A stretch of 64,000 nucleotides of DNA, taken from Escherichia phage PMBT57. Of this stretch, positions 1 through 64,000 are shown piece by piece. Within the stretch, counting starts at the first letter, position 1. The number at the start of each line of letters is the position of its first letter. The DNA lies in the sequence record MG770228.1; one strand, written 5' to 3'. The notes under the pieces were generated by a model. The model saw only the letters and a list, made by a program, of their open reading frames with translations. It was not told the DNA's origin and ran no database searches. Position numbers and translations under genes: made by a program.

Positions 1-8700: not shown

Positions 8701-8731
8701 AGCCTCCAGGATTAACTGGAGGCTTTTTTAT
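8701..8731 (+). terminator. rho-independent terminator
   Basis: agcctccag - gattaa - ctggaggct followed by TTTTTT; ends the tRNA/ncRNA region. Confidence 0.7.
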
Positions 8732-8752
8732 TTAATTAAATAAGGAAGCAAG

Positions 8753-9124
8753 ATGAACCGTATTACTGAAGAACATATTGATAGCATCATTGAAGGTGTT
8801 TACTACTTCAATATGGCTAAAGCTGTAGAGAATGAAGCAGTTCTGATTCCTGAAGACCATTTAAAAGCATTGAGTACAACTACTGTTTGTGCACTGGTTA
8901 TTTCTAATGGGTTCACTATTACTGGTAAATCTGCTTGTGTTGACCCTAATACCTTCAATGAGGAGTTAGGTAAGAAATATGCTTACGAACAGGCCATTGA
9001 TAAGGTATGGGAATTGGAAGGCTATCTGCTTAAGCAAAACCTGTATGAGAAAGCTCAGAGCCAGGAAATGCTAAAAGGATTCCTGCAAGATGACAACTGT
9101 GAAGGTGGGGGCTGTAAAATCTAA
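8753..9124 (+). CDS. hypothetical protein (123 aa; N4 gp48-like position)
   Basis: Track ORF with upstream AAGGAAG RBS; no motif recognised. Confidence 0.6.
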   Translation: MNRITEEHIDSIIEGVYYFNMAKAVENEAVLIPEDHLKALSTTTVCALVISNGFTITGKSACVDPNTFNEELGKKYAYEQAIDKVWELEGYLLKQNLYEKAQSQEMLKGFLQDDNCEGGGCKI

Positions 9125-9609
9125 TGGAAATTAAAGTTCACTTTACTAATTACATCGGAACCAAATGTGTAAATGGTTTCCCGATGAACAAGGCTGCCTA
9201 CTGCAAACTTCGTGGTTGGGATGTACCTACTAATGAAGACCAGTTAGAAGAGGGTTACTTAGTAGAGTACCCCGATTCTAAACCTAACCATGAACAATTT
9301 CGTGGTTATATTAGCTGGTCACCTAAAGCTGCATTTGAAGAGGCATACTGTGATGTGGACAAAGGCTGCACGTTTGGCCACGCAGTAGAGCTTATGAAAT
9401 CAGGTTTTAGAATGTCCCGTAAGGGCTGGAATGGAAAAGGAATGTATATCACATTGGTATCCGGTGAAAACTGGGCTATGGATAAACATGAAAATACCGT
9501 ATGCATGAAACGGGATTGGCTGGGTATTAAAACCGCTGACAATGAATTTATGCCCTGGGTTCCATCTCAATCAGATGTATTAGCAGAAGATTGGGTACTA
9601 GCTCAGTAA
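9124..9609 (+). CDS. two-domain protein with DUF2829/Tad2-like C-terminal domain (N4 gp49-like position)
   Basis: C-terminal TFGHAVELMKSGFRMSRKGWNGKGMYITLV...MPWVPSQSDVLAEDW matches my recollection of the DUF2829 signature (KGWNGKG ... PW.PSQ.D.LAEDW); the N-terminal ~80 aa is a separate domain; ATG overlaps the upstream stop. Confidence 0.5.
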   Translation: MEIKVHFTNYIGTKCVNGFPMNKAAYCKLRGWDVPTNEDQLEEGYLVEYPDSKPNHEQFRGYISWSPKAAFEEAYCDVDKGCTFGHAVELMKSGFRMSRKGWNGKGMYITLVSGENWAMDKHENTVCMKRDWLGIKTADNEFMPWVPSQSDVLAEDWVLAQ

Positions 9610-9617
9610 GAAATAAA

Positions 9618-9642
9618 GCCCCTCTAGTGAGGGGCATTTTTT
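9618..9642. terminator. bidirectional rho-independent terminator between convergent + and - units
   Basis: gcccctc - tagt - gaggggc flanked by A-run upstream and T-run downstream; lies between + gene end 9609 and - gene end 9644. Confidence 0.75.
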
Positions 9643-9643
9643 A

Positions 9644-12600
9644 TTAGTGGGTAAGGTTGAACCAAGGGTTGAGGGTAGGTGCTCTTAGTCCTTGTCCGAA
9701 GCCTAATGAGTAATCCAGTCTTCCTTCAGCCAGCATGGTTAGCATGTTGTCCTGAATTGGCAGACCTACATTACCAAACATGGCAGGAGCAGGTACTACT
9801 GTAGCAATCAGAGAATGTACTGGGTTGTTTCTAATCATGCTCATAGCAACTTTAATGGAACGAATCTTAAAGTTGTAGAACCACATCAGACCCACGCTTT
9901 CCATATAACCACGGAAACGACCAGGCAATCTGTCATAGTTAACAAACTCTTCAGTTACCTGACCCAATGCTTCAGAAGAGGATTTCTTCTTACGTTTCAC
10001 TAAATCATCATAGATGATGGCTTTAGCAATGAAGTCTGAATACTCTACTGTTTTCTGGATACCCTGGAACAGAGCAGTGTCCTTAGCAATAAGAGCATAA
10101 CGGCCAGCATTACGTACTTTTTCTGGAAGTTTATTAGCAAGTTTTTCCATGTACTCATAAATCTTACCTTCAGCTACTAACAGGTCATCACGACTAATAC
10201 CAGCATCAGCAATAGAAGAGAACTCACCTGCTTCAATCAAAGGCCAGATGCTCATACGACGATGGCTATCAGTAATAGATTGAATCTCGGTTTTAAGTTT
10301 ACGAACCAGATTAGGATTGCCTTCAGCAGCACGTAATTCTGCTTCTGCATCAATCTGACGTAAGCGAGATTTAATGTACTGATTAATCTCTGACGCCTTA
10401 CGAGGAATATTCACAGCAATATCCTTAACAGGAACACCACGTCCAATCATCTGGTAGATGTTAGCAAGGAAGTTAACTGCCGGTACTACAACAGATTTAA
10501 CAACAATTACTGTCTTAGCATCCTTCACCAAGTTCTGAATGGTATTTTCAGCATTCATTACTACATGATATGCCTTATTACCAAATGCACCGAGGAACAT
10601 CTTCTTAACAGTATCAAGGGTGCTAGGTGACCAACGAGAGTTACCAGTCCATACATCACCAATAGATGCAGCACGATAGCCAAGTGCATCATTCAGCATA
10701 TCCCTACGAACCCATAACTCATCCTTACCAAAGAGTTCTTCAGCCTTACGACGAGTCTCAATGTTCATTAGGTTAATTGCATCAGCCAGTACTGGGTCAT
10801 CAATTTTACCTAACAGGTTTACATATTGAGATTTATTAGCACTGGAGTCTTTAATGTCTTTCTCATACATAGCATGTAATTGCTCAATGAGAATGTCATT
10901 AAAACGTTGTGCTTTAGCCTCTTCCACCTGACGACCACGCCATACACCCACCATCTTAGCAAAATGATTGTCTTGGTTTAGATGCTTCAACATATTAGGG
11001 TCAACGGATTGCTCATAAGCAACTACCTGACCTTTGCTGTTATAAATTGGCATCAGTGGTTCACGCCCACGTTCACCTTTAGCCAGAGCTTTGGTAATAC
11101 GCTCTACGGTTGGTTTGTCAGTAATACGACCAGCAACCATAGTACCTAACGTAAAGCCAGTACCAATATCCACGCCACCAGCAGTATTACGAACGTTCTG
11201 AAGAATACCTTGAGAGTATGGAGCACGGGCAGCTACTGGGCTGAAGTAATAACCTTTAGAACCAGTACGGAAACCAGTGCTTCCCTGATAAGTACCAATA
11301 CGAGTAAAAGATTGGCTATTTAACTTAGCAAACTCTTTATCGTCAGCAATAATCAAATTCACACCTTGCTGGTTCTCTACAGGGATATAGCCCTTAAAGT
11401 GATTCAGCAGAGTACGATTATCGCCTTTAGCTTTACGCATCTCTTCAGTACGTTGACCCACCATATAAGCAATGGAGAACTCCATACCTTCCACTTCTGA
11501 TTGAGCCAATTCTGACAAAAGGTCACGGTCAGACTTATTCATCAATTCCAGAGAGTACAAAGTAGTGAGCTTATCAATAGCAGCTACATCTGCCACAGGA
11601 CTATTAGTAATACGTTCACCTAACAAACGACTAATAGCATGGGCATTACGAAGGAGGTTATTACCTACTTCTCCTGTAATCATGTATTGAGCCAGTTGCT
11701 TAGATTTCTTCTGAACCAGATTCCAGTTTCTACCTGCTTGGTTCTGAATCTCTTTTTCCAGAGTAGAGATTTCATCTTTCACTTTCTTGGATGAAGAGAG
11801 TAAATCTCTAATTTCAGCCATGCTCATAGTTTCACGTAGAACAGCTAAATCTGTTTTACCTAAACCAGTATGCATTGCAGACCACTCGGTATCAGTCAAT
11901 TTACGAGAGAACTTACCAGCAATGACTGTAGGTAAATGCTCACGGAATTGTTGACGGTCTTGAGAAATCTGGCTCTTAACCAATTTGATTAAGTCATAGA
12001 CATTGGCATTAGTCTTAGTACGACCAACAATGTCATTAACTAAGTCATGGAAAGGTTGCCATACTTTACCCTGGTTCATAGCAGTCATAACACCCTGAGC
12101 CACTATTTCACCTTGTTTTTCAGATGCAATAGCAGCAGTCAGTTTAGCCAGATGAGCAACACCTTTAGCAGCTACATTAGAAGGGTTAGCAATTACCTTA
12201 TCTGCCTTTTCAATAACAGTTTCAGATAACCGTTCAATGCTATCCGTTACGTACTGATTAGCACGGTCAATGAAGTTACCGGTAGGGGTTGCTACAGCAT
12301 CATAGAAGGACTCTCGTTTCAGAGCAGCAGCCATGATTGTTTCTGACAGAGCATCAATACTATCCTGAACATTAGTAGCCTTCTGGTCACCCGCCATACG
12401 ACGGTTCAGAGATTCCATTACCTGAGTACCTGCATTGGTAAGCAGAGTATCTACATCATTCCCTAATTTCTTATCTGCTTTAGGTACAGGCATTTCTTTA
12501 ATGATTGAACGTAGTTCTTCATTAACCATAGCCAGACCCAGGAATGTAGGTAACAGACTGGTTCTGCCTTTGGCATCTACTTCAACCAGATTAGCACCAG

Positions 12601-15600
12601 AGATAGTGTCATATTTCTGTTGAGCGTAGTAACGGTCAGCAGGGTTAGTACTATCAGGGTCAGCCATGAAATGTTCTACCGTAAGGTGTTTCATTACATG
12701 GGTATAAAGTTCCTGAGCACGAGCCATAGCGTGTGGGTCAATTGCAGCTTCAGTTGCTAATGCAGCAGTAACCATCTGGAATACAGATTGTTCCTGGGCA
12801 GTCATATTGAAGCCACGAGACTGAACATCACGAACTAGTCGAGTAGCACTCATTAATGCATTAGCCACATTGCCACGACGTTCTACTTCTGTAACTGGGT
12901 CAGTACGAAGGTAATCAGTTACCAGTTTATCGAAGGTCTGATTCAACTGAGACAGACGTTCATTATTACCATATGCTTTGCTATGGAACAGTGTGCCATC
13001 TTTAGCTACTGCCTGAGTTGTAGGTTGGCTACGCATCAAAATTGCAGAATTAAACAGCAGATTAGAGAACATATCTTCTCCCAATGCAGGAGCTTGTTTA
13101 CGTCCCCAAATCAATTTCTTAATGGCCTGATAAACATCTTTCACCATTTGAACCAGTGAAGATGTTCTCTTCTGTTTAGCAGCCAGAGCACGGTTAGCTA
13201 ACCCCCAAGCCATAAACTCATTAAGAGCAGCAGCTTTAGAAATAGCTGGGTCAACAAAGCCATTACTCAAATGACCTTCAATAGTTGCAATAGCATCAGC
13301 ATATGCTTCTCTCATTTCTGGAGAATCTTTGGAAATATCCAGAGAACGGAACTGTTCCATCAGACCTTCCAGGTTCTCAATAGCCTGCTTAGATGTAGGG
13401 CTTACTTCATTACCCTGATAGAAGGAATAAACTTCCTCGAAGGTAGAAGCATGAACCAGTTCATGAATGAGGGTTTCCATAGATGGGCTAACCAGATAAA
13501 TGGTCTTATCGTCGAAGTTAGTCCAGCCATAAATATTACCTGCCTGAGCTTCTTCCATTTCCTGAGAAGTCAATTCAGTAACATTCTTCTGACGAGCATA
13601 TTCTGCAACCTGAGTAGGTGTACCGTAGATAATCTTATAGTCTTTAGCTGCCAGTGATTTCTGAATCTCTGCAAGAGTAGCTGCCTGAGTAGATGGCAGA
13701 TTACTAATCTTAGCCAGGTTACGAATAGCAGTAGCAGACAGGATACGAACACCGGATGCCTTATGCTCACAGCCTACCATACCAAAGTCTGGATTCACTG
13801 GTTCTTTTTCAGAAACAGTTTCTTCTTTGACTTCAGCCTTAGCCTTAGCGACTTTTTGTTTACGGGCTTCTAACTCTTCACGGAAAAGTTTATTCAGTTC
13901 ATCAGCCTGTTGTTCAGGAGTCATATTGCTGAGGTCAATCTTACCGTTGTTCTGATAAGGAGCACCTACAGCAGCCATCTGGTCAATGGACAGATTTACC
14001 TTATCCAGTACCTTATGGCGAATATCTACACCCAGTGCAATATTACGTAAGTTACGTTCAATCAGAGATGCAGCATTAGCAATATCATCTACAGTAGCAT
14101 TCTCACGTTGGTCATATTCCAGGGCAGATTTACCAATTGCTTCCAATGCTTCAGGGGACAACTTGCTGAAATCTACATTCTTCATGAACTTAGCATATGA
14201 TTCGTAAACATTCTTAATAGGGTTACCCTGCCAAGAAGTGTAAACAGCTTCATTAGCCTTACGACTAGCATCAGTAATGTCATTCAAACCAATGTTCATA
14301 CCATCAAAGATTTTGAGGGTATTCTTTGGTGCACCTTTCATAGTGGAAAGAGTTTGCATCATCATGCCATCACCAGTACCAATAGTCATAAATGGAATAC
14401 CTGCTACACCAGCCTGTGCTGGGGCATAGATACTCATTGGTACACGCATACGGTCATCAAGGTTAGTAGCTAATACCTGATTTGCTACTTCTGCATTTTC
14501 TGAGCCAGCAATGTAGAAAGTCTGAGAACCAGTCTCAATCATAGGAGCTAAGTTATTCAGAGAAGCCTGAATATCATTAAGTTCTTTCTGAGTAAGAAAA
14601 TCACCTTTCTTCCATGTCGGGTCTTTAGCCTTCTCTGTCAGTTTCTCCTGTACTCGTTGTTTGAACATATCTTCCAGCACTACAGATTGAATCTGAGTAG
14701 CTTTCTGTAATTGTTCAGTGGAGTACACCAGACTTTCACCTACAGTCTGAGTAATACCATTACGTAGTGGTTCTACAAAGAAGTGCAGCATATTTTCCTG
14801 AAGTGCCTTCAGTTGCTCACCCTTAATGGTATAGGTCTTAGGATTGATTTTCCCTTTGGCTCCTGCACCTGTGGATTGTAGTTCCAGTACACCTTTACGT
14901 TTAACAGGAACAGTAGAAGTCAGTGTTTCCATATCTTTCAGGAAACGAGCAAGAAGTTCTTCAGCATGTGCTTCTGAAGCAGCTTGCTTACCAAACATTG
15001 CCATAGCAGCAGAGATGTTTGGGTCTTTAGCACGAGCTTTCAGCACATCAGACATACGCTCATAGATGGCATCAGTAACAGAACTAACCAGCTTACCTGC
15101 AATACCACGAGCACCAGAACCATAGATGGTAATAGTCAGCGGGTTCTTAGCAATACCACGTTTAAGTTCTAAAGCACCATTCTCACCAAGATTAATATCC
15201 GGTAAGAACAAATCCATCAGAGAAAGAAGACTGTCTATCTGGGACTGAATAGGCATATTAGAAGCGTAGTTACTACGTAACTTACCCAACGATTCCATCA
15301 AAGCATTAGTGGATGCTTGATATAAATCATTATTGTCAGCAGTAGAACGATGCTCATTCATGGTCTTATTTGGAGAACCAATGAACAAGCCACCTTTGGC
15401 AATGTTACGAATCCAGTCAGGGGTAAACAGGCCACCTGTCATTAGCATCATGGCATTGATTGGACCATTAGTAACACCATCTGCTTCTACATACAGTGGG
15501 GTTACAAATGCAGATTTATCCTCTGCTACTAAGTAACGGGAATACTCCATAAGAGCCATCAATGCTACGAATGACTTCCTATCTCCTAATGCTGTATTCA

Positions 15601-18600
15601 GAACATCAACTGCATTTTCTGGTAAGGAACCAGTGGTATTAAACTCAACCATCATATCAATGGCTGGTTTCAGATTACCTTCCAGTAATTTAGTTAACTC
15701 ATCTGACATAACCTCACGAGTCATAGTATGGACTTTAATGTCCAATGCCTGAGCCAGACCTAACTGGAATGCAGAGAAGTCTTCATTGTTCTGGTTCGAT
15801 AAATCCAAAGTAGCTTTAGTAGGTAGGATAGCCTCACGAACCAGTTTGGCTGATTGAGGATTGTATTTACCTAACATCTGCATACGACCAACACGGGTCA
15901 TATTGTATGCATAGTGAATAGGCACAGTAGAGATGTCTTCACTCTGTGCTCTTACCTGCTCAATGACGGAGAACAGTTGGTTGTAAGAGTCCTCTACTGA
16001 ACGGTTCTTACCTTCCAGAGATTTAGCATGATTATCATTAAGTAACTCTTTATTCAGAGTACCAGCACCCATCAGTTCGAGAATACGGTCTTTACCTAAC
16101 GTCTCATAGAATTGAACCATTGGAGTGTGTACATAGAACTCTGTAGCCTGTTCTGCTTTCAATGCAGCCTTCTGTTCTGGAGTATTACGAACAGCAGGAT
16201 TACGAAGCTGAGTATTAGCTACAGGAGGAATGTCATTACCAAAGAACATCTTCTCTGTAGGATTTACTAAAACAGCTTCTTCAATAGCAGTAGGGAAGCT
16301 ATTAATTGGGTCGAAGGAATCCAGTTCAGTAATGGTGTACAGACCAATCGTCTTCTTATTATCTGGGTCAATTTCTGACATATCCACGATGTTCTCTACA
16401 ACATCAGTAGACTCTACAAATGCAGCCAGAATTTCAGCAGCCATTGCTGTAGGGATACCTTTGGTATAACCCAATGGAGCATTTGGATTACGAGATAATC
16501 CCCAGTAAGACTCAATTTTCTGAGCCAGGGAACTAACTGCTTCAGTGAGTGTCATACCAGTATCAAATTGCTCTACTAAACCTTCTGGCAGCAAGGCTTG
16601 GTCAATACCAGTAATAGCAGCAACATCTTTTGCATCTTTGATAGCAGTATTGCTGGTAGCAGTAAGTCTCCACTGAAGACCCGCTAATACAGCAGTCTGT
16701 AGCAATTGCTCATTGTACTTAAAGGTATCCCCATCCTGTTCAACGATGTTAAGTAACTTACCGCCTACCCAACGGTTGGCTTCCGTACCCTGAGCAAAAC
16801 GTTTACCAACATCCTTAGTGTTAAGGAACTTAGCCAGACGGGAACGAAGAATATCAGCAATACCTTCCCCATGTTCCATGAGTTCTTTATATCGCTTAAT
16901 AACTTCCCCATTAAAAGCAGGATTAGCAACTTCTTTCTCAGTAAAGAGTTCATAACGAGCACGAGAAGACAGAGCTTGAGCTACCTCTTTTAGAGGTGCT
17001 TCTGAACCAACAGTACGGGATTTCTGTTCTTCCAGTAAGGTAAAGGACAATTTGAAATAGTTCTTAATACCCTCTGCTTTAGAATCAGCAGTACCTACCA
17101 ATGAGGGGTAAACAGCATCGATACCTTCTCTTAATTCTTCTGTAACTGTACGTTCTTTTACAGAAGTTTCAGTTTCTTTAACAGATTCAGTAGGTTGCTC
17201 GATGGTATCCTCATTAGTGAGGGTAGCATCCTGTTTTTCAGACTGGCTCACAGGTTCTTTTATAGCCTGTGGTCTAGACTCTTTAGTAGTAGGTTCTGTT
17301 TTAACAGGTTCACTAACAGGAGTCTTAGTCTGTACAGTAGATGTAACTGGTTCCTGTTTTGTAACAGGAGTTTCTTTAACCTGATTCACGGAGTCAGCTT
17401 TCTGTTGAGAAGAAGCAACGTCTCGATTGCCTTGACGGAATGCCTTGACCACCTCAGCAGCAGGGGCGTTAAGACGTGAATCCAATGGAGTAACTTTTAT
17501 ATGACTGACCTTCAGTTCCGGGTAAGCCGAAGCGAGGGCATTAGCAATATCCGCTACCGTTTTCGCTTCAAGAGCAACTTGCTGGGCAAATTTAACCGAC
17601 TTAGTGTCATAGGGATTGACCCCCAATCCGGTACGGCTACGAACCCATTCTCTGTCAGCAGTAAGAGCTTGGTAGTGGACAGACTTATTCTTATCCGCAT
17701 TCCCCGTAACAAGATGCTCATTCAACGCTCCAACCTTATTCTGCATGTGCTGGGCGAACTGCATAAAGTCGTTCAGGTAAGCGGAGGCCAACTCGAAATT
17801 ACCAGAGTTATACGCAGACCGAATCCTATTCGCATGTTGCAACGCAGAGTATTGTCCTTCCTGAGTTCTGCTCTCATCCGTCTTAATCTGTTTACTCACA
17901 ATGTCTTGAGGACGTAATCCAAGACGGGCAGCTTCTGCATCATATTCCCGTGCCCCCTTCAGGATTGCAGCAGCATTCTGAAGGGCAGCAATTTGGCGAT
18001 TATTCAGTTTAATACGACCATCAGCAGCATGTTTAAGAACAACATTTACAGATTCTGGATTGAGCTTTTCAGGAGCTACTTCAGCAGCTAATGCTACGTT
18101 CTGCATTTCTTGTGGACTGGATTCTTCAGTCACATCCAAAGAACCATTCTGGGCAGATTCATTAATCATTCGATTAATAACATTCAGTGCACCAATTACT
18201 TTTGGTGTGTTCTGAATATTAGCTGTCAGATTTGTATAACGATTGAGTAACTCAATAGCCGGAGAATCTTTAGGAATGCTATCCAGTGCAGCAGGGTCAC
18301 GGTTAATGAATTGCTCAAACTCTGAAACAGCATCATACATATAAGATGCAGCTTCCATCAGTGCTTGAGGATTAGATTCATCTAATGTGTTAACTAGGTC
18401 TGCTAACTTTTGAATAACCTGTACTTGGTCAGTAGAACCAGCTACAGCATTACGAATATGCTCTGGTGCTTCCTGATAATTTTCAGGATTAAAACGAGTA
18501 GCATTCATTAAGTCAGAAACATACTGGTGTGCTGCAACTTTCTGTTCTGGAGTAGCATCAGTTGCTTCAACAGCATCACGAATAGTAACTTCTGCTTCTG

Positions 18601-20146
18601 GTGCTTGAGCCATAGCTTCTTGTGCTGCCTGTGCAACATAGTCATCAGCAACAGGAGATGCTTCTTCATTCTGCTTCATAACCCGTTCACCACGAGCTAC
18701 CAAAGTGTTCTTAATAGGAGAAACAACCTTACCTGCTACACTACCAGCAGCTTTAACACCAGCCATTGTGGTACGCAATACAGGAGCAGTTGCAGCACCT
18801 GCTAAACGAGCAGCACCAGCCGGAGCCTGTACAACACCAGCAGAACCAAAGCCATAAAGAGCACCTAAACCAGCTTGTGTACCGACACCTTTAAGCAGGT
18901 CTTGGTTCTTATCAATGTTTTGTTGCTGTGCAATATTCTGAGCCAGTTGGCCTGTAGCACCCTGAACACCTTCTTCCACTGTTTCACGGGCAAGGTTCAT
19001 ACCTACAGCACCTAAAGAACCAGCACGGAAAGGAGCCATCTCAAAACGAGATACTAGAGGACCAGTTGCAGCAGCAATAGGTAATTGAATAGCAGCAGCA
19101 GTAAGACCAGTTTCAGATGCAGTTTGACGACGAGCCTGTTCAGGGGACATACCATCTTTAATATGTTGCTGATAAACAGGAGACTTCTCTAAGTCTTTAA
19201 GACTCATCTTCATAATTTCGTCAGCAGTTTGTTGGTATGCACCACCAGCTTCCATTGCACCAACACCAATCATACCTGGTGCAGCTCTGCCTACAGTAGA
19301 GGCAATACGAGCCAGTGACTGAGTACCAGTACCTGCATCAATAGCACCAGCCAATGCAGCACTACGAAGAGTATTTACTGGAACAACTGCTTTACCCAGT
19401 AAAGATGCACCCCTTAATACAGGACCAGCACCTAATAGAGAACCTACCCCTTCCGCTAACCCATCAGAAATAATAGAGTCAGTTTGAGCAGCGTTCTCAA
19501 TTGAACCTACAAAATCACGTCCAAATTTAGATAAGGAAGCTACTATGTCATTAGTGCCTTCTTTCTTATCTGTTTGATACTGACGTTCACTCTCTACTTC
19601 ACTCATTAAATTACGAGCAGCAAAGAGCTTACGTTTATCTTGTAATGCTTGGCTTTGGGTAGCATGGACAGCATCATTAAACTTACTCAATTGTTGGGCA
19701 ATGACAGCACCTGCATCATCGTTGAGTAAGCCTGCCCCAAGAGCACCAATGCCCCCAAGGGTATTAACAAAACCAAGACCAACACCAGTAGCAATATCCC
19801 CCAGTTCTTCCCCAGGAGTTCTTGTAGTAACTGAATCATTAAATACCTGGTTCCCTGCATCAGCACGAGCGTTGATAAGTTGTAAGCCTTGCTCAACCCC
19901 ATACTTATTCATGATTTGCATTGGAGTCAGATTCATGAAATCTGATTGCACTGTCCCTGGTTCAAATGCATTAGCCCCAACATTACCAGTACGGGCAGCT
20001 TGCATTTGATAAGCAGCATCAGGAGAAACAAGAGGAGTAGTGACACCTTGTTCAGCTTTCTTCTGGGCGGTTGCAGTAGAGACGTCAACTTGCTTTGCAT
20101 TGGTTACGCTGTCTGCGAACCCAGCCAGTCTATCAAATACTGACAT
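9644..20146 (-). CDS. giant virion-encapsidated RNA polymerase (N4 gp50-like vRNAP, ~3500 aa)
   Basis: Single 10.5-kb ORF; track start gives 3506 aa, but the 7th codon ATG (MSVFDRL) has AGGAAA 7 nt upstream and gives 3500 aa, the size I recall for N4 vRNAP; no other phage family has a single-chain protein of this size at this position. Confidence 0.85.
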   Translation of the reverse strand: MSVFDRLAGFADSVTNAKQVDVSTATAQKKAEQGVTTPLVSPDAAYQMQAARTGNVGANAFEPGTVQSDFMNLTPMQIMNKYGVEQGLQLINARADAGNQVFNDSVTTRTPGEELGDIATGVGLGFVNTLGGIGALGAGLLNDDAGAVIAQQLSKFNDAVHATQSQALQDKRKLFAARNLMSEVESERQYQTDKKEGTNDIVASLSKFGRDFVGSIENAAQTDSIISDGLAEGVGSLLGAGPVLRGASLLGKAVVPVNTLRSAALAGAIDAGTGTQSLARIASTVGRAAPGMIGVGAMEAGGAYQQTADEIMKMSLKDLEKSPVYQQHIKDGMSPEQARRQTASETGLTAAAIQLPIAAATGPLVSRFEMAPFRAGSLGAVGMNLARETVEEGVQGATGQLAQNIAQQQNIDKNQDLLKGVGTQAGLGALYGFGSAGVVQAPAGAARLAGAATAPVLRTTMAGVKAAGSVAGKVVSPIKNTLVARGERVMKQNEEASPVADDYVAQAAQEAMAQAPEAEVTIRDAVEATDATPEQKVAAHQYVSDLMNATRFNPENYQEAPEHIRNAVAGSTDQVQVIQKLADLVNTLDESNPQALMEAASYMYDAVSEFEQFINRDPAALDSIPKDSPAIELLNRYTNLTANIQNTPKVIGALNVINRMINESAQNGSLDVTEESSPQEMQNVALAAEVAPEKLNPESVNVVLKHAADGRIKLNNRQIAALQNAAAILKGAREYDAEAARLGLRPQDIVSKQIKTDESRTQEGQYSALQHANRIRSAYNSGNFELASAYLNDFMQFAQHMQNKVGALNEHLVTGNADKNKSVHYQALTADREWVRSRTGLGVNPYDTKSVKFAQQVALEAKTVADIANALASAYPELKVSHIKVTPLDSRLNAPAAEVVKAFRQGNRDVASSQQKADSVNQVKETPVTKQEPVTSTVQTKTPVSEPVKTEPTTKESRPQAIKEPVSQSEKQDATLTNEDTIEQPTESVKETETSVKERTVTEELREGIDAVYPSLVGTADSKAEGIKNYFKLSFTLLEEQKSRTVGSEAPLKEVAQALSSRARYELFTEKEVANPAFNGEVIKRYKELMEHGEGIADILRSRLAKFLNTKDVGKRFAQGTEANRWVGGKLLNIVEQDGDTFKYNEQLLQTAVLAGLQWRLTATSNTAIKDAKDVAAITGIDQALLPEGLVEQFDTGMTLTEAVSSLAQKIESYWGLSRNPNAPLGYTKGIPTAMAAEILAAFVESTDVVENIVDMSEIDPDNKKTIGLYTITELDSFDPINSFPTAIEEAVLVNPTEKMFFGNDIPPVANTQLRNPAVRNTPEQKAALKAEQATEFYVHTPMVQFYETLGKDRILELMGAGTLNKELLNDNHAKSLEGKNRSVEDSYNQLFSVIEQVRAQSEDISTVPIHYAYNMTRVGRMQMLGKYNPQSAKLVREAILPTKATLDLSNQNNEDFSAFQLGLAQALDIKVHTMTREVMSDELTKLLEGNLKPAIDMMVEFNTTGSLPENAVDVLNTALGDRKSFVALMALMEYSRYLVAEDKSAFVTPLYVEADGVTNGPINAMMLMTGGLFTPDWIRNIAKGGLFIGSPNKTMNEHRSTADNNDLYQASTNALMESLGKLRSNYASNMPIQSQIDSLLSLMDLFLPDINLGENGALELKRGIAKNPLTITIYGSGARGIAGKLVSSVTDAIYERMSDVLKARAKDPNISAAMAMFGKQAASEAHAEELLARFLKDMETLTSTVPVKRKGVLELQSTGAGAKGKINPKTYTIKGEQLKALQENMLHFFVEPLRNGITQTVGESLVYSTEQLQKATQIQSVVLEDMFKQRVQEKLTEKAKDPTWKKGDFLTQKELNDIQASLNNLAPMIETGSQTFYIAGSENAEVANQVLATNLDDRMRVPMSIYAPAQAGVAGIPFMTIGTGDGMMMQTLSTMKGAPKNTLKIFDGMNIGLNDITDASRKANEAVYTSWQGNPIKNVYESYAKFMKNVDFSKLSPEALEAIGKSALEYDQRENATVDDIANAASLIERNLRNIALGVDIRHKVLDKVNLSIDQMAAVGAPYQNNGKIDLSNMTPEQQADELNKLFREELEARKQKVAKAKAEVKEETVSEKEPVNPDFGMVGCEHKASGVRILSATAIRNLAKISNLPSTQAATLAEIQKSLAAKDYKIIYGTPTQVAEYARQKNVTELTSQEMEEAQAGNIYGWTNFDDKTIYLVSPSMETLIHELVHASTFEEVYSFYQGNEVSPTSKQAIENLEGLMEQFRSLDISKDSPEMREAYADAIATIEGHLSNGFVDPAISKAAALNEFMAWGLANRALAAKQKRTSSLVQMVKDVYQAIKKLIWGRKQAPALGEDMFSNLLFNSAILMRSQPTTQAVAKDGTLFHSKAYGNNERLSQLNQTFDKLVTDYLRTDPVTEVERRGNVANALMSATRLVRDVQSRGFNMTAQEQSVFQMVTAALATEAAIDPHAMARAQELYTHVMKHLTVEHFMADPDSTNPADRYYAQQKYDTISGANLVEVDAKGRTSLLPTFLGLAMVNEELRSIIKEMPVPKADKKLGNDVDTLLTNAGTQVMESLNRRMAGDQKATNVQDSIDALSETIMAAALKRESFYDAVATPTGNFIDRANQYVTDSIERLSETVIEKADKVIANPSNVAAKGVAHLAKLTAAIASEKQGEIVAQGVMTAMNQGKVWQPFHDLVNDIVGRTKTNANVYDLIKLVKSQISQDRQQFREHLPTVIAGKFSRKLTDTEWSAMHTGLGKTDLAVLRETMSMAEIRDLLSSSKKVKDEISTLEKEIQNQAGRNWNLVQKKSKQLAQYMITGEVGNNLLRNAHAISRLLGERITNSPVADVAAIDKLTTLYSLELMNKSDRDLLSELAQSEVEGMEFSIAYMVGQRTEEMRKAKGDNRTLLNHFKGYIPVENQQGVNLIIADDKEFAKLNSQSFTRIGTYQGSTGFRTGSKGYYFSPVAARAPYSQGILQNVRNTAGGVDIGTGFTLGTMVAGRITDKPTVERITKALAKGERGREPLMPIYNSKGQVVAYEQSVDPNMLKHLNQDNHFAKMVGVWRGRQVEEAKAQRFNDILIEQLHAMYEKDIKDSSANKSQYVNLLGKIDDPVLADAINLMNIETRRKAEELFGKDELWVRRDMLNDALGYRAASIGDVWTGNSRWSPSTLDTVKKMFLGAFGNKAYHVVMNAENTIQNLVKDAKTVIVVKSVVVPAVNFLANIYQMIGRGVPVKDIAVNIPRKASEINQYIKSRLRQIDAEAELRAAEGNPNLVRKLKTEIQSITDSHRRMSIWPLIEAGEFSSIADAGISRDDLLVAEGKIYEYMEKLANKLPEKVRNAGRYALIAKDTALFQGIQKTVEYSDFIAKAIIYDDLVKRKKKSSSEALGQVTEEFVNYDRLPGRFRGYMESVGLMWFYNFKIRSIKVAMSMIRNNPVHSLIATVVPAPAMFGNVGLPIQDNMLTMLAEGRLDYSLGFGQGLRAPTLNPWFNLTH

Positions 20147-20209
20147 AGTAGGTTTCCTATACAAACTTATATCTATTAGAAATCACACTATACCTAGTGT
20201 AAGGACGAG

Positions 20210-20233
20210 AAAAAAGCCCCGAAGGGCTTTTGT
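20210..20233 (-). terminator. rho-independent terminator between the 644-aa gene and the vRNAP gene
   Basis: agccc - cgaa - gggct flanked by A5 and T4, giving a T-run on the - strand. Confidence 0.6.
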
Positions 20234-20246
20234 ATTATGGTAGAAA

Positions 20247-22181
20247 TTAACGAGGAAATATATCAGGGATACCCAATCGACGCCCGGCATCTCTGCCTAA
20301 ACTTCTCCGGTTTGCCTCGCTCTCTTCCTGTTTAATATTTTGTAGGCTCTTAATATCCAAATTCTGAGGGTCAGCAGCTACAGCACTACGAGCACCATCA
20401 AGAAGACGTTTAGCAGTGTTAACTCGCTCCTGATAGCGAGGTAGTACACTTCTAAGGTTTTCCTGACCGGTTTGAATACGACGCTGTACTTCACGTAAAT
20501 CAGCAAGTGCAGTATCTAACGTATTCTGTGCTGCATAGATGTTTGATTGAATTTGAGCAGTAAGCTGATTACGGGCATTCTGTTCAATAGCAGTACCGGT
20601 AGTTGCAAGTTTTGCATTTGCTTCTACGGCTGCTTTATCCAGTTGGTAATCACCACCCAAATCAATAACATCAATATCAAAGGCATTTCGAATACCACTA
20701 AACCATCCCTCTGGTTTACCGGTGATACTACGTTGAATGATTGCTCCTGCCATAGCGGGAGAAATAGCATTCTGTTTTGCTACCTCATTGATTTGTCGAA
20801 CCAGTGCACCTTGGTTAATGCCTTTCAGTTCATTGCTATCAATAATACGTTTAGCCACCTGACCAGTCGTAGAAGGGTCAACAGTAGCAGCTTGGTATTC
20901 AGGCAGCAGAGTATTACCAATATTCTGCATATTACGAGTGCCAACAGTATTACCAGCAACAGAAGTGAATGCTTGTTCCTGTAATGGATTAATAGAATTA
21001 CCTGTTTCTGCTTGAGCAATGTAATCCTTCATTTCATCCCATGACAGGTTCTTATAAGCACCAGGGGTATCATCTGGTAAAGCAGCCCATGTACTCTTCA
21101 GATTACCATTCTTACGAGCATTAAAAATAGCTTCACCCAGTTTGTCTTGGTTCTCCGGAGACATAGGAATGTTCTGCCAATCTTCACCAAATACCTTTGG
21201 AGCAAAGTCTTTAAGGGTATCTTGGTTAATCTGGTATGCACCAACAGGAGAAGCACCTAGTGTCTTCTTCATAGTGTCTTGATGCTGAACCACCTCACCT
21301 AAGTTCATCTGAGTAATAGGTACATCAGTTGGTGTGAACTTATAGGTAGTGTCATATGCAGAACCATTCCGAGTACCCTGAGTACCAGGAGGAGATAGAG
21401 ATGCAGAACCAGTTCCCGGAGTATATGCACCTGGATATGCTCTATCTAACTGAGATAGTGCACGACTTACTGCTCCTGGTGACATTTGGTCGAACGTACC
21501 CTCTGCAAGCATACGAGCATCGTCAGCACTGTATGCACCACGACGAATATTATTCAGTAACTGCATAGCAGCCTGAGTATCCGCATCGTTACGCATATCA
21601 ACACCTAAGTCGAATAAGCTACGACGTTGACCAATACCAGCAGTACCCTGTCCTTGAAGGTTGTTCATGTAGTCCATAACAACACCAGCAGGAAGGGTTT
21701 TTAATACATCCCCATACTGAGCCTGTGCTGCCTGAACCTTTCTTGGGTCACCAGATTGATAAGCCAGAGCCAATTCCTGTAATGCAGGGGCAGCAGCATC
21801 AGTAGCTGCATTTACCTTCATGGTTCTGTCATTACTGTATCGAGTGAAATCCAGATTTTGTTGTTTAGATGCTTGGTCTAACAGATTGCCAGCACGATTA
21901 TCTAAGTTCTCCATAGTACGAGAAGAAATTAGAGAAGGGTCATAGCCAGCAAATAATGCTCCAGAAGCTAAGGCATTACGATACTCATTAGGGTCTTGGT
22001 AACGCATGGCTTCAGCCATAATTGCATCACCAGCTTGCTGTCTTGCAGAGTTTCGAAAATCACCTAATGCATTACTCAATCCGGCAGTGGCATTACCCAG
22101 CATATTGGAGAAAGTACGAATACTATCCCCAACACCAGAGAAAGAAGGAGCATCAACATTACGCCATGTAATTTGAGCCAT
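20247..22181 (-). CDS. virion/injection-associated protein (644 aa; N4 gp51-like position)
   Basis: Track ORF immediately upstream of the vRNAP gene in the late operon; central GAYQINQDTL segment faintly recalls lytic-transglycosylase motifs (unverified). Confidence 0.55.
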   Translation of the reverse strand: MAQITWRNVDAPSFSGVGDSIRTFSNMLGNATAGLSNALGDFRNSARQQAGDAIMAEAMRYQDPNEYRNALASGALFAGYDPSLISSRTMENLDNRAGNLLDQASKQQNLDFTRYSNDRTMKVNAATDAAAPALQELALAYQSGDPRKVQAAQAQYGDVLKTLPAGVVMDYMNNLQGQGTAGIGQRRSLFDLGVDMRNDADTQAAMQLLNNIRRGAYSADDARMLAEGTFDQMSPGAVSRALSQLDRAYPGAYTPGTGSASLSPPGTQGTRNGSAYDTTYKFTPTDVPITQMNLGEVVQHQDTMKKTLGASPVGAYQINQDTLKDFAPKVFGEDWQNIPMSPENQDKLGEAIFNARKNGNLKSTWAALPDDTPGAYKNLSWDEMKDYIAQAETGNSINPLQEQAFTSVAGNTVGTRNMQNIGNTLLPEYQAATVDPSTTGQVAKRIIDSNELKGINQGALVRQINEVAKQNAISPAMAGAIIQRSITGKPEGWFSGIRNAFDIDVIDLGGDYQLDKAAVEANAKLATTGTAIEQNARNQLTAQIQSNIYAAQNTLDTALADLREVQRRIQTGQENLRSVLPRYQERVNTAKRLLDGARSAVAADPQNLDIKSLQNIKQEESEANRRSLGRDAGRRLGIPDIFPR

Positions 22182-22191
22182 GTGATACCTC

Positions 22192-22644
22192 TTAACGAGT
22201 TAAGCGATTAGCTGCAATGTAAGCATCAGCCGTAGATTGGTCACGATTTTCTGCAACAGCACGACTACGAGCACGGTCTTCCAGAGCAGTGTTATAGGAC
22301 TTAATCTGGTTATTCAGATTAGTGTTAGTAACATCTTTAGCAAAAGAGAACTGATTCTTAGCTAACTTGTTAGCCTGTAATGCACCATAGATATTACCCA
22401 GTGCATTAAGACCACCTAACCCCAACTGGAAGGTAGGAATGTTCAGACCCAGTTGGTCAGTAAGCCCTTGAGTCTGTCCACCGGTATTCCCTGTAGCACC
22501 ACCAGTAATGTTCTGAAGCCAGTCATTACTAAGGATGCCGGATTGCATAGGGTTATAGTTCATGGTTGGGGTATTAAAGGAACCATATCCATAGCCAAAA
22601 TTGCTTTGTGCAGATGGGGTTCCAAAAAGGAAATTAGTATCCAT
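22192..22644 (-). CDS. Gly/Asn-rich low-complexity virion protein (150 aa)
   Basis: Track ORF; G/N/T-rich composition; 10-nt gap to the next gene. Confidence 0.6.
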   Translation of the reverse strand: MDTNFLFGTPSAQSNFGYGYGSFNTPTMNYNPMQSGILSNDWLQNITGGATGNTGGQTQGLTDQLGLNIPTFQLGLGGLNALGNIYGALQANKLAKNQFSFAKDVTNTNLNNQIKSYNTALEDRARSRAVAENRDQSTADAYIAANRLTR

Positions 22645-22657
22645 AAGGATTCTCCTG

Positions 22658-25315
22658 TTACGTATCTAAATCAAGCTGCAACGTTATATCTGCAAAGTTG
22701 GTAATCATGTTGTTAGACATATCAGCTATATCATGACCAGTCATAAGAGTACGGCTAAGGAATGAATCCAGTGGTTCAAATTGTTGGCCTACATTAGTTA
22801 GGTTCATTGGGTCAATGTAACCCATGCCCTCAGTGCCAAACATTTCCTCGTACTTTTCCTGAATGGTTTTCATCTGGTCACGGTACTCTGCCATAAGTTT
22901 CTCTGTCTTTTTGACAGTTTCCATAGCAGAAGCATTGATGTAATCACTTATGCCATTTCCTACAGATGAAGTGAGTTTAATGATGTTGTCTGCTTTCATC
23001 ATTTCACCCAGCATCGTAGACATGGATGAACCAGTGGATAAAGCTGTGCCGACATTCATGGCTACCATAGAGGCAATAGTAGCAACAATGATTCCAATCT
23101 TATCCCCAAGCAGACTAACAGAGACTGTTTGAATAATGGACATCAGAATCATAGCTGCAATGGCATTAGCCACAGCCCCAACGATAATAGCAGCTAACCC
23201 TGCAAAACCTAATGCAGCACCAATAGAAGCAGCAGTACCCATTACCCCAGCACCAGCAGCAGGGGTAAAGAACACAGACACCACTACTGCAACAACAACC
23301 ACTACTACTTTAAAGATGCCAGACTGATACCATTTCTTCTTAACTTTCTTATATGAGTTAAGAACCAGATAACAACATGCTGTAGATAACTGAGTACCAT
23401 TTACCAAAGACATACTACGGTAAATGTTGTTATGAAGAGGGATGATAAATCCAGACTCTTCATCATCATTTAGTGCATCTACACCAGAAATGCTTACAGA
23501 TTTATTCTTGTAAACATTATTGTTATGGTTCAGGCCATAGACAGAAATCTTCCTCCATGAGTTATCCCCATCCTGCCAATACATTGTTATCTTATCTAGC
23601 CTGTAGATAGTAAACCCAACTTTGTCATTACCCTTTTCAGAGTACATAACAGCTTTCTGCATAAGGACTACAGTACCTTCATAAGCAAACTTGAGCTGCC
23701 CTTTCTTGGCTCCAGAGAATGCTTTACCTGAACCAACGGACTCTTCAATGAAGTTCCAACTAATAGTCATGTTGTAATGGTATCCACCGTTAGAACGGAT
23801 ATTAATGGATTTAGAAGGTATTGTTGGGTATACGGGTCTTTTAGGGGGCTTCCCTATGGGAATATCCCTATTACCACTACGAGATTCCCACCATTCCTGG
23901 TAAGCATCAAAGTCCCTGTTAGCCTGAGCAAAGCCTTCTACCAAAGCATCCATAGTTGGGTAGTTTGGGTCAGCAGGCATTGACTGATTCACTAACTGGA
24001 AGAATCTGTAGATGTACTCTTTAGCTGTATTTTCAGGACTATTAAGAGAACAACCAAATACAGCATAGATATACTGAATATCACCAATATCTTTGTTCTT
24101 CTTTAGGTCATCCATAATGTCAGAAATCTTACCCCCTGTAGCCTTCTTAAAGGCTTTCTTACAAAGAGTATATGTAGAACCAGAAATCCAGTTCTTATCA
24201 CTACGGATAGGGATGAATGAATAGAATCTGTTATTGGTTGTCTTATTAATAAACAGGGCATCAAGGACGGCATTACCACTGTTCTGTTTATAAATAAACA
24301 GTTGAGGCATACCACCAGCAGACATAGTAGTAACTACATCTGTATTCTGATAAGACCATGTATAACCTAAAGTATCTGTAGTTACTGTAGTAGTTCTGGT
24401 TTCAGTAACCCCACCACCTAAATCAATAACTTCAGTGTTTGTAGTGGAACCAGTGGATACAGTGCCAGTCTGTACCTGGGTCATTGTAGTCTTACGAATA
24501 ATGATTAAGCCTACTTCACTTGGTTCACGAAATTCTTTCTCGTAAACATCTGAGAAGTTAGTCCAACTAACCTGTTCTTCTTCAGTATTGGTACTTTCCT
24601 CATCAGGTCTGCCATCAGAGAATACACTCTTAATATGAGTAACTGTCTTCAGGGTAGCTGACTTAGGAGTATGGTTCTGAGATACCTGAGTCCATTCAGA
24701 AGTAGAAGGTAAGTCATCAGCAGATGATACAGATACAGCAGGGTGAACCACTGGGTCTGCAACACTAGTAGGCTGTATGTAGTAATAGTTCACATACAGA
24801 TACATTGCATCCTGACTGAAATTCTCTGGGTAAAAGGATAACTCACTACCATCAGTAGCAGTGAGTACAATCCTGTCATCATCCATGATGTCTATTTCAA
24901 ACTCTTCAGTAATACGGTCTGGATAATTCTCATAGAGGAATTTATCAGCCCATTCCTCAAAATCACCAAATCCAATCCTACTGCTCTGAACCTGTACCTC
25001 ATAACCTGCTTTTTGAGGAACTTGCCATTTAACTACTTCAGGGTCTATCTGAGACAGTATTGACAAGTTCCCGTAAGCAATACCAATTGAAGGGTCATAG
25101 TTAGTTGCAGCCCAACCAGGGAATCTACGTAAACGAATGCCAGGTCCATTTAAATAAGAGTCAGTGATGGTATCACCCATACTAAAGTCAGATTTACTGA
25201 CGATGTTACCAATCACCGTAGTCTTTAAATAATTTGGACGTTTATGTATATCCCCTGCCAAATTGTAGACAGAGGATGCTACGTAGATTTTAGTCTTACT
25301 GCTAAATAGTCCCAT
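22658..25315 (-). CDS. large virion protein with C-terminal polytopic hydrophobic region (885 aa)
   Basis: Track ORF; C-terminal ~120 aa is strongly hydrophobic (VVVVVVAVVVSVFF..., AAIIVGAVANAIAAMILM...), consistent with a membrane-inserting ejection protein. Confidence 0.6.
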   Translation of the reverse strand: MGLFSSKTKIYVASSVYNLAGDIHKRPNYLKTTVIGNIVSKSDFSMGDTITDSYLNGPGIRLRRFPGWAATNYDPSIGIAYGNLSILSQIDPEVVKWQVPQKAGYEVQVQSSRIGFGDFEEWADKFLYENYPDRITEEFEIDIMDDDRIVLTATDGSELSFYPENFSQDAMYLYVNYYYIQPTSVADPVVHPAVSVSSADDLPSTSEWTQVSQNHTPKSATLKTVTHIKSVFSDGRPDEESTNTEEEQVSWTNFSDVYEKEFREPSEVGLIIIRKTTMTQVQTGTVSTGSTTNTEVIDLGGGVTETRTTTVTTDTLGYTWSYQNTDVVTTMSAGGMPQLFIYKQNSGNAVLDALFINKTTNNRFYSFIPIRSDKNWISGSTYTLCKKAFKKATGGKISDIMDDLKKNKDIGDIQYIYAVFGCSLNSPENTAKEYIYRFFQLVNQSMPADPNYPTMDALVEGFAQANRDFDAYQEWWESRSGNRDIPIGKPPKRPVYPTIPSKSINIRSNGGYHYNMTISWNFIEESVGSGKAFSGAKKGQLKFAYEGTVVLMQKAVMYSEKGNDKVGFTIYRLDKITMYWQDGDNSWRKISVYGLNHNNNVYKNKSVSISGVDALNDDEESGFIIPLHNNIYRSMSLVNGTQLSTACCYLVLNSYKKVKKKWYQSGIFKVVVVVVAVVVSVFFTPAAGAGVMGTAASIGAALGFAGLAAIIVGAVANAIAAMILMSIIQTVSVSLLGDKIGIIVATIASMVAMNVGTALSTGSSMSTMLGEMMKADNIIKLTSSVGNGISDYINASAMETVKKTEKLMAEYRDQMKTIQEKYEEMFGTEGMGYIDPMNLTNVGQQFEPLDSFLSRTLMTGHDIADMSNNMITNFADITLQLDLDT

Positions 25316-25318
25316 GTA

Positions 25319-26227
<909 letters not shown>

Positions 26228-26239
26228 TCATTGGTTCAT

Positions 26240-26277
26240 TAAAAGAAAACGGCTCACGGTTTTACCCAGTGAGCCGT
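26240..26277 (-). terminator. putative rho-independent terminator (- strand)
   Basis: cggctcac ... gtgagccg stem with a TTTTCTTTT run on the - strand, downstream of the gene ending at 26298. Confidence 0.5.
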
Positions 26278-26297
26278 GCTGACTTACAGATTAACTC

Positions 26298-26924
26298 TTA
26301 TTGAGAGTCTACGCTACCAGCAGCAATCTGAGCAGCAGCCAGAGTTTGCAATTCTTCCTTAGTCAGTGGAGGCAGAACTTCAATGGCAAACTCACGTACC
26401 CATGCAGACGTAATATTAGGCTGACCATTCTTACCTTTGGTAACTCGAATGTTCAGGAACTTACGTTCTTTGAGAAAGTTATAAATACAGTAAGGGATGT
26501 GATAGCCCTCATCAGTAGCTTCACCAAATGGAACGAATTTACGAACAGTACCAATATATTCGTTAGCTACTGTAATAATCTCACCAGGCAGGTCTTTCTT
26601 CTTAGGGTCAAGGTTCTGAATACGTACTCGAACCAGCTTTAATTGTTCTAAGCGTTGCTGGTGACGTAAAGAAGTTGCCGTAGTTACTGTACCTGTAGAC
26701 AGAGCCAGAGGATTAGGCTGAGGTTCTGCTGGTTCCTGAGCTTTATTTTCCTGTGCTGCTTCAATCTTCTTACGAAGAGTTTCAGCACTAATATTATTTG
26801 AGTATGAAATACCCATCATATTAGCTCGTTGTTTCAGCAGAGAAAGTTCATCAACCTTAACTTCATCAACGGTGTCATCGTTGCCCTGAGTTAAATCAGC
26901 GGTCGGTTTATCGTTAATGCTCAT
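26298..26924 (-). CDS. hypothetical late protein (208 aa)
   Basis: Track ORF directly downstream of the capsid gene. Confidence 0.6.
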   Translation of the reverse strand: MSINDKPTADLTQGNDDTVDEVKVDELSLLKQRANMMGISYSNNISAETLRKKIEAAQENKAQEPAEPQPNPLALSTGTVTTATSLRHQQRLEQLKLVRVRIQNLDPKKKDLPGEIITVANEYIGTVRKFVPFGEATDEGYHIPYCIYNFLKERKFLNIRVTKGKNGQPNITSAWVREFAIEVLPPLTKEELQTLAAAQIAAGSVDSQ

Positions 26925-26941
26925 GTGTATATATCCTATTC

Positions 26942-26968
26942 ATAAAGTAAGGGGAGGTTTCCCTCCCC
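26942..26968 (-). terminator. rho-independent terminator after the major capsid gene
   Basis: ggggagg - 4-nt loop - cctcccc with TTACTTT on the - strand immediately after the capsid gene stop. Confidence 0.65.
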
Positions 26969-26986
26969 CTGATGTTAGCCCAACTA

Positions 26987-28192
26987 TTACAGCGGAGCTA
27001 CAGTTTTAATAAGAGCCAGACGTTCTGGACGTTTAACCAGAATACCGTAGTACCATTTGATGCTGGAGAAGCCAGTTTCACCATATGGGTCATTACGGTC
27101 AGCAGTTTCTTTACCAGGCATCTTAGTCATAACGGTAAATTTAAGTGACTTACCGTCAGTCTGGAAGCCAATGGAGGTAAAGGAATCATCACCTACTACC
27201 AGCATTGGGTAAACGTCATAGTGCTCTTGGCCAGATACCATAGAGGTACGGTAACCAGGGTTAGCTCCAGTAGCCTGTGCACCAGCACCCGCCCAGTGCA
27301 GCATCTCTGGAACCTGAATGATACGGAACTTATCAATAGAACCGACTTCACCATTCATGATAGTACCTGCATCAGCATAGTGCTGAGTTTCGATAAAGGC
27401 TTTATTACCGAACAGGTCTTTCATTGCTTTCAGTTCTGGAACCAGTTCAGAACCTACATACATGACACGAGTAGCACCGATGACTTTAGTATCAATCATA
27501 CGGGAACCAGTGATGATGGTAGTCTGAGTAGGAGTACGGTTCTCCGTCAGAATCTGGTCAAGACGCATCAGGTTCTTATAAGAAACTACAGACGGGGTAG
27601 AACCTTCACCAGTGATGGTGGAATCAGAAGTAGCAGCACCAGCATACAGAACAGTACCAGCAGCAGCCAGCAGGTCTTTTTGCAGTACAGCTTCAGTAAT
27701 CTGAGTAGCACCATTCATCAGTTCACGGGACAGGTGTTCCATCAGGCCATCATCAGAATCGAAGTCAATAGATTCCTGAGTGAACTCATAGAAGAAGCCA
27801 AACTTGTGAATAGAACCTTCACGAGCAATACGAGTAAAGCCAACACGGTTAACTCGACCACCGTTTTCAGTCAGTAGAGGCAGTTTGGAGGTAATGTTAC
27901 CGATGTCTTTGCTGGAACCATACAGGTTACCGTTAACGATGGTAGCACCACTTGCATCAATACCCTGGTCATTGATGTTACGGTCATCCAGCAGAGGAAC
28001 ATATTCATATACCTTGATGGTCTTACCGTAATGCTTCGGCATGTTAGTTACAGAGGCCAGTGGCATGAAGTACTGCTCTTTACGGGCAGTGATGATTGCT
28101 TTCTTCAGCCAGAAGAAGGTTTGCATCTGGTCAGAGTTAGCACCATCAATACTAGATTTCTGACCGTCAGTAGGAGCGTTATAGTTCAACAT
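26987..28192 (-). CDS. major capsid protein (401 aa; N4 gp56-like)
   Basis: 401 aa (size I recall for N4 MCP); order portal - small gene - acidic scaffold-like - this gene - strong terminator is the classic head module. Confidence 0.7.
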
Positions 28193-28203
28193 GTCTCAAT
28201 TCC

Positions 28204-29421
28204 TTATAGGCCGTTCAGCCGAGGTAGTTTCATAAAGTCCTCGTCACTCATTGCAAGAGGATTAACAAGGACTTCTGTCTTACGCGGTGTAACCCGTGAT
28301 GGGGATGCCGCTGCTGCCTGTTGAGTATTAGTGATTTCAGACTTAGGAGTTGCAACACGAGTTGCTACTGGCTGAACCACTGGTTTAGGTTGTTCAACAG
28401 GTTTCTGCTTAATCAAATCATTAAAACCACCATTAGCAGCAAGGTAGTTACCGACTTGATTATAAGCATCCAGGAATGCTGTACCGATTGGGATTTGGCC
28501 TAAGATTTTGAGTCGTTCAATTTCAGAAACAATACGGTCGTAAATACCGTTAGCTTTCTGTTCAACGATGGTATTAACCAGACCACGGTTTTCCAGCAAT
28601 GCCTGTTTGCTGTGGTCATCCCACGTAGTCGAAATTAACTGAAGAGTAGCTTGTCCTTCTGGAGTGGATTTAGCATCTTCCAGTTCGGTTGCAAATGCTG
28701 CTTCAGCATCTGACACACGGTGATTACCAGCTTGGTATTTAACTTCCTCTTCCGGATTAATATCCAGAACATCAATACCAGATTCTTTAACCAACTTCTT
28801 AATAGCATCAGGATTCCCTTTAACTAAATCGATAGCATAAGAGAGTTGCCTTTCATCTAATAATCCGTTGTTTTCTAACATCAGGAGATACTTACGATAC
28901 GGCTGAATCTCCTGCATTTTACGGGTATAGTTAGCTCCCATTTGCATCAGGCTAATGACCTCTTCAGGACTCTGAGGAGTAATCATTTTGCCGTTAGCTT
29001 TAAACGGAGCCATTATCCGTTCATAACCAGCCTTATAGTCGAAGTCAGTTTTCTGGTCTGATACCTGCTTGTCTTCTTCTACTTTTGCTTGGCCTTGCTC
29101 AGTAGTAGAAGATGCATTATCAGTAGCAGGCTTACTGTTGCTGTCAACCTTATTTGGGTCAACTGTAGCACTATCATTACCAGTTGTGAATGCATCTGAA
29201 TTGCTTTCTGATTCAGAAGTATTTTCTACTTCAGTTGGTTCAGTAGTTACTTCTGTTTCATCAGTTTGTTCAACTTCAACAATTGGGTCTGGTTGTGCAG
29301 GAGTATTATTTTCTACCGGTTCCGGGTTGTTCTGAATGCTTGTTGGACCAGGCATGTTCAGAATCTCTTCATCCGACATTTTAAAAATGTCGGAAGCTGT
29401 TTTTGCAGCTTCCGTAGTCAT
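28204..29421 (-). CDS. scaffolding protein candidate (405 aa)
   Basis: Acidic low-complexity N-terminal third (TEVTTEPTEVENTSESES...), helical remainder; directly upstream of the capsid gene in transcription order. Confidence 0.5.
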   Translation of the reverse strand: MTTEAAKTASDIFKMSDEEILNMPGPTSIQNNPEPVENNTPAQPDPIVEVEQTDETEVTTEPTEVENTSESESNSDAFTTGNDSATVDPNKVDSNSKPATDNASSTTEQGQAKVEEDKQVSDQKTDFDYKAGYERIMAPFKANGKMITPQSPEEVISLMQMGANYTRKMQEIQPYRKYLLMLENNGLLDERQLSYAIDLVKGNPDAIKKLVKESGIDVLDINPEEEVKYQAGNHRVSDAEAAFATELEDAKSTPEGQATLQLISTTWDDHSKQALLENRGLVNTIVEQKANGIYDRIVSEIERLKILGQIPIGTAFLDAYNQVGNYLAANGGFNDLIKQKPVEQPKPVVQPVATRVATPKSEITNTQQAAAASPSRVTPRKTEVLVNPLAMSDEDFMKLPRLNGL

Positions 29422-29446
29422 GGGAGTATCTCCGAGTTAGGATTAA

Positions 29447-29794
29447 TTAAACTTCTTCAGGTTCACCACGAGCAACATCCAATGCATTCTCAATATCTGA
29501 TTGGACACCTACCAGTGTTTCTGCTTTCTGAAGAGTAATTTCCAGATAACGTTTTAAACAACCAGCAGCTTGAGCCATAGCAAGAGCATCAGCACGTTGA
29601 CGGTCTTCAAGTAATGGGTCACAGGATTCTTGTACATAACGAGCACAGTCTACAGTACAGAATTGCTCAAGAATTACTTTACGGAAAAGGGAATTACCCA
29701 TCAGCTTACGAACATCTTCTGCATAAGCACGAGCAGCTTTAATACCCTTCAGTTGGTGTTCCAGTCCTTCAATTTCTTTTTCTTTGCTGTACAT
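29447..29794 (-). CDS. hypothetical head-module protein (115 aa)
   Basis: Track ORF between the portal and scaffold genes. Confidence 0.6.
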   Translation of the reverse strand: MYSKEKEIEGLEHQLKGIKAARAYAEDVRKLMGNSLFRKVILEQFCTVDCARYVQESCDPLLEDRQRADALAMAQAAGCLKRYLEITLQKAETLVGVQSDIENALDVARGEPEEV

Positions 29795-29796
29795 AA

Positions 29797-32580
<2,784 letters not shown>

Positions 32581-32600
<20 letters not shown>

Positions 32601-33207
32601 TACACCTCTCCAGAGGGACATTACCAATACGATTAGCAATCCATCCTGTAGTGTACTCAGGCATATTAAGAGATAAATAGTAGTTTAACTGTTTACCATC
32701 TAGAGACTTCAAAATGAGCTTACAGGCTTCTACTTTGCCTCGTTTATTCTGAAGGCTTTTATATGCACTTAGAGTTCCAGAACCGACTTTACCATCAACT
32801 TGTATTTTAGGGTAGTCTTTGCCATTTCTGGAGAAAGCATTAAGAGATTCTTGTAACCAACGAGATGGTCTTGCAGGTCCAGTATTAACACCAGCATCTA
32901 CTAGTTTTTCTGTTACCGCTGGTGATACATCTGCAAACTTAACAAAGCCAGGCTTCAAGATGTAATCGTTGTAATAAATACTTGATGCCATTTCCTGAGT
33001 TAAGTTCTTCATTGAACCATCCCAGTTATACATCGACTCTAGTTCTTGCTTATGCTTTTGAGCAACCTGAATAGTTACACCATGATTAGTTTCACCTCCT
33101 GGGTCTTTGGGGTCATTAACGTATCCACCCTCAACAGCAAATACAGCAGCAATGATTGCTGCAATAACCCCTCCAACACCGCCAACCTTCTTCTTACTTA
33201 TTGCCAC
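32581..33207 (-). CDS. SAR endolysin, GH108-type N-acetylmuramidase (208 aa; N4 gp61-like)
   Basis: N-terminal weakly hydrophobic Gly/Ala-rich segment (GGVGGVIAAIIAAVFA) typical of a signal-anchor-release domain, followed by EGGYVNDPKDPGGETNHGVT, which matches the GH108 catalytic motif as I recall it. Confidence 0.75.
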
Positions 33208-33457
33208 ACCAATCCTCCTTTGGTTTCAAACGAACCAGTCGGCAAATAATATTCAGCACAAAGAGTGCTATAGCAATGTTATTGCCATGTGGAATATCTT
33301 TGAGGATATGTTGGGGTAATGCAGAGAAAGAACTGGATAAGACATCCACACAAGAGAAGAACAATATTGCTAATGTGCTAATCTGAATAGATGCCCATTT
33401 CCAACAACGTTTCCAATTAGGAACCATTTCCACATGTTTGGTTAACTTGCGAACCAT
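33194..33457 (-). CDS. holin/pinholin candidate (two TM helices)
   Basis: Start moved to the internal Met (MVRKL...); two hydrophobic helices (ISTLAILFFSCVDVL, IAIALFVLNIICRLV); overlaps the endolysin start; SAR endolysins are usually paired with pinholins. Confidence 0.45.
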   Translation of the reverse strand: MVRKLTKHVEMVPNWKRCWKWASIQISTLAILFFSCVDVLSSSFSALPQHILKDIPHGNNIAIALFVLNIICRLVRLKPKEDWCGNK

Positions 33458-33774
33458 GCAAAAATCTCCCGTCTGGCAGCAGCCAGTATACCAATAATGA
33501 TACCCGCTCCAGCCCATACCCATTTACCAAACAATCCAGCACCAACAACTTTGTGTTTGATGGTAATGAACTCTTCAATAGTAGGGGCAGACTCAGCCAG
33601 AGACTTTTCTACATTCTCTAGTCGAGTGTCCATCTTATTAATAGACAGTTGAAGGTTACGTACAGCATCATCTAAATCTTGCCGAGATTTAGCATCACGG
33701 GCATTATTTTCGAAGAGTGTCTTCATACGTTCCTCCATTCGAGCTAGGAGCACCTCTACGGATTCATGACTCAT
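33442..33774 (-). CDS. coiled-coil protein with single C-terminal TM helix (holin/antiholin-like lysis accessory)
   Basis: 110 aa; N-terminal charged helical region, C-terminal GAGLFGKWVWAGAGIIIGILAAA transmembrane segment; first gene after a terminator. Confidence 0.5.
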   Translation of the reverse strand: MSHESVEVLLARMEERMKTLFENNARDAKSRQDLDDAVRNLQLSINKMDTRLENVEKSLAESAPTIEEFITIKHKVVGAGLFGKWVWAGAGIIIGILAAARREIFAWFAS

Positions 33775-33788
33775 GCTAAATCCTTATT

Positions 33789-33811
33789 GAAAAAGCCGGG
33801 GATACCCGGCT
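33789..33811 (-). terminator. rho-independent terminator upstream of the lysis cassette
   Basis: gccggg - gata - cccggc with T5 on the - strand; between the 417-aa gene and the lysis genes. Confidence 0.6.
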
Positions 33812-33877
33812 CTGTTAGTCCTAATGAACAGAGAGTGTGTTTATACACCCGTCAAATAGTACCGATATTTACTAGTA

Positions 33878-35134
<1,257 letters not shown>

Positions 35135-35163
35135 TTAATACCCCCATTGCTGGGGGTTCCTTG

Positions 35164-41737
<6,574 letters not shown>

Positions 41738-43330
41738 TCACACGATATATGAAGAGAGTGGGTTAACACTTCCAGTATCATCACCATCATCCCACAATGG
41801 GTCACCTGATGTATTAACTGGAACCATACCTGCTTGTGGTTTCCACGGGTTCAGGTAGCCAAGCATTGAAATGGTATCAATACAGTCATCCTTACCTTTA
41901 AGACCATTGATAGTGGCTAAACGAATTTGCCCCATAAAGAGTGTCATGATTGGGCTATCTTTCATCTCAGCAGGAAAATACATCTTACCAGCTTTGAACC
42001 AGGGAACCACGAGGTTAAACCTTGATAGCTTACTGGTTACAGGATGAATACCCGGTTGGCCTCCACGACTGGATGCAAAGTTAAAGAACACATTACGGTT
42101 AAGCATTTCCTTCTGAAGAAGAGAAATAAAACCACCTTGCTGTCCGGTAGTTTCTACACCAACTTGTTGTGGTTGGTATTCCTGAACCAGACGGAATAAG
42201 TCATCAAAGTTCTTATCCATAGTTTGACGGCAAGCAATACCATCTACCCAGAACCAGTCACCGTTAGAACCATATGCCCATACTGATATTACAGAGTAAT
42301 CAGATACCTGCTTCTCGCTGGTAGCAAAGTCAGTGGTGATATAGAAGTTATAACAAGAACGTAGACGTAATAGCTGCGTACGGGAATACCATTTAATCTC
42401 TGAATCTTGAATCAGACGTTCATCTTCAGAGCTGATACGTAACATCAATTCCTGATAAAAGGATGCCAGCTTACCTGTCTTCAATGCCATCTGGTATTGG
42501 TCATTGATGTAGTCATAGGAGAAACGGTCTTCCCAAGCACCTTGAAATTCTTCTCGCGTACATGGGAATTTCTCACATACAGGCCATACGTTGACATCCC
42601 AAGCACCAGATTCAACTGCTTCAATAAGAATGTCTTCCTTATTAAAGGGAGTACCATTAAATATTACCTTGCGTCTTGTTGGGTCAAGAGCATGGTTCAC
42701 GCCCTTATATACCGTGTCTTTAATGGCCTCCATTGATGTACGTGAGCGAGCATCATCATCGCTAACTAAGTCATCCAGTACACAAAGAACGGGACGTTTA
42801 CCAAAAATCTTAGTACCACGAAGACCTGTCTTAGCACCGAACATCTTCACACCAAGACGGTGACCTTCAGCATTTACAAACTCAAGGTAGTTATCTGTGA
42901 AGGTAGCTTTAGGAATCCATTGTTGCAGGAATGGTGAATTGTTGTATCGAAACTCAATGTTCTTACGGGCAGACTTAACACCGTTATCCATAGAGTCAGA
43001 TACATAAATCATTCCTTCTACTTTACCCAAGCTAGGTAGATGCCCAAACACTGCTAAGAACAAAGTAAAGTATTCCATGAACAGAGTTGTCTTTGCTGCA
43101 CCACGGAAACATAAGTTAGCAATGTACTGATTCCTACTGGTTATCTTATCCAGCATCTTTAAGTGAACAGGAGGGGTTTTGTTTGATTCCCCCTCCTTAC
43201 CATTAACCAGCTTAATAAAGTTAGCAAAGGTCAGTGCAAACTCGGTTGGTATATACGTAGGGGTATTCAGAACGGAATAGTCCACTTGGTCTAGCCATTC
43301 ATCCAACTCCTGTTTAATTAGTTCAGACAT
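41738..43330 (-). CDS. terminase large subunit
   Basis: Walker A-like RGAAKTT near the N-terminus of the ATPase domain and a nuclease-like acidic C-terminal half; start moved to Met15 (MSELIKQ) to avoid a 50-nt overlap with the upstream gene. Confidence 0.7.
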   Translation of the reverse strand: MSELIKQELDEWLDQVDYSVLNTPTYIPTEFALTFANFIKLVNGKEGESNKTPPVHLKMLDKITSRNQYIANLCFRGAAKTTLFMEYFTLFLAVFGHLPSLGKVEGMIYVSDSMDNGVKSARKNIEFRYNNSPFLQQWIPKATFTDNYLEFVNAEGHRLGVKMFGAKTGLRGTKIFGKRPVLCVLDDLVSDDDARSRTSMEAIKDTVYKGVNHALDPTRRKVIFNGTPFNKEDILIEAVESGAWDVNVWPVCEKFPCTREEFQGAWEDRFSYDYINDQYQMALKTGKLASFYQELMLRISSEDERLIQDSEIKWYSRTQLLRLRSCYNFYITTDFATSEKQVSDYSVISVWAYGSNGDWFWVDGIACRQTMDKNFDDLFRLVQEYQPQQVGVETTGQQGGFISLLQKEMLNRNVFFNFASSRGGQPGIHPVTSKLSRFNLVVPWFKAGKMYFPAEMKDSPIMTLFMGQIRLATINGLKGKDDCIDTISMLGYLNPWKPQAGMVPVNTSGDPLWDDGDDTGSVNPLSSYIV

Positions 43331-44015
43331 CAATAATATCCTCGTCTTCTCGAACCAGTGTGGAACCTGCAATTACTTTAGTAGGTGTACCAGCTTCAAT
43401 AGCTGCTTTCTGAGCTTCAGCCAACTGGGTTAGTGTGTTCTTGAGTTCAGTCAATCCAGAGTTTTCTCTCAAATCCAGATTGATATTAGTAACAGCATCC
43501 TTCGGTTTCTGGAGGTGAGTAAGGATAGAGTTGGCAGCATCACACTGTACCTTCTCACTGGTAGCATTCTTCATGAGCCATGCCTGATGGTTCAATGCTT
43601 CCTGAAACAAATCCTGATTAACAATCCATACTGGAATCAGTGATTGTTCCATAATGAGGTTTACTAACTTACCTCTATGGTAAGCAGATACATAAGCAGA
43701 GATGTCCTTCTCACTGGTTCCCCTTGCTACTAATTCAGCTTGTCTGTTGGGGAATGTTTTGAAGTAAGCATCTTTGTTGCTATACCCCATGTGTTTGTAA
43801 GTAACATATTGAACAGCATTAAGATAATCCTGGGTCTTAAACTTCCCATCCTTCATCACCCCAGCATAAGTCACAAAGTTATTTCTAATTTGCTCTGCTG
43901 CTGTCTGGTCTTGGGTCACATTGTTAATCATGTTTACCAGTTGGTCAGTAACACTGCTTTTAAACTGGGGAGGCAATGCAGAAACAATGTCTTTCTTCGT
44001 CAGTAGTGTGCTCAT
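43323..44015 (-). CDS. first gene of the late operon (230 aa); possible small-terminase-like packaging partner
   Basis: Immediately upstream of the large terminase and overlapping it; RBS AGGAAG before the ATG; product is positional inference. Confidence 0.4.
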   Translation of the reverse strand: MSTLLTKKDIVSALPPQFKSSVTDQLVNMINNVTQDQTAAEQIRNNFVTYAGVMKDGKFKTQDYLNAVQYVTYKHMGYSNKDAYFKTFPNRQAELVARGTSEKDISAYVSAYHRGKLVNLIMEQSLIPVWIVNQDLFQEALNHQAWLMKNATSEKVQCDAANSILTHLQKPKDAVTNINLDLRENSGLTELKNTLTQLAEAQKAAIEAGTPTKVIAGSTLVREDEDIIDV

Positions 44016-44142
44016 AGTCTTCCTACAAATTATCTAGAGTGAAGAGGATTCTTTTCTTGGGGTTAGCACCCCTTGCAGAAACCTATACATAGATTTAGAC
44101 TTTAGACTTTCTTTAGTCTCCTTACAATAGTAAGACAGAGAC

Positions 44143-44484
44143 ATGGGGAGCCTATTGCCCAAAGGAACCAGTAACATGAGACTATTCTATAGTTTTGACG
44201 GTAATGACCAATGGAATGAGATAGACTTCAGTAAAATAGGTGGAGCTATCCCAGTTGGAGGGGCTATACCAGGTGACCATATCTTATGTCACGATGAGGA
44301 GTCTTTCCATTACATCTCCGGTATGATGTTAATCAATAACGTCACTGGGTTTACTGTCCATAAACCTGCACCAGTACGTGTCATTACCAAGCCTATTGAG
44401 GGTCTTGCATTCTTTACAAGAATACCTCAAAGTATCTCTATCAAACGACAGCGTGACGCCATCGAGATGACCGTGGTTGCTTGA
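44143..44484 (+). CDS. questionable ORF (113 aa) in the putative terminal region
   Basis: Track ORF with weak RBS; contains an 18-nt imperfect tandem DNA repeat encoding GGAIPVGGAIPG; may be non-coding. Confidence 0.25.
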   Translation: MGSLLPKGTSNMRLFYSFDGNDQWNEIDFSKIGGAIPVGGAIPGDHILCHDEESFHYISGMMLINNVTGFTVHKPAPVRVITKPIEGLAFFTRIPQSISIKRQRDAIEMTVVA

Positions 44485-44647
44485 TAAGCCATTGCCCGCC
44501 CAGGAGTTGGTGGCGGGAAACAGGGAACTGTTTGAATAACCACTCCAGCTACATTCACCCATCTCCAAGACACCTTTGTTATCTGCCATTGGGTGATGAG
44601 TAGTATCAGAGAGAACTGATTTAACAAACACACTCGGTATAGGAATT

Positions 44648-44676
44648 GGGAGCCATTTGGCTCCCTTTTTCTTTTA
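44648..44676 (+). terminator. rho-independent terminator
   Basis: gggagcc - atttg - gctccc followed by TTTTTCTTTT. Confidence 0.65.
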
Positions 44677-44694
44677 TGAACCAAGGAGTTCTAT

Positions 44695-45060
44695 ATGAAC
44701 ATTCGTCCTAATGAAGTTTATGGTATCAACCTAGAATACACTACAAACAAACCTGCTCTATTTCACTGCGGTTCCACCAATCTATTCCATGCTATGTGTG
44801 GTAATACCAAACCTCTTTACTTACCCGAATCGGATGATACCCATGCCCTACTAGGTAACTGGTTCTTAGAAGGTAAAGACATTAGTACCATTCTTCTCGA
44901 ACCAAGGAAGAAAGTAGCAATACCTACTAATGCATGGAATAACGAAGTCATTTACTTCCTAGCACCAGAAGGCTTTGAACCAGTGATAGAACAGAATCAC
45001 TTTAATCATGCAGTTACTTTCTACTTCAGAGAGACTTCAAAGTTATCTGCTTATAAATAA
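44695..45060 (+). CDS. hypothetical protein (121 aa)
   Basis: Strong RBS AAGGAG 8 nt upstream of the ATG; track ORF. Confidence 0.6.
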   Translation: MNIRPNEVYGINLEYTTNKPALFHCGSTNLFHAMCGNTKPLYLPESDDTHALLGNWFLEGKDISTILLEPRKKVAIPTNAWNNEVIYFLAPEGFEPVIEQNHFNHAVTFYFRETSKLSAYK

Positions 45061-45068
45061 GGAAAGCT

Positions 45069-45197
45069 ATGTGGTATATAACAGTTAAAGGTTTATCCGA
45101 ACCAGTGATGATAGATAGCCTGGCATTCGTAGAAGTAGGTCATCCTATTCTTATAGAAGGTAAGTTGTATGAAGTTGTTAGTATTTATAAGAGATAA
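45069..45197 (+). CDS. small hypothetical protein (42 aa)
   Basis: ATG preceded by AAGGAAAG, 8 nt after the upstream stop; below the track cutoff; coordinates approximate. Confidence 0.35.
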   Translation: MWYITVKGLSEPVMIDSLAFVEVGHPILIEGKLYEVVSIYKR

Positions 45198-45305
45198 ATA
45201 GGAAGTCTATTAGATAGATACCTTATAATTTTTTCTTAGTGAAAATAGTCATAGTTACTTATGAGTTCAGTATTTGGTGGGGCTACACCCCTTACACCAT
45301 AAGCA

Positions 45306-45314
45306 CCCCCCCCC
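45306..45314. repeat. homopolymeric C9 tract in a 230-nt non-coding region
   Basis: Nine consecutive C read in the intergenic region 45198-45427, flanked by a ggctaca/tgtagcc inverted repeat. Confidence 0.5.
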
Positions 45315-45363
45315 TGTCTTTACTAGTGTAGCCTTAGCCTACCCCACCTTGTACACGTTACAC

Positions 45364-45381
45364 GTTGCTTCGCAACTTATG
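45364..45381 (+). promoter_or_regulatory. candidate vRNAP hairpin promoter (P-a)
   Basis: Perfect 5-bp stem / 3-nt loop gttgc-TTC-gcaac (template-strand loop GAA), followed by TTATGGA with G 11 nt from the loop centre; same architecture as the elements at 45833 and 49820. Confidence 0.55.
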
Positions 45382-45427
45382 GACATGTTGTCCGTATCTT
45401 ATCAATCAACTATTGGAGACTAATACT

Positions 45428-45754
45428 ATGACTACTCAGGCTAACGTTCGTATGACTGTAGGAACTCTGTTGGGTACTGTTAACGAAGCAGCAACTACTG
45501 TAGCTGATACATTCGGTACTGCTACTAAAGCAGTAGGTATGCTTAATCGTTATGTAACTAAACAAGCAGATAAACAAATCATTCGTGACAAATTAGAAAT
45601 GCATGAGTTTACCAATAAACTTATTGAAGAAACTGCAATGCAAGAAGCTATTCGTCAGAAACAAATCTTAGACTTCTGCAAAGATGAACAAAACAAAGAA
45701 TTGTTCTCTAATGCCTATGACCGTCTTAGCAAAATCTTAGCAGACTCTAAATAA
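45428..45754 (+). CDS. hypothetical early protein (108 aa)
   Basis: Start moved to the ATG preceded by GGAG (track start upstream is within the promoter hairpin); followed by a hairpin terminator. Confidence 0.6.
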   Translation: MTTQANVRMTVGTLLGTVNEAATTVADTFGTATKAVGMLNRYVTKQADKQIIRDKLEMHEFTNKLIEETAMQEAIRQKQILDFCKDEQNKELFSNAYDRLSKILADSK

Positions 45755-45766
45755 CAACAAACAAAT

Positions 45767-45790
45767 GGAGGCTCCTCGGAGTCTCCTTTT
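45767..45790 (+). terminator. rho-independent terminator
   Basis: 8-bp stem ggaggctc / gagtctcc (one G-T pair) with a ctcg loop, followed by TTTT. Confidence 0.5.
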
Positions 45791-45830
45791 ACATAGAACC
45801 GATAGTTCAATAACTATCTACTTTAAAGAT

Positions 45831-45850
45831 AAGAAGCTCCGCTTCTTTTG
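45831..45850 (+). promoter_or_regulatory. candidate vRNAP hairpin promoter (P-b)
   Basis: aagaagc-TCC-gcttctt (7-bp stem, 3-nt loop; template-strand loop GGA) followed by TTTTGGA with G 11 nt from the loop centre. Confidence 0.6.
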
Positions 45851-45958
45851 GATGAAGTAATGCATCCAATCCTGTATGAAATCTTAACCTTTTGTCTGGG
45901 ATTACTTACCGACAAAGTAGTCTCAACTAATCAAAATCAACTATCTGGAGAGTACAAA

Positions 45959-46345
45959 ATGGCTATCACTACTTTTGCTAAAACCTTTGGTCAGACTTCT
46001 ACTAAAACTGAATCCAACAATGGTTCTCGCCCGAAAGCTCAGTTCTGGATTAACGTTGGCTACGTAGCTAATGAAGGCACTGAAGATGAACGTTTCATCT
46101 CTCTGCCTACTGGTATTCCACTGGATACTCAGGAGCATCTGCCAACCAATTCCTCTAACGAAGACTTCCGTGCAATGCGTTGTGCACAGAACGATTTGTT
46201 AGACCAACTGATGGAATTTGCTAAGACTCTGGAACCGGGTCAAGAAGGAGTTATCTCCTTGCAAGTTCAACTTCGTCGAGTTAAAGAAGAAGCTCCTGCT
46301 ATCTCAGCAAGTGAGAATAAATATGCTCGTAAACTGACTTTCTAA
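45959..46345 (+). CDS. hypothetical early protein (129 aa)
   Basis: Start moved to the ATG preceded by GGAGAG (track start 45848 is TTG and sits inside the promoter hairpin); a strong terminator follows. Confidence 0.55.
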
Positions 46346-46352
46346 TCTCTAT

Positions 46353-46380
46353 AGGACTACCTTCGGGTAGTCCTTTTTAA
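46353..46380 (+). terminator. rho-independent terminator
   Basis: aggactacc - ttcg - ggtagtcct (9-bp stem, TTCG loop) followed by TTTTT. Confidence 0.75.
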
Positions 46381-46487
46381 TTTTAACTATCTAAATACTA
46401 AAGTAGAGATTTTGACCCTTTTCGACGAAGGGATACTAAAAAGTAATGGATAGTTTGAGCAGATGTTTTAGAAGAAGGAGTATACAG

Positions 46488-46802
46488 ATGCATCCTCTTA
46501 TAAAACGATTCCTGATGGACTATCAGGAGTGGTTAGATAATGGAGCCAGTGAACCTCATTACCTGTTTGATAGGGGTAGTGGACTGTGTGTTCAACTAGG
46601 CAAGTATCTTAGAAGACAGCCAATCAGTGAAGAAACAGTAGATGCTCTGTGTAAGAGCTTTACTCATTTACTTCCTGATAATGATACCAATCTACCATTC
46701 AATGTAGATGTTCTCGACTACATGATGGAATGTTCTGATGGAAGATGTCATCTGAACCAAAGTCGAATTAATTGGATTAAGAGTCAGTTGGAGAGTAAGT
46801 AA
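46488..46802 (+). CDS. hypothetical early protein (105 aa)
   Basis: Start moved to the ATG preceded by AGAAGGAG; track ORF frame. Confidence 0.6.
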   Translation: MHPLIKRFLMDYQEWLDNGASEPHYLFDRGSGLCVQLGKYLRRQPISEETVDALCKSFTHLLPDNDTNLPFNVDVLDYMMECSDGRCHLNQSRINWIKSQLESK

Positions 46803-46805
46803 ATT

Positions 46806-47243
46806 ATGTCATATGAAATTGTAAAACATTGGACTTCTAAGGCTGGGCTGAAAGCTTGGGTATTGCTGGTAAATGGTGGTAGTCATCATTGTGGTTACGT
46901 AGAAATACCTGAAGCATTACTGGATAAAAACTTCTATGACTATATCTGTGATGATGAAGAAACACTTCATATTGCAGTACATGGTGGAGTTACCTATCAA
47001 GGTGTTCCTCAGTGGGCTGATGGGATTAAAGTCATAGGTTATGACTGTGCTCATGCAGGGGATAAACTGAAATGTCCTAAACAATTCATTGGCTCTCTTA
47101 GGGAGAGACTCTATGAGGATTCTTATGGAGTATGGCGAGATGAAGAATACTGCATCAATGAATGTGAAAGCATGGCAGACCAGTTAATTAACCTGATACC
47201 AAAATTAGGGTTTAACGATGAAATTCAGAACAGTAATGGTTAA
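46806..47243 (+). CDS. Cys/His-rich hypothetical protein (145 aa), possible metal-binding
   Basis: Clusters GGSHHCGY, HIAVHGG, YDCAHAGD, KCPK, CINEC; no family recognised. Confidence 0.6.
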   Translation: MSYEIVKHWTSKAGLKAWVLLVNGGSHHCGYVEIPEALLDKNFYDYICDDEETLHIAVHGGVTYQGVPQWADGIKVIGYDCAHAGDKLKCPKQFIGSLRERLYEDSYGVWRDEEYCINECESMADQLINLIPKLGFNDEIQNSNG

Positions 47244-47415
47244 TGCTCTTGATACCAGGGGTAATGAAATCATTAGCTATAAAGTGCAAGGCTTTAAATG
47301 GTTCAAATGGAAAACATTAACTAGCTTTAAAGAATTTGAGAAAGATAAAGCTATTAAGTTAACCAAGAAGTTGAACCAACGTAAGAAGATTAAATTAGTT
47401 ACTGTAATTAAATAA
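47236..47415 (+). CDS. small basic protein (59 aa)
   Basis: Start moved to the internal Met (MVNALD) overlapping the upstream stop (ATGGTTAATG); Lys-rich. Confidence 0.45.
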   Translation: MVNALDTRGNEIISYKVQGFKWFKWKTLTSFKEFEKDKAIKLTKKLNQRKKIKLVTVIK

Positions 47416-47425
47416 GGATAAGGCA

Positions 47426-47584
47426 ATGCGTAAATCACTAATCATGGGAACCAAAGAAGACGTTGCTAAGATGAAAGCTAAACGTCAGATGAATAAAGCA
47501 GTAACGTTTGCAGAACGTTATAGTACGTCTGAACCAGTACGTCGTATTGTTACTTTCAACCATCCAGCTATTAAGGGTATGTAA
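47426..47584 (+). CDS. small hypothetical protein (52 aa)
   Basis: ATG preceded by AAGGATAAGG; stop overlaps the next start (TAATG); below the track cutoff. Confidence 0.4.
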   Translation: MRKSLIMGTKEDVAKMKAKRQMNKAVTFAERYSTSEPVRRIVTFNHPAIKGM

Positions 47585-47793
47585 TGCAAACTAAAGATAA
47601 GAAAGACTTAGAACGTCTTCTCCGTGTATATGGTGATTATGCATTGTTAGCAGAGATAACTAATATTATCGAAGAAGACTGTCGTAACGGTTATGCCAAT
47701 AACCCACAAGCAATAATTCATCGTGATGCAGTAGTGCTTAGAGAAGCAGTCAGTAAGATGCAAGTATTACATCCATTAAGACAACGAGCATAA
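47584..47793 (+). CDS. hypothetical protein (69 aa)
   Basis: Track ORF; a terminator follows. Confidence 0.55.
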   Translation: MQTKDKKDLERLLRVYGDYALLAEITNIIEEDCRNGYANNPQAIIHRDAVVLREAVSKMQVLHPLRQRA

Positions 47794-47805
47794 ATAGGAG
47801 GGGGC

Positions 47806-47836
47806 TACTAAGCCCTCTTCTTATTTTTATCGTGGT
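47806..47836 (+). terminator. rho-independent terminator
   Basis: ggagggggc ... gccctcttc stem (with G-T pairs) followed by TTATTTTTAT. Confidence 0.5.
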
Positions 47837-47866
47837 TATTAAGCAACTATCTTAGAGGAAGGAATA

Positions 47867-48082
47867 ATGGAACAGTTAAACTACGGTTATAAGATTAAAC
47901 GCAATCAAGTAAGAGGTTCTTGGTTATTTCTCGTTTATGGTAAACCAATCTATGAATTACATCGTGGAGAGAAATCCAAGACCTATTACGTAACTCATAT
48001 TGCTACAGGAAAAACTCCTGCATGTGCAGGATTGCTTCGTGATGCAATTATGAAAGCATGTATGTTAGAAGGACTTCTATGA
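47867..48082 (+). CDS. hypothetical protein (71 aa)
   Basis: RBS GAGGAAGG upstream of the ATG; track ORF. Confidence 0.55.
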   Translation: MEQLNYGYKIKRNQVRGSWLFLVYGKPIYELHRGEKSKTYYVTHIATGKTPACAGLLRDAIMKACMLEGLL

Positions 48083-55211: not shown

Positions 55212-56270
55212 ATGGCTAGTATTGATTCTATTGCCGTATGTAATCCACGGCAGGTACGTAAATTTGTTGAACACTGTATCCGTTCAGGATTGGTTCCATT
55301 TATCACTTCATCTCCTGGTATGGGTAAATCTGCAATTGTTCATCAGATTGCAGAAGACTTTGGTCTGAAACTGATTGACCATCGTCTGTCTACTTCAGCA
55401 CCAGAAGACCTGTCAGGTCTGCCGCGTTTTAAAGAAAATGGTCGTGCTGAATTTGCTCCATTTGATGAGCTATTCCCACTGGAAGGGGATACTGTACCTG
55501 AAGGATTTAATGGCTGGCTCCTTTTTCTCGATGAGTTTAACTCTGCTCGTAAAGAGATTCAGGCTGCTGCTTATAAACTGGTACTCGACCGTATGACTGG
55601 TCAGAAGAAGCTACATCCTTATGTAGCTATCGTATGTGCTGGTAACAAAGCAACTGACCGTGCCATTACTAATAACCTGTCTACAGCTATGCAATCACGC
55701 CTTATTCATCTGGAAATGGAGACTGATTTTGATGTCTTTATGGAAGATGTAGCTATCCCTAACAAGTGGGATGAACGTGTAATTGCATTCCTGAATGCTA
55801 ACCCAAATAAACTGAATGATTTTGAACCAGACCATCAAGAGAAGACTTTCTGTTGTTCTCGTACATGGGAGTTCGTTAACAAGATTGTTTCCATTCTCCC
55901 ACCGGGACCGATTGATAGTGAAATGACTCTGCTGTTAGCAGGCACTATCACCTCTGGTGTAGCAACATCATTCGTCCAGTTTACTCAGGTCTATAGCAAC
56001 ATGGTGTCTTTGAATGAGATTTTGGATAATCCTAAGAAAGCTCGTATGCCTGAAGACAATAACCTGTTGTGGGCTGTAGTCACTTCACTAATTAACAATA
56101 CTGACGAAGATAATCATTCGAAAATCTTTGATTACGTTGAACGTATGCCGTTTACGTTCAAGGTTTTGTACTACCGTTCTGTAGGTAGTTTGGTTCCAGC
56201 TTTGGTTAAATTACCAAACTGGCGTGTTGCTGCAATCACATTATCTAAATACGTTCATGGTTCCAATTAA
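55212..56270 (+). CDS. MoxR-like AAA+ ATPase
   Basis: Walker A SSPGMGKS, Walker B LLFLDEFN, sensor-1 CAGN, Arg finger-like QSR; paired with a VWA protein as in MoxR/CbbQ/NorQ systems. Confidence 0.75.
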   Translation: MASIDSIAVCNPRQVRKFVEHCIRSGLVPFITSSPGMGKSAIVHQIAEDFGLKLIDHRLSTSAPEDLSGLPRFKENGRAEFAPFDELFPLEGDTVPEGFNGWLLFLDEFNSARKEIQAAAYKLVLDRMTGQKKLHPYVAIVCAGNKATDRAITNNLSTAMQSRLIHLEMETDFDVFMEDVAIPNKWDERVIAFLNANPNKLNDFEPDHQEKTFCCSRTWEFVNKIVSILPPGPIDSEMTLLLAGTITSGVATSFVQFTQVYSNMVSLNEILDNPKKARMPEDNNLLWAVVTSLINNTDEDNHSKIFDYVERMPFTFKVLYYRSVGSLVPALVKLPNWRVAAITLSKYVHGSN

Positions 56271-56436
56271 CAAGAAAGGAGTTACAGACCTCCTGTATGT
56301 TGCTGGCTTTAACGGTGAAGAAATTACCGTATATGCCCCAAGTCTGGCTGCTGCTAAACAAAAGGCAGTTGAATACTTTCGTCCAAAGAAACGTGTAGCC
56401 CATACTATTTGGGTTCATCTCGCAGAGGAAAACTGA
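56257..56436 (+). CDS. possible small ORF between the ATPase and VWA genes (59 aa)
   Basis: Overlaps the ATPase stop by 14 nt in another frame; fills the gap before the VWA gene; no clear RBS. Confidence 0.3.
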   Translation: MVPINKKGVTDLLYVAGFNGEEITVYAPSLAAAKQKAVEYFRPKKRVAHTIWVHLAEEN

Positions 56437-56437
56437 T

Positions 56438-57580
56438 ATGTCCATGACAGATGCTCAATTAACCCGTGAATATGACAGATGTCAGGCTAAAGCCTTTATG
56501 GGCAAAACTGCTGCATTCTTTGGTTCACTGTTATGTTCTCTGAAGTTCCGTTGGGTAAAAGATGGCTGTGATACAGCACAAACCGATGGTGAGCATCTCG
56601 AATGGAATCCTGATTGGTTTGAGAGTCTATTACCTGAATCTCGTGTAACAGTACTCATGCATGAACTATGGCATGTCGGCTTACTGCATTCTGTTCGTAT
56701 GGGTTCTCGTGACCCAGAAGTATGGAATTATGCCTGTGATATTTATATCAACAATCAGCTTATTCAGGATGGCTACAGCTTTATAGGAATCGAAAATTGC
56801 TGGAAAGACCCTAAGTATGCTGGTTGGGCTGAAGAACAAATCTATGATGACCTCATGAGCAAACAGATACGTCCTCCTAAAGCATCAGGTGCTTTTGGGA
56901 CTGGCTCAGGTGGTGACATGAAACCTTCCACTTCGAAGGCTAGTCAGGTGAATATTGTCAATAATGTAGTAAGAGCCATGCACCAACAGAAACTATCTGG
57001 TGGTTCTTTGCCTGGGGTATTACCTGGAAAAATGGAAGAAGTTATTACTCAATTCCTGAAACCAGTAGTACCGTGGCAGGTTTTACTTGAACGCTTCTTC
57101 AATGACCTGCAAGAAACTTACTACTCATGGCAACGGCCTAATCGTAGATACCCTGATATGTACCTACCATCCCCTATGGATGATGACGGTAGACTGGAAC
57201 ATCTGGCTTATTTCCTCGATACATCTGGCTCCATTAAACCTAAAGATGCTTTACGCTTTAGCTCTGAAGTGGCCTATGTAAAAGAGAAATATCAGCCTCA
57301 GAAGATGACTCTAGTTCAGTTCACTACAGAGATTGTAGATGAACAAGTCATTGAAGATGGTGATAAGTTTACTGATGTCACTATCAAAGGACGGGGTGGT
57401 ACTAGTCTGGTTCCTGTACGTGAGTGGATTATTAAGCATAAGCCTACTGCTGCCATTATCTTTACTGACTTAGAAGTCAGACCGATGGAACCATTGCCAT
57501 TTGATATTCCTGTCATATGGGTAGTTATTCGTAACCCTGGTGCACAAGTTCCATTTGGGAAAGTTATTAACATTACATGA
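56438..57580 (+). CDS. VWA-domain protein with N-terminal HExxH metallopeptidase-like domain
   Basis: HELWH zinc-binding-like motif in the N-terminal half; C-terminal MIDAS-like DTSGS and TDLEV; RBS GAGGAAA upstream. Confidence 0.7.
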   Translation: MSMTDAQLTREYDRCQAKAFMGKTAAFFGSLLCSLKFRWVKDGCDTAQTDGEHLEWNPDWFESLLPESRVTVLMHELWHVGLLHSVRMGSRDPEVWNYACDIYINNQLIQDGYSFIGIENCWKDPKYAGWAEEQIYDDLMSKQIRPPKASGAFGTGSGGDMKPSTSKASQVNIVNNVVRAMHQQKLSGGSLPGVLPGKMEEVITQFLKPVVPWQVLLERFFNDLQETYYSWQRPNRRYPDMYLPSPMDDDGRLEHLAYFLDTSGSIKPKDALRFSSEVAYVKEKYQPQKMTLVQFTTEIVDEQVIEDGDKFTDVTIKGRGGTSLVPVREWIIKHKPTAAIIFTDLEVRPMEPLPFDIPVIWVVIRNPGAQVPFGKVINIT

Positions 57581-57586
57581 GGTTTT

Positions 57587-58093
57587 ATGGTTGTTAATGG
57601 AAAACTATTGTTAGGTGCTATGCCCATTAAAGGCATGGTCAACAGTAAACTCAGTTCAGGTGAGACTACGTTTGGACTGGGAGAAGCTGGTTATGACATC
57701 CGTATTAAACAGGATGTTACCTTCTACCGATTTCTTGGTTTGATTCCCTGCATCAAGATTAAGGATGAAGGAAAGACCAAGTGGAAGTTTGGCACTTTCA
57801 CATTAGCTTCTGCAATGGAACGTTTCAATGTACCTGCTGGCCTAGTAGGTATTGTCCATGACAAATCTACATGGGCAAGGCGTACATTATCTGTATTCAA
57901 TACCGTTATTGAACCAGGATGGTCAGGCTACCTGACTTTAGAACTGGTTTATCACGGTCGTAAAAAACTTCATATCCCTGCTGGTTCAGGTATTGCTCAG
58001 GTTATCTTCCATGAGACAGTAGAGAATACTGCTTACAATGGACGATACCAGAACCAGCCTAATCAACCTGTAGCTGCTAAGTCAGCTCGTTAA
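57587..58093 (+). CDS. dCTP deaminase / dUTPase-family protein
   Basis: GIVHDKSTWARRTLSVFNTVIEPGWSGYLTLELVYHG matches the beta-clasp dCTP deaminase/dUTPase core (KSS.AR.GL ... DPG..G.LTLE). Confidence 0.7.
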   Translation: MVVNGKLLLGAMPIKGMVNSKLSSGETTFGLGEAGYDIRIKQDVTFYRFLGLIPCIKIKDEGKTKWKFGTFTLASAMERFNVPAGLVGIVHDKSTWARRTLSVFNTVIEPGWSGYLTLELVYHGRKKLHIPAGSGIAQVIFHETVENTAYNGRYQNQPNQPVAAKSAR

Positions 58094-58106
58094 TTAAGGA
58101 AATATC

Positions 58107-58307
58107 ATGTCTATCTTTACTACTAAGGTTAATGGTCAAAAAGTTACTGTTGTTGCTCGTAACGTAGCTTACGTTACTGAAAACAGTGAAGGCCGTGGTG
58201 TAATTACTTTTACTAACGGTGATTCCATTGATACCCAGGTAGGTTATGACTCTATCCGTCGTAACGTAGCTAAAGCACTTGATGGTGCTAAAGACATCGC
58301 AGAGTAA
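58107..58307 (+). CDS. hypothetical protein (66 aa)
   Basis: RBS AAGGAAA upstream of the ATG; track ORF. Confidence 0.55.
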   Translation: MSIFTTKVNGQKVTVVARNVAYVTENSEGRGVITFTNGDSIDTQVGYDSIRRNVAKALDGAKDIAE

Positions 58308-58382
58308 GGTGTTTACAGTAATGGGGCTACTATATAGCCCCATTTATGGAAATTCCTTTCTCCATTGCTTAGTCCCAACTAT

Positions 58383-58406
58383 GCCCACTTTATGTGGGCT
58401 TTTTTA
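58383..58406 (+). terminator. rho-independent terminator
   Basis: gcccac - tttatg - tgggc followed by TTTTTT; preceded by a second palindromic hairpin at 58321-58344. Confidence 0.7.
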
Positions 58407-58420
58407 ATTAGAGACTATGT

Positions 58421-58663
58421 ATGAGCAAACTAGGTATACACGTTTACATAGATGAAGCCGAGAAGATATACCCCTATACATTATTTAGTTCCAGTGATTT
58501 ACTTCAGATGAAGGTAAACTCCATCATCGTAAACTACTGGTATAACGATAAGAATTGGGATTACTGGGCTGCACGACAGAAGAGTAAGAACAAGAAAGAT
58601 ATATTCAAAAGCAAATCAACTCCACACATGTTTCCTTGGTATCACAGAAACCGGAGATATTGA
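58421..58663 (+). CDS. hypothetical protein (80 aa)
   Basis: Track ORF; Tyr/Trp-rich. Confidence 0.5.
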   Translation: MSKLGIHVYIDEAEKIYPYTLFSSSDLLQMKVNSIIVNYWYNDKNWDYWAARQKSKNKKDIFKSKSTPHMFPWYHRNRRY

Positions 58664-59124
58664 TGACAAGAATACCATTTTTAAAACCCAGAAAACGAAC
58701 ACCAAAGCTGTATCAAAAGACTTCAGAAGACGGTTTAGCCTTGAACCAGAAAGCTATTAAGGCTGTTAGTGCACTGGTTCAAGGTAAACAGGATGCTGTT
58801 GCTTTACGTCTTGTTGTTGAGCAAATCTTAGTTGCTCTGACACTGGCTCAGGTAGCTAAACAAGAAGGTAAACAAGAAACCTGTAAAACAGCATTAGGTG
58901 CTTTGTACTGGTTGTATAAAGACCTTGCTGACAACTTTGAAATGTCTATGGATAAGTGGCAGGGCATTTCTTGTGTACTTGCTCTTAGAGAAGGGCAGGA
59001 ATTACTGTCTACTCTACCAAAAGCAGAATTTAAACTAGCCTACACTGGAGCACATAAGATTGTTCTTGGTTCCAGTAAGGACATCTTTAACCACCTCAAG
59101 CTATTCAAGGCTTTCTATGATTAA
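58663..59124 (+). CDS. hypothetical protein (153 aa)
   Basis: Start moved to the ATG overlapping the upstream stop (TGATGA) and preceded by GGAGA. Confidence 0.55.
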   Translation: MTRIPFLKPRKRTPKLYQKTSEDGLALNQKAIKAVSALVQGKQDAVALRLVVEQILVALTLAQVAKQEGKQETCKTALGALYWLYKDLADNFEMSMDKWQGISCVLALREGQELLSTLPKAEFKLAYTGAHKIVLGSSKDIFNHLKLFKAFYD

Positions 59125-60058
59125 TGCAAAAATCCTCGCTGATAGTATTACTCTTTCTGGTGACCGTCTGGTAACAATGGAGCTGGTTTATCCACGTTTC
59201 ATTCATTCAGAATTTATGACTCACCGAGCACTTAATCGTAATGCTTCTAGTAGTCGTGCTATTCCTACCCAACGCCTTATTGAGCAAGTTCGTAATGAAC
59301 CAGTAATGCCAGTACATTGGGGTAAGAACCAGAAAGGAATGCAGGCAAGTGAAGAACTCACTCCTATGGAAATTAAGGATGCCGAGTTCATCTGGGAAAA
59401 TGCTGCCTCTGCTGCTGCTGTGTATGCTGAACAACTTCGTCGTGGACAAGTACATAAGCAGATTGTGAATCGTATTCTGGAACCATTCACGCATATCCGT
59501 GTAGTAGTGACAGCTACTCAATGGAATAACTTCTTTGGTTTACGCATTCATCCTGATGCTCAACCAGAGATTTGTGAATTGGCTACTAAGATGAAGGAAC
59601 AGTATGACCAATCAAAATCCCGTACCCTGTTGGCTGGGGAATGGCATTTGCCGTACATCACTAATAGTGATTACCTTGATGCTTACGATTATTGCAAACA
59701 TCAACGAATTACTCGTGATGAACCAAGTAGTGATGAGATTAATTGCCTGTTAGTAAAAATCTCTGCTGCTCGTTGTGCCCGTGCTTCCTATAACAACTTT
59801 AAAGGTACTCCTTCTACTATCGAAGAAGACCTACGTTTGTTCTCTAAATTGGTTGAAAGTAAGCCTGTTCACGCAAGCCCTACTGAACATCAAGCAACTC
59901 CTCAGCATGTAATGAGTAAAGGCTTAAATGAGCCTACTGACCCATCTACATGGGAAAATGGCATTAGCCACATGGACAGAGATTTACGTTTATACTCAGG
60001 TAATCTGTGTGGCTGGATTCAATTCCGTAAGCTGCTTGCAGATGAATGCATCCACTAA
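59117..60058 (+). CDS. flavin-dependent thymidylate synthase (ThyX)-like protein
   Basis: HSEFMTHRALNRNASSSRAIP resembles the ThyX signature R-H-R-x7-S; start moved to the ATG overlapping the upstream stop (ATGATTAA). Confidence 0.5.
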   Translation: MINAKILADSITLSGDRLVTMELVYPRFIHSEFMTHRALNRNASSSRAIPTQRLIEQVRNEPVMPVHWGKNQKGMQASEELTPMEIKDAEFIWENAASAAAVYAEQLRRGQVHKQIVNRILEPFTHIRVVVTATQWNNFFGLRIHPDAQPEICELATKMKEQYDQSKSRTLLAGEWHLPYITNSDYLDAYDYCKHQRITRDEPSSDEINCLLVKISAARCARASYNNFKGTPSTIEEDLRLFSKLVESKPVHASPTEHQATPQHVMSKGLNEPTDPSTWENGISHMDRDLRLYSGNLCGWIQFRKLLADECIH

Positions 60059-60103
60059 GTAGGTCTTTTGTGGGTGTAGACCACTCATAATAAACTCCGC
60101 TAT

Positions 60104-60131
60104 TTGCCTCCTACATGGAGGCAATTTTTTT
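60104..60131 (+). terminator. rho-independent terminator
   Basis: ttgcctcc - tacat - ggaggcaa followed by TTTTTTT. Confidence 0.75.
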
Positions 60132-60155
60132 GATTCCATGTACATAGGAGGCTAT

Positions 60156-60389
60156 ATGGCTAAACCACGTAAATTCCGTATTAAGGATAAGCCTGTAATG
60201 GGTAGTGCTGCTGGTCAGTCACATGAGAAAGGAGACATTGTTTATGAATGCCTTCAGTATGATTACGGCGTTGCTCATGATGACACTCGTGCTACTGGTG
60301 TCCCACATACCTCAGTAACTCTTGAGGAAGATGGTAGTTACCCATTCTTCACTGTTCCTACTCATAACCTGGAAGAAATTCATGATTGA
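60156..60389 (+). CDS. hypothetical protein (77 aa)
   Basis: Start moved to the ATG preceded by AGGAGG. Confidence 0.5.
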   Translation: MAKPRKFRIKDKPVMGSAAGQSHEKGDIVYECLQYDYGVAHDDTRATGVPHTSVTLEEDGSYPFFTVPTHNLEEIHD

Positions 60390-60708
60390 CCCAAATATCA
60401 TCCATGCCAAAACAGGCGAATCCCATAAGCTGTCTGAATATTCCAAAGTAGAAGATATTGCAGTTTGTCCTGCAAATATTGCTTCTCTTTGTATCTGTAT
60501 TGCAGAGCTATCTAAAGAACGCCAACTATGGTTATCTCCTAATAAAACAATGGTTCAGGCAGGTCTGGCAGAAGTACAACGTATGCTGGATGAATGGTCT
60601 GAAGACCAGATGTTCATTGATGGCAATGCAGAAGCAATAACCGATGACATGGCCTCTGATATGGCTGTGTTTGTATTACAAGCAATGGCTGAAAAGCGTA
60701 GTAGTTAA
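60382..60708 (+). CDS. hypothetical protein (108 aa)
   Basis: Start moved to the Met overlapping the upstream stop (ATGATTGA). Confidence 0.5.
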   Translation: MIDPNIIHAKTGESHKLSEYSKVEDIAVCPANIASLCICIAELSKERQLWLSPNKTMVQAGLAEVQRMLDEWSEDQMFIDGNAEAITDDMASDMAVFVLQAMAEKRSS

Positions 60709-60733
60709 TTAATAATTTACTGGAGAAAATTCG

Positions 60734-63259
60734 ATGCAAGTAGCTGACTCTACTGAACTGACCACATCAGCAACGTTGGGTGCTCAAGATGCTATGGCCT
60801 TCGGTATTTCTGAAGACCCAGCATTCTTCCAAATACTCAGTGCTAACCTCTATTCTAATCAGAAACTGGCAATGGTACGTGAGACATTGTGCAATAGCTG
60901 GGATGCTCATATTGAGGGGAATAAAACAGATATTCCTATCCATGTAACCATTGATAAAGATGGTTTCCTTATCTTCCGTGACTATGGTTCTGGTATTCCT
61001 AAAGATAAGATTCAAGAGGTCTATGGGGTATATGGTGCATCTACCAAGAAAGCTAATACTGCTTCCACCGGTGGCTTTGGCTTAGGATGTAAATCCCCTA
61101 TGGCCTATACAGACAGTTTTACTGTCACATCTATGTGTGACGGAACCAAGACTGTCTATCACATTGCTAAATCTTCTGTTGAGACTAACGGTAAACCAGG
61201 GATTATTCCTATCGTTAGCGTACCTACTGAAGAATCCGGGCTTGAAGTTAAAATTCAGCTTCAGTCAGAAGATATTTTAGAAATTGATTCATATATTCGA
61301 GCCATTGTATTACATGGTGAGATTAAATGTATTTACTGCAATCAGTATACAGGACCAAATACAGTAGAATTACTGCCTGTACTGGGTATGTCTTTTGAAC
61401 CAGGTAGCTATAACCTAGACCATAGCACATGGCATAAATATTACATGGGCAGTCATTCAATATTTATCCGTTATGGTAATGTTATGTACCCTGCTTTGGA
61501 TACCCCTGCTACACATGAAGCATTAAAACTGGTTAAACAGTTTATGCAGGTTATTAACTGTAGCCGTATCGTTGTTCAAGCTGCCCCATCATCACTAGCT
61601 GTAGCACCTAGCCGTGAAACACTGTCATCTCAAAAAATGACCGAAGACGGTATCGTAAATTTGGCTGTAGCTTTAGTAGATAAAATGGAAGCAGATATTA
61701 AAGCTCGTCTTCCAAATGCTATTGAATATATTGGAAAAGCTATTAAAGAATATAGTCCTCACCGTTTTGAAGTAAATAGTTATTTGCCTTACACCAATTT
61801 AGTGCCTGATGTTATTGTCAGTCGTTATATGTCCTCTACTTTATTCAGTAAGCAATATGCTCATCTGTGTAAGAAATGGGGGAATATGGAAATTGACCGT
61901 CAACTAGAACATCCTGCACTGGCTCATTTCTCTGGTTCTCAAAAAGCCCATCTCCGTAAGCATTTAAAGAGGGCTAAGGATTTACGTAATTACAGGGAAT
62001 TAACTAAAGTATTTACTGATATGGCTATTAAGCCGATGTTCAAAACCTTTGCTAAATTAGGGATTACTAAAGGTATTTCTCTATTTCACTATCAATATGG
62101 TGTTGAACTGTGGCGTAATAATATTGTTAATAGTGTCCGTAGAATACACTCATTAAACTTCATGACTTATAGTTCTAAGAAGTGCCGTGTATTTGTTACC
62201 CCACGTATTACCAATATTGAAGATAGTCTGGCTGGGTATCCAGAGTTTGATAATCTTTCTACTGAGACACTGGTGAAATATAACTCAATCATTGTCAAAG
62301 TTGGAACCAAGAAAGGTGAAGCAGAGGCTATGACTAATCTGCTCACTAAAGCAGGATACGAAGTCACTAATATGGCTGAGTATCATGAGTGGGATTGTAT
62401 AGCTCGCAGACGTAAAGAGGAACAAGAGGCTAAATTAGCCATTTCCAAATTACAAGCTAAGAAAGCTACTAATAAGAAAAAGGTTAGTCCTAATCGTCTT
62501 ATTAGTATGAATATCCTTGAAATACCAAAAGAGCATCGTAGCTATTCGAGTGAAGTATGTGGTTCTCACTACGCTTCTCGTTCTCATGACCGAATGGTTG
62601 ATGTAGATACTCCCCAGTATTACATCATGCAGGAAGATATTAATAACTACACAGGAAGGCTTGGTGTTCTTTCTATGTGGCAATTAACCCCTGCTACCAT
62701 TAAAGATGTGACTGTTGTTTGTCGTAATAAAATTGAACGTAATAAAGCTATTAAGCGAGGTGCTGTTCATTTGGATGAATGGACTGCTCCGTATATTGCT
62801 TCAGTTCTTACATCCAAACAATTCATTAAGTATGTCACTAAAGAACGTCAGAAAACGTTAAGTGATATTGGTATTTACTCCAAACACCTCAGATTACTGA
62901 GAGAACTAGATATTACATATGCCCCATTGAAAGGTCTGCGTTATGACCCAGAACTGGAGAATGCTTATCTCTTCTTACAAAGTAGTAGCTACCCTAAGCT
63001 ACGTGCATTGTTAGGGAAGGGTCTGATTACTGAAGAAGAGTATCACTTCCTCAGTGATGTTGATGTGCATTGCAAGACTTTCAGTAAGTACTCGGAACTT
63101 CGTAGGATACCGAAGATGTTCCTTGATATTGATGCTGGGGGTTATATGTTGGCTGCATGTACTGTAGACACATTGCTTCGTGAAATCGAACAATTCCCTG
63201 AATCAATCCCTGCAATCAAACTGCTTGTAAAAGCTGCTCTTAAACGGAATACAGACTGA
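60734..63259 (+). CDS. rIIA-like protein with N-terminal GHKL (histidine-kinase-like) ATPase domain
   Basis: N-box-like RETLCNSWDAH, G1 DYGSGIP, G2 GGFGLG within the first 130 aa; 841 aa; followed by an overlapping downstream gene as in rIIA/rIIB pairs. Confidence 0.55.
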   Translation: MQVADSTELTTSATLGAQDAMAFGISEDPAFFQILSANLYSNQKLAMVRETLCNSWDAHIEGNKTDIPIHVTIDKDGFLIFRDYGSGIPKDKIQEVYGVYGASTKKANTASTGGFGLGCKSPMAYTDSFTVTSMCDGTKTVYHIAKSSVETNGKPGIIPIVSVPTEESGLEVKIQLQSEDILEIDSYIRAIVLHGEIKCIYCNQYTGPNTVELLPVLGMSFEPGSYNLDHSTWHKYYMGSHSIFIRYGNVMYPALDTPATHEALKLVKQFMQVINCSRIVVQAAPSSLAVAPSRETLSSQKMTEDGIVNLAVALVDKMEADIKARLPNAIEYIGKAIKEYSPHRFEVNSYLPYTNLVPDVIVSRYMSSTLFSKQYAHLCKKWGNMEIDRQLEHPALAHFSGSQKAHLRKHLKRAKDLRNYRELTKVFTDMAIKPMFKTFAKLGITKGISLFHYQYGVELWRNNIVNSVRRIHSLNFMTYSSKKCRVFVTPRITNIEDSLAGYPEFDNLSTETLVKYNSIIVKVGTKKGEAEAMTNLLTKAGYEVTNMAEYHEWDCIARRRKEEQEAKLAISKLQAKKATNKKKVSPNRLISMNILEIPKEHRSYSSEVCGSHYASRSHDRMVDVDTPQYYIMQEDINNYTGRLGVLSMWQLTPATIKDVTVVCRNKIERNKAIKRGAVHLDEWTAPYIASVLTSKQFIKYVTKERQKTLSDIGIYSKHLRLLRELDITYAPLKGLRYDPELENAYLFLQSSSYPKLRALLGKGLITEEEYHFLSDVDVHCKTFSKYSELRRIPKMFLDIDAGGYMLAACTVDTLLREIEQFPESIPAIKLLVKAALKRNTD

Positions 63260-64000
63260 TGAAACGAAATTATCTCGCCATTATTGCCCTGTCAGTAGAC
63301 AGCCGTAACCTCACCTTATGGCAACCAGATGGTTCTACTATGGTCATCCCCCAAGGGGATGCCCGTGTACCACGTATTGTTGCTGAAGCAAAAGAAAAGA
63401 ATCTTACCCCAGGTAAGATTATCGAAGTGGATGTCACTATCGAAGCTCAGATTCGTCAGGAGTTTCTGGACGCTGAACGTGATACAGGTGGCTTTGTTAA
63501 ATTCTTCCGTATTACCAAGAAGAAGCTACAAGAGTTCTTCTTAGGGGAAGAGGAAGAACAAGTCCCTCATGTATCACCTGTAGAGTTAGGTGCTAAACCA
63601 ACTGCTTTCAATGCTTTTATTGCTAATGCTGTAGGCAAAACTCTTGCTGTACAACATGCATCGTTAAAAGTACCTGAACCAGAAATGACGGTTACTCATG
63701 AGCGTTTTTACGGTAACTATGCTGTATGGATTACAGATGTAGACCCACGGAATCATCGTATTGAGGTTATTCATGTTATCCGTGAAATCTCAGGAAGAAC
63801 CAGTGAATATGTCAATAACCTGCTGGCTCAACCAACCCCATTCAAAGTATTTGATTGGCTCACAGAGACTCAGGCTAAAGAGTTTGTAAGACGTTTGAAT
63901 AACACTCAGGGTGTTATCTCTGTCTATAACAAACTGGAAGACGGTATTCCTGCTAAGGTTGCTGTAAAGGCCACAGAGCCAACCAATAAGGAAAAGCTAG
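63259..64000 (+). CDS. 3'-truncated ORF, rIIB-like by position
   Basis: ATG overlaps the rIIA-like stop (TGATG); frame stays open to the window end (>246 codons); not in the track because it has no stop in the window. Confidence 0.4.
   Translation, partial: MKRNYLAIIALSVDSRNLTLWQPDGSTMVIPQGDARVPRIVAEAKEKNLTPGKIIEVDVTIEAQIRQEFLDAERDTGGFVKFFRITKKKLQEFFLGEEEEQVPHVSPVELGAKPTAFNAFIANAVGKTLAVQHASLKVPEPEMTVTHERFYGNYAVWITDVDPRNHRIEVIHVIREISGRTSEYVNNLLAQPTPFKVFDWLTETQAKEFVRRLNNTQGVISVYNKLEDGIPAKVAVKATEPTNKEKL

Follow-up and report, generated by a model that had tools for sequence, protein, structure and literature searches.

The locus

The window analysed here is a stretch of 64,000 nucleotides of Escherichia phage PMBT57 (MG770228.1), and the gene under study codes for the orthologue of gp49 of phage N4. 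The features relevant to its interpretation are the following:

2435..4582, plus strand: gp43-like primase (PriCT_1, DUF3987; Pfam), left boundary of the hotspot
6239..6796, plus strand: gp46 orthologue, RuvC-like, orthologue of Ab09 gp60 (Bes1) (48% identity, E = 4e-54 to Ab09 ORF60)
6799..7242, plus strand: gp47 orthologue, weak homologue of Ab09 gp61 (Bes2) (31% identity, E = 1e-9)
7573-8251: tRNA cluster
8698..8727, plus strand: terminator-like hairpin, 12-bp stem and T run, closing the tRNA region (also annotated in vB_Eco_AL25)
8753..9124, plus strand: gp48 orthologue, Acb4-family (PF13876) CBASS cyclic-dinucleotide sponge (PF13876, E = 8.4e-34)
9124..9609, plus strand: gp49 orthologue, two-domain, 161 aa (ORF call; orthology to N4 gp49/YP_950527; phrog_872)
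9151..9351, plus strand: N-terminal module of gp49, residues ~10-76, motifs YIGTK, RGW, GYLVEY and GYISWSPK
9370..9600, plus strand: Tad2/DUF2829 domain of gp49, residues 83-159, with gcADPR-type pocket (PF11195; Foldseek; pocket mapping)
9618..9635, both strands: bidirectional terminator-like hairpin where the gp49 and vRNAP genes converge (annotated in vB_Eco_AL25)
9644..20164, minus strand: virion RNA polymerase (vRNAP, gp50), right boundary of the hotspot (3506-aa ORF; annotated vRNAP in N4 and AL25)

The open reading frame of gp49 spans exactly the positions given in a preliminary description of this DNA, and both motifs quoted there, KGWNGKG (within RKGWNGKGMY) and MPWVPSQSDVLAEDWVLAQ, are found in its translation. 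The region shares 96% DNA identity over 1 kb with that of N4 gp49, such that orthology, and with it the proposed gp49 slot beside the vRNAP gene, is borne out by position as well as by sequence; the protein matches phrog_872 over its full length (E = 1.4e-66). The gene is the last one on the plus strand ahead of the convergent vRNAP ORF, and its ATG overlaps the TAA stop of gp48 (TAATG), with the hairpin at 8698-8727 lying upstream of the pair. The description had also placed gp49 next to the tRNA cluster; the two are not directly adjacent, being separated by about 450 nt devoid of called features, the terminator and gp48. An Rfam scan of 7200-9700 returned four tRNAs and otherwise sub-threshold noise only. 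Recent horizontal acquisition of gp48-gp49 was considered and rejected, GC content showing no anomaly across the pair. The succession of an Acb4 gene and a gene for an N-domain-Tad2 protein recurs in Gamaleyavirus and in an unrelated 90-kb contig. PF13876 corresponds to Acb4 (PMC11722364), Bes1 ("broad evasion of signalling 1") and Bes2 were defined in a recent preprint (10.64898/2026.06.04.730250), and the same work reported Tad2, Acb4 and Sequestin in the primase-to-vRNAP hotspot of N4-related phages.

The Tad2 domain

The assignment of the C-terminal domain of gp49 to DUF2829/Tad2, made earlier from sequence motifs, is upheld by profile search, predicted fold and ligand-pocket residues alike. 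Neither of the two outcomes named in the earlier description as refuting it, lack of a significant profile match or a predicted fold without the ligand pocket, was observed. The Pfam family PF11195 ("Tad2-like") matches residues 83-159 with E = 1.1e-23; the score is 83.9 bits, the cut-off being 25, and the alignment takes in profile positions 2-72 of 73, all of which is far above chance. With gp49 as query, phmmer against the PDB returned Tad2 structures only, led by ModTad2 (9eib, 3.6e-16) and SPO1 Tad2 (8sme, 3.9e-15). The AlphaFold2 (AF2) model of the monomer (pLDDT 84.5) retrieved 8smf, 8smg, 8wje, 9eib and 8v3e in Foldseek at E values from 1.6e-7 to 7.5e-7, with target-normalised TM scores of 0.68-0.85 on structures of the SPO1 Tad2/ModTad2 type, and all 24 matches at E ≤ 1e-3 were Tad2 structures. 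The domain displays the expected fold, i.e. helix α1 and, after it, an antiparallel sheet whose loops contain short helices.

In SPO1 Tad2, gcADPR or its associated waters are touched by W25, N26, I63, T65, D67, H71, W73, S76, T78 and D79. Eight of these ten residues are identical in gp49 (W102, N103, I135, T137, D139, W145, S148, D151); the other two are T78, conservatively replaced by S150, and the water-coordinating H71, replaced by M143, where ModTad2 has Ala and most family members have Val. Of the eight identical residues, all but the one at position 135 recur in 79 or more of 86 family members; at position 135, 70 of the 86 have Met and 13 have Ile. In HgmTad2, mutation of W21/N22 and of S90/T92/D93 abolishes gcADPR binding; the corresponding residues of gp49 are W102/N103 and S148/S150/D151. 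The insertion after β2 comprises 19 aa in gp49 (residues 113-131), 24 aa in SPO1 Tad2 and about 41 aa in HgmTad2, where it forms the dinucleotide pocket; a dual binder of gcADPR and cyclic dinucleotides of the HgmTad2 type was rejected on this difference in length.

Thus, gp49 is a Tad2-type protein and a predicted sponge for bacterial immune alarm molecules. The Tad2 assignment is sound and not new, and neither is the sponge candidacy, since RefSeq already names N4 gp49 "DUF2829 domain-containing protein" and the preprint cited above places Tad2 in the hotspot. In the literature searched, no published binding or phenotype tests of N4 gp49 or of any N-domain-Tad2 protein were found. The ligands of Tad2 homologues are known to vary, including 3'cADPR, His-ADPR, N7-cADPR, cUMP/cCMP and cyclic dinucleotides, and, of the sponge homologues assayed, roughly one in four inhibited none of seven defence systems.

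The N-terminal module

Residues 1-81 constitute a separate domain, in agreement with the earlier proposal of a distinct domain fused to Tad2: it amounts to about 75 aa, has a confidently predicted fold of its own (β-α-β-β-α; pLDDT 92-96 over residues 21-70), and found no Pfam match, even at E ≤ 10, and no sequence match in the PDB. In the monomer models residues 1-10 are poorly placed (pLDDT 36-71), and within the domain confidence is lowest for the conserved β1 stretch YIGTK. No likeness of its fold to any nucleotide-binding protein was found, and its net charge is negative, 13 D/E outnumbering 9 K/R in a visual count. It is under about the same constraint as the Tad2 domain (mean pairwise identity 0.62 versus 0.59), with 25 positions at least 90% conserved irrespective of the partner, many of them K, R, E, Y, W, S or N. 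SWSP and GWNG keep a fixed distance of 36-37 residues in every one of the 77 sequences, out of 86, that carry both motifs. The two-domain architecture is common to at least 120 protein clusters, across more than 92% of the length.

Far beyond gp49, an exhaustive HMMER search, used in place of a word-indexed one that had yielded 7 proteins, located the N-domain in at least 1,264 protein clusters, and 124 INPHARED records contain it, mainly of phages of Escherichia, Vibrio, Klebsiella and Pseudomonas. In the best 150 carriers, a diverse set, the Pfam partners belong to four families only, Sequestin (56), Tad2 (40), Acb4 (30) and the Acb2/Tad1 hairpin (3); triple Acb4-N-Sequestin arrangements exist as well. 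The N-domain, which bears no family name and has no solved relative in the libraries searched, is not peculiar to gp49: this very common module keeps company with sponge domains, and its fusion partners in public data are almost exclusively of this kind. It also occurs as a stand-alone ORF, to which a purely dimerising role is a poor fit; the same can be said of the polar and aromatic conserved residues that are absent from the RyR-Tad copy described below.

A distant homologue, at about 30% identity, is the N-terminal part of RyR-Tad, gp68 of Pectobacterium phage vB_PatP_CB1, which adds a fifth partner family. A profile built from the N-domain matches residues 6-65 of CB1 gp68 at E = 1e-6, with no false positives among 388 background ORF fragments; BLASTP gave 5e-5 and hhalign a probability of 96%, and Foldseek against BFVD found the gp68-like RyR protein of Yersinia phage TG1 with probability 1.0. 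In the crystal of RyR-Tad, gp68_N (residues 1-86) forms a β1-swapped dimer (10.64898/2026.06.04.730250). R30, W32, E38, E48, D51, N55 and K68, fully or almost fully conserved across the main N-domain family, are absent from the RyR-Tad copy.

Several known families were considered for the N-domain and set aside. Acb4 or Sequestin had been suspected from a published "Acb4-Sequestin fusion" and from phrog_9467, which ties the N-domain to a gp49_66 domain. Acb4 (PF13876) was rejected for want of a Pfam match at E ≤ 10 over residues 1-81 and on the different fold predicted for the N-domain; Sequestin (PF21825), likewise without a Pfam match, is all-helical as opposed to the predicted β-α-β-β-α arrangement, and no N-module is present in the Acb4-Sequestin protein Ab09 gp59. 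TadIV-1 is a two-helix dimer, and Lockin was undetected in model phages, whereas the N-domain is present in N4. Acb5 is set apart by host range only, its INPHARED members belonging to Streptomyces, Mycobacterium, Bacillus and Haloarcula, without overlap with the hosts of the N-domain. Tad3-6 are set apart indirectly, in that the authors who place Tad3 in the hotspot call gp68_N a "fold with unknown function".

Proposed mechanism and alternative readings

The best explanation, which we regard as probable, is that gp49 is a Tad2 sponge for TIR-derived ADPR signals, with the N-module as a sponge-specific dimerisation brace, in a layered anti-signalling island. The Tad2 domain would most likely form the usual homotetramer with pockets between protomers, and the tetramer would sequester a TIR-derived ADP-ribose signal, 3'cADPR/1''-3' gcADPR, possibly also His-ADPR or N7-cADPR, such that the Thoeris effector would stay unactivated. 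By homology to the N-domain of RyR-Tad, the N-module most likely pairs protomers via a swapped β1 strand, of which the low-confidence placement of β1 in the monomer models is an indirect hint, and would act as a brace through a short linker of fixed length to Tad2 helix α1. This helix is the tetramer interface in Tad2, and a bulky domain joined straight onto it might change the assembly of gp49; the earlier suggestion that the fusion may alter oligomerisation agrees with the strand-swapped dimer of the homologous domain. The genes gp48 and gp49 would be co-transcribed and are probably translationally coupled; lying downstream of the Bes1- and Bes2-like genes, they may together with these make up the layered island beside vRNAP in N4-like phages.

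A different role of the N-module, possible and in our judgement rather doubtful, would make gp49 a dual inhibitor: the module itself would be a new anti-signalling family, either a sponge or a small enzyme degrading a signal other than 3'cADPR, so that gp49 would be active against two signals and the gp48-gp49 operon against three, and Pfam-based fusion screens would have overlooked it because no Pfam model exists. Fusion of one sponge to another is known (Acb4-Tad2, Acb4-Sequestin), and the same logic led to the discovery of Sequestin; the exclusively sponge-type Pfam partners of the best 150 carriers, the fifth partner RyR-Tad, the Acb4-N-Sequestin triples and the partner-independent conservation of 25 positions, at a constraint similar to that of the Tad2 domain, all point this way. 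The sole copy tested, gp68_N, was inactive; as it lacks R30, W32, E38, E48, D51 and N55, its inactivity says little about the main N-domain family. Against a second activity argue the missing fold likeness to nucleotide-binding proteins and the net negative charge of the domain, whereas known sponge pockets are positively charged.

As to the ligand, the Tad2 domain might have drifted to one outside Thoeris, e.g. cCMP/cUMP of Pycsar or a CBASS dinucleotide, in which case gp49 would be a sponge and not an anti-Thoeris protein. We consider this improbable: some homologues are known to bind cUMP/cCMP or cyclic dinucleotides, and ModTad2, by a small margin the closest solved relative, does not inhibit type I Thoeris, but the canonical ADPR-type pocket is almost wholly conserved in gp49, the insertion is shorter than that of SPO1 Tad2, which binds no cyclic dinucleotides, and the extra pockets of ModTad2 and HgmTad2 supplement the ADPR-type pocket rather than replacing it. 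Hardly credible, and already largely refuted, is an anti-CRISPR of the AcrIIA7 type, which is suggested by the similarity of gp49 to AcrIIA7/HgmTad2 (8kbi, E ≈ 1e-10 to 1e-11) and by the annotation of the Mimir124, Huey and Louie homologues as "anti-CRISPR protein". Type II-A CRISPR-Cas9 is not known from E. coli. Furthermore, Li et al. failed to reproduce, in vitro or in vivo, anti-Cas9 activity of HgmTad2/AcrIIA7 or of other Tad2 homologues.

Significance

N4 is a classic model phage, and its island is open to genetic study in E. coli K-12; gp48-gp49 and the Bes1- and Bes2-like genes appear to form a compact island countering several signalling defences. The N-module is the more valuable lead. 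Should it prove to be a universal brace, it would reveal how stable assemblies of several sponges are put together by phages; should it bind a ligand, it would represent a new sponge family, usable as bait for an unidentified bacterial immune signal, as was the case with Tad1 and ModTad2. In addition, its sequence is a simple tag by which phage genomes can be searched for anti-signalling genes.

Comparison with known systems

With Tad2 of SPO1 (gp34.65; 8SME/8SMF/8SMG) and ModTad2 (9EIB), gp49 has in common the HMM family, the predicted fold, about 40% identity over the C-terminal 80 aa, and the WN motif and W..S.[ST]D pocket residues. In contrast to the characterised Tad2 proteins (SPO1, Mod, Hgm, Spt; sizes checked), which are single-domain or crystallised chains of about 88-104 aa, gp49 possesses the additional N-terminal domain of about 75 aa.

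RyR-Tad, likewise encoded in the hotspot of an N4-like phage, has the same two-part layout: its C-terminal part is a gcADPR sponge (predicted in gp49), preceded by an N-terminal module without assigned function. Y10, K14, P20, M21, G44-Y45-L46-V47, Y49, Y62, S64-W65-S66-P67 and F71 are common to both N-terminal domains, whereas gp68_N is devoid of the RGW motif, E38, E48, D51 and N55 of the main family. The sponge domain of RyR-Tad adopts the all-helical RyR Repeat12 fold instead of that of Tad2, and its gene adjoins the primase gene rather than that of vRNAP.

The modular joining of such domains in one polypeptide or operon is familiar from the sponge-sponge fusions Acb4-Tad2 (Pasteurella phage Pm86), Tad2-Sequestin and Acb4-Sequestin (YH6, Ab09 gp59). 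Unlike in Pm86, the Acb4 (gp48) and Tad2 (gp49) of N4 are separate proteins from overlapping genes, and the domain fused to Tad2 in gp49 is neither Acb4 nor Sequestin. Along these lines, genes 006/007 of Clostridium phage vB_CpeS-CP51, a phage of a Gram-positive host, contain the same three modules in neighbouring genes, but in permuted order, with a Tad2 protein (68 aa) preceding an N-domain-Acb4 fusion (154 aa), and at a locus among head genes.

Identity of gp49

The 161-aa ORF at 9124..9609 on the + strand, gp49, carries both RKGWNGKGMY and MPWVPSQSDVLAEDWVLAQ in its translation. Its residues 83-159 match Pfam PF11195 ('Thoeris anti-defense 2-like domain', once DUF2829) over nearly the full profile (E=1.1e-23, 83.9 bits; curated cut-off 25 bits), and residues 1-81 are without a match in Pfam (even at E<=10), NCBIfam or PDB sequences; the preliminary description, which had recognized a Tad2 domain fused to a distinct N-terminal domain of ~80 aa, is thereby borne out. 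In a phmmer comparison with all PDB chains, gp49 matched Tad2-family proteins only, namely ModTad2 (9eib, 8v3e), SPO1 Tad2 (8sme, 8wje), HgmTad2/AcrIIA7 and SptTad2. The sequence belongs to an Enquatrovirus and is, over 8700-9700, 98.5% identical to vB_Eco_SPSP and vB_Eco_AL25, the latter record being collinear with it coordinate for coordinate, and 96% identical to phage N4, whose orthologue gp49 (YP_950527) bears the RefSeq name 'DUF2829 domain-containing protein'.

Homologues of gp49 in Mimir124 (PQ310662), Huey (PQ850609) and Louie (PQ850616) are labelled 'anti-CRISPR protein'. This is likely a misannotation, probably inherited from AcrIIA7; Li et al. could not reproduce anti-Cas9 activity for that protein (bioRxiv 10.1101/2023.11.15.567273). 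An anti-CRISPR role of gp49 is considered very unlikely, the label being an AcrIIA7 legacy contradicted by later experiments.

Fold and ligand pocket of the Tad2 domain

An HMM search against DUF2829 and a structure prediction compared with Tad2 had been proposed as checks of the assignment; the former was significant, as detailed for PF11195, and the latter agrees with it. The AF2 model of gp49, calculated with 86 full-length homologues, has a mean pLDDT of 84.5, and all 24 of its Foldseek matches in the PDB at E<=1e-3 are Tad2 structures, with target-normalized TM-scores of 0.68-0.85 to SPO1 Tad2 and ModTad2. In SPO1 Tad2, 1''-3' gcADPR or its waters are contacted by ten residues, eight of which are identical in gp49 (W25, N26, I63, T65, D67, W73, S76 and D79, corresponding to W102, N103, I135, T137, D139, W145, S148 and D151) and one of which is changed conservatively (T78 to S150). 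The sole real change, H71 to M143, concerns a water-coordinating position, occupied by Ala in ModTad2. Of the eight identical positions, all but 135 are conserved in at least 79 of the 86 family members; at position 135, Met predominates (70/86), with Ile in 13/86. Binding of gcADPR by HgmTad2 is abolished by the substitutions W21A/N22A and S90A/T92A/D93A (bioRxiv 10.1101/2023.11.15.567273), which map to W102/N103 and S148/S150/D151.

The cyclic-dinucleotide pocket of HgmTad2 is formed by its 41-aa β2-β3 insertion (bioRxiv 10.1101/2023.11.15.567273). The corresponding insertion comprises 24 aa in SPO1 Tad2 and only 19 aa in gp49, which makes an additional pocket like that of HgmTad2 improbable. 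With nearly equal bit scores of gp49 against ModTad2 (His-ADPR, 64.6) and SPO1 Tad2 (3'cADPR, 61.6), the sequence cannot discriminate among ADPR-type signals as ligand. Other members of the Tad2 family bind N7-cADPR or cUMP/cCMP, and some inhibited none of seven systems tested.

The gp48-gp49 pair and its genomic setting

Upstream of gp49, its start overlapping the gp48 stop in TAATG, lies gp48 (123 aa), which matches PF13876 'Phage_gp49_66' at E=8.4e-34; this Pfam family corresponds to Acb4, whose members are sponges for CBASS cyclic dinucleotides (PMC11722364). The pair is unremarkable in GC content and lies between two terminator-like hairpins (8698-8727 and 9618-9635). An 'anti-signalling hotspot' has been described in N4-related phages between the primase and vRNAP (virion RNA polymerase) genes, with Tad2, Tad3, Acb4, Sequestin, Bes1 and Bes2 as reported contents (10.64898/2026.06.04.730250). 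The layout of the window fits this hotspot:

2435-4582: gp43-like primase, left boundary of the hotspot
after the primase: AAA_24 protein, then a gene annotated SSB in the AL25 record
6239-6796: gp46, RuvC-like, 48% identity to Ab09 gp60/Bes1 (E=4e-54), a clear orthologue
6799-7242: gp47, 31% identity to Ab09 gp61/Bes2 (E=1e-9), a weak homologue
7573-8727: stretch holding four tRNAs
8753..9124, + strand: gp48, Acb4
9124..9609, + strand: gp49, N-domain-Tad2
9644-20164, - strand: vRNAP, 3506-aa ORF, convergent to gp49

The slot just before the vRNAP gene, to which gp49 had been assigned, is indeed occupied by it as the last + strand gene. Judged by homology, four anti-signalling genes appear to be present: Bes1, Bes2, Acb4 and Tad2. 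The pair of Acb4 followed by N-domain-Tad2 recurs in Gamaleyavirus ECBP1, in which Acb4 is only 45% and the gp49 N-domain 86% identical to the counterpart here, and on an unrelated contig of 90 kb that carries an SU10-type portal gene; it is absent from one other phage contig examined.

Several details of the region may be added. The tRNAs are Asn, Ser, Thr and Pro (ARAGORN and Rfam), and the fifth, 'tRNA-Undet' at 7990-8055 in the AL25 record, is supported by neither method. The stretch 8252-8697 holds no listed ORF >38 aa, tRNA or Rfam match and is closed by the first, strong hairpin. A minor ambiguity concerns the vRNAP start, placed mechanically at a TTG at 20164 (3506 aa) versus 20146 in the AL25 record. 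N4-type Acb4 proteins share a Cys-rich C-terminal tail outside the PF13876 core (DDNCEGGGCKI in gp48, NNTCDGGGCTI in ECBP1_0056), kept despite 45% overall identity and possibly a metal site or disulphide. Finally, PF13876 is named 'N4 Gp49/Sf6 gene 66', and N4 GenBank/RefSeq entries give this family as gp48 and the DUF2829 protein as gp49; since gp48 matches PF13876, Pfam's 'N4 Gp49' denotes GenBank gp48, an offset by which annotation transfer can be misled.

The N-terminal module

The N-module (residues 1-81, 9124-9366) is strongly conserved. Across the 86 full-length homologues, its K14, Y26, R30, P35, G44, E48, Y49, Y62, W65 and P67 are invariant, and its mean pairwise identity, 0.62, lies between those of the Tad2 domain (0.59) and the Tad2 core (0.71). 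Both SWSP and GWNG occur in 77 of these sequences, with 36-37 residues from the first motif to the second in every case. When 1.84 billion cluster representatives were searched exhaustively with HMMER, the N-domain was found in 1,264 proteins at E<=1e-3 (564 at E<=1e-10) of 88-658 aa, in N-terminal, internal or C-terminal position. Isolated phages account for 124 INPHARED records, with Escherichia, Vibrio, Klebsiella, Pseudomonas, Erwinia, Rhizobium, Acinetobacter, Clostridium, Aeromonas and others as hosts. Among the best 150 of the 1,264 representatives, a scan revealed only four Pfam partner families, and architectures were assigned with our own HMMs.

Partners and architectures of the N-domain, best 150 of 1,264 (N, N-domain; T, Tad2; S, Sequestin; A, Acb4; x, unassigned segment >=45 aa)
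Partner PF21825 Sequestin: 56
Partner PF11195 Tad2: 40
Partner PF13876 Acb4: 30
Partner PF24729 Acb2/Tad1 hairpin: 3
N-T: 30
N-S: 30
N-x: 27
A-N-S: 13
N alone: 8
N-A: 4
A-N: 3
Rarer architectures, N-T-S among them: remainder

By eye, many x segments resemble degenerate Tad2 domains or helical hairpins like that of Acb2. Two representatives, P0188 (373 aa) and P0219 (658 aa), carry large regions of ~200 and ~490 aa ahead of the N-domain-Tad2 unit (start MNKQEVIT...LRGLREE.NDIDV...), which have no Pfam match and may be a further partner domain.

A fifth partner is RyR-Tad, gp68 of Pectobacterium phage CB1 (10.64898/2026.06.04.730250). Foldseek against BFVD matched the N-domain fold to viral proteins of Tad2-like type and to one Yersinia phage TG1 protein named 'Ryanodine receptor Ryr domain-containing protein', which is also the one cited in the GenBank note of CB1 gp68. 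The N-domain HMM matches gp68 residues 6-65 (E=1e-6; no false positives among 388 ORF fragments), and BLASTP gives 5e-5; by these matches the N-terminal part, gp68_N, is therefore placed in the N-domain family as a divergent member. It keeps Y10, K14, P20, M21, GYLV, Y49, Y62, SWSP and F71, which are probably fold residues, and lacks I11-G12-T13, R30, W32 (RGW motif), E38, E48, D51, N55 and K68, all of which the main family conserves completely or almost completely. The RyR-Tad crystal is a domain-swapped dimer with β1 inserted in the partner, and against type I Thoeris gp68_N (residues 1-86) was inactive, the C-domain alone being sufficient (10.64898/2026.06.04.730250).

Proposed function

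We consider it reasonably probable that gp49 is a Tad2 sponge joined to a strand-swapped brace. The Tad2 domain would sequester a TIR-derived ADPR-type signal, the N-module would act as a dimerizing brace found with sponges, and gp49 would be co-expressed with gp48, the Acb4 sponge, within the anti-signalling island of N4. A ligand or target of the N-module's own, the main rival reading, is rather unlikely. In its favour are the rule that 'sponges fuse to sponges', the stand-alone copies, a conservation independent of the partner, and the extra invariant polar and aromatic residues of the main family, which gp68_N, the sole tested copy and an inactive one, misses; the negative result with gp68_N and the lack of a modelled pocket in the N-module speak against it. 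Possibly gp68_N is a degenerate copy, which limits what its reported inactivity says about the family.

Relation to known systems

Public annotation already covers the Tad2 assignment of N4 gp49, and the hotspot is already published; the interest of gp49 lies mainly in the N-module. This domain had been seen once before, in RyR-Tad, and was left there as unknown (10.64898/2026.06.04.730250). In the literature we found neither the N-domain-Tad2 architecture itself described nor a near-exclusive link with five sponge families; the Pfam-based fusion screen behind the Sequestin discovery could not detect the N-domain because it has no Pfam model. Within the best 150 of 1,264 representatives plus RyR-Tad, the module appears near-exclusive to Tad2, Sequestin, Acb4, the Acb2/Tad1 hairpin and RyR-Tad (the comparison with Acb5, Lockin and Tad3-8 being indirect).

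Acb4 and Sequestin, the latter an inhibitor of type I Thoeris, form a single fusion protein in Ab09 (10.64898/2026.06.04.730250). In N4-type phages, a Tad2 gene follows Acb4 instead. Clostridium phage vB_CpeS-CP51, a Gram-positive siphovirus, encodes a stand-alone 68-aa Tad2 directly followed by an N-domain-Acb4 fusion (genes 006/007, L007:1295-1965); these are the three modules of the N4 gp48-gp49 pair in permuted form, set among head genes.

Follow-up and report, generated by a model that had tools for sequence, protein, structure and literature searches.

The sequence at 9644-20146 (minus strand) of the window, by which we mean the whole 64,000-nt stretch of DNA that was analysed, is almost certainly gp50 of the Enquatrovirus (species N4) Escherichia phage PMBT57, encoding a 3500-aa virion-encapsidated RNA polymerase (vRNAP) of about 383 kDa. 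It is an already known gene of a known phage and is ordinary apart from one unexpected cysteine. The protein is identical end to end with GenBank AUV59054.1 (UniRef100_A0A2K9VA31, 3500 aa) of phage PMBT57, whose 70,857-bp genome evidently includes the window; the product name of the protein in UniRef is virion RNA polymerase, and the GenBank source record still labels it 'hypothetical protein'. The gp50 of N4 itself (YP_950528.1 / Q859P9; PDB 2PO4, 3C2P, 3Q0A, 9PNQ-9PNW, 11GP, 11FW) is equal in length and colinear, and the alignment to it that the original prediction had proposed as a check gave 98.97% identity over 3500 residues, with 36 substitutions and no indels. Searches with phmmer matched the protein over its full length to 11gp, 9pnq and 9pnr, all solved chains of N4 vRNAP (7630 bits to full-length chains), and also matched 3q0a and 2po4. 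The two proteins have in common the order of their domains (N-terminal domain, linker, polymerase, linker, C-terminal domain) and identical catalytic and promoter-recognition residues, and the two phages have in common the neighbouring genes and three hairpin promoters. All DNA matches of the window are to Schitoviridae, and this, together with the presence of gp51, gp52, gp53 and the RNAPII subunits, bears out the view that gp50 identifies the phage family. No observation speaks against the identification.

In the ORF listing of the window, the minus strand between 9644 and 20164 holds one ORF of 3506 codons counted from a TTG, that is 10,521 of the 64,000 bases (16.4%), in agreement with the uninterrupted frame of about 10.5 kb, or 16% of the window, that had been claimed. 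The stop-to-stop span of this frame is 3512 codons, the runner-up in any of the six frames reaching 1400, and with stops expected in about 6% of codons from the base composition of the window, the chance of 3506 stop-free codons is about 1e-95. The frame had been correctly delimited as 9644-20164, but its strand was left unstated and 20164 is only the first in-frame TTG. The true initiation codon, an ATG at 20146, sits 6 nt downstream of a Shine-Dalgarno-like AGGAAA (20153..20158, minus strand, read from the sequence) and gives exactly 3500 aa, so that the predicted start supported by a ribosome-binding site, and a length matching N4 gp50, both hold. The coding sequence defined by the ORF, the ribosome-binding site and colinearity with YP_950528.1 thus runs over 9644..20146 (minus strand; stop at 9644-9646). 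The equivalent ATG is the start of gp50 in nine annotated relatives, and the coding sequence is given the same limits in the records of AL25, Jura, 3HA13, VEc25, AlfredRasser, OLB145 and SPSP. Three antisense ORFs of 102-138 aa lie inside the gene.

The original prediction had named a frame split by a frameshift or stop as one finding that would tell against it, and in comparison with N4 and eight other Enquatrovirus genomes the frame proved free of frameshifts, internal stops and indels. Relative to N4 there are 200.5 synonymous and 38.5 non-synonymous differences, a dN/dS of 0.054, which indicates strong purifying selection on the frame. It is extremely improbable that this frame arose from faulty assembly, or that it is a gene in decay or a fusion, and does not encode one functional 3500-aa protein: the sole hint of this is the product name in the source record, and it is already refuted by colinearity and selection, with an indel-free 10,503-nt frame in nine independently sequenced phages, the low dN/dS, single-ORF homologues of 3240-3785 aa across the family, and an N4 full-length protein that has been purified and solved by cryo-EM.

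The polymerase core, which had been guessed to lie in the central third of the protein, is found there as the Pol domain or 'mini-vRNAP' (aa 1007-2104; 13835..17128, minus strand, as are all features of gp50 given below), a T7-like right-hand single-subunit RNA polymerase. Residues 997-2103 match the crystal chains 3q0a, 3c2p and 2po4 by phmmer, and it is through near-identity to these chains, whose fold is the canonical right hand (PMC13492108), that a wrist, a thumb, fingers and a palm bearing motifs A and C can be assigned. Four vRNAP-specific Pfam domains (PF21867, PF21624, PF21894 and PF21769) score 77-325 bits against cut-offs of 27, all within aa 1324-2058: vRNAP_dom_2 at 1324-1440, vRNAP_plug at 1456-1538, N4_RNAP_helical at 1616-1832 and vRNAP_dom at 1914-2058. 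The general T7-type profile RNA_pol (PF00940) has no match in gp50 at E <= 0.1, which is explained by the known divergence of vRNAP from T7 RNAP, similarity outside the motifs being limited (PMC13492108). Only nine substitutions separate aa 998-2103 from N4, all of them non-catalytic.

The T7-like motifs, which could not earlier be located by eye, have now been placed. The T/DxxGR motif is TRVGR at aa 1417-1421 (15884..15898), in which R1421 corresponds to R424 of mini-vRNAP; the catalytic aspartate of motif A is D1556 (= D559) in YVEADGVTNGP (15479..15481); motif B, RGIAKNPLTITIY, carries R1663, K1667 and Y1675 (= R666, K670 and Y678; 15122..15160); and the catalytic aspartate of motif C is D1948 (= D951) in KIFDGMN (14303..14305). 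The roles of R424, D559, K670, Y678 and D951 as catalytic residues were reported by Kazmierczak et al. 2002, as quoted in PMC2784036. When PMBT57 was compared with nine distant vRNAPs, R1421, D1556, R1663, K1667, Y1675 and D1948 were invariant in all ten, as were the glycines that follow D1556 and Y1675, at Pol identities down to 18%. Residues R1116 and W1126 (R119 and W129 of mini-vRNAP; 16769..16801), whose equivalents have a role in recognition of the promoter -11 base (PMC13492108), are both present in PMBT57. In the same ten-vRNAP comparison they are kept in the closer relatives only, and their lack of conservation in distant Schitoviridae suggests that details of the promoter may differ there.

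Since the proteins are colinear, the N4 domain limits can be transferred to PMBT57 gp50. The N-terminal domain covers aa 1-906 (17429..20146; PMC13434306, PMC13492108) and includes predicted membrane-spanning helices at aa 224-278 (19313-19477; limits likewise from the N4 papers); in N4 this domain is flexible, membrane-associated and required for genome injection (PMC13434306, PMC13492108). A low-complexity T/E/V/S/K-rich tether, recognised by its composition, joins it to Pol (linker 1, aa 907-1006; 17129..17428), where a linker of about 100 residues is described for N4 vRNAP (PMC13434306). Ten of the 36 substitutions relative to N4 fall in aa 947-1006 within this linker, which as a whole shows 12 non-synonymous and two synonymous changes; of the 85 columns that vary between ten close relatives, 11 lie in it. 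Linker 2 (aa 2105-2122; 13781..13834; limits from PMC13492108) connects Pol to the C-terminal domain, and residues 2102-2124 of N4 vRNAP have unresolved density (PMC13434306). The C-terminal domain (CTD; aa 2123-3500; 9647..13780) has matches in the full-length chains and in the solved chain 11fw (aa 1008-3500). Its N4 counterpart is alpha-helical, is required for encapsidation, and autoinhibits the polymerase by packing against palm and fingers (PMC13434306, PMC13492108). The domain is better conserved than Pol in distant relatives. A Pfam scan found no credible domain in the N- or C-terminal domain, and matches to DUF4088, FSH1, MnmE_helical and DUF6377 in gp50 were set aside as sub-threshold noise.

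The neighbourhood of the gene is that of N4. Upstream on the minus strand are two ejection proteins that contain no cysteine: gp51 (644 aa; 20247..22181), which matches PHROG 6126 (E 3e-277) and occupies the position of N4 gp51, and gp52 (150 aa; 22192..22644), which matches PHROGs 16623 and 2646 and is syntenic with its N4 counterpart. [quoted passage not shown] They are preceded by gp53 (22658-25315, minus strand), assigned by a PHROG match and the N4 order, and the succession gp53, gp52, gp51 and then gp50 on one strand, in a late (structural) block, is as in N4 and nine distant phages. On the other side gp49 (9124-9609, plus strand), again syntenic with N4, is convergent with gp50. Between these two a terminator scan of both strands found a bidirectional intrinsic-terminator hairpin (9618..9635), whose RNA folds at -14.9 and -18.6 kcal/mol (z about -4); the records of AL25, Jura and SPSP annotate a terminator there. 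A GC-rich stem-loop followed by U-rich sequence lies between the gp51 stop and the gp50 start (20212..20231, minus strand; RNA fold -11.2 kcal/mol, z -3.75); it was not called by the simple terminator scan and was recovered by folding, and AL25 and Jura carry a terminator annotation for it. No sigma-70-type promoter consensus was found in either flank of gp50.

The hairpin promoters that the original prediction had associated with an injected polymerase are also in the window. Three sites upstream of early genes, all on the minus strand as the template strand, have the form of cognate promoters (a 5-7 bp stem, a 3-nt loop and a central purine at -11) by hairpin geometry and computed DNA fold, each with C at template +1. 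P2, AAGAAGC-GGA-GCTTCTT with -11G (45831..45847), was matched once, with one mismatch and against 0 matches expected by chance, by a query that we take to be that of the crystallisation oligo. P3, AAGCTGC-GGA-GCAGCTT (49820..49836), has in common with P2 the leader CCAAAAG. P1, GTTGC-GAA-GCAAC (45364..45376), was located by an exact match to the 21-nt core of the template oligo given in the methods of PMC13434306. The N4 counterparts of P1, P2 and P3 are at record positions 90, 559 and 4548, and the PMBT57 sites are where the N4 map predicts. A fourth early promoter, P4, has been mentioned (PMC13492108); a strict scan of 45275-53500, which required a perfectly paired stem of 5 bp or more and a G-purine-A loop, gave P1-P3, and P4 was not called. 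The one extra hairpin from that scan, at 52135-52147, is without C at +1. Downstream of P3 are the genes for the two subunits of RNAPII, the second RNA polymerase of the phage.

Comparison with other polymerases helps to place the protein. T7-like single-subunit RNAPs (T7 RNAP and mitochondrial RNAP; PF00940) share with N4 mini-vRNAP the right-hand fold, the motifs T/DxxGR, A, B and C and the catalytic Asp, Lys and Tyr (PMC13492108; Kazmierczak et al. 2002, as quoted in PMC2784036), and the PMBT57 motif strings RGIAKNPLTITIYGSG and FDGMN are recognisably T7-like. The vRNAP differs in being about four times larger, in being packaged in the virion and injected, in reading a DNA hairpin on a single-stranded template while remaining inactive on linear duplex DNA, and in being autoinhibited by its own CTD. 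Within the Schitoviridae, vRNAPs such as those of Klebsiella phage KP8, Pseudomonas phages Zuri and ZC08, roseophage EE36phi1 and Vibrio phage phi 1 are likewise single giant ORFs (3240-3785 aa in the nine distant homologues, compared with 3500 aa in PMBT57), preceded by gp52-like and gp51-like genes and invariant at the motif residues, although their Pol identity to PMBT57 is only 18-76%; all of these distant proteins are cysteine-free.

The action of PMBT57 gp50 can be proposed by transfer from experiments on N4 (PMC13434306, PMC13492108). By analogy the virion would contain it and inject it into the host, and it would carry out rifampicin-resistant transcription from single-stranded hairpin promoters. 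A few copies would be packaged per capsid, the CTD being required for this step, and at infection gp51 and gp52 would build a channel across the cell envelope. The polymerase could then pass, as a string of loosely joined modules, through a tail channel of roughly 30-35 A, after which the N-terminal domain would tether it to the inner membrane. The central Pol would be kept inactive by the CTD and by a contact between the plug and the motif-B loop. Pol would then bind the DNA hairpins extruded at P1-P3 by negative supercoiling, a step for which host gyrase and SSB would be needed. Transcription of the early genes, including those for the RNAPII subunits, would follow, and Pol may help to pull the remaining genome into the cell. 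Identification of gp50 explains the layout of the window, in which early genes stand under hairpin promoters read only by injected gp50, middle genes are read by phage RNAPII, and late genes, gp50 included, are on the opposite strand.

Of the substitutions that separate PMBT57 from N4, whose gp50 has no cysteine, R2126C is the one that breaks a family pattern. The codon TGT (13769..13771), at the boundary of the Pol-CTD linker, encodes the only cysteine of the protein, and all relatives have CGT (Arg) there. Cysteine was absent from 18 of the 18 other vRNAPs examined (3240-3785 aa) and from their gp51-like and gp52-like neighbours throughout, whereas the remaining PMBT57 proteins contain 0.9% cysteine, a rate at which about 31 would be expected in gp50. 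The complete absence of cysteine is an accessory and not a defining hallmark of the vRNAPs; with one cysteine in 3500 residues PMBT57 gp50 lacks it but is still extremely depleted, so that its membership is unaffected.

R2126C has two possible readings, an error of sequencing or a rare variant that is tolerated. We lean slightly towards the substitution being real, in which case the absence of cysteine in the family would be a strong bias and no absolute rule, at least where a flexible linker borders a domain. Position 2126, on the edge of the linker of unresolved density, varies in distant relatives (R, S, A, E or a gap) and is probably exposed to solvent. An unpaired cysteine could be tolerated there, and a single cysteine is incapable of an intramolecular disulfide. 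Four further private substitutions (P1038L, T3251A, H3330Y and M3418V) indicate that private changes are normal in this sequence. Against a real variant, no independent sighting of Cys2126 was made in the 15 members listed for the 26-member 90% cluster, and neither the 18 vRNAPs examined nor the neighbouring ejection proteins furnish a second exception to the zero-cysteine rule. That the deposited genome is wrong here, through base calling or in the consensus, the true codon being CGT and the protein cysteine-free like its relatives, is a somewhat doubtful but serious possibility: the change is a single CGT-to-TGT transition private to the PMBT57 sequence, the exact protein occurs on one contig only among about 15 billion proteins, and the cysteine counts given above point to strong selection against this residue.

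Identification of gp50 matters little beyond correct annotation, although it fixes the window as that of an N4-species schitovirus, PMBT57. It seems to us an evenly balanced question whether the lack of cysteine throughout the proteins ejected by N4-like phages via tail and periplasm (vRNAP and the gp51-like and gp52-like proteins) is a functional constraint to which C2126 of PMBT57 is a tolerated natural exception. If this is true, C2126 would be a ready-made probe of how periplasmic oxidative folding or intermolecular disulfides bear on vRNAP translocation. The cysteine census, a small by-product, favours for the proteins examined a long-standing idea, namely that cysteine has to be avoided in proteins that are threaded through tail and cell envelope, and it flags one possible exception.

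The minus strand of the window carries a single ORF at 9644-20164, which runs for 3506 codons from its first in-frame TTG and occupies 16.4% of the window, much as the original prediction of one uninterrupted 10.5-kb frame over 16% of the window had described it, although the strand had been left out. Measured from stop to stop it spans 3512 codons, 2.5 times as many as the next longest frame (1400) in all six frames of the window. Given the base composition of the window a stop is expected in ~6% of codons, so the chance of 3506 stop-free codons is near 1e-95. The outer limits given for the ORF are sound, but 20164 marks the longest possible ORF rather than the start. The real start is the ATG at 20146, six codons past the TTG and preceded by AGGAAA at 20153-20158. 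It gives a protein of exactly 3500 aa and is the start annotated in nine related genomes, in agreement with the RBS-supported start and length first proposed. Within the gene, the plus strand has three antisense ORFs (102-138 aa, at 13271-13657, 17501-17917 and 19701-20009) that probably arose by chance opposite so long a stop-free frame.

Homology, size, family domains, motifs, synteny and cognate promoters all identify the gene as a member of the N4-like virion RNA polymerase (vRNAP, gp50) family. Megablast of the region returned 15 phage records, all Enquatrovirus, matching over the full length at 97.7-99.0% nucleotide identity; N4 is among them at 97.7%, and the N4 record annotates the matched stretch as 'virion RNA polymerase'. 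The similarity to N4 gp50 (YP_950528.1) that had been anticipated is close, the two proteins being equal in length (3500 aa) and separated by 36 substitutions without any indel (98.97% identity), while eight other Enquatrovirus proteins differ from the window protein at 22-29 positions. In the PDB there is an end-to-end match to full-length N4 vRNAP chains (11gp, 9pnq, 9pnr and others), and aa 997-2103 match the crystallised mini-vRNAP chains 3q0a, 3c2p and 2po4, mini-vRNAP being an N4 polymerase fragment with its own numbering. Within aa 1324-2058 are four vRNAP-specific Pfam domains, which score 77-325 bits where the cut-offs are 27. The general Pfam RNA_pol profile gave no match to gp50, as is already known of vRNAP. 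The reading as a virion RNA polymerase is correct but was already known, and the sequence is already deposited: an exact look-up returned AUV59054.1, from the 70,857-bp genome of Escherichia phage PMBT57. The product of this entry is 'hypothetical protein' in GenBank and 'Virion RNA polymerase' in UniRef, yet it is 99% identical to N4 gp50.

Colinearity with N4 gp50 allows the domain limits of N4 to be applied to window gp50 as they stand. [quoted passage not shown] The polymerase core thus falls in the central third of the protein, as expected. The T7-like motifs, which could not be located by eye at first reading, are also present. Catalytic residues of N4 mini-vRNAP are given as R424, D559, K670, Y678 and D951 (Kazmierczak et al. 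2002, as quoted in PMC2784036). Mapping from the mini-vRNAP puts R1421 in TRVGR, D1556 in motif A (YVEADGVTNGP), R1663, K1667 and Y1675 in motif B (RGIAKNPLTITIYGSG) and D1948 in motif C (KIFDGMN). The residues for recognition of -11G, R119 and W129, are present as R1116 and W1126. The alignment took in nine further Schitoviridae vRNAPs, from Klebsiella, Gamaleyavirus, Achromobacter, two Pseudomonas, Erwinia, Rhizobium, Sulfitobacter and Vibrio phages, which share between 18% and 76% identity with the window protein in the Pol domain. All the catalytic residues are invariant across the alignment, against just 3.1% of Pol columns in total. The Pol domain has matches in 382 phage records. These motifs, together with near-identity to solved right-hand structures, place gp50 in the wider T7-like superfamily.

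Comparison with N4 gave 200.5 synonymous and 38.5 non-synonymous differences in gp50 (dN/dS 0.054), with values by domain of 0.043 for the NTD, 0.030 for Pol and 0.041 for linker 2 plus CTD. Linker 1 has 12 non-synonymous and 2 synonymous changes relative to N4, and of the 85 columns that vary among ten close relatives 11 fall within it; on these small counts, the pattern fits a role as an unstructured tether. Over greater distances, in the seven more distant schitoviruses compared, conservation is higher in the CTD than in the catalytic Pol (for example, identities of 52% and 44% in Zuri, 48% and 38% in Rexella, and 29% and 22% in ZC08), and 4.0% of CTD columns are invariant against 3.1% for Pol.

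N4 vRNAP is reported to have no cysteine at all, possibly owing to its passage into the host (PMC2784036). Window gp50 has exactly one, C2126, encoded by TGT at 13769-13771 (minus). The other genes of the window contain 0.9% cysteine, a rate at which about 31 would be expected in 3500 aa. Cysteine is absent from the 3500-aa vRNAPs of nine close relatives (N4 and eight others), all with CGT (Arg) at 2126, from nine distant vRNAPs of 3240-3785 aa, and from all 14 other members listed for the 90% cluster. It is likewise absent from the gp51-like and gp52-like proteins of the window phage and nine distant schitoviruses. C2126 is a CGT-to-TGT transition private to the window sequence and lies two to three residues beyond the unresolved Pol-CTD linker. 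Position 2126 is variable among distant relatives, and a single contig is the sole record of the exact protein; C2126 may be either a tolerated variant or an error in the consensus.

Upstream of gp50 on the minus strand lie gp53 (22658-25315), gp52 (22192-22644) and gp51 (20247-22181). The gap from the gp51 stop to the gp50 start contains a stable stem-loop (20212-20231, minus) that runs into U-rich sequence and that the records of phages AL25 and Jura label a terminator. The region ahead of gp50 showed no promoter with a sigma-70 consensus. Downstream, gp49 (9124-9609, plus) is convergent with gp50, and, read from either strand, the hairpin between them (9618-9635) scored as an intrinsic terminator. 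Further along, ARAGORN and Rfam both report four tRNA genes (Asn-GTT, Ser-TGA, Thr-TGT and Pro-TGG) at 7573-8251 (plus), occupying an ORF-poor gap from 7242 to 8753; the corresponding stretch of N4 (32112-33632) has no annotated feature in RefSeq.

Relative to the N4 map the window is circularly permuted: the right (70153) and left (1) ends of the N4 GenBank record meet at 45274/45275. About ten consecutive C residues occupy roughly 45306-45316, a short way in from the N4 left end. The three early hairpin promoters read by vRNAP are placed just to the right of the junction, with the minus strand as template: P1 (45364-45376) matches the published P1 core exactly, and P2 (45831-45847) and P3 (49820-49836) were found separately from it. 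Their positions are equivalent to 90, 559 and 4548 in N4, and all have stems of 5-7 bp, G-purine-A loops and C at template +1. P2 and P3 both have a GGA loop and the leader CCAAAAG, and P1 has a GAA loop on a 5-bp stem. A fourth promoter, P4, mentioned in one paper, was not found by a strict hairpin scan. The genes for the two subunits of the phage's own RNAPII come after P3 (49877-50686 and 50698-51948). The view that gp50 defines the genome architecture holds within the window because P1-P3, the ejection-protein genes and the RNAPII subunits are all present.

In PMBT57, then, gp50 is identified and intact, its active site is conserved, and its cognate promoters and co-ejected proteins are present. 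The rest of its mechanism is carried over from experiments on N4 (PMC13434306, PMC13492108). By analogy, about four vRNAP copies would be packaged per virion, for which the CTD would be required (PMC13434306, PMC13492108). On infection, gp51 and gp52, which in N4 are the ejection proteins of the outer-membrane complex and the periplasmic tunnel respectively (PMC13434306), would build a trans-envelope channel, and vRNAP would cross the ~30-35 A tail channel as loosely joined modules, like 'beads on a string', as in N4. The NTD would then tether it to the inner membrane (PMC13434306, PMC13492108). If N4 is a guide, the enzyme would be autoinhibited by packing of the CTD on palm and fingers and by a plug/motif-B-loop contact, and the hairpin promoter would be extruded through gyrase-dependent supercoiling and stabilised by host SSB. 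Promoter binding and CTD release would switch on transcription, which would also assist genome entry (PMC13434306, PMC13492108).

Follow-up and report, generated by a model that had tools for sequence, protein, structure and literature searches.

Genes and control elements between gp69 and gene 1

The DNA analysed here, referred to as the window, is a stretch of 64,000 nt from Escherichia phage PMBT57 (MG770228.1), within which the region 44016–45427 had been flagged. By sequence comparison, this region is 98.4–99.1% identical to coliphage N4 and its close relatives. Its features are listed in Table 1. A strand switch had been placed at 44015, and indeed gp69 starts there on the minus strand; the product is called "small terminase subunit" by UniRef and in the KP8 record. 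In the divergent control region between gp69 and gp70 the heptamer TAGACTT is present in 3.1 copies (TRF score 35). The surrounding segment 44088–44160 shares about 90% identity with its counterpart in Pseudomonas phage inbricus and is well preserved in KP8.

A preceding interpretation of this DNA, made from the letters only (the sequence-only reading), had regarded the ORFs at 44143–45197 as weak and uncertain. These ORFs are gp70, gp71 and gp72, each assigned to a PHROG; the phage records with homologues number 89, 27 and 26, respectively. Conservation of such homologues as genes in relatives is what that reading had itself named as speaking against it, and with regard to the ORFs it does so. 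Being conserved genes, the three are not doubtful and should be kept in the annotation. The proposed 18-nt tandem repeat does exist as two copies (44237–44252 and 44255–44270), but these are only about 75% identical and remain below the TRF threshold. This imperfect duplication lies inside gp70, where it gives rise to the inserted peptide GGAIPVGGAIP that is particular to the N4 lineage. A word-indexed protein search for gp70 relatives returned N4 gp70 only, and the gp70 alignment is too divergent for locating loci.

To the right of gp72, the 230-nt ORF-free stretch was found again, as none of N4, Jura and AL25 has a gene annotated within 45198–45427. Early promoters had been expected rightward from 45364, in agreement with the first hairpin promoter, found at 45365–45377 (GTTGC-TTC-GCAAC). 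Promoters of the virion RNA polymerase have a 5–7 bp stem, a 3-nt template loop 5'-GRA-3', -9C, -8G, and +1C located eight nt past -8 (PMC4496689). The template strand of the predicted promoter P1, which reads GTTGC-GAA-GCAAC, then AATA, then C at +1, agrees with these rules. The putative start is a G at 45382, from which the injected virion RNA polymerase would transcribe gene 1. Promoter P2, at 45833–45845, equals the published P2 oligonucleotide.

Table 1. Coordinates of genes and features around the flagged region of the window
Feature	Position	Strand	Basis
gp69, small-terminase-like, first gene of the leftward late operon	43323–44015	-	ORF; N4 and Jura annotation; PHROG 2109
gp69/gp70 divergent control region	44016–44175	none	TAGACTT x3 at 44090–44110; sigma70-like TTTAGA-16-TACAAT at 44101–44128 (+), predicted
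gp70 (102 aa), conserved protein	44176–44484	+	annotation; PHROG 7213; homologues
Core of the putative structured RNA	44494–44604	+	covariance models; covariation; folding energy
RNA helix P1	44496–44500 with 44512–44516	+	
RNA pseudoknot	44503–44506 (GGAG) with 44543–44546 (CTCC)	+	
RNA helix P2 (GGAA-loop hairpin AAACAG-GGAA-CTGTTT)	44518–44533	+	
RNA linker AATAAC	44535–44540	+	
RNA helix P3	44548–44552 with 44600–44604	+	
RNA helix P4	44556–44561 with 44590–44595	+	
RNA single-stranded TCTCC	44562–44566	+	
RNA hairpin P5 and predicted intrinsic terminator	44605–44675 (P5 44605–44620)	+	sequence; terminator annotated in Jura and AL25
gp71 (121 aa)	44695–45060	+	annotation; PHROG 9160; homologues
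gp72 (42 aa)	45069–45197	+	annotation; PHROG 19797; homologues
Last 77 nt of unique right-end DNA	45198–45274	none	N4 alignment; 45274 = N4 base 70153
Direct terminal repeat, one (collapsed) copy	45275–45686 (inner boundary putative, 45664–45714)	none	N4 junction; IME11 and G7C homology
Terminal motif GGGGCTACACCCCTTACAC and interrupted inverted repeat around C9	45276–45348	none	sequence; relatives; fold test
TACACGT x2, then predicted virion-RNA-polymerase early promoter P1	45352–45382	+	sequence; published promoter rules
Gene 1 (gp1, 108 aa); first ~260–290 nt within the repeat	45428–45754	+	ORF; N4-type annotation; PHROG search

Probable junction of the genome ends

The N4 genome, with its right end joined to its left end, aligns to window positions 43975–45974 with 98.5% identity over 2000 nt and without a gap. 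The last base of the N4 record (70153) falls on 45274 and base 1 on 45275, directly abutting. The left physical end of N4 therefore lies inside the ORF-free stretch. Read pile-ups in phage IME11 define ends that correspond to window positions 45274/5 and 45686 and enclose a repeat of 402 bp (PMC3896407), and the annotated terminal repeat of G7C begins at the homologous TGACAGGGGCTACACC. The ends of N4, IME11 and G7C, experimental or read-defined, agree to within 1–2 nt. In 10 contigs the terminal motif is retained together with the poly-C tract, the palindrome arm and the promoter, and the sequence immediately upstream of the cut is conserved in Gamaleyavirus, too.

From these comparisons it is very probable that the flagged region as a whole is explained by two elements together, the right/left-end junction of an N4-type (Enquatrovirus) linear genome and a structured RNA in the gp70–gp71 spacer. 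The physical ends of isolate PMBT57 would, by homology only, be at the same place. The region might instead be an ordinary strand switch between divergent promoters, in a genome with ends elsewhere or circularly permuted and with nothing terminal at 45275. This would be in line with the arbitrary opening of records from close relatives (AL25 and Jura at ~43–45 kb, AlfredRasser at gp69, SPSP within gp2). However, the ungapped identity across the N4 end junction, the conserved end-adjacent motif and the coincidence of the ends in three phages all argue against it, and N4-like phages are described with defined, non-permuted ends (PMC7650795; PMC3670811), so that we consider an ordinary strand switch very improbable. 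A terminus at 45275 is known biology, and there is nothing new in this part of the flagged finding: genome ends, terminal repeat and hairpin promoters of N4 have been textbook material since the 1980s.

Direct terminal repeat and proposed packaging

The sequence-only reading had suggested a terminus or collapsed terminal repeat for this region. The end at 45274|45275 and a single repeat copy bear this out, but the repeat is not the whole flagged region. Only its first ~150 bp belong to the flagged interval and the remainder extends rightward beyond it, whereas 44016–45274 is unique right-end DNA outside the repeat. The GGAA hairpin as well as the 18-nt and TAGACTT repeats, which had been listed as terminus features, all are located in this unique DNA and are unrelated to the terminus. 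The inner boundary of the repeat would be at 45686 by IME11 homology (412 bp), or at 45664–45714 from the range in the N4 literature, where PMC3715699, PMC3670811 and PMC3896407 give direct terminal repeats of 390–440 bp with 3' extensions. The N4 genome is called "70.5-kb" in a recent paper, compared with 70,153 bp in the record, in which the second repeat copy is absent. In the 64-kb window, too, there is just one copy of the repeat segment, which is what a collapse would leave. It contains the interrupted inverted repeat, the C9 tract, promoter P1 and about 80% of gene 1.

Terminase (gp68 and gp69) would cut concatemers at a fixed site ...GTATT|TGGTGGGGCTACACC... and would set the end of each genome a few hundred bp beyond the next copy of this site, so that virion DNA would have the segment from 45275 to ~45686 at both ends. 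The two copies would have been merged into one by assemblers, and the assembly was probably circularised and then opened at another place than the genome end. The repeat would be the first DNA to enter the cell. For the annotation, we suggest to open the PMBT57 genome at 45275 and to mark a terminal repeat at ~45275–45686.

Compared with coliphage N4 there is no difference in kind. The sequence is 98.5% the same, with few substitutions; the unique left end maps to the base corresponding to 45275, for PMBT57 by homology; both have a direct repeat of a few hundred bp in which early promoter P1 and the beginning of gene 1 are found; and one repeat copy is present, as in the N4 GenBank record. The Gamaleyavirus phages IME11 and G7C have the left-end motif T-G-R-(C)-N-GGGGCTACACCC in common with the window, as well as the order terminal motif, poly-C, palindrome arm, CCCCACC box, TACACGTTACAC and hairpin promoter. 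They differ by an identity of only ~77%, by tracts of C7–C10 and by the length of the repeat, which is 402 bp in IME11 (read pile-ups) and 1160 bp in G7C (annotated), compared with 390–440 bp in N4; in G7C, furthermore, the register of the palindrome is shifted. A broader likeness exists to the short direct repeats of T7 and T3, that is, fixed ends and a repeat of a few hundred bp which is duplicated during packaging from concatemers and collapsed in assemblies. Unlike these, N4 is reported with 3' extensions and several right ends, and its repeat carries a hairpin promoter for the virion RNA polymerase.

C tract and terminal inverted repeat

The nine-C homopolymer was confirmed at 45306–45314 and is the sole homopolymer of at least eight bases in the 64 kb. 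It is flanked by the arms of an interrupted inverted repeat, GGTGGGGCTACAC (45276–45288) and GTGTAGCC...CCCCACC (45326–45348). Inverted repeats had been noted here before; they are present and conserved across genera, but energetically they are undistinctive, since as single-stranded DNA the terminal inverted repeat was no more stable than shuffled sequence (z = -0.42). We therefore make no claim of hairpin priming.

The C tract had also been suspected to be slippage-prone or an artefact. Near-identical records disagree about its length (C8, C9, C10 and C12 among isolates), and homopolymers are error-prone on several sequencing platforms, both of which would fit an artefact of sequencing or assembly without biological reality. 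Yet the tract is present in every Enquatrovirus record examined, the N4 reference (C9) included, and as C7–C10 it is kept in Gamaleyavirus contigs that are only ~77% identical. An artefact is thus quite unlikely, whereas a slippage-prone or hard-to-sequence site agrees with the data. Judged from these records, the C tract is real, and its exact length in any single record is uncertain. It sits in the spacer of the conserved interrupted palindrome beside the probable genome end, where its length varies freely. One relative has ORFs called over the terminus and the C tract; such ORFs should be removed from the annotation.

A probable structured RNA in the gp70–gp71 spacer

The spacer between gp70 and gp71 is unrelated to the terminus. 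Its 210 nt are predicted to fold into an H-type pseudoknot and a multi-helix domain and also include a terminator, and the GGAA-tetraloop hairpin of the sequence-only reading was recovered here as helix P2. The folding energy of the element has a z-score of -3.1. The 3' part has the properties of an intrinsic terminator, with GGGAGCC-ATTT-GGCTCCC (44648–44665) followed by TTTTTCTTTT, a T run reaching to 44675. In a strict scan, a terminator-like hairpin was found 3' of 20 out of 37 distinct elements.

A covariance model built without N4-type sequences matches the element in the window at E = 1.1e-5. With this model no other match in the 64 kb falls below E = 0.1; the next best is partial (42032–42080, E = 0.41). 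With a second covariance model the element reaches E = 3.9e-9. All covariance-model matches are upstream of gp69 on the divergent strand. Among the 37 distinct sequences, 94% of the cells are paired, compared with 33–44% with slid partners, and 36 of 38 pairs are compensatory; none of 500 shuffles attains the observed value. In a hand alignment of seven sequences 100% of the cells are paired and 18 of 39 pairs are compensatory. For the nested helices these pairing counts are inflated, as alignments made by hand or by covariance model are fitted to the structure. The pseudoknot is exempt from this effect: it is outside the covariance model, yet 100% of its cells are paired in the 37 sequences. 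Its three variable positions show the pair types UA22/CG8/GU5/GC2, AU20/GC16/UA1 and GC30/AU4.

No Rfam 15 family matched the window segment 43900–45900 at E <= 1, and for seven homologous loci Rfam gave only a chance hit to RAGATH-7 inside a coding sequence (E = 0.2, 22 bits versus a gathering score of 112). ARAGORN detected no tRNA or tmRNA in the flagged region; elsewhere in the window it reports four tRNA genes only, at 7.5–8.3 kb. Searching the literature for the N4 replication origin, or for RNAs in the vicinity of gp70, turned up nothing.

Possible function of the RNA element

Most likely, the spacer encodes a terminator-bounded non-coding RNA, either the 3'UTR of gp70 or a small RNA that originates from this 3'UTR; both its action as RNA and any function are our inference from the sequences. 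In this RNA, a compact H-type pseudoknot would be joined to a multi-helix domain, whose YUCCU loop resembles an anti-Shine-Dalgarno sequence. We lean slightly towards the view that 44494–44675 (N4 ~69373–69554) represents a previously undescribed structured non-coding RNA which occurs throughout the Schitoviridae, always beside the small-terminase/gp70 module near the right end, and which has a dedicated role in the infection cycle. Candidate roles are sequestration of Shine-Dalgarno sequences for translational control, control of terminator read-through, and partnering with gp70 or with the packaging machinery. The structured RNA is possibly the one new item of this locus, and as a by-product it may matter more than the terminus finding. 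N4 serves as the model of a large phage family; the folded RNA with its covarying pseudoknot is conserved from coliphages to N4-like phages of Pseudomonas, Achromobacter and environmental origin. If real and functional, it would open a direct way to test unexplored regulation at the right end of the genome, or else packaging or replication there.

The same conservation could be explained by a cis-acting leader, such as a riboswitch, attenuator or put-like antiterminator, which decides on the passage of the terminator at 44648–44675 into gp71–gp72, toward the genome end. The order of folded domain, terminator, ribosome-binding site and gene is the classic one for such leaders, and in the N4-like phage LUZ7 terminators are prominently read through in a time-dependent manner (PMC9163698). 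But the downstream gene is not conserved (gp71 in 27 records compared with 89 for gp70), a clear terminator is missing from many distant copies, and no alternative antiterminator pairing was identified, which makes a leader possible, though rather doubtful. Less probable still, and in our judgement unlikely, is that the spacer acts at the level of DNA, whether as an origin of replication, as a signal for packaging or through a single-strand structure extruded from the duplex. The early promoters of N4 do use extruded DNA hairpins together with SSB (PMC4496689), and the element adjoins the terminase genes at ~0.7 kb from the right end. However, a pseudoknot with a 3–4-way junction would be hard to extrude from duplex DNA, and a duplex protein-binding site would keep sequence and not complementarity. 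G-U pairs are frequent (GU23, UG11 and GU13 at single positions), which makes the fold specific to the gp70-sense strand, and in most close lineages a predicted intrinsic terminator follows on this same strand.

Two specific roles were rejected. Recoding by read-through or frameshift at the pseudoknot is contradicted by a second in-frame stop right after the gp70 stop in N4 (TGA TAA), by the lack of a slippery site and by the unconserved distance between stop and pseudoknot (~70 nt in JWAlpha and inbricus). Helix P1 does not qualify as a hairpin promoter, as its loop has 11 nt compared with 3–4 nt in the hairpin promoters of N4 and LUZ7.

In LUZ7, an sRNA hotspot between orf69 and orf70 resembles the present case in being intergenic, in an N4-like phage and the source of short non-coding transcripts <250 nt, but it is located elsewhere, among the middle genes ahead of the vRNAP gene (PMC9163698). 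It was rejected as the same element, since the covariance model has no significant match in LUZ7 30–74.9 kb (best E = 0.24, at another place). As to its general class, we take the element to resemble H-type pseudoknot RNAs with an A-rich third loop, for instance frameshift-stimulating pseudoknots or those of small riboswitches. It shares with them a GC-rich stem 1, a stem 2 of 4–6 bp formed by the hairpin loop and downstream sequence, and a conserved A-rich linker, AAUAAC, in the position expected of a loop 3 that crosses stem 1. In contrast to this class, it has no Rfam match and neither a slippery site nor a conserved distance to the stop codon, and it is fused to a multi-helix domain with the conserved YUCCU loop.

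Genome terminus and direct terminal repeat

By megablast against phage records, window 43300-46400 shares 98.4–99.1% identity with coliphage N4 and the phages nearest to it (Jura, AL25, the BEU phages, AlfredRasser, 3HA13 and OLB145), and vB_Eco_AL25 has the same coordinates as the window. In the N4 annotation the right end comprises gp68 (terminase), gp69, gp70, gp71 and gp72, and the left one gp1, gp2 and the genes after them. A query made by fusing the terminal 1300 nt of the N4 record to its initial 700 nt matched window 43975-45974 with 98.5% identity and zero gaps. Therefore, N4 base 70153 corresponds to window 45274 and N4 base 1 to window 45275 (TGGTGGGGCTACACC...). [quoted passage not shown] In the literature N4 virion DNA is described as having a single left end but several right ends, and as bearing 3' extensions and direct terminal repeats of 390–440 bp (PMC3715699, PMC3670811, PMC3896407); a recent paper gives a genome size of 70.5 kb. 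Thus, the N4 record represents the genome with one repeat copy.

In the Gamaleyavirus phage IME11, two read pile-ups lie 402 bp apart, one starting at (T)GTGGCTGGGGCTACACCC and the other at the complement of ...TTCTGCAAAGATT; they map to window 45274/5 and 45686. The annotated terminal repeat of its relative G7C begins with TGACAGGGGCTACACC, that is, at the homologous base. These are two independent determinations from another genus and agree with the N4 end. Ten viral contigs have a common layout: from left to right, a conserved stretch leads up to the cut site, which is followed by GGGGCTACACCC-TTACAC, the poly-C tract, one arm of the palindrome, CTACCCCACCT, TACACGTTACAC and the hairpin promoter. 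Segment 45275-45714 is single-copy in the window, as expected of a collapsed repeat. Judged by homology, the left genome end maps to window 45275, and the terminal repeat would extend rightward from there to about 45686 (45664-45714 by N4 numbers). The sequence-only reading, which had proposed a terminus with a collapsed terminal repeat for window 44016-45427, had sensed both correctly, but most of this interval is unrelated: only about 150 bp of the repeat fall inside it, and 44016-45274 is unique right-end DNA throughout. The features it had listed are all present (Table).

In the IME11 (JX880034) termini paper, the "right, multi-termini" end with 2-3 adjacent read starts corresponds by homology to the left end of N4, and the "left, unique" end is the inner repeat boundary (sites in the record: 62722 and 63122-63124); the record is oriented opposite to N4. 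At the start of the record of phage F22 (OP870143), the phage's gp1/P1 region is duplicated in inverted orientation (83-238 versus 2825-2982), followed by the terminal motif containing N bases, an arrangement suggestive of misassembly at the genome end. Window 44256-44270 (TGGAGGGGCTATACC), within the N4-specific 18-nt duplication of gp70, differs from the left-terminus sequence TGGTGGGGCTACACC (45275-45289) at 2 of 15 positions and is its best non-self match in 64 kb; with up to three mismatches, seven matches were observed versus 1.1 expected. This likeness could be coincidence or the relic of a terminase-site-related event.

Table. Features around the strand switch
Feature	Window position	Strand	Remark
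gp69 (small-terminase-like), start	44015	minus	
TAGACTT repeat	44090-44110		3.1 copies
gp70	44176-44484		ATG at 44176, preceded by AAGGAA Shine-Dalgarno
Hairpin AAACAG-GGAA-CTGTTT	44518-44533		optional, variable helix P2 of the RNA element
Gene-free stretch, 230 nt	45198-45427		without annotated gene in N4, Jura and AL25
C9 run	45306-45314		sole homopolymer of at least 8 bases in 64 kb
Interrupted inverted repeat	45276-45288, 45326-45348		the two segments pair
5-bp/3-nt hairpin	45365-45377		

C tract and palindrome

Among near-identical records, most of the length variation in the 230-nt stretch falls on the C tract: C8 in BEU5, C9 in the window, N4 and BEU13, C10 in Jura, AL25, AlfredRasser, 3HA13 and OLB145, and C12 in SPSP. 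Gamaleyavirus contigs have C7-C10. Therefore, the tract is real and conserved but drifts in length. It had been suspected to be a slippage site or an artefact; its conservation across records argues against an artefact as such, while for its length in-vivo slippage and homopolymer sequencing error are inseparable from records alone. The tract separates the two arms of a conserved palindrome, whose stability as single-stranded DNA is, however, unremarkable (z = -0.42). In AlfredRasser a 61-aa "hypothetical protein" (bas69_0081, record 365-550, window ~45239-45424) lies across terminus and C tract. Since its reading frame is set by the tract length and N4, Jura and AL25 have no annotation there, it is probably not a gene.

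Early promoters

The template strand of the 5-bp/3-nt hairpin reads GTTGC-GAA-GCAAC, with the loop 5'-GAA-3', C at -9, G at -8 and, eight bases past the latter, C at +1, in agreement with the published requirements of N4 virion-RNA-polymerase promoters (PMC4496689). Because the hairpin fits these rules, we infer that transcription from this promoter P1 starts at the G at 45382, 46 nt upstream of the gene 1 ATG (45428). Only four copies of its GCTYCGC core are present in the window, and three of them (45367, 45836, 49825) lie in the early region on the plus strand. The second of these (hairpin 45833-45845) is situated outside the repeat and matches, as reverse complement, the published oligonucleotide for P2. 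An 8-bp hairpin, TATGGACA-TGT-TGTCCGTA (45378-45396), spans the inferred start and would thus form the extreme 5' end of the P1 transcript; its core GGACATGT(C/T)GTCC is retained in IME11, G7C and related contigs.

Genes gp70, gp71 and gp72

The three ORFs had been doubted and linked to the terminus. Neither the doubt nor this link is borne out: tblastn found gp70 in 89 records, with identity down to 26% and including Achromobacter and Pseudomonas phages, gp71 in 27 and gp72 in 26, unrelated coliphages among the latter. They match PHROGs 7213, 9160 and 19797 (E 1e-31 to 1e-48), none has a Pfam match, and homologues of gp70 invariably lie just past gp69. Thus, gp70, gp71 and gp72 are genes. Two copies of the reported 18-nt tandem repeat exist, but they are weak (~75% identity) and below the TRF threshold. 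This imperfect duplication lies inside gp70 and encodes GGAIPVGGAIP, an insertion missing from gp70 homologues in other genera.

The non-coding window 44088-44160 is ~90% identical to its equivalent in Pseudomonas phage inbricus, a member of another subfamily whose gp70 is only ~34% identical, and is also well kept in KP8, conservation far above that of the flanking genes. It contains TAGACTT three times, a sigma70-like TTTAGA-16-TACAAT and, around the -10, a split hairpin GTCTC-CTTAC-AATA-GTAAG-ACA-GAGAC, and probably represents a promoter or leader under constraint. Elsewhere, four tRNA genes (Asn, Ser, Thr, Pro) form one plus-strand cluster at 7573-8251.

A conserved fold and probable RNA element in the gp70-gp71 spacer

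Terminus, repeat and promoters are N4 biology already known; the sole part that may be new is a structured RNA. In G7C-type phages the gp70-gp71 spacer (210 nt) is equally long and its hairpins are arranged alike, and the gap after gp70 measures 200-256 nt in KP8, ECBP1, SP5M, 24-32N, inbricus (Pseudomonas) and JWAlpha (Achromobacter). Common to the compared spacers are the GC-rich hairpin P1 with an 11-nt loop, a conserved AAUAAC, the enclosing stem P3 with the inner stem P4, and a single-stranded (A)CUCCUU, followed by one or two small hairpins and a terminator. Four bases of the P1 loop are complementary to the four right after AAUAAC, and both vary in concert: GGAG:CUCC in the window, GGAG:CUUC in N4 and KP8, furthermore GUAG:CUAC, GUGG:CCAC, GCGG:CCGC, GCAG:CUGC, GUGA:UCAC, GGUA:UACC and GCAA:UUGC. 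This geometry fits an intramolecular H-type pseudoknot, in which the A-rich AAUAAC would be the loop crossing stem 1.

In a hand-curated alignment of seven sequences from Gamaleyavirus, Jwalphavirus and Inbricusvirus (gaps N-padded, unaltered by MAFFT), pairing was found in 100% of 253 cells and compensatory changes in 18 of 39 pairs, versus 30-45% and only 0-2 pairs with slid partners. A covariance model of the nested helices from these sequences, N4-type sequences excluded, found window 44494-44604 (plus strand, 26 bits, E = 1.1e-5) as sole match at E < 0.1 in 64 kb, the runner-up being partial (42032-42080, E = 0.41); KP8-type and environmental copies were also found. Eighty loci around gp69 homologues were gathered from viral contigs, and of 81 sources 47 gave a match to a second model (E <= 0.1; window E = 3.9e-9), always upstream of gp69 on the divergent strand. 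Among 37 distinct sequences 94% of cells are paired (33-44% when slid), with compensatory changes in 36 of 38 pairs and a covariation score of 0.51 versus 0.04-0.09. As the covariance model did not include the pseudoknot, its pairing cannot have been imposed on the alignment; its cells are paired to 100% in the 37 sequences (UA22/CG8/GU5/GC2, AU20/GC16/UA1, GC30/AU4). The minimum-energy fold of the window sequence reproduces P1-P5 and the terminator (z = -3.1). Rfam 15 has no match to the element, and the searchable literature does not mention an RNA at this spacer. As a conserved fold it is well supported by these comparisons, with a predicted transcript and a putative function.

The element is probably the folded 3' portion of the gp70 transcript, or a small RNA derived from it, and would end at the terminator 44648-44675. 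Its single-stranded YUCCU is invariant and complementary to Shine-Dalgarno sequences, which suggests a role in translational control or sequestration. The main rival is a control in cis of read-through at the terminator. A role at the DNA level or as packaging RNA is less likely; G-U pairs are frequent, so that the fold is specific to the gp70-sense strand. Recoding is unlikely, as N4 has a second in-frame stop right after the gp70 stop, a slippery site is lacking and the distance from stop to pseudoknot is not conserved.

The LUZ7 small-RNA hotspot is not the same element: it is a different locus, and the model has no significant match in LUZ7 30-74.9 kb. The best one there (E = 0.24, record 35186-35299), in the 388-nt gap between the divergent gp059 and gp060, has CCCGACUCC and lacks P1 and the pseudoknot. 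A divergent copy of the element in the 18-kb contig IMGVR_UViG_3300030419_002178 (9072-9151) is without P2 and has an 8-bp pseudoknot (GTAGGGGG:CCTCCTAC), which the minimum-energy fold favours over P1.

Follow-up and report, generated by a model that had tools for sequence, protein, structure and literature searches.

A predicted MoxR-like AAA+ ATPase and its HExxH/VWA partner, gp24 and gp25, in the early/middle gene block of an N4-type coliphage

Results

The gp24-gp25 locus

The window, that is, the whole 64,000-nucleotide stretch of Escherichia phage PMBT57 (MG770228.1) that was analyzed, belongs to an N4-type coliphage with identities of 99.7% to vB_Eco_Jura and 97.9% to N4. ORF translation recovered three plus-strand ORFs of 352, 59, and 380 amino acids (aa), exactly where a first-pass annotation made from the sequence alone had placed them. 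The first (positions 55212 to 56270; 39.5 kDa) is the homologue of N4 gp24, a putative MoxR-like AAA+ ATPase that falls in phrog_1297. The second (56257 to 56436; 6.6 kDa) encodes a basic protein (pI 9.1) matching phrog_19202, and the third (56438 to 57580; 43 kDa) is the homologue of N4 gp25, which consists of a zincin-like N-terminal part (Pfam DUF2201_N), a linker, and a VWA-like C-terminal part (DUF2201). The ATG of gp24 is preceded by a Shine-Dalgarno-like GGAGAG 5 nucleotides (nt) upstream, and the corresponding GAGGA of gp25 lies within the 3' end of the 59-aa ORF. This small ORF begins with an ATG and shares its first 14 nt with the end of gp24, and a single nucleotide separates its stop codon from the ATG of gp25. 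An Rfam search of 52 to 61 kb (E value up to 0.1) found no RNA element in the gp24-gp25 spacer.

Both large proteins share 99% amino acid identity with gp24 and gp25 of N4 (EF056009; NC_008720), and the gene order is common to the two phages (HNH gp22, gp23, gp24, gp25, and dCTP deaminase gp26), with no substantive difference except in the annotation of the 59-aa ORF and the RefSeq label of gp25. The pair is therefore not new: these are the long-annotated gp24/gp25 core genes of N4, a known and ordinary feature of N4-like phages. Its architecture has already been published, both in N4-like genome papers, which describe one product as a putative AAA ATPase and the other as a member of the vWFA superfamily with no known function (PMC2784036; PMC6992544), and by Iyer et al. 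in 2021 for jumbo phages (PMC7824862). In the literature searched, we found no experimental data on N4 gp24 or gp25, nor any that address ATP hydrolysis, metal binding, proteolysis, or the formation of a complex in a member of either family; the CRISPRi-ART paper mentions N4 for rIIA/B only. This agrees with the earlier remark that the role of such a pair in a lytic phage is not understood.

The ATPase gp24

The translation of gp24 contains a Walker A motif or P-loop, SSPGMGKS (residues 33 to 40; positions 55308 to 55331), a Walker B motif, LLFLDE (residues 103 to 108; 55518 to 55535), and a segment extending from the sensor-1 residue N145 to the Arg finger R163 (55644 to 55700), all on the plus strand. 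The complete motif set announced in the first-pass annotation was thus verified, and it is kept in about 100 relatives. G38 and K39 were found in 100 of 100 aligned relatives, of which 97 retained S40 and the other 3 had T; D107 was present in 102 of 102, of which 100 retained E108 and the other 2 had D; and N145 and R163 were each conserved in 102 of 102. All phage relatives examined have retained the catalytic residues, so the loss that the first pass had named as a refutation did not occur. In the AlphaFold model (AF2; pLDDT of 86), strands 132 to 134 and 138 to 145 precede sensor-1, N145 lies at the end of beta4 (138 to 145), and R163 stands just before beta5 (165 to 169).

Between beta2 and beta3, there is an insertion of ca. 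42 residues (residues 59 to 100; positions 55386 to 55511, plus strand) with the near-invariant motif RLSTSAPEDLSGLP in the alignment of gp24 relatives; D66, G69, and P71 were each retained by 98 or more of 101 relatives. It was modeled as a beta-hairpin (70 to 73/79 to 82), at a pLDDT of only 61 to 64. By analogy, this segment is a candidate helix-2 insert, the element that in NorQ contacts the VWA partner of the NorQD complex (PMC13036017).

The assignment of gp24 to phrog_1297 ("ATPase") had an E value of 1e-136. When its model was compared with the PDB by Foldseek, the best match was CbbQ2 (6l1q; E value of 1.5e-8, TM score to target of 0.64), followed by other MoxR-family structures, namely, NorQ (9qh4, 9qh8, and 9qhd), CHU_0153 (2r44), and cso-CbbQ (5c3c). 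The CbbQ/NorQ matches (E values of 1.5e-8 to 1e-7) were followed by MCM and dynein, which belong to the same helix-2-insert branch of the AAA+ proteins. Sequence and profile searches of the PDB returned only noise, except for the best match of the family profile, which was an AAA module of Midasin. In Pfam, gp24 stayed below the gathering cutoffs of AAA_5 (19.3 bits versus 22) and AAA (19.6 versus 21.2) and matched neither AAA_3 nor any NCBIfam family; a bacterial homologue passed AAA_5 at 29.5 bits and nearly passed AAA_3 (26.6 versus 27). Since the Pfam scores were subthreshold, the "MoxR-type" label given in the first pass rests on fold and context, where it held, and not on a Pfam assignment, where it did not. 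In PADLOC, which holds profiles of known anti-phage defence systems, there was no significant match: the only hit of gp24 was to IetA (E value of 0.026, over 27 P-loop residues), and neither gp25 nor the 59-aa ORF had any.

The HExxH/VWA protein gp25

The double nature of the partner, with an HExxH N-terminal half and a MIDAS-bearing VWA domain, was also borne out. DUF2201_N matched residues 10 to 245 with 291 bits (cutoff of 23.2; E value of 1e-86) and DUF2201 matched with 158 bits (E value of 1e-46), both far above chance, and the motifs are kept in about 110 relatives. The predicted metal-binding and catalytic site (positions 56660 to 56752, plus strand) comprises HELWH (H75, E76, and H79), within HELWHVGLLH (residues 75 to 84), together with H84 and N97-x3-D101-x3-N105. 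H75, H79, H84, N97, D101, and N105 were kept in at least 112 of 114 relatives; H84 and D101, both candidate third metal ligands, were invariant. The predicted catalytic Glu, E76, was kept in 108 of 113 relatives and in every phage copy examined, the five losses all being chromosomal copies of Campylobacterota. Since these homologues keep the metal ligands but not the catalytic Glu, the family can work without proteolysis. In the AF2 model (pLDDT of 78), HELWH sits on a helix (66 to 81) that comes after a sheet of three strands (36 to 39, 47 to 49, and 53 to 56), and N97-x3-D101-x3-N105 lies on the following helix. Two fold searches of the PDB matched no solved zincin to the N-terminal domain, because VWA matches dominated both. 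Sequence and profile searches of the PDB with gp25 gave nothing beyond noise, and the isolated N-terminal 143 residues, searched against Pfam at E values up to 10, matched DUF2201_N alone.

Just before the VWA domain, the linker carries a WxRPNRR motif (positions 57128 to 57148, plus strand), in which W231, P234, R236, and R237 were invariant and R233 and N235 were conserved at 90% or more in the alignment of gp25 relatives. The model has a pLDDT below 50 at residues 229 to 235, and we consider the motif a candidate ATPase-engaging or regulatory segment. The C-terminal part (residues 251 to 380; positions 57188 to 57580, plus strand) was identified by fold search as a VWA domain, of Rossmann-like alpha/beta type, with the MIDAS D261-x-S263-x-S265 (DTSGS, residues 261 to 265), T322, and D344. 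The first four of these residues were kept in all 111 to 112 aligned relatives and D344 in 100 of 107. The domain is minimal (about 125 aa).

The 59-aa ORF

The product of the 59-aa ORF matched phrog_19202 almost end to end (E value of 2e-33; residues 1 to 58 against profile positions 4 to 61 of 61), as did all 58 of its distant relatives that were tested against this profile. Profile and PDB searches found no known function, structure, or Pfam family for phrog_19202, and PDB searches with the 59-aa protein itself gave noise only. Homologues with 42 to 71% identity occupy the same position in schitoviruses of Achromobacter, Pseudomonas putida, and Erwinia and in metagenomic contigs, and the family has 160 cluster representatives among 1.8 billion proteins. 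Its pN values (0.27 to 0.44, against a saturated pS of 0.7 to 1.0) were the same as those of its neighbors. The ORF is a real gene under purifying selection.

It is not a fixed part of the locus, however. Using the 59-aa protein as the query in a less sensitive search, we found the gene in 32 of the 681 gp25-bearing phage records. About half of the related loci have gp24 and gp25 genes that abut within 30 nt or less, and others have unrelated ORFs in the gap. Because the large genes adjoin in so many loci without it, the small gene is an optional accessory insert at a variable operon junction and not a required subunit. The ORF that the first pass described as bridging the two genes is thus genuine, but only a minority of relatives carry it.

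Two other identities were rejected. The profile of the first set of relatives had a weak match to the LAGLIDADG protein I-MsoI through "YIAGF..G...YA" (E value of 0.065; per-domain E value of 70). We discarded it: a protein of 59 aa is too short, the acidic position that would be catalytic is variable, and the match disappeared with a broader alignment. A frameshift fusion of gp24 with the small ORF was dismissed because in other genera the latter starts 3 nt past the ATPase stop, with no overlap. A tblastn search with a distant member of the small-domain family hit only schitoviruses and one Rhizobium plasmid. The same small domain follows an HExxH segment in two polyvalent proteins; polyvalent proteins are regarded as injected counter-defence proteins. 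These two are mutually related and count as one observation, so we take the link to HExxH as a lead and not as evidence.

Linkage and genomic context

In 105 of 117 related loci, the ATPase gene directly precedes the gp25 homologue in the same orientation; nine of the others are cut by a contig end. This co-occurrence bears out the pairing noted in the first pass. Phage records with homologues numbered 681 for gp25 and 832 for gp24, including Schitoviridae, rV5-like, and jumbo phages, and the two genes are among the few common to essentially all N4-like phages, with homologues in hundreds of further large virulent phages.

In the window, the pair lies on the plus strand with RNAPII, dCTP deaminase, ThyX, and rIIA, opposite the vRNAP and the structural block, which are on the minus strand; it belongs to the early/middle transcription block and not to the late structural genes. 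Synteny with dCTP deaminase is constant, and ThyX is nearby. The Crick-strand genes of LUZ7 are expressed strictly late, and its middle genes serve mainly replication (PMC9163698). The rV5 homologues of both genes adjoin rIIA, in divergent clusters with sigma70-type promoters annotated in the record. The capsid decoration protein of N4, gp17, is encoded in the same block as the pair, and middle-phase expression is compatible with a morphogenetic role.

Discussion

We propose that gp24 and gp25 form a two-part, middle-expressed, ATP-driven MoxR-AAA+/VWA machine for remodeling and processing, a reading to which we give a probability of roughly 55%. In it, gp24 would assemble as a hexameric ring, to which gp25 would bind by means of its C-terminal VWA domain, in the way that NorD docks on NorQ and CbbO on CbbQ. 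The MIDAS metal would then seize a specific target protein by one of its acidic side chains, ATP hydrolysis by gp24 would strain or unfold the target, and the zincin-like HExxH domain of gp25 would cleave it. The pair would probably be expressed with the middle, replication-phase genes, which is why we favor a cytoplasmic phage or host target over a late component of the virion. What the sequence work establishes is the identity of the domains, the conservation of their motifs, the linkage of the two genes, and the transcription block in which they lie; the complex, the MIDAS-mediated targeting, the proteolysis, and the timing are inferred from these.

The best structural matches of gp24 are the ATPases of NorQ/NorD and CbbQ/CbbO, bacterial MoxR-VWA systems acting as insertase and activase, but the identity is only 16 to 18%. 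Like NorD and CbbO, gp25 has a C-terminal MIDAS VWA domain after a flexible linker and an N-terminal domain. NorQD docks in a "finger-in-pore" arrangement with the MIDAS as the target site (PMC13036017). However, the VWA domain of gp25 is much smaller than those of NorD and CbbO and has no obvious inserted finger, so its docking may differ from that of NorD. In addition, gp24 carries a helical C-terminal extension of about 85 residues relative to NorQ and CbbQ, the zincin-like HExxH module of gp25 is absent from NorD and CbbO, and gp24/gp25 have no known metalloenzyme client. Midasin/Rea1 also joins an AAA ring to a MIDAS domain, but it does so within one giant eukaryotic polypeptide that contains six AAA modules and lacks a peptidase.

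A counterpart is found in group 2.2 jumbo phages, where the same two genes, for a MoxR-like ATPase and a vWA protein with an N-terminal metallopeptidase, were noted as pairs (Iyer et al. 2021; PMC7824862). Jumbo phages, PBECO4 and Atu_ph07 for example, were among our tblastn matches to gp25 (22 to 26% identity). The jumbo-phage pairs lie in myovirus genomes and the one in the window in a 70-kb podovirus. The virion-assembly role put forward for the jumbo-phage pair is itself a proposal and fits the gene context of N4 less well. Extended to N4, it would have the pair fold, assemble, and proteolytically mature structural proteins of the tail, appendages, or interior, which we regard as unlikely, though it is the strongest of the alternatives. 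In the archaeal virus ATV, development of the tail has been linked to a peptidase-free MoxR/VWA pair (PMC7824862; PMC7159879), roseophages have a "second structural module" near their gp24/gp25 homologues (PMC4193335), gp17 shares the gene block, and near-universality in Schitoviridae is what would be expected of a core assembly function. On the other hand, the pair shares its strand with the early/middle genes and faces the late structural genes on the other strand, and its rV5 homologues adjoin rIIA in clusters with sigma70-type promoters. Furthermore, gp24/gp25 homologues are not listed among the virion proteins of the N4-like roseophages RPP1 and RLP1 (PMC4193335), although a chaperone need not be packaged, and no processed virion protein was tied to the pair in the literature searched.

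It is harder to sustain that the pair opens a client metalloenzyme in the manner of NorQD, CbbQO, or CobST, without proteolysis, the HExxH segment serving as a metal-holding or client-binding module; the clients would possibly be neighboring nucleotide-metabolism enzymes. That the closest solved folds of gp24 are of the activase/insertase type (CbbQ and NorQ) is consistent with this, as are a weak partial match to the CobS-like "porphyrin biosynthesis" phrog_249 (E value of 1e-6, residues 13 to 145), the Campylobacterota homologues of gp25 with His/Asp ligands and no catalytic Glu, and the constant synteny with dCTP deaminase, with ThyX nearby. However, the catalytic Glu is kept in all the phage copies examined (108 of 113 relatives overall), which argues for catalysis in phages, and no client metalloenzyme candidate co-varied with the pair across Schitoviridae, rV5-like, and jumbo phages. 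A CobS/CobT-type chelatase proper was rejected, the N terminus of gp25 being zincin-like and not CobT-like and the 23 N4 features around the pair including no CobN-like subunit.

Equally doubtful is a three-component system in which the 59-aa protein acts as adaptor, regulator, or substrate, its conserved acidic C terminus (...LAEE) being the MIDAS ligand. Its gene, seen in four or more schitovirus lineages, is always directly 3' of the gene for the ATPase and evolves as slowly as gp24 and gp25. The overlapping or abutting start and stop codons suggest translational coupling with the neighbors, and the small domain comes after the HExxH segment in the two polyvalent proteins. Against this, the less sensitive search placed the gene in 32 of 681 gp25-bearing records, the large genes abut in about half of the loci and enclose unrelated ORFs in others, the small domain also occurs in unrelated proteins outside any ATPase or VWA context, and the polyvalent proteins are a single observation. 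We likewise give little credence to the bolder version in which the pair is no morphogenetic chaperone but an ATP-powered, MIDAS-targeted protease, used by N4-like and many other large virulent phages against a specific host or phage protein in mid-infection, for example for take-over or counter-defence, and in which the 59-aa protein, where a lineage has it, is a detachable adaptor or regulator that places its acidic C terminus at the MIDAS.

Finally, the label "HNH endonuclease" that gp25 bears in RefSeq (NC_008720) and in annotations derived from PHROG (phrog_1314) has only the database entry in its favor and is refuted at the sequence and fold level: DUF2201_N and DUF2201 cover residues 10 to 380 with no HNH match in Pfam, the C-terminal fold is VWA, and the genuine HNH_3 protein gp22 (positions 54655 to 55011) was detected easily in the same Pfam scan (E value of 9e-20).

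As a finding, the pair adds little, because its genes and domain makeup are already in databases and the literature. Solving its role would fill a gap in N4 biology and could reveal targeted proteolysis as a new use of MoxR/VWA systems. The practical by-products are corrections of annotation: the 59-aa gene is missing from the GenBank and RefSeq records of N4, and the HNH label of gp25 is wrong.

Genomic context and annotation history

The window belongs to an N4-type coliphage, and the segment from 55000 to 58100 was 99.7% identical to vB_Eco_Jura and 97.9% identical to N4. Here lies the known N4 gp24/gp25 core pair, whose domain architecture is already known: gp24 (55212-56270), a 59-aa ORF (56257-56436), and gp25 (56438-57580), all on the + strand. 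The first-pass annotation was confirmed in its observations (ORFs, motifs, domains, and linkage are as claimed) and supported in its interpretation. What we add is evidence that the 59-aa ORF, unannotated in N4, is a conserved but optional gene, a correction of the “HNH endonuclease” label of gp25, and a conservation census of gp24 and gp25 at the residue level. The pair is preceded by homologues of gp22 (54655-55011, +) and gp23 (+) and followed by a dCTP deaminase gene (57587-58093, +), with ThyX and rIIA further 3′ (+); two RNAPII subunits are encoded on this same strand. The − strand carries the structural genes and the 3,506-aa virion RNA polymerase between 9.6 and 43.4 kb, and the strand layout agrees with the GC-skew switch. 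The gp22 homologue, two genes 5′ of gp24, is a true, free-standing HNH_3 homing endonuclease (Pfam E value, 9e-20). The N4 gp20 homologue (53530-54366), named “lipoprotein” in RefSeq, has an SPFH/Band-7 domain (Pfam E value, 2e-23); 5′ of it lie genes for a small membrane protein and for a homologue of gp18, a P22 gp17-like “superinfection exclusion” protein.

In the 2007 GenBank record of N4, gp24 and gp25 are “similar to S. coelicolor protein 1” and “protein 2”; in RefSeq NC_008720, they are “ATPase” and “HNH endonuclease.” The latter label comes from phrog_1314 and was copied to many RefSeq phage records. A Pfam scan detected no HNH domain in gp25, which consists instead of DUF2201_N and a VWA domain; the label is unsupported and looks like a propagated annotation error among gp25 homologues. 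Papers on N4-like genomes describe a putative AAA ATPase and a vWFA/pfam13203 protein of unassigned function (PMC4193335, PMC2784036, PMC6992544), and a pair of MoxR ATPase and metallopeptidase-vWA protein was explicitly reported in jumbo phages by Iyer et al. 2021 (PMC7824862).

Domains and conserved residues of gp24 and gp25

ORF calling and translation recovered every motif named in the first pass. In the 352-aa gp24, these are Walker A (SSPGMGKS), Walker B (LLFLDE), sensor-1 N145, and Arg finger R163. The protein matched phrog_1297, “ATPase” (E value, 1e-136), while its Pfam scores (AAA_5, 19.3 bits; AAA, 19.6 bits) were both below threshold. A confident AlphaFold2 model from 35 homologues (pLDDT, 86) had as best PDB fold matches CbbQ2, NorQ (including NorQ-NorD complexes), CHU_0153, and cso-CbbQ, followed by MCM and dynein, which belong to the same AAA+ branch as the MoxR-family ATPases. 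With the family profile, the only significant match among PDB sequences was a Midasin AAA module; a chromosomal bacterial homologue scored above the AAA_5 threshold and just short of that for AAA_3. Thus, the “MoxR-type” designation holds by closest folds and genomic context but not by Pfam, and we accept it in that sense for a protein too divergent for curated Pfam membership. Residues K39, D107, N145, R163, and R217 were unchanged across 106 relatives. In the alignment, a 42-residue β2-β3 insertion bears a near-invariant RLSTSAPEDLSGLP motif; it was modeled, with low confidence, as a hairpin. The insertion is a candidate for the helix-2 insert, through which NorQ takes hold of its VWA partner (PMC13036017).

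The HExxH half and MIDAS-bearing VWA domain ascribed to gp25 (380 aa) were borne out by HMM searches, with DUF2201_N (“putative metallopeptidase”) at 291 bits and DUF2201 (“VWA-like”) at 158 bits over residues 10 to 380. The motifs are HELWHVGLLH and a MIDAS of DTSGS, T322, and D344. The model (pLDDT, 78) comprised two α/β domains, one N-terminal and well predicted, the other C-terminal and compact, on either side of a linker that is in part disordered; in the N-terminal domain, a three-strand sheet precedes the long helix that bears HELWH. This N-terminal domain matched no solved zincin in PDB sequence, profile, or fold searches, the last being swamped by VWA matches. An invariant WxRPNRR motif sits in the disordered stretch immediately before the VWA domain. 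Residues H75, H79, H84, N97, D101, and N105 and those of the MIDAS were essentially invariant in 115 relatives. We looked in close relatives for loss of catalytic residues, as evidence against the first-pass interpretation; the phage copies of both proteins keep them. Domain identity and the strict conservation of catalytic and metal-binding residues in phages are established. The catalytic E76 was retained in all phage copies aligned and was substituted solely in five chromosomal Campylobacterota homologues (contigs L022, L025, L027, L031, and L032), by I, T, or V; these homologues keep their His/Asp metal ligands and the greater part of the MIDAS. After the pair, L022 and L031 have an ORF of 232 to 236 aa, that of L031 without a Pfam match.

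Linkage and distribution of the pair

Among 117 loci retrieved via gp25 relatives, the ATPase gene was on the same strand in 105, nearly always upstream of gp25, and nine of the remaining loci were cut by a contig end; gene linkage is likewise established. By tblastn, homologues of gp25 were found in 681 phage records and those of gp24 in 832, including Schitoviridae of many hosts, rV5-like phages (whose records already carry the “MoxR ATPase” label), Rak2-like and other jumbo phages, Campylobacter phages, and Bacillus phage G. Such pairs also occur in free-living bacteria, in ordinary chromosomal contexts. Given this wide distribution, the linkage, and the published descriptions, the pairing is real and ancient, and not new.

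In some relatives, mobile elements break up the gp24-like gene. The ORF is interrupted precisely at its P-loop codons (profile position 36/37) in L076 (2157-2387) and L077 (1801-2153), in both by a group I intron (Rfam RF00028; 55.9 and 101 bits), and L077 has a second insertion of ~820 nt (about 2445-3267) at profile position 119/120. In L003 and L004 (3066-4998), the gene lies in pieces on either side of a NUMOD4/HNH_3 endonuclease ORF. The sibling contig L078 has an uninterrupted gene.

Proposed mechanism and client

On the basis of homology of the parts with NorQD, CbbQO, and Midasin, we infer that a gp24 hexamer would dock the VWA domain of gp25, whose MIDAS ion would capture a client by an acidic residue; the client would then come under strain as gp24 hydrolyzes ATP, and the zincin-like domain would cut it. 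The bacterial copies that lack this Glu show the family to be capable of working without proteolysis as well, and they keep alive a less probable reading, a pure chaperone or metal-insertion machine.

As client, we favor, on circumstantial grounds, a mid-infection cytoplasmic protein rather than a virion protein. A serious rival is a virion-morphogenesis machine, as Iyer et al. 2021 suggested for jumbo phages by analogy with the MoxR/vWA pair of ATV (PMC7824862). Against it, and in favor of a mid-infection client, gp24 and gp25 lie in the middle block of N4-like phages; in LUZ7, Crick-strand genes are strictly late and middle genes serve chiefly replication (PMC9163698). Likewise, both genes adjoin rIIA in rV5, in divergent clusters with record-annotated sigma70-type promoters, and the virion proteome as listed for N4-like roseophages includes no homologue of either (PMC4193335).

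The 59-aa ORF at the gp24-gp25 junction

The small ORF starts inside gp24, sharing 14 nt with it, and its stop lies one base ahead of the gp25 ATG. It matched phrog_19202 (E value, 2e-33), and homologues with 42 to 71% identity were found directly 3′ of the ATPase gene in Enquatrovirus, Achromobacter (Dongdastvirus), Pseudomonas putida (Zurivirus), and Erwinia (Yonginvirus) phages as well as in metagenomic N4-like contigs. Compared with these homologues, pS was 0.7 to 1.0 (saturated) and pN 0.27 to 0.44, which matched gp24 and gp25 in identical genome pairs. Records of several close relatives annotate it, but neither N4 record does. By these sequence criteria, it is a genuine gene. The first pass had it bridging the two genes; it is conserved, but it is not an integral bridge, being found in 32 phage records (the 59-aa query makes for a less sensitive search) and missing from many loci. 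In about half of the related loci, gp24 and gp25 homologues abut within 30 nt, and in others unrelated ORFs fill the junction, which is a variable spot. Some schitoviruses have a further ORF, 120 to 135 aa long, between the small gene and gp25 (L005, 5193-5600; L035, 3672-4034; L045, 3630-4004), which supports the junction as an insertion hot spot; the L035 and L045 copies resemble each other by eye.

Database searches found no structure, Pfam family, or function for this family. A domain profile run against 1.84 billion representatives gave 160 members, most of them stand-alone proteins of 55 to 85 aa and a few of them modules within large proteins. Two related giant polyvalent proteins with the domain, P0345 (residues 613 to 660) and P0359 (residues 994 to 1041), also carry ART-PolyVal, ddrB-ParB, and N6-methylase domains; in both, it directly follows an HExxH segment. 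In P0343, P0388, and P0396, it is near the N terminus of long Lys/Glu-rich proteins.
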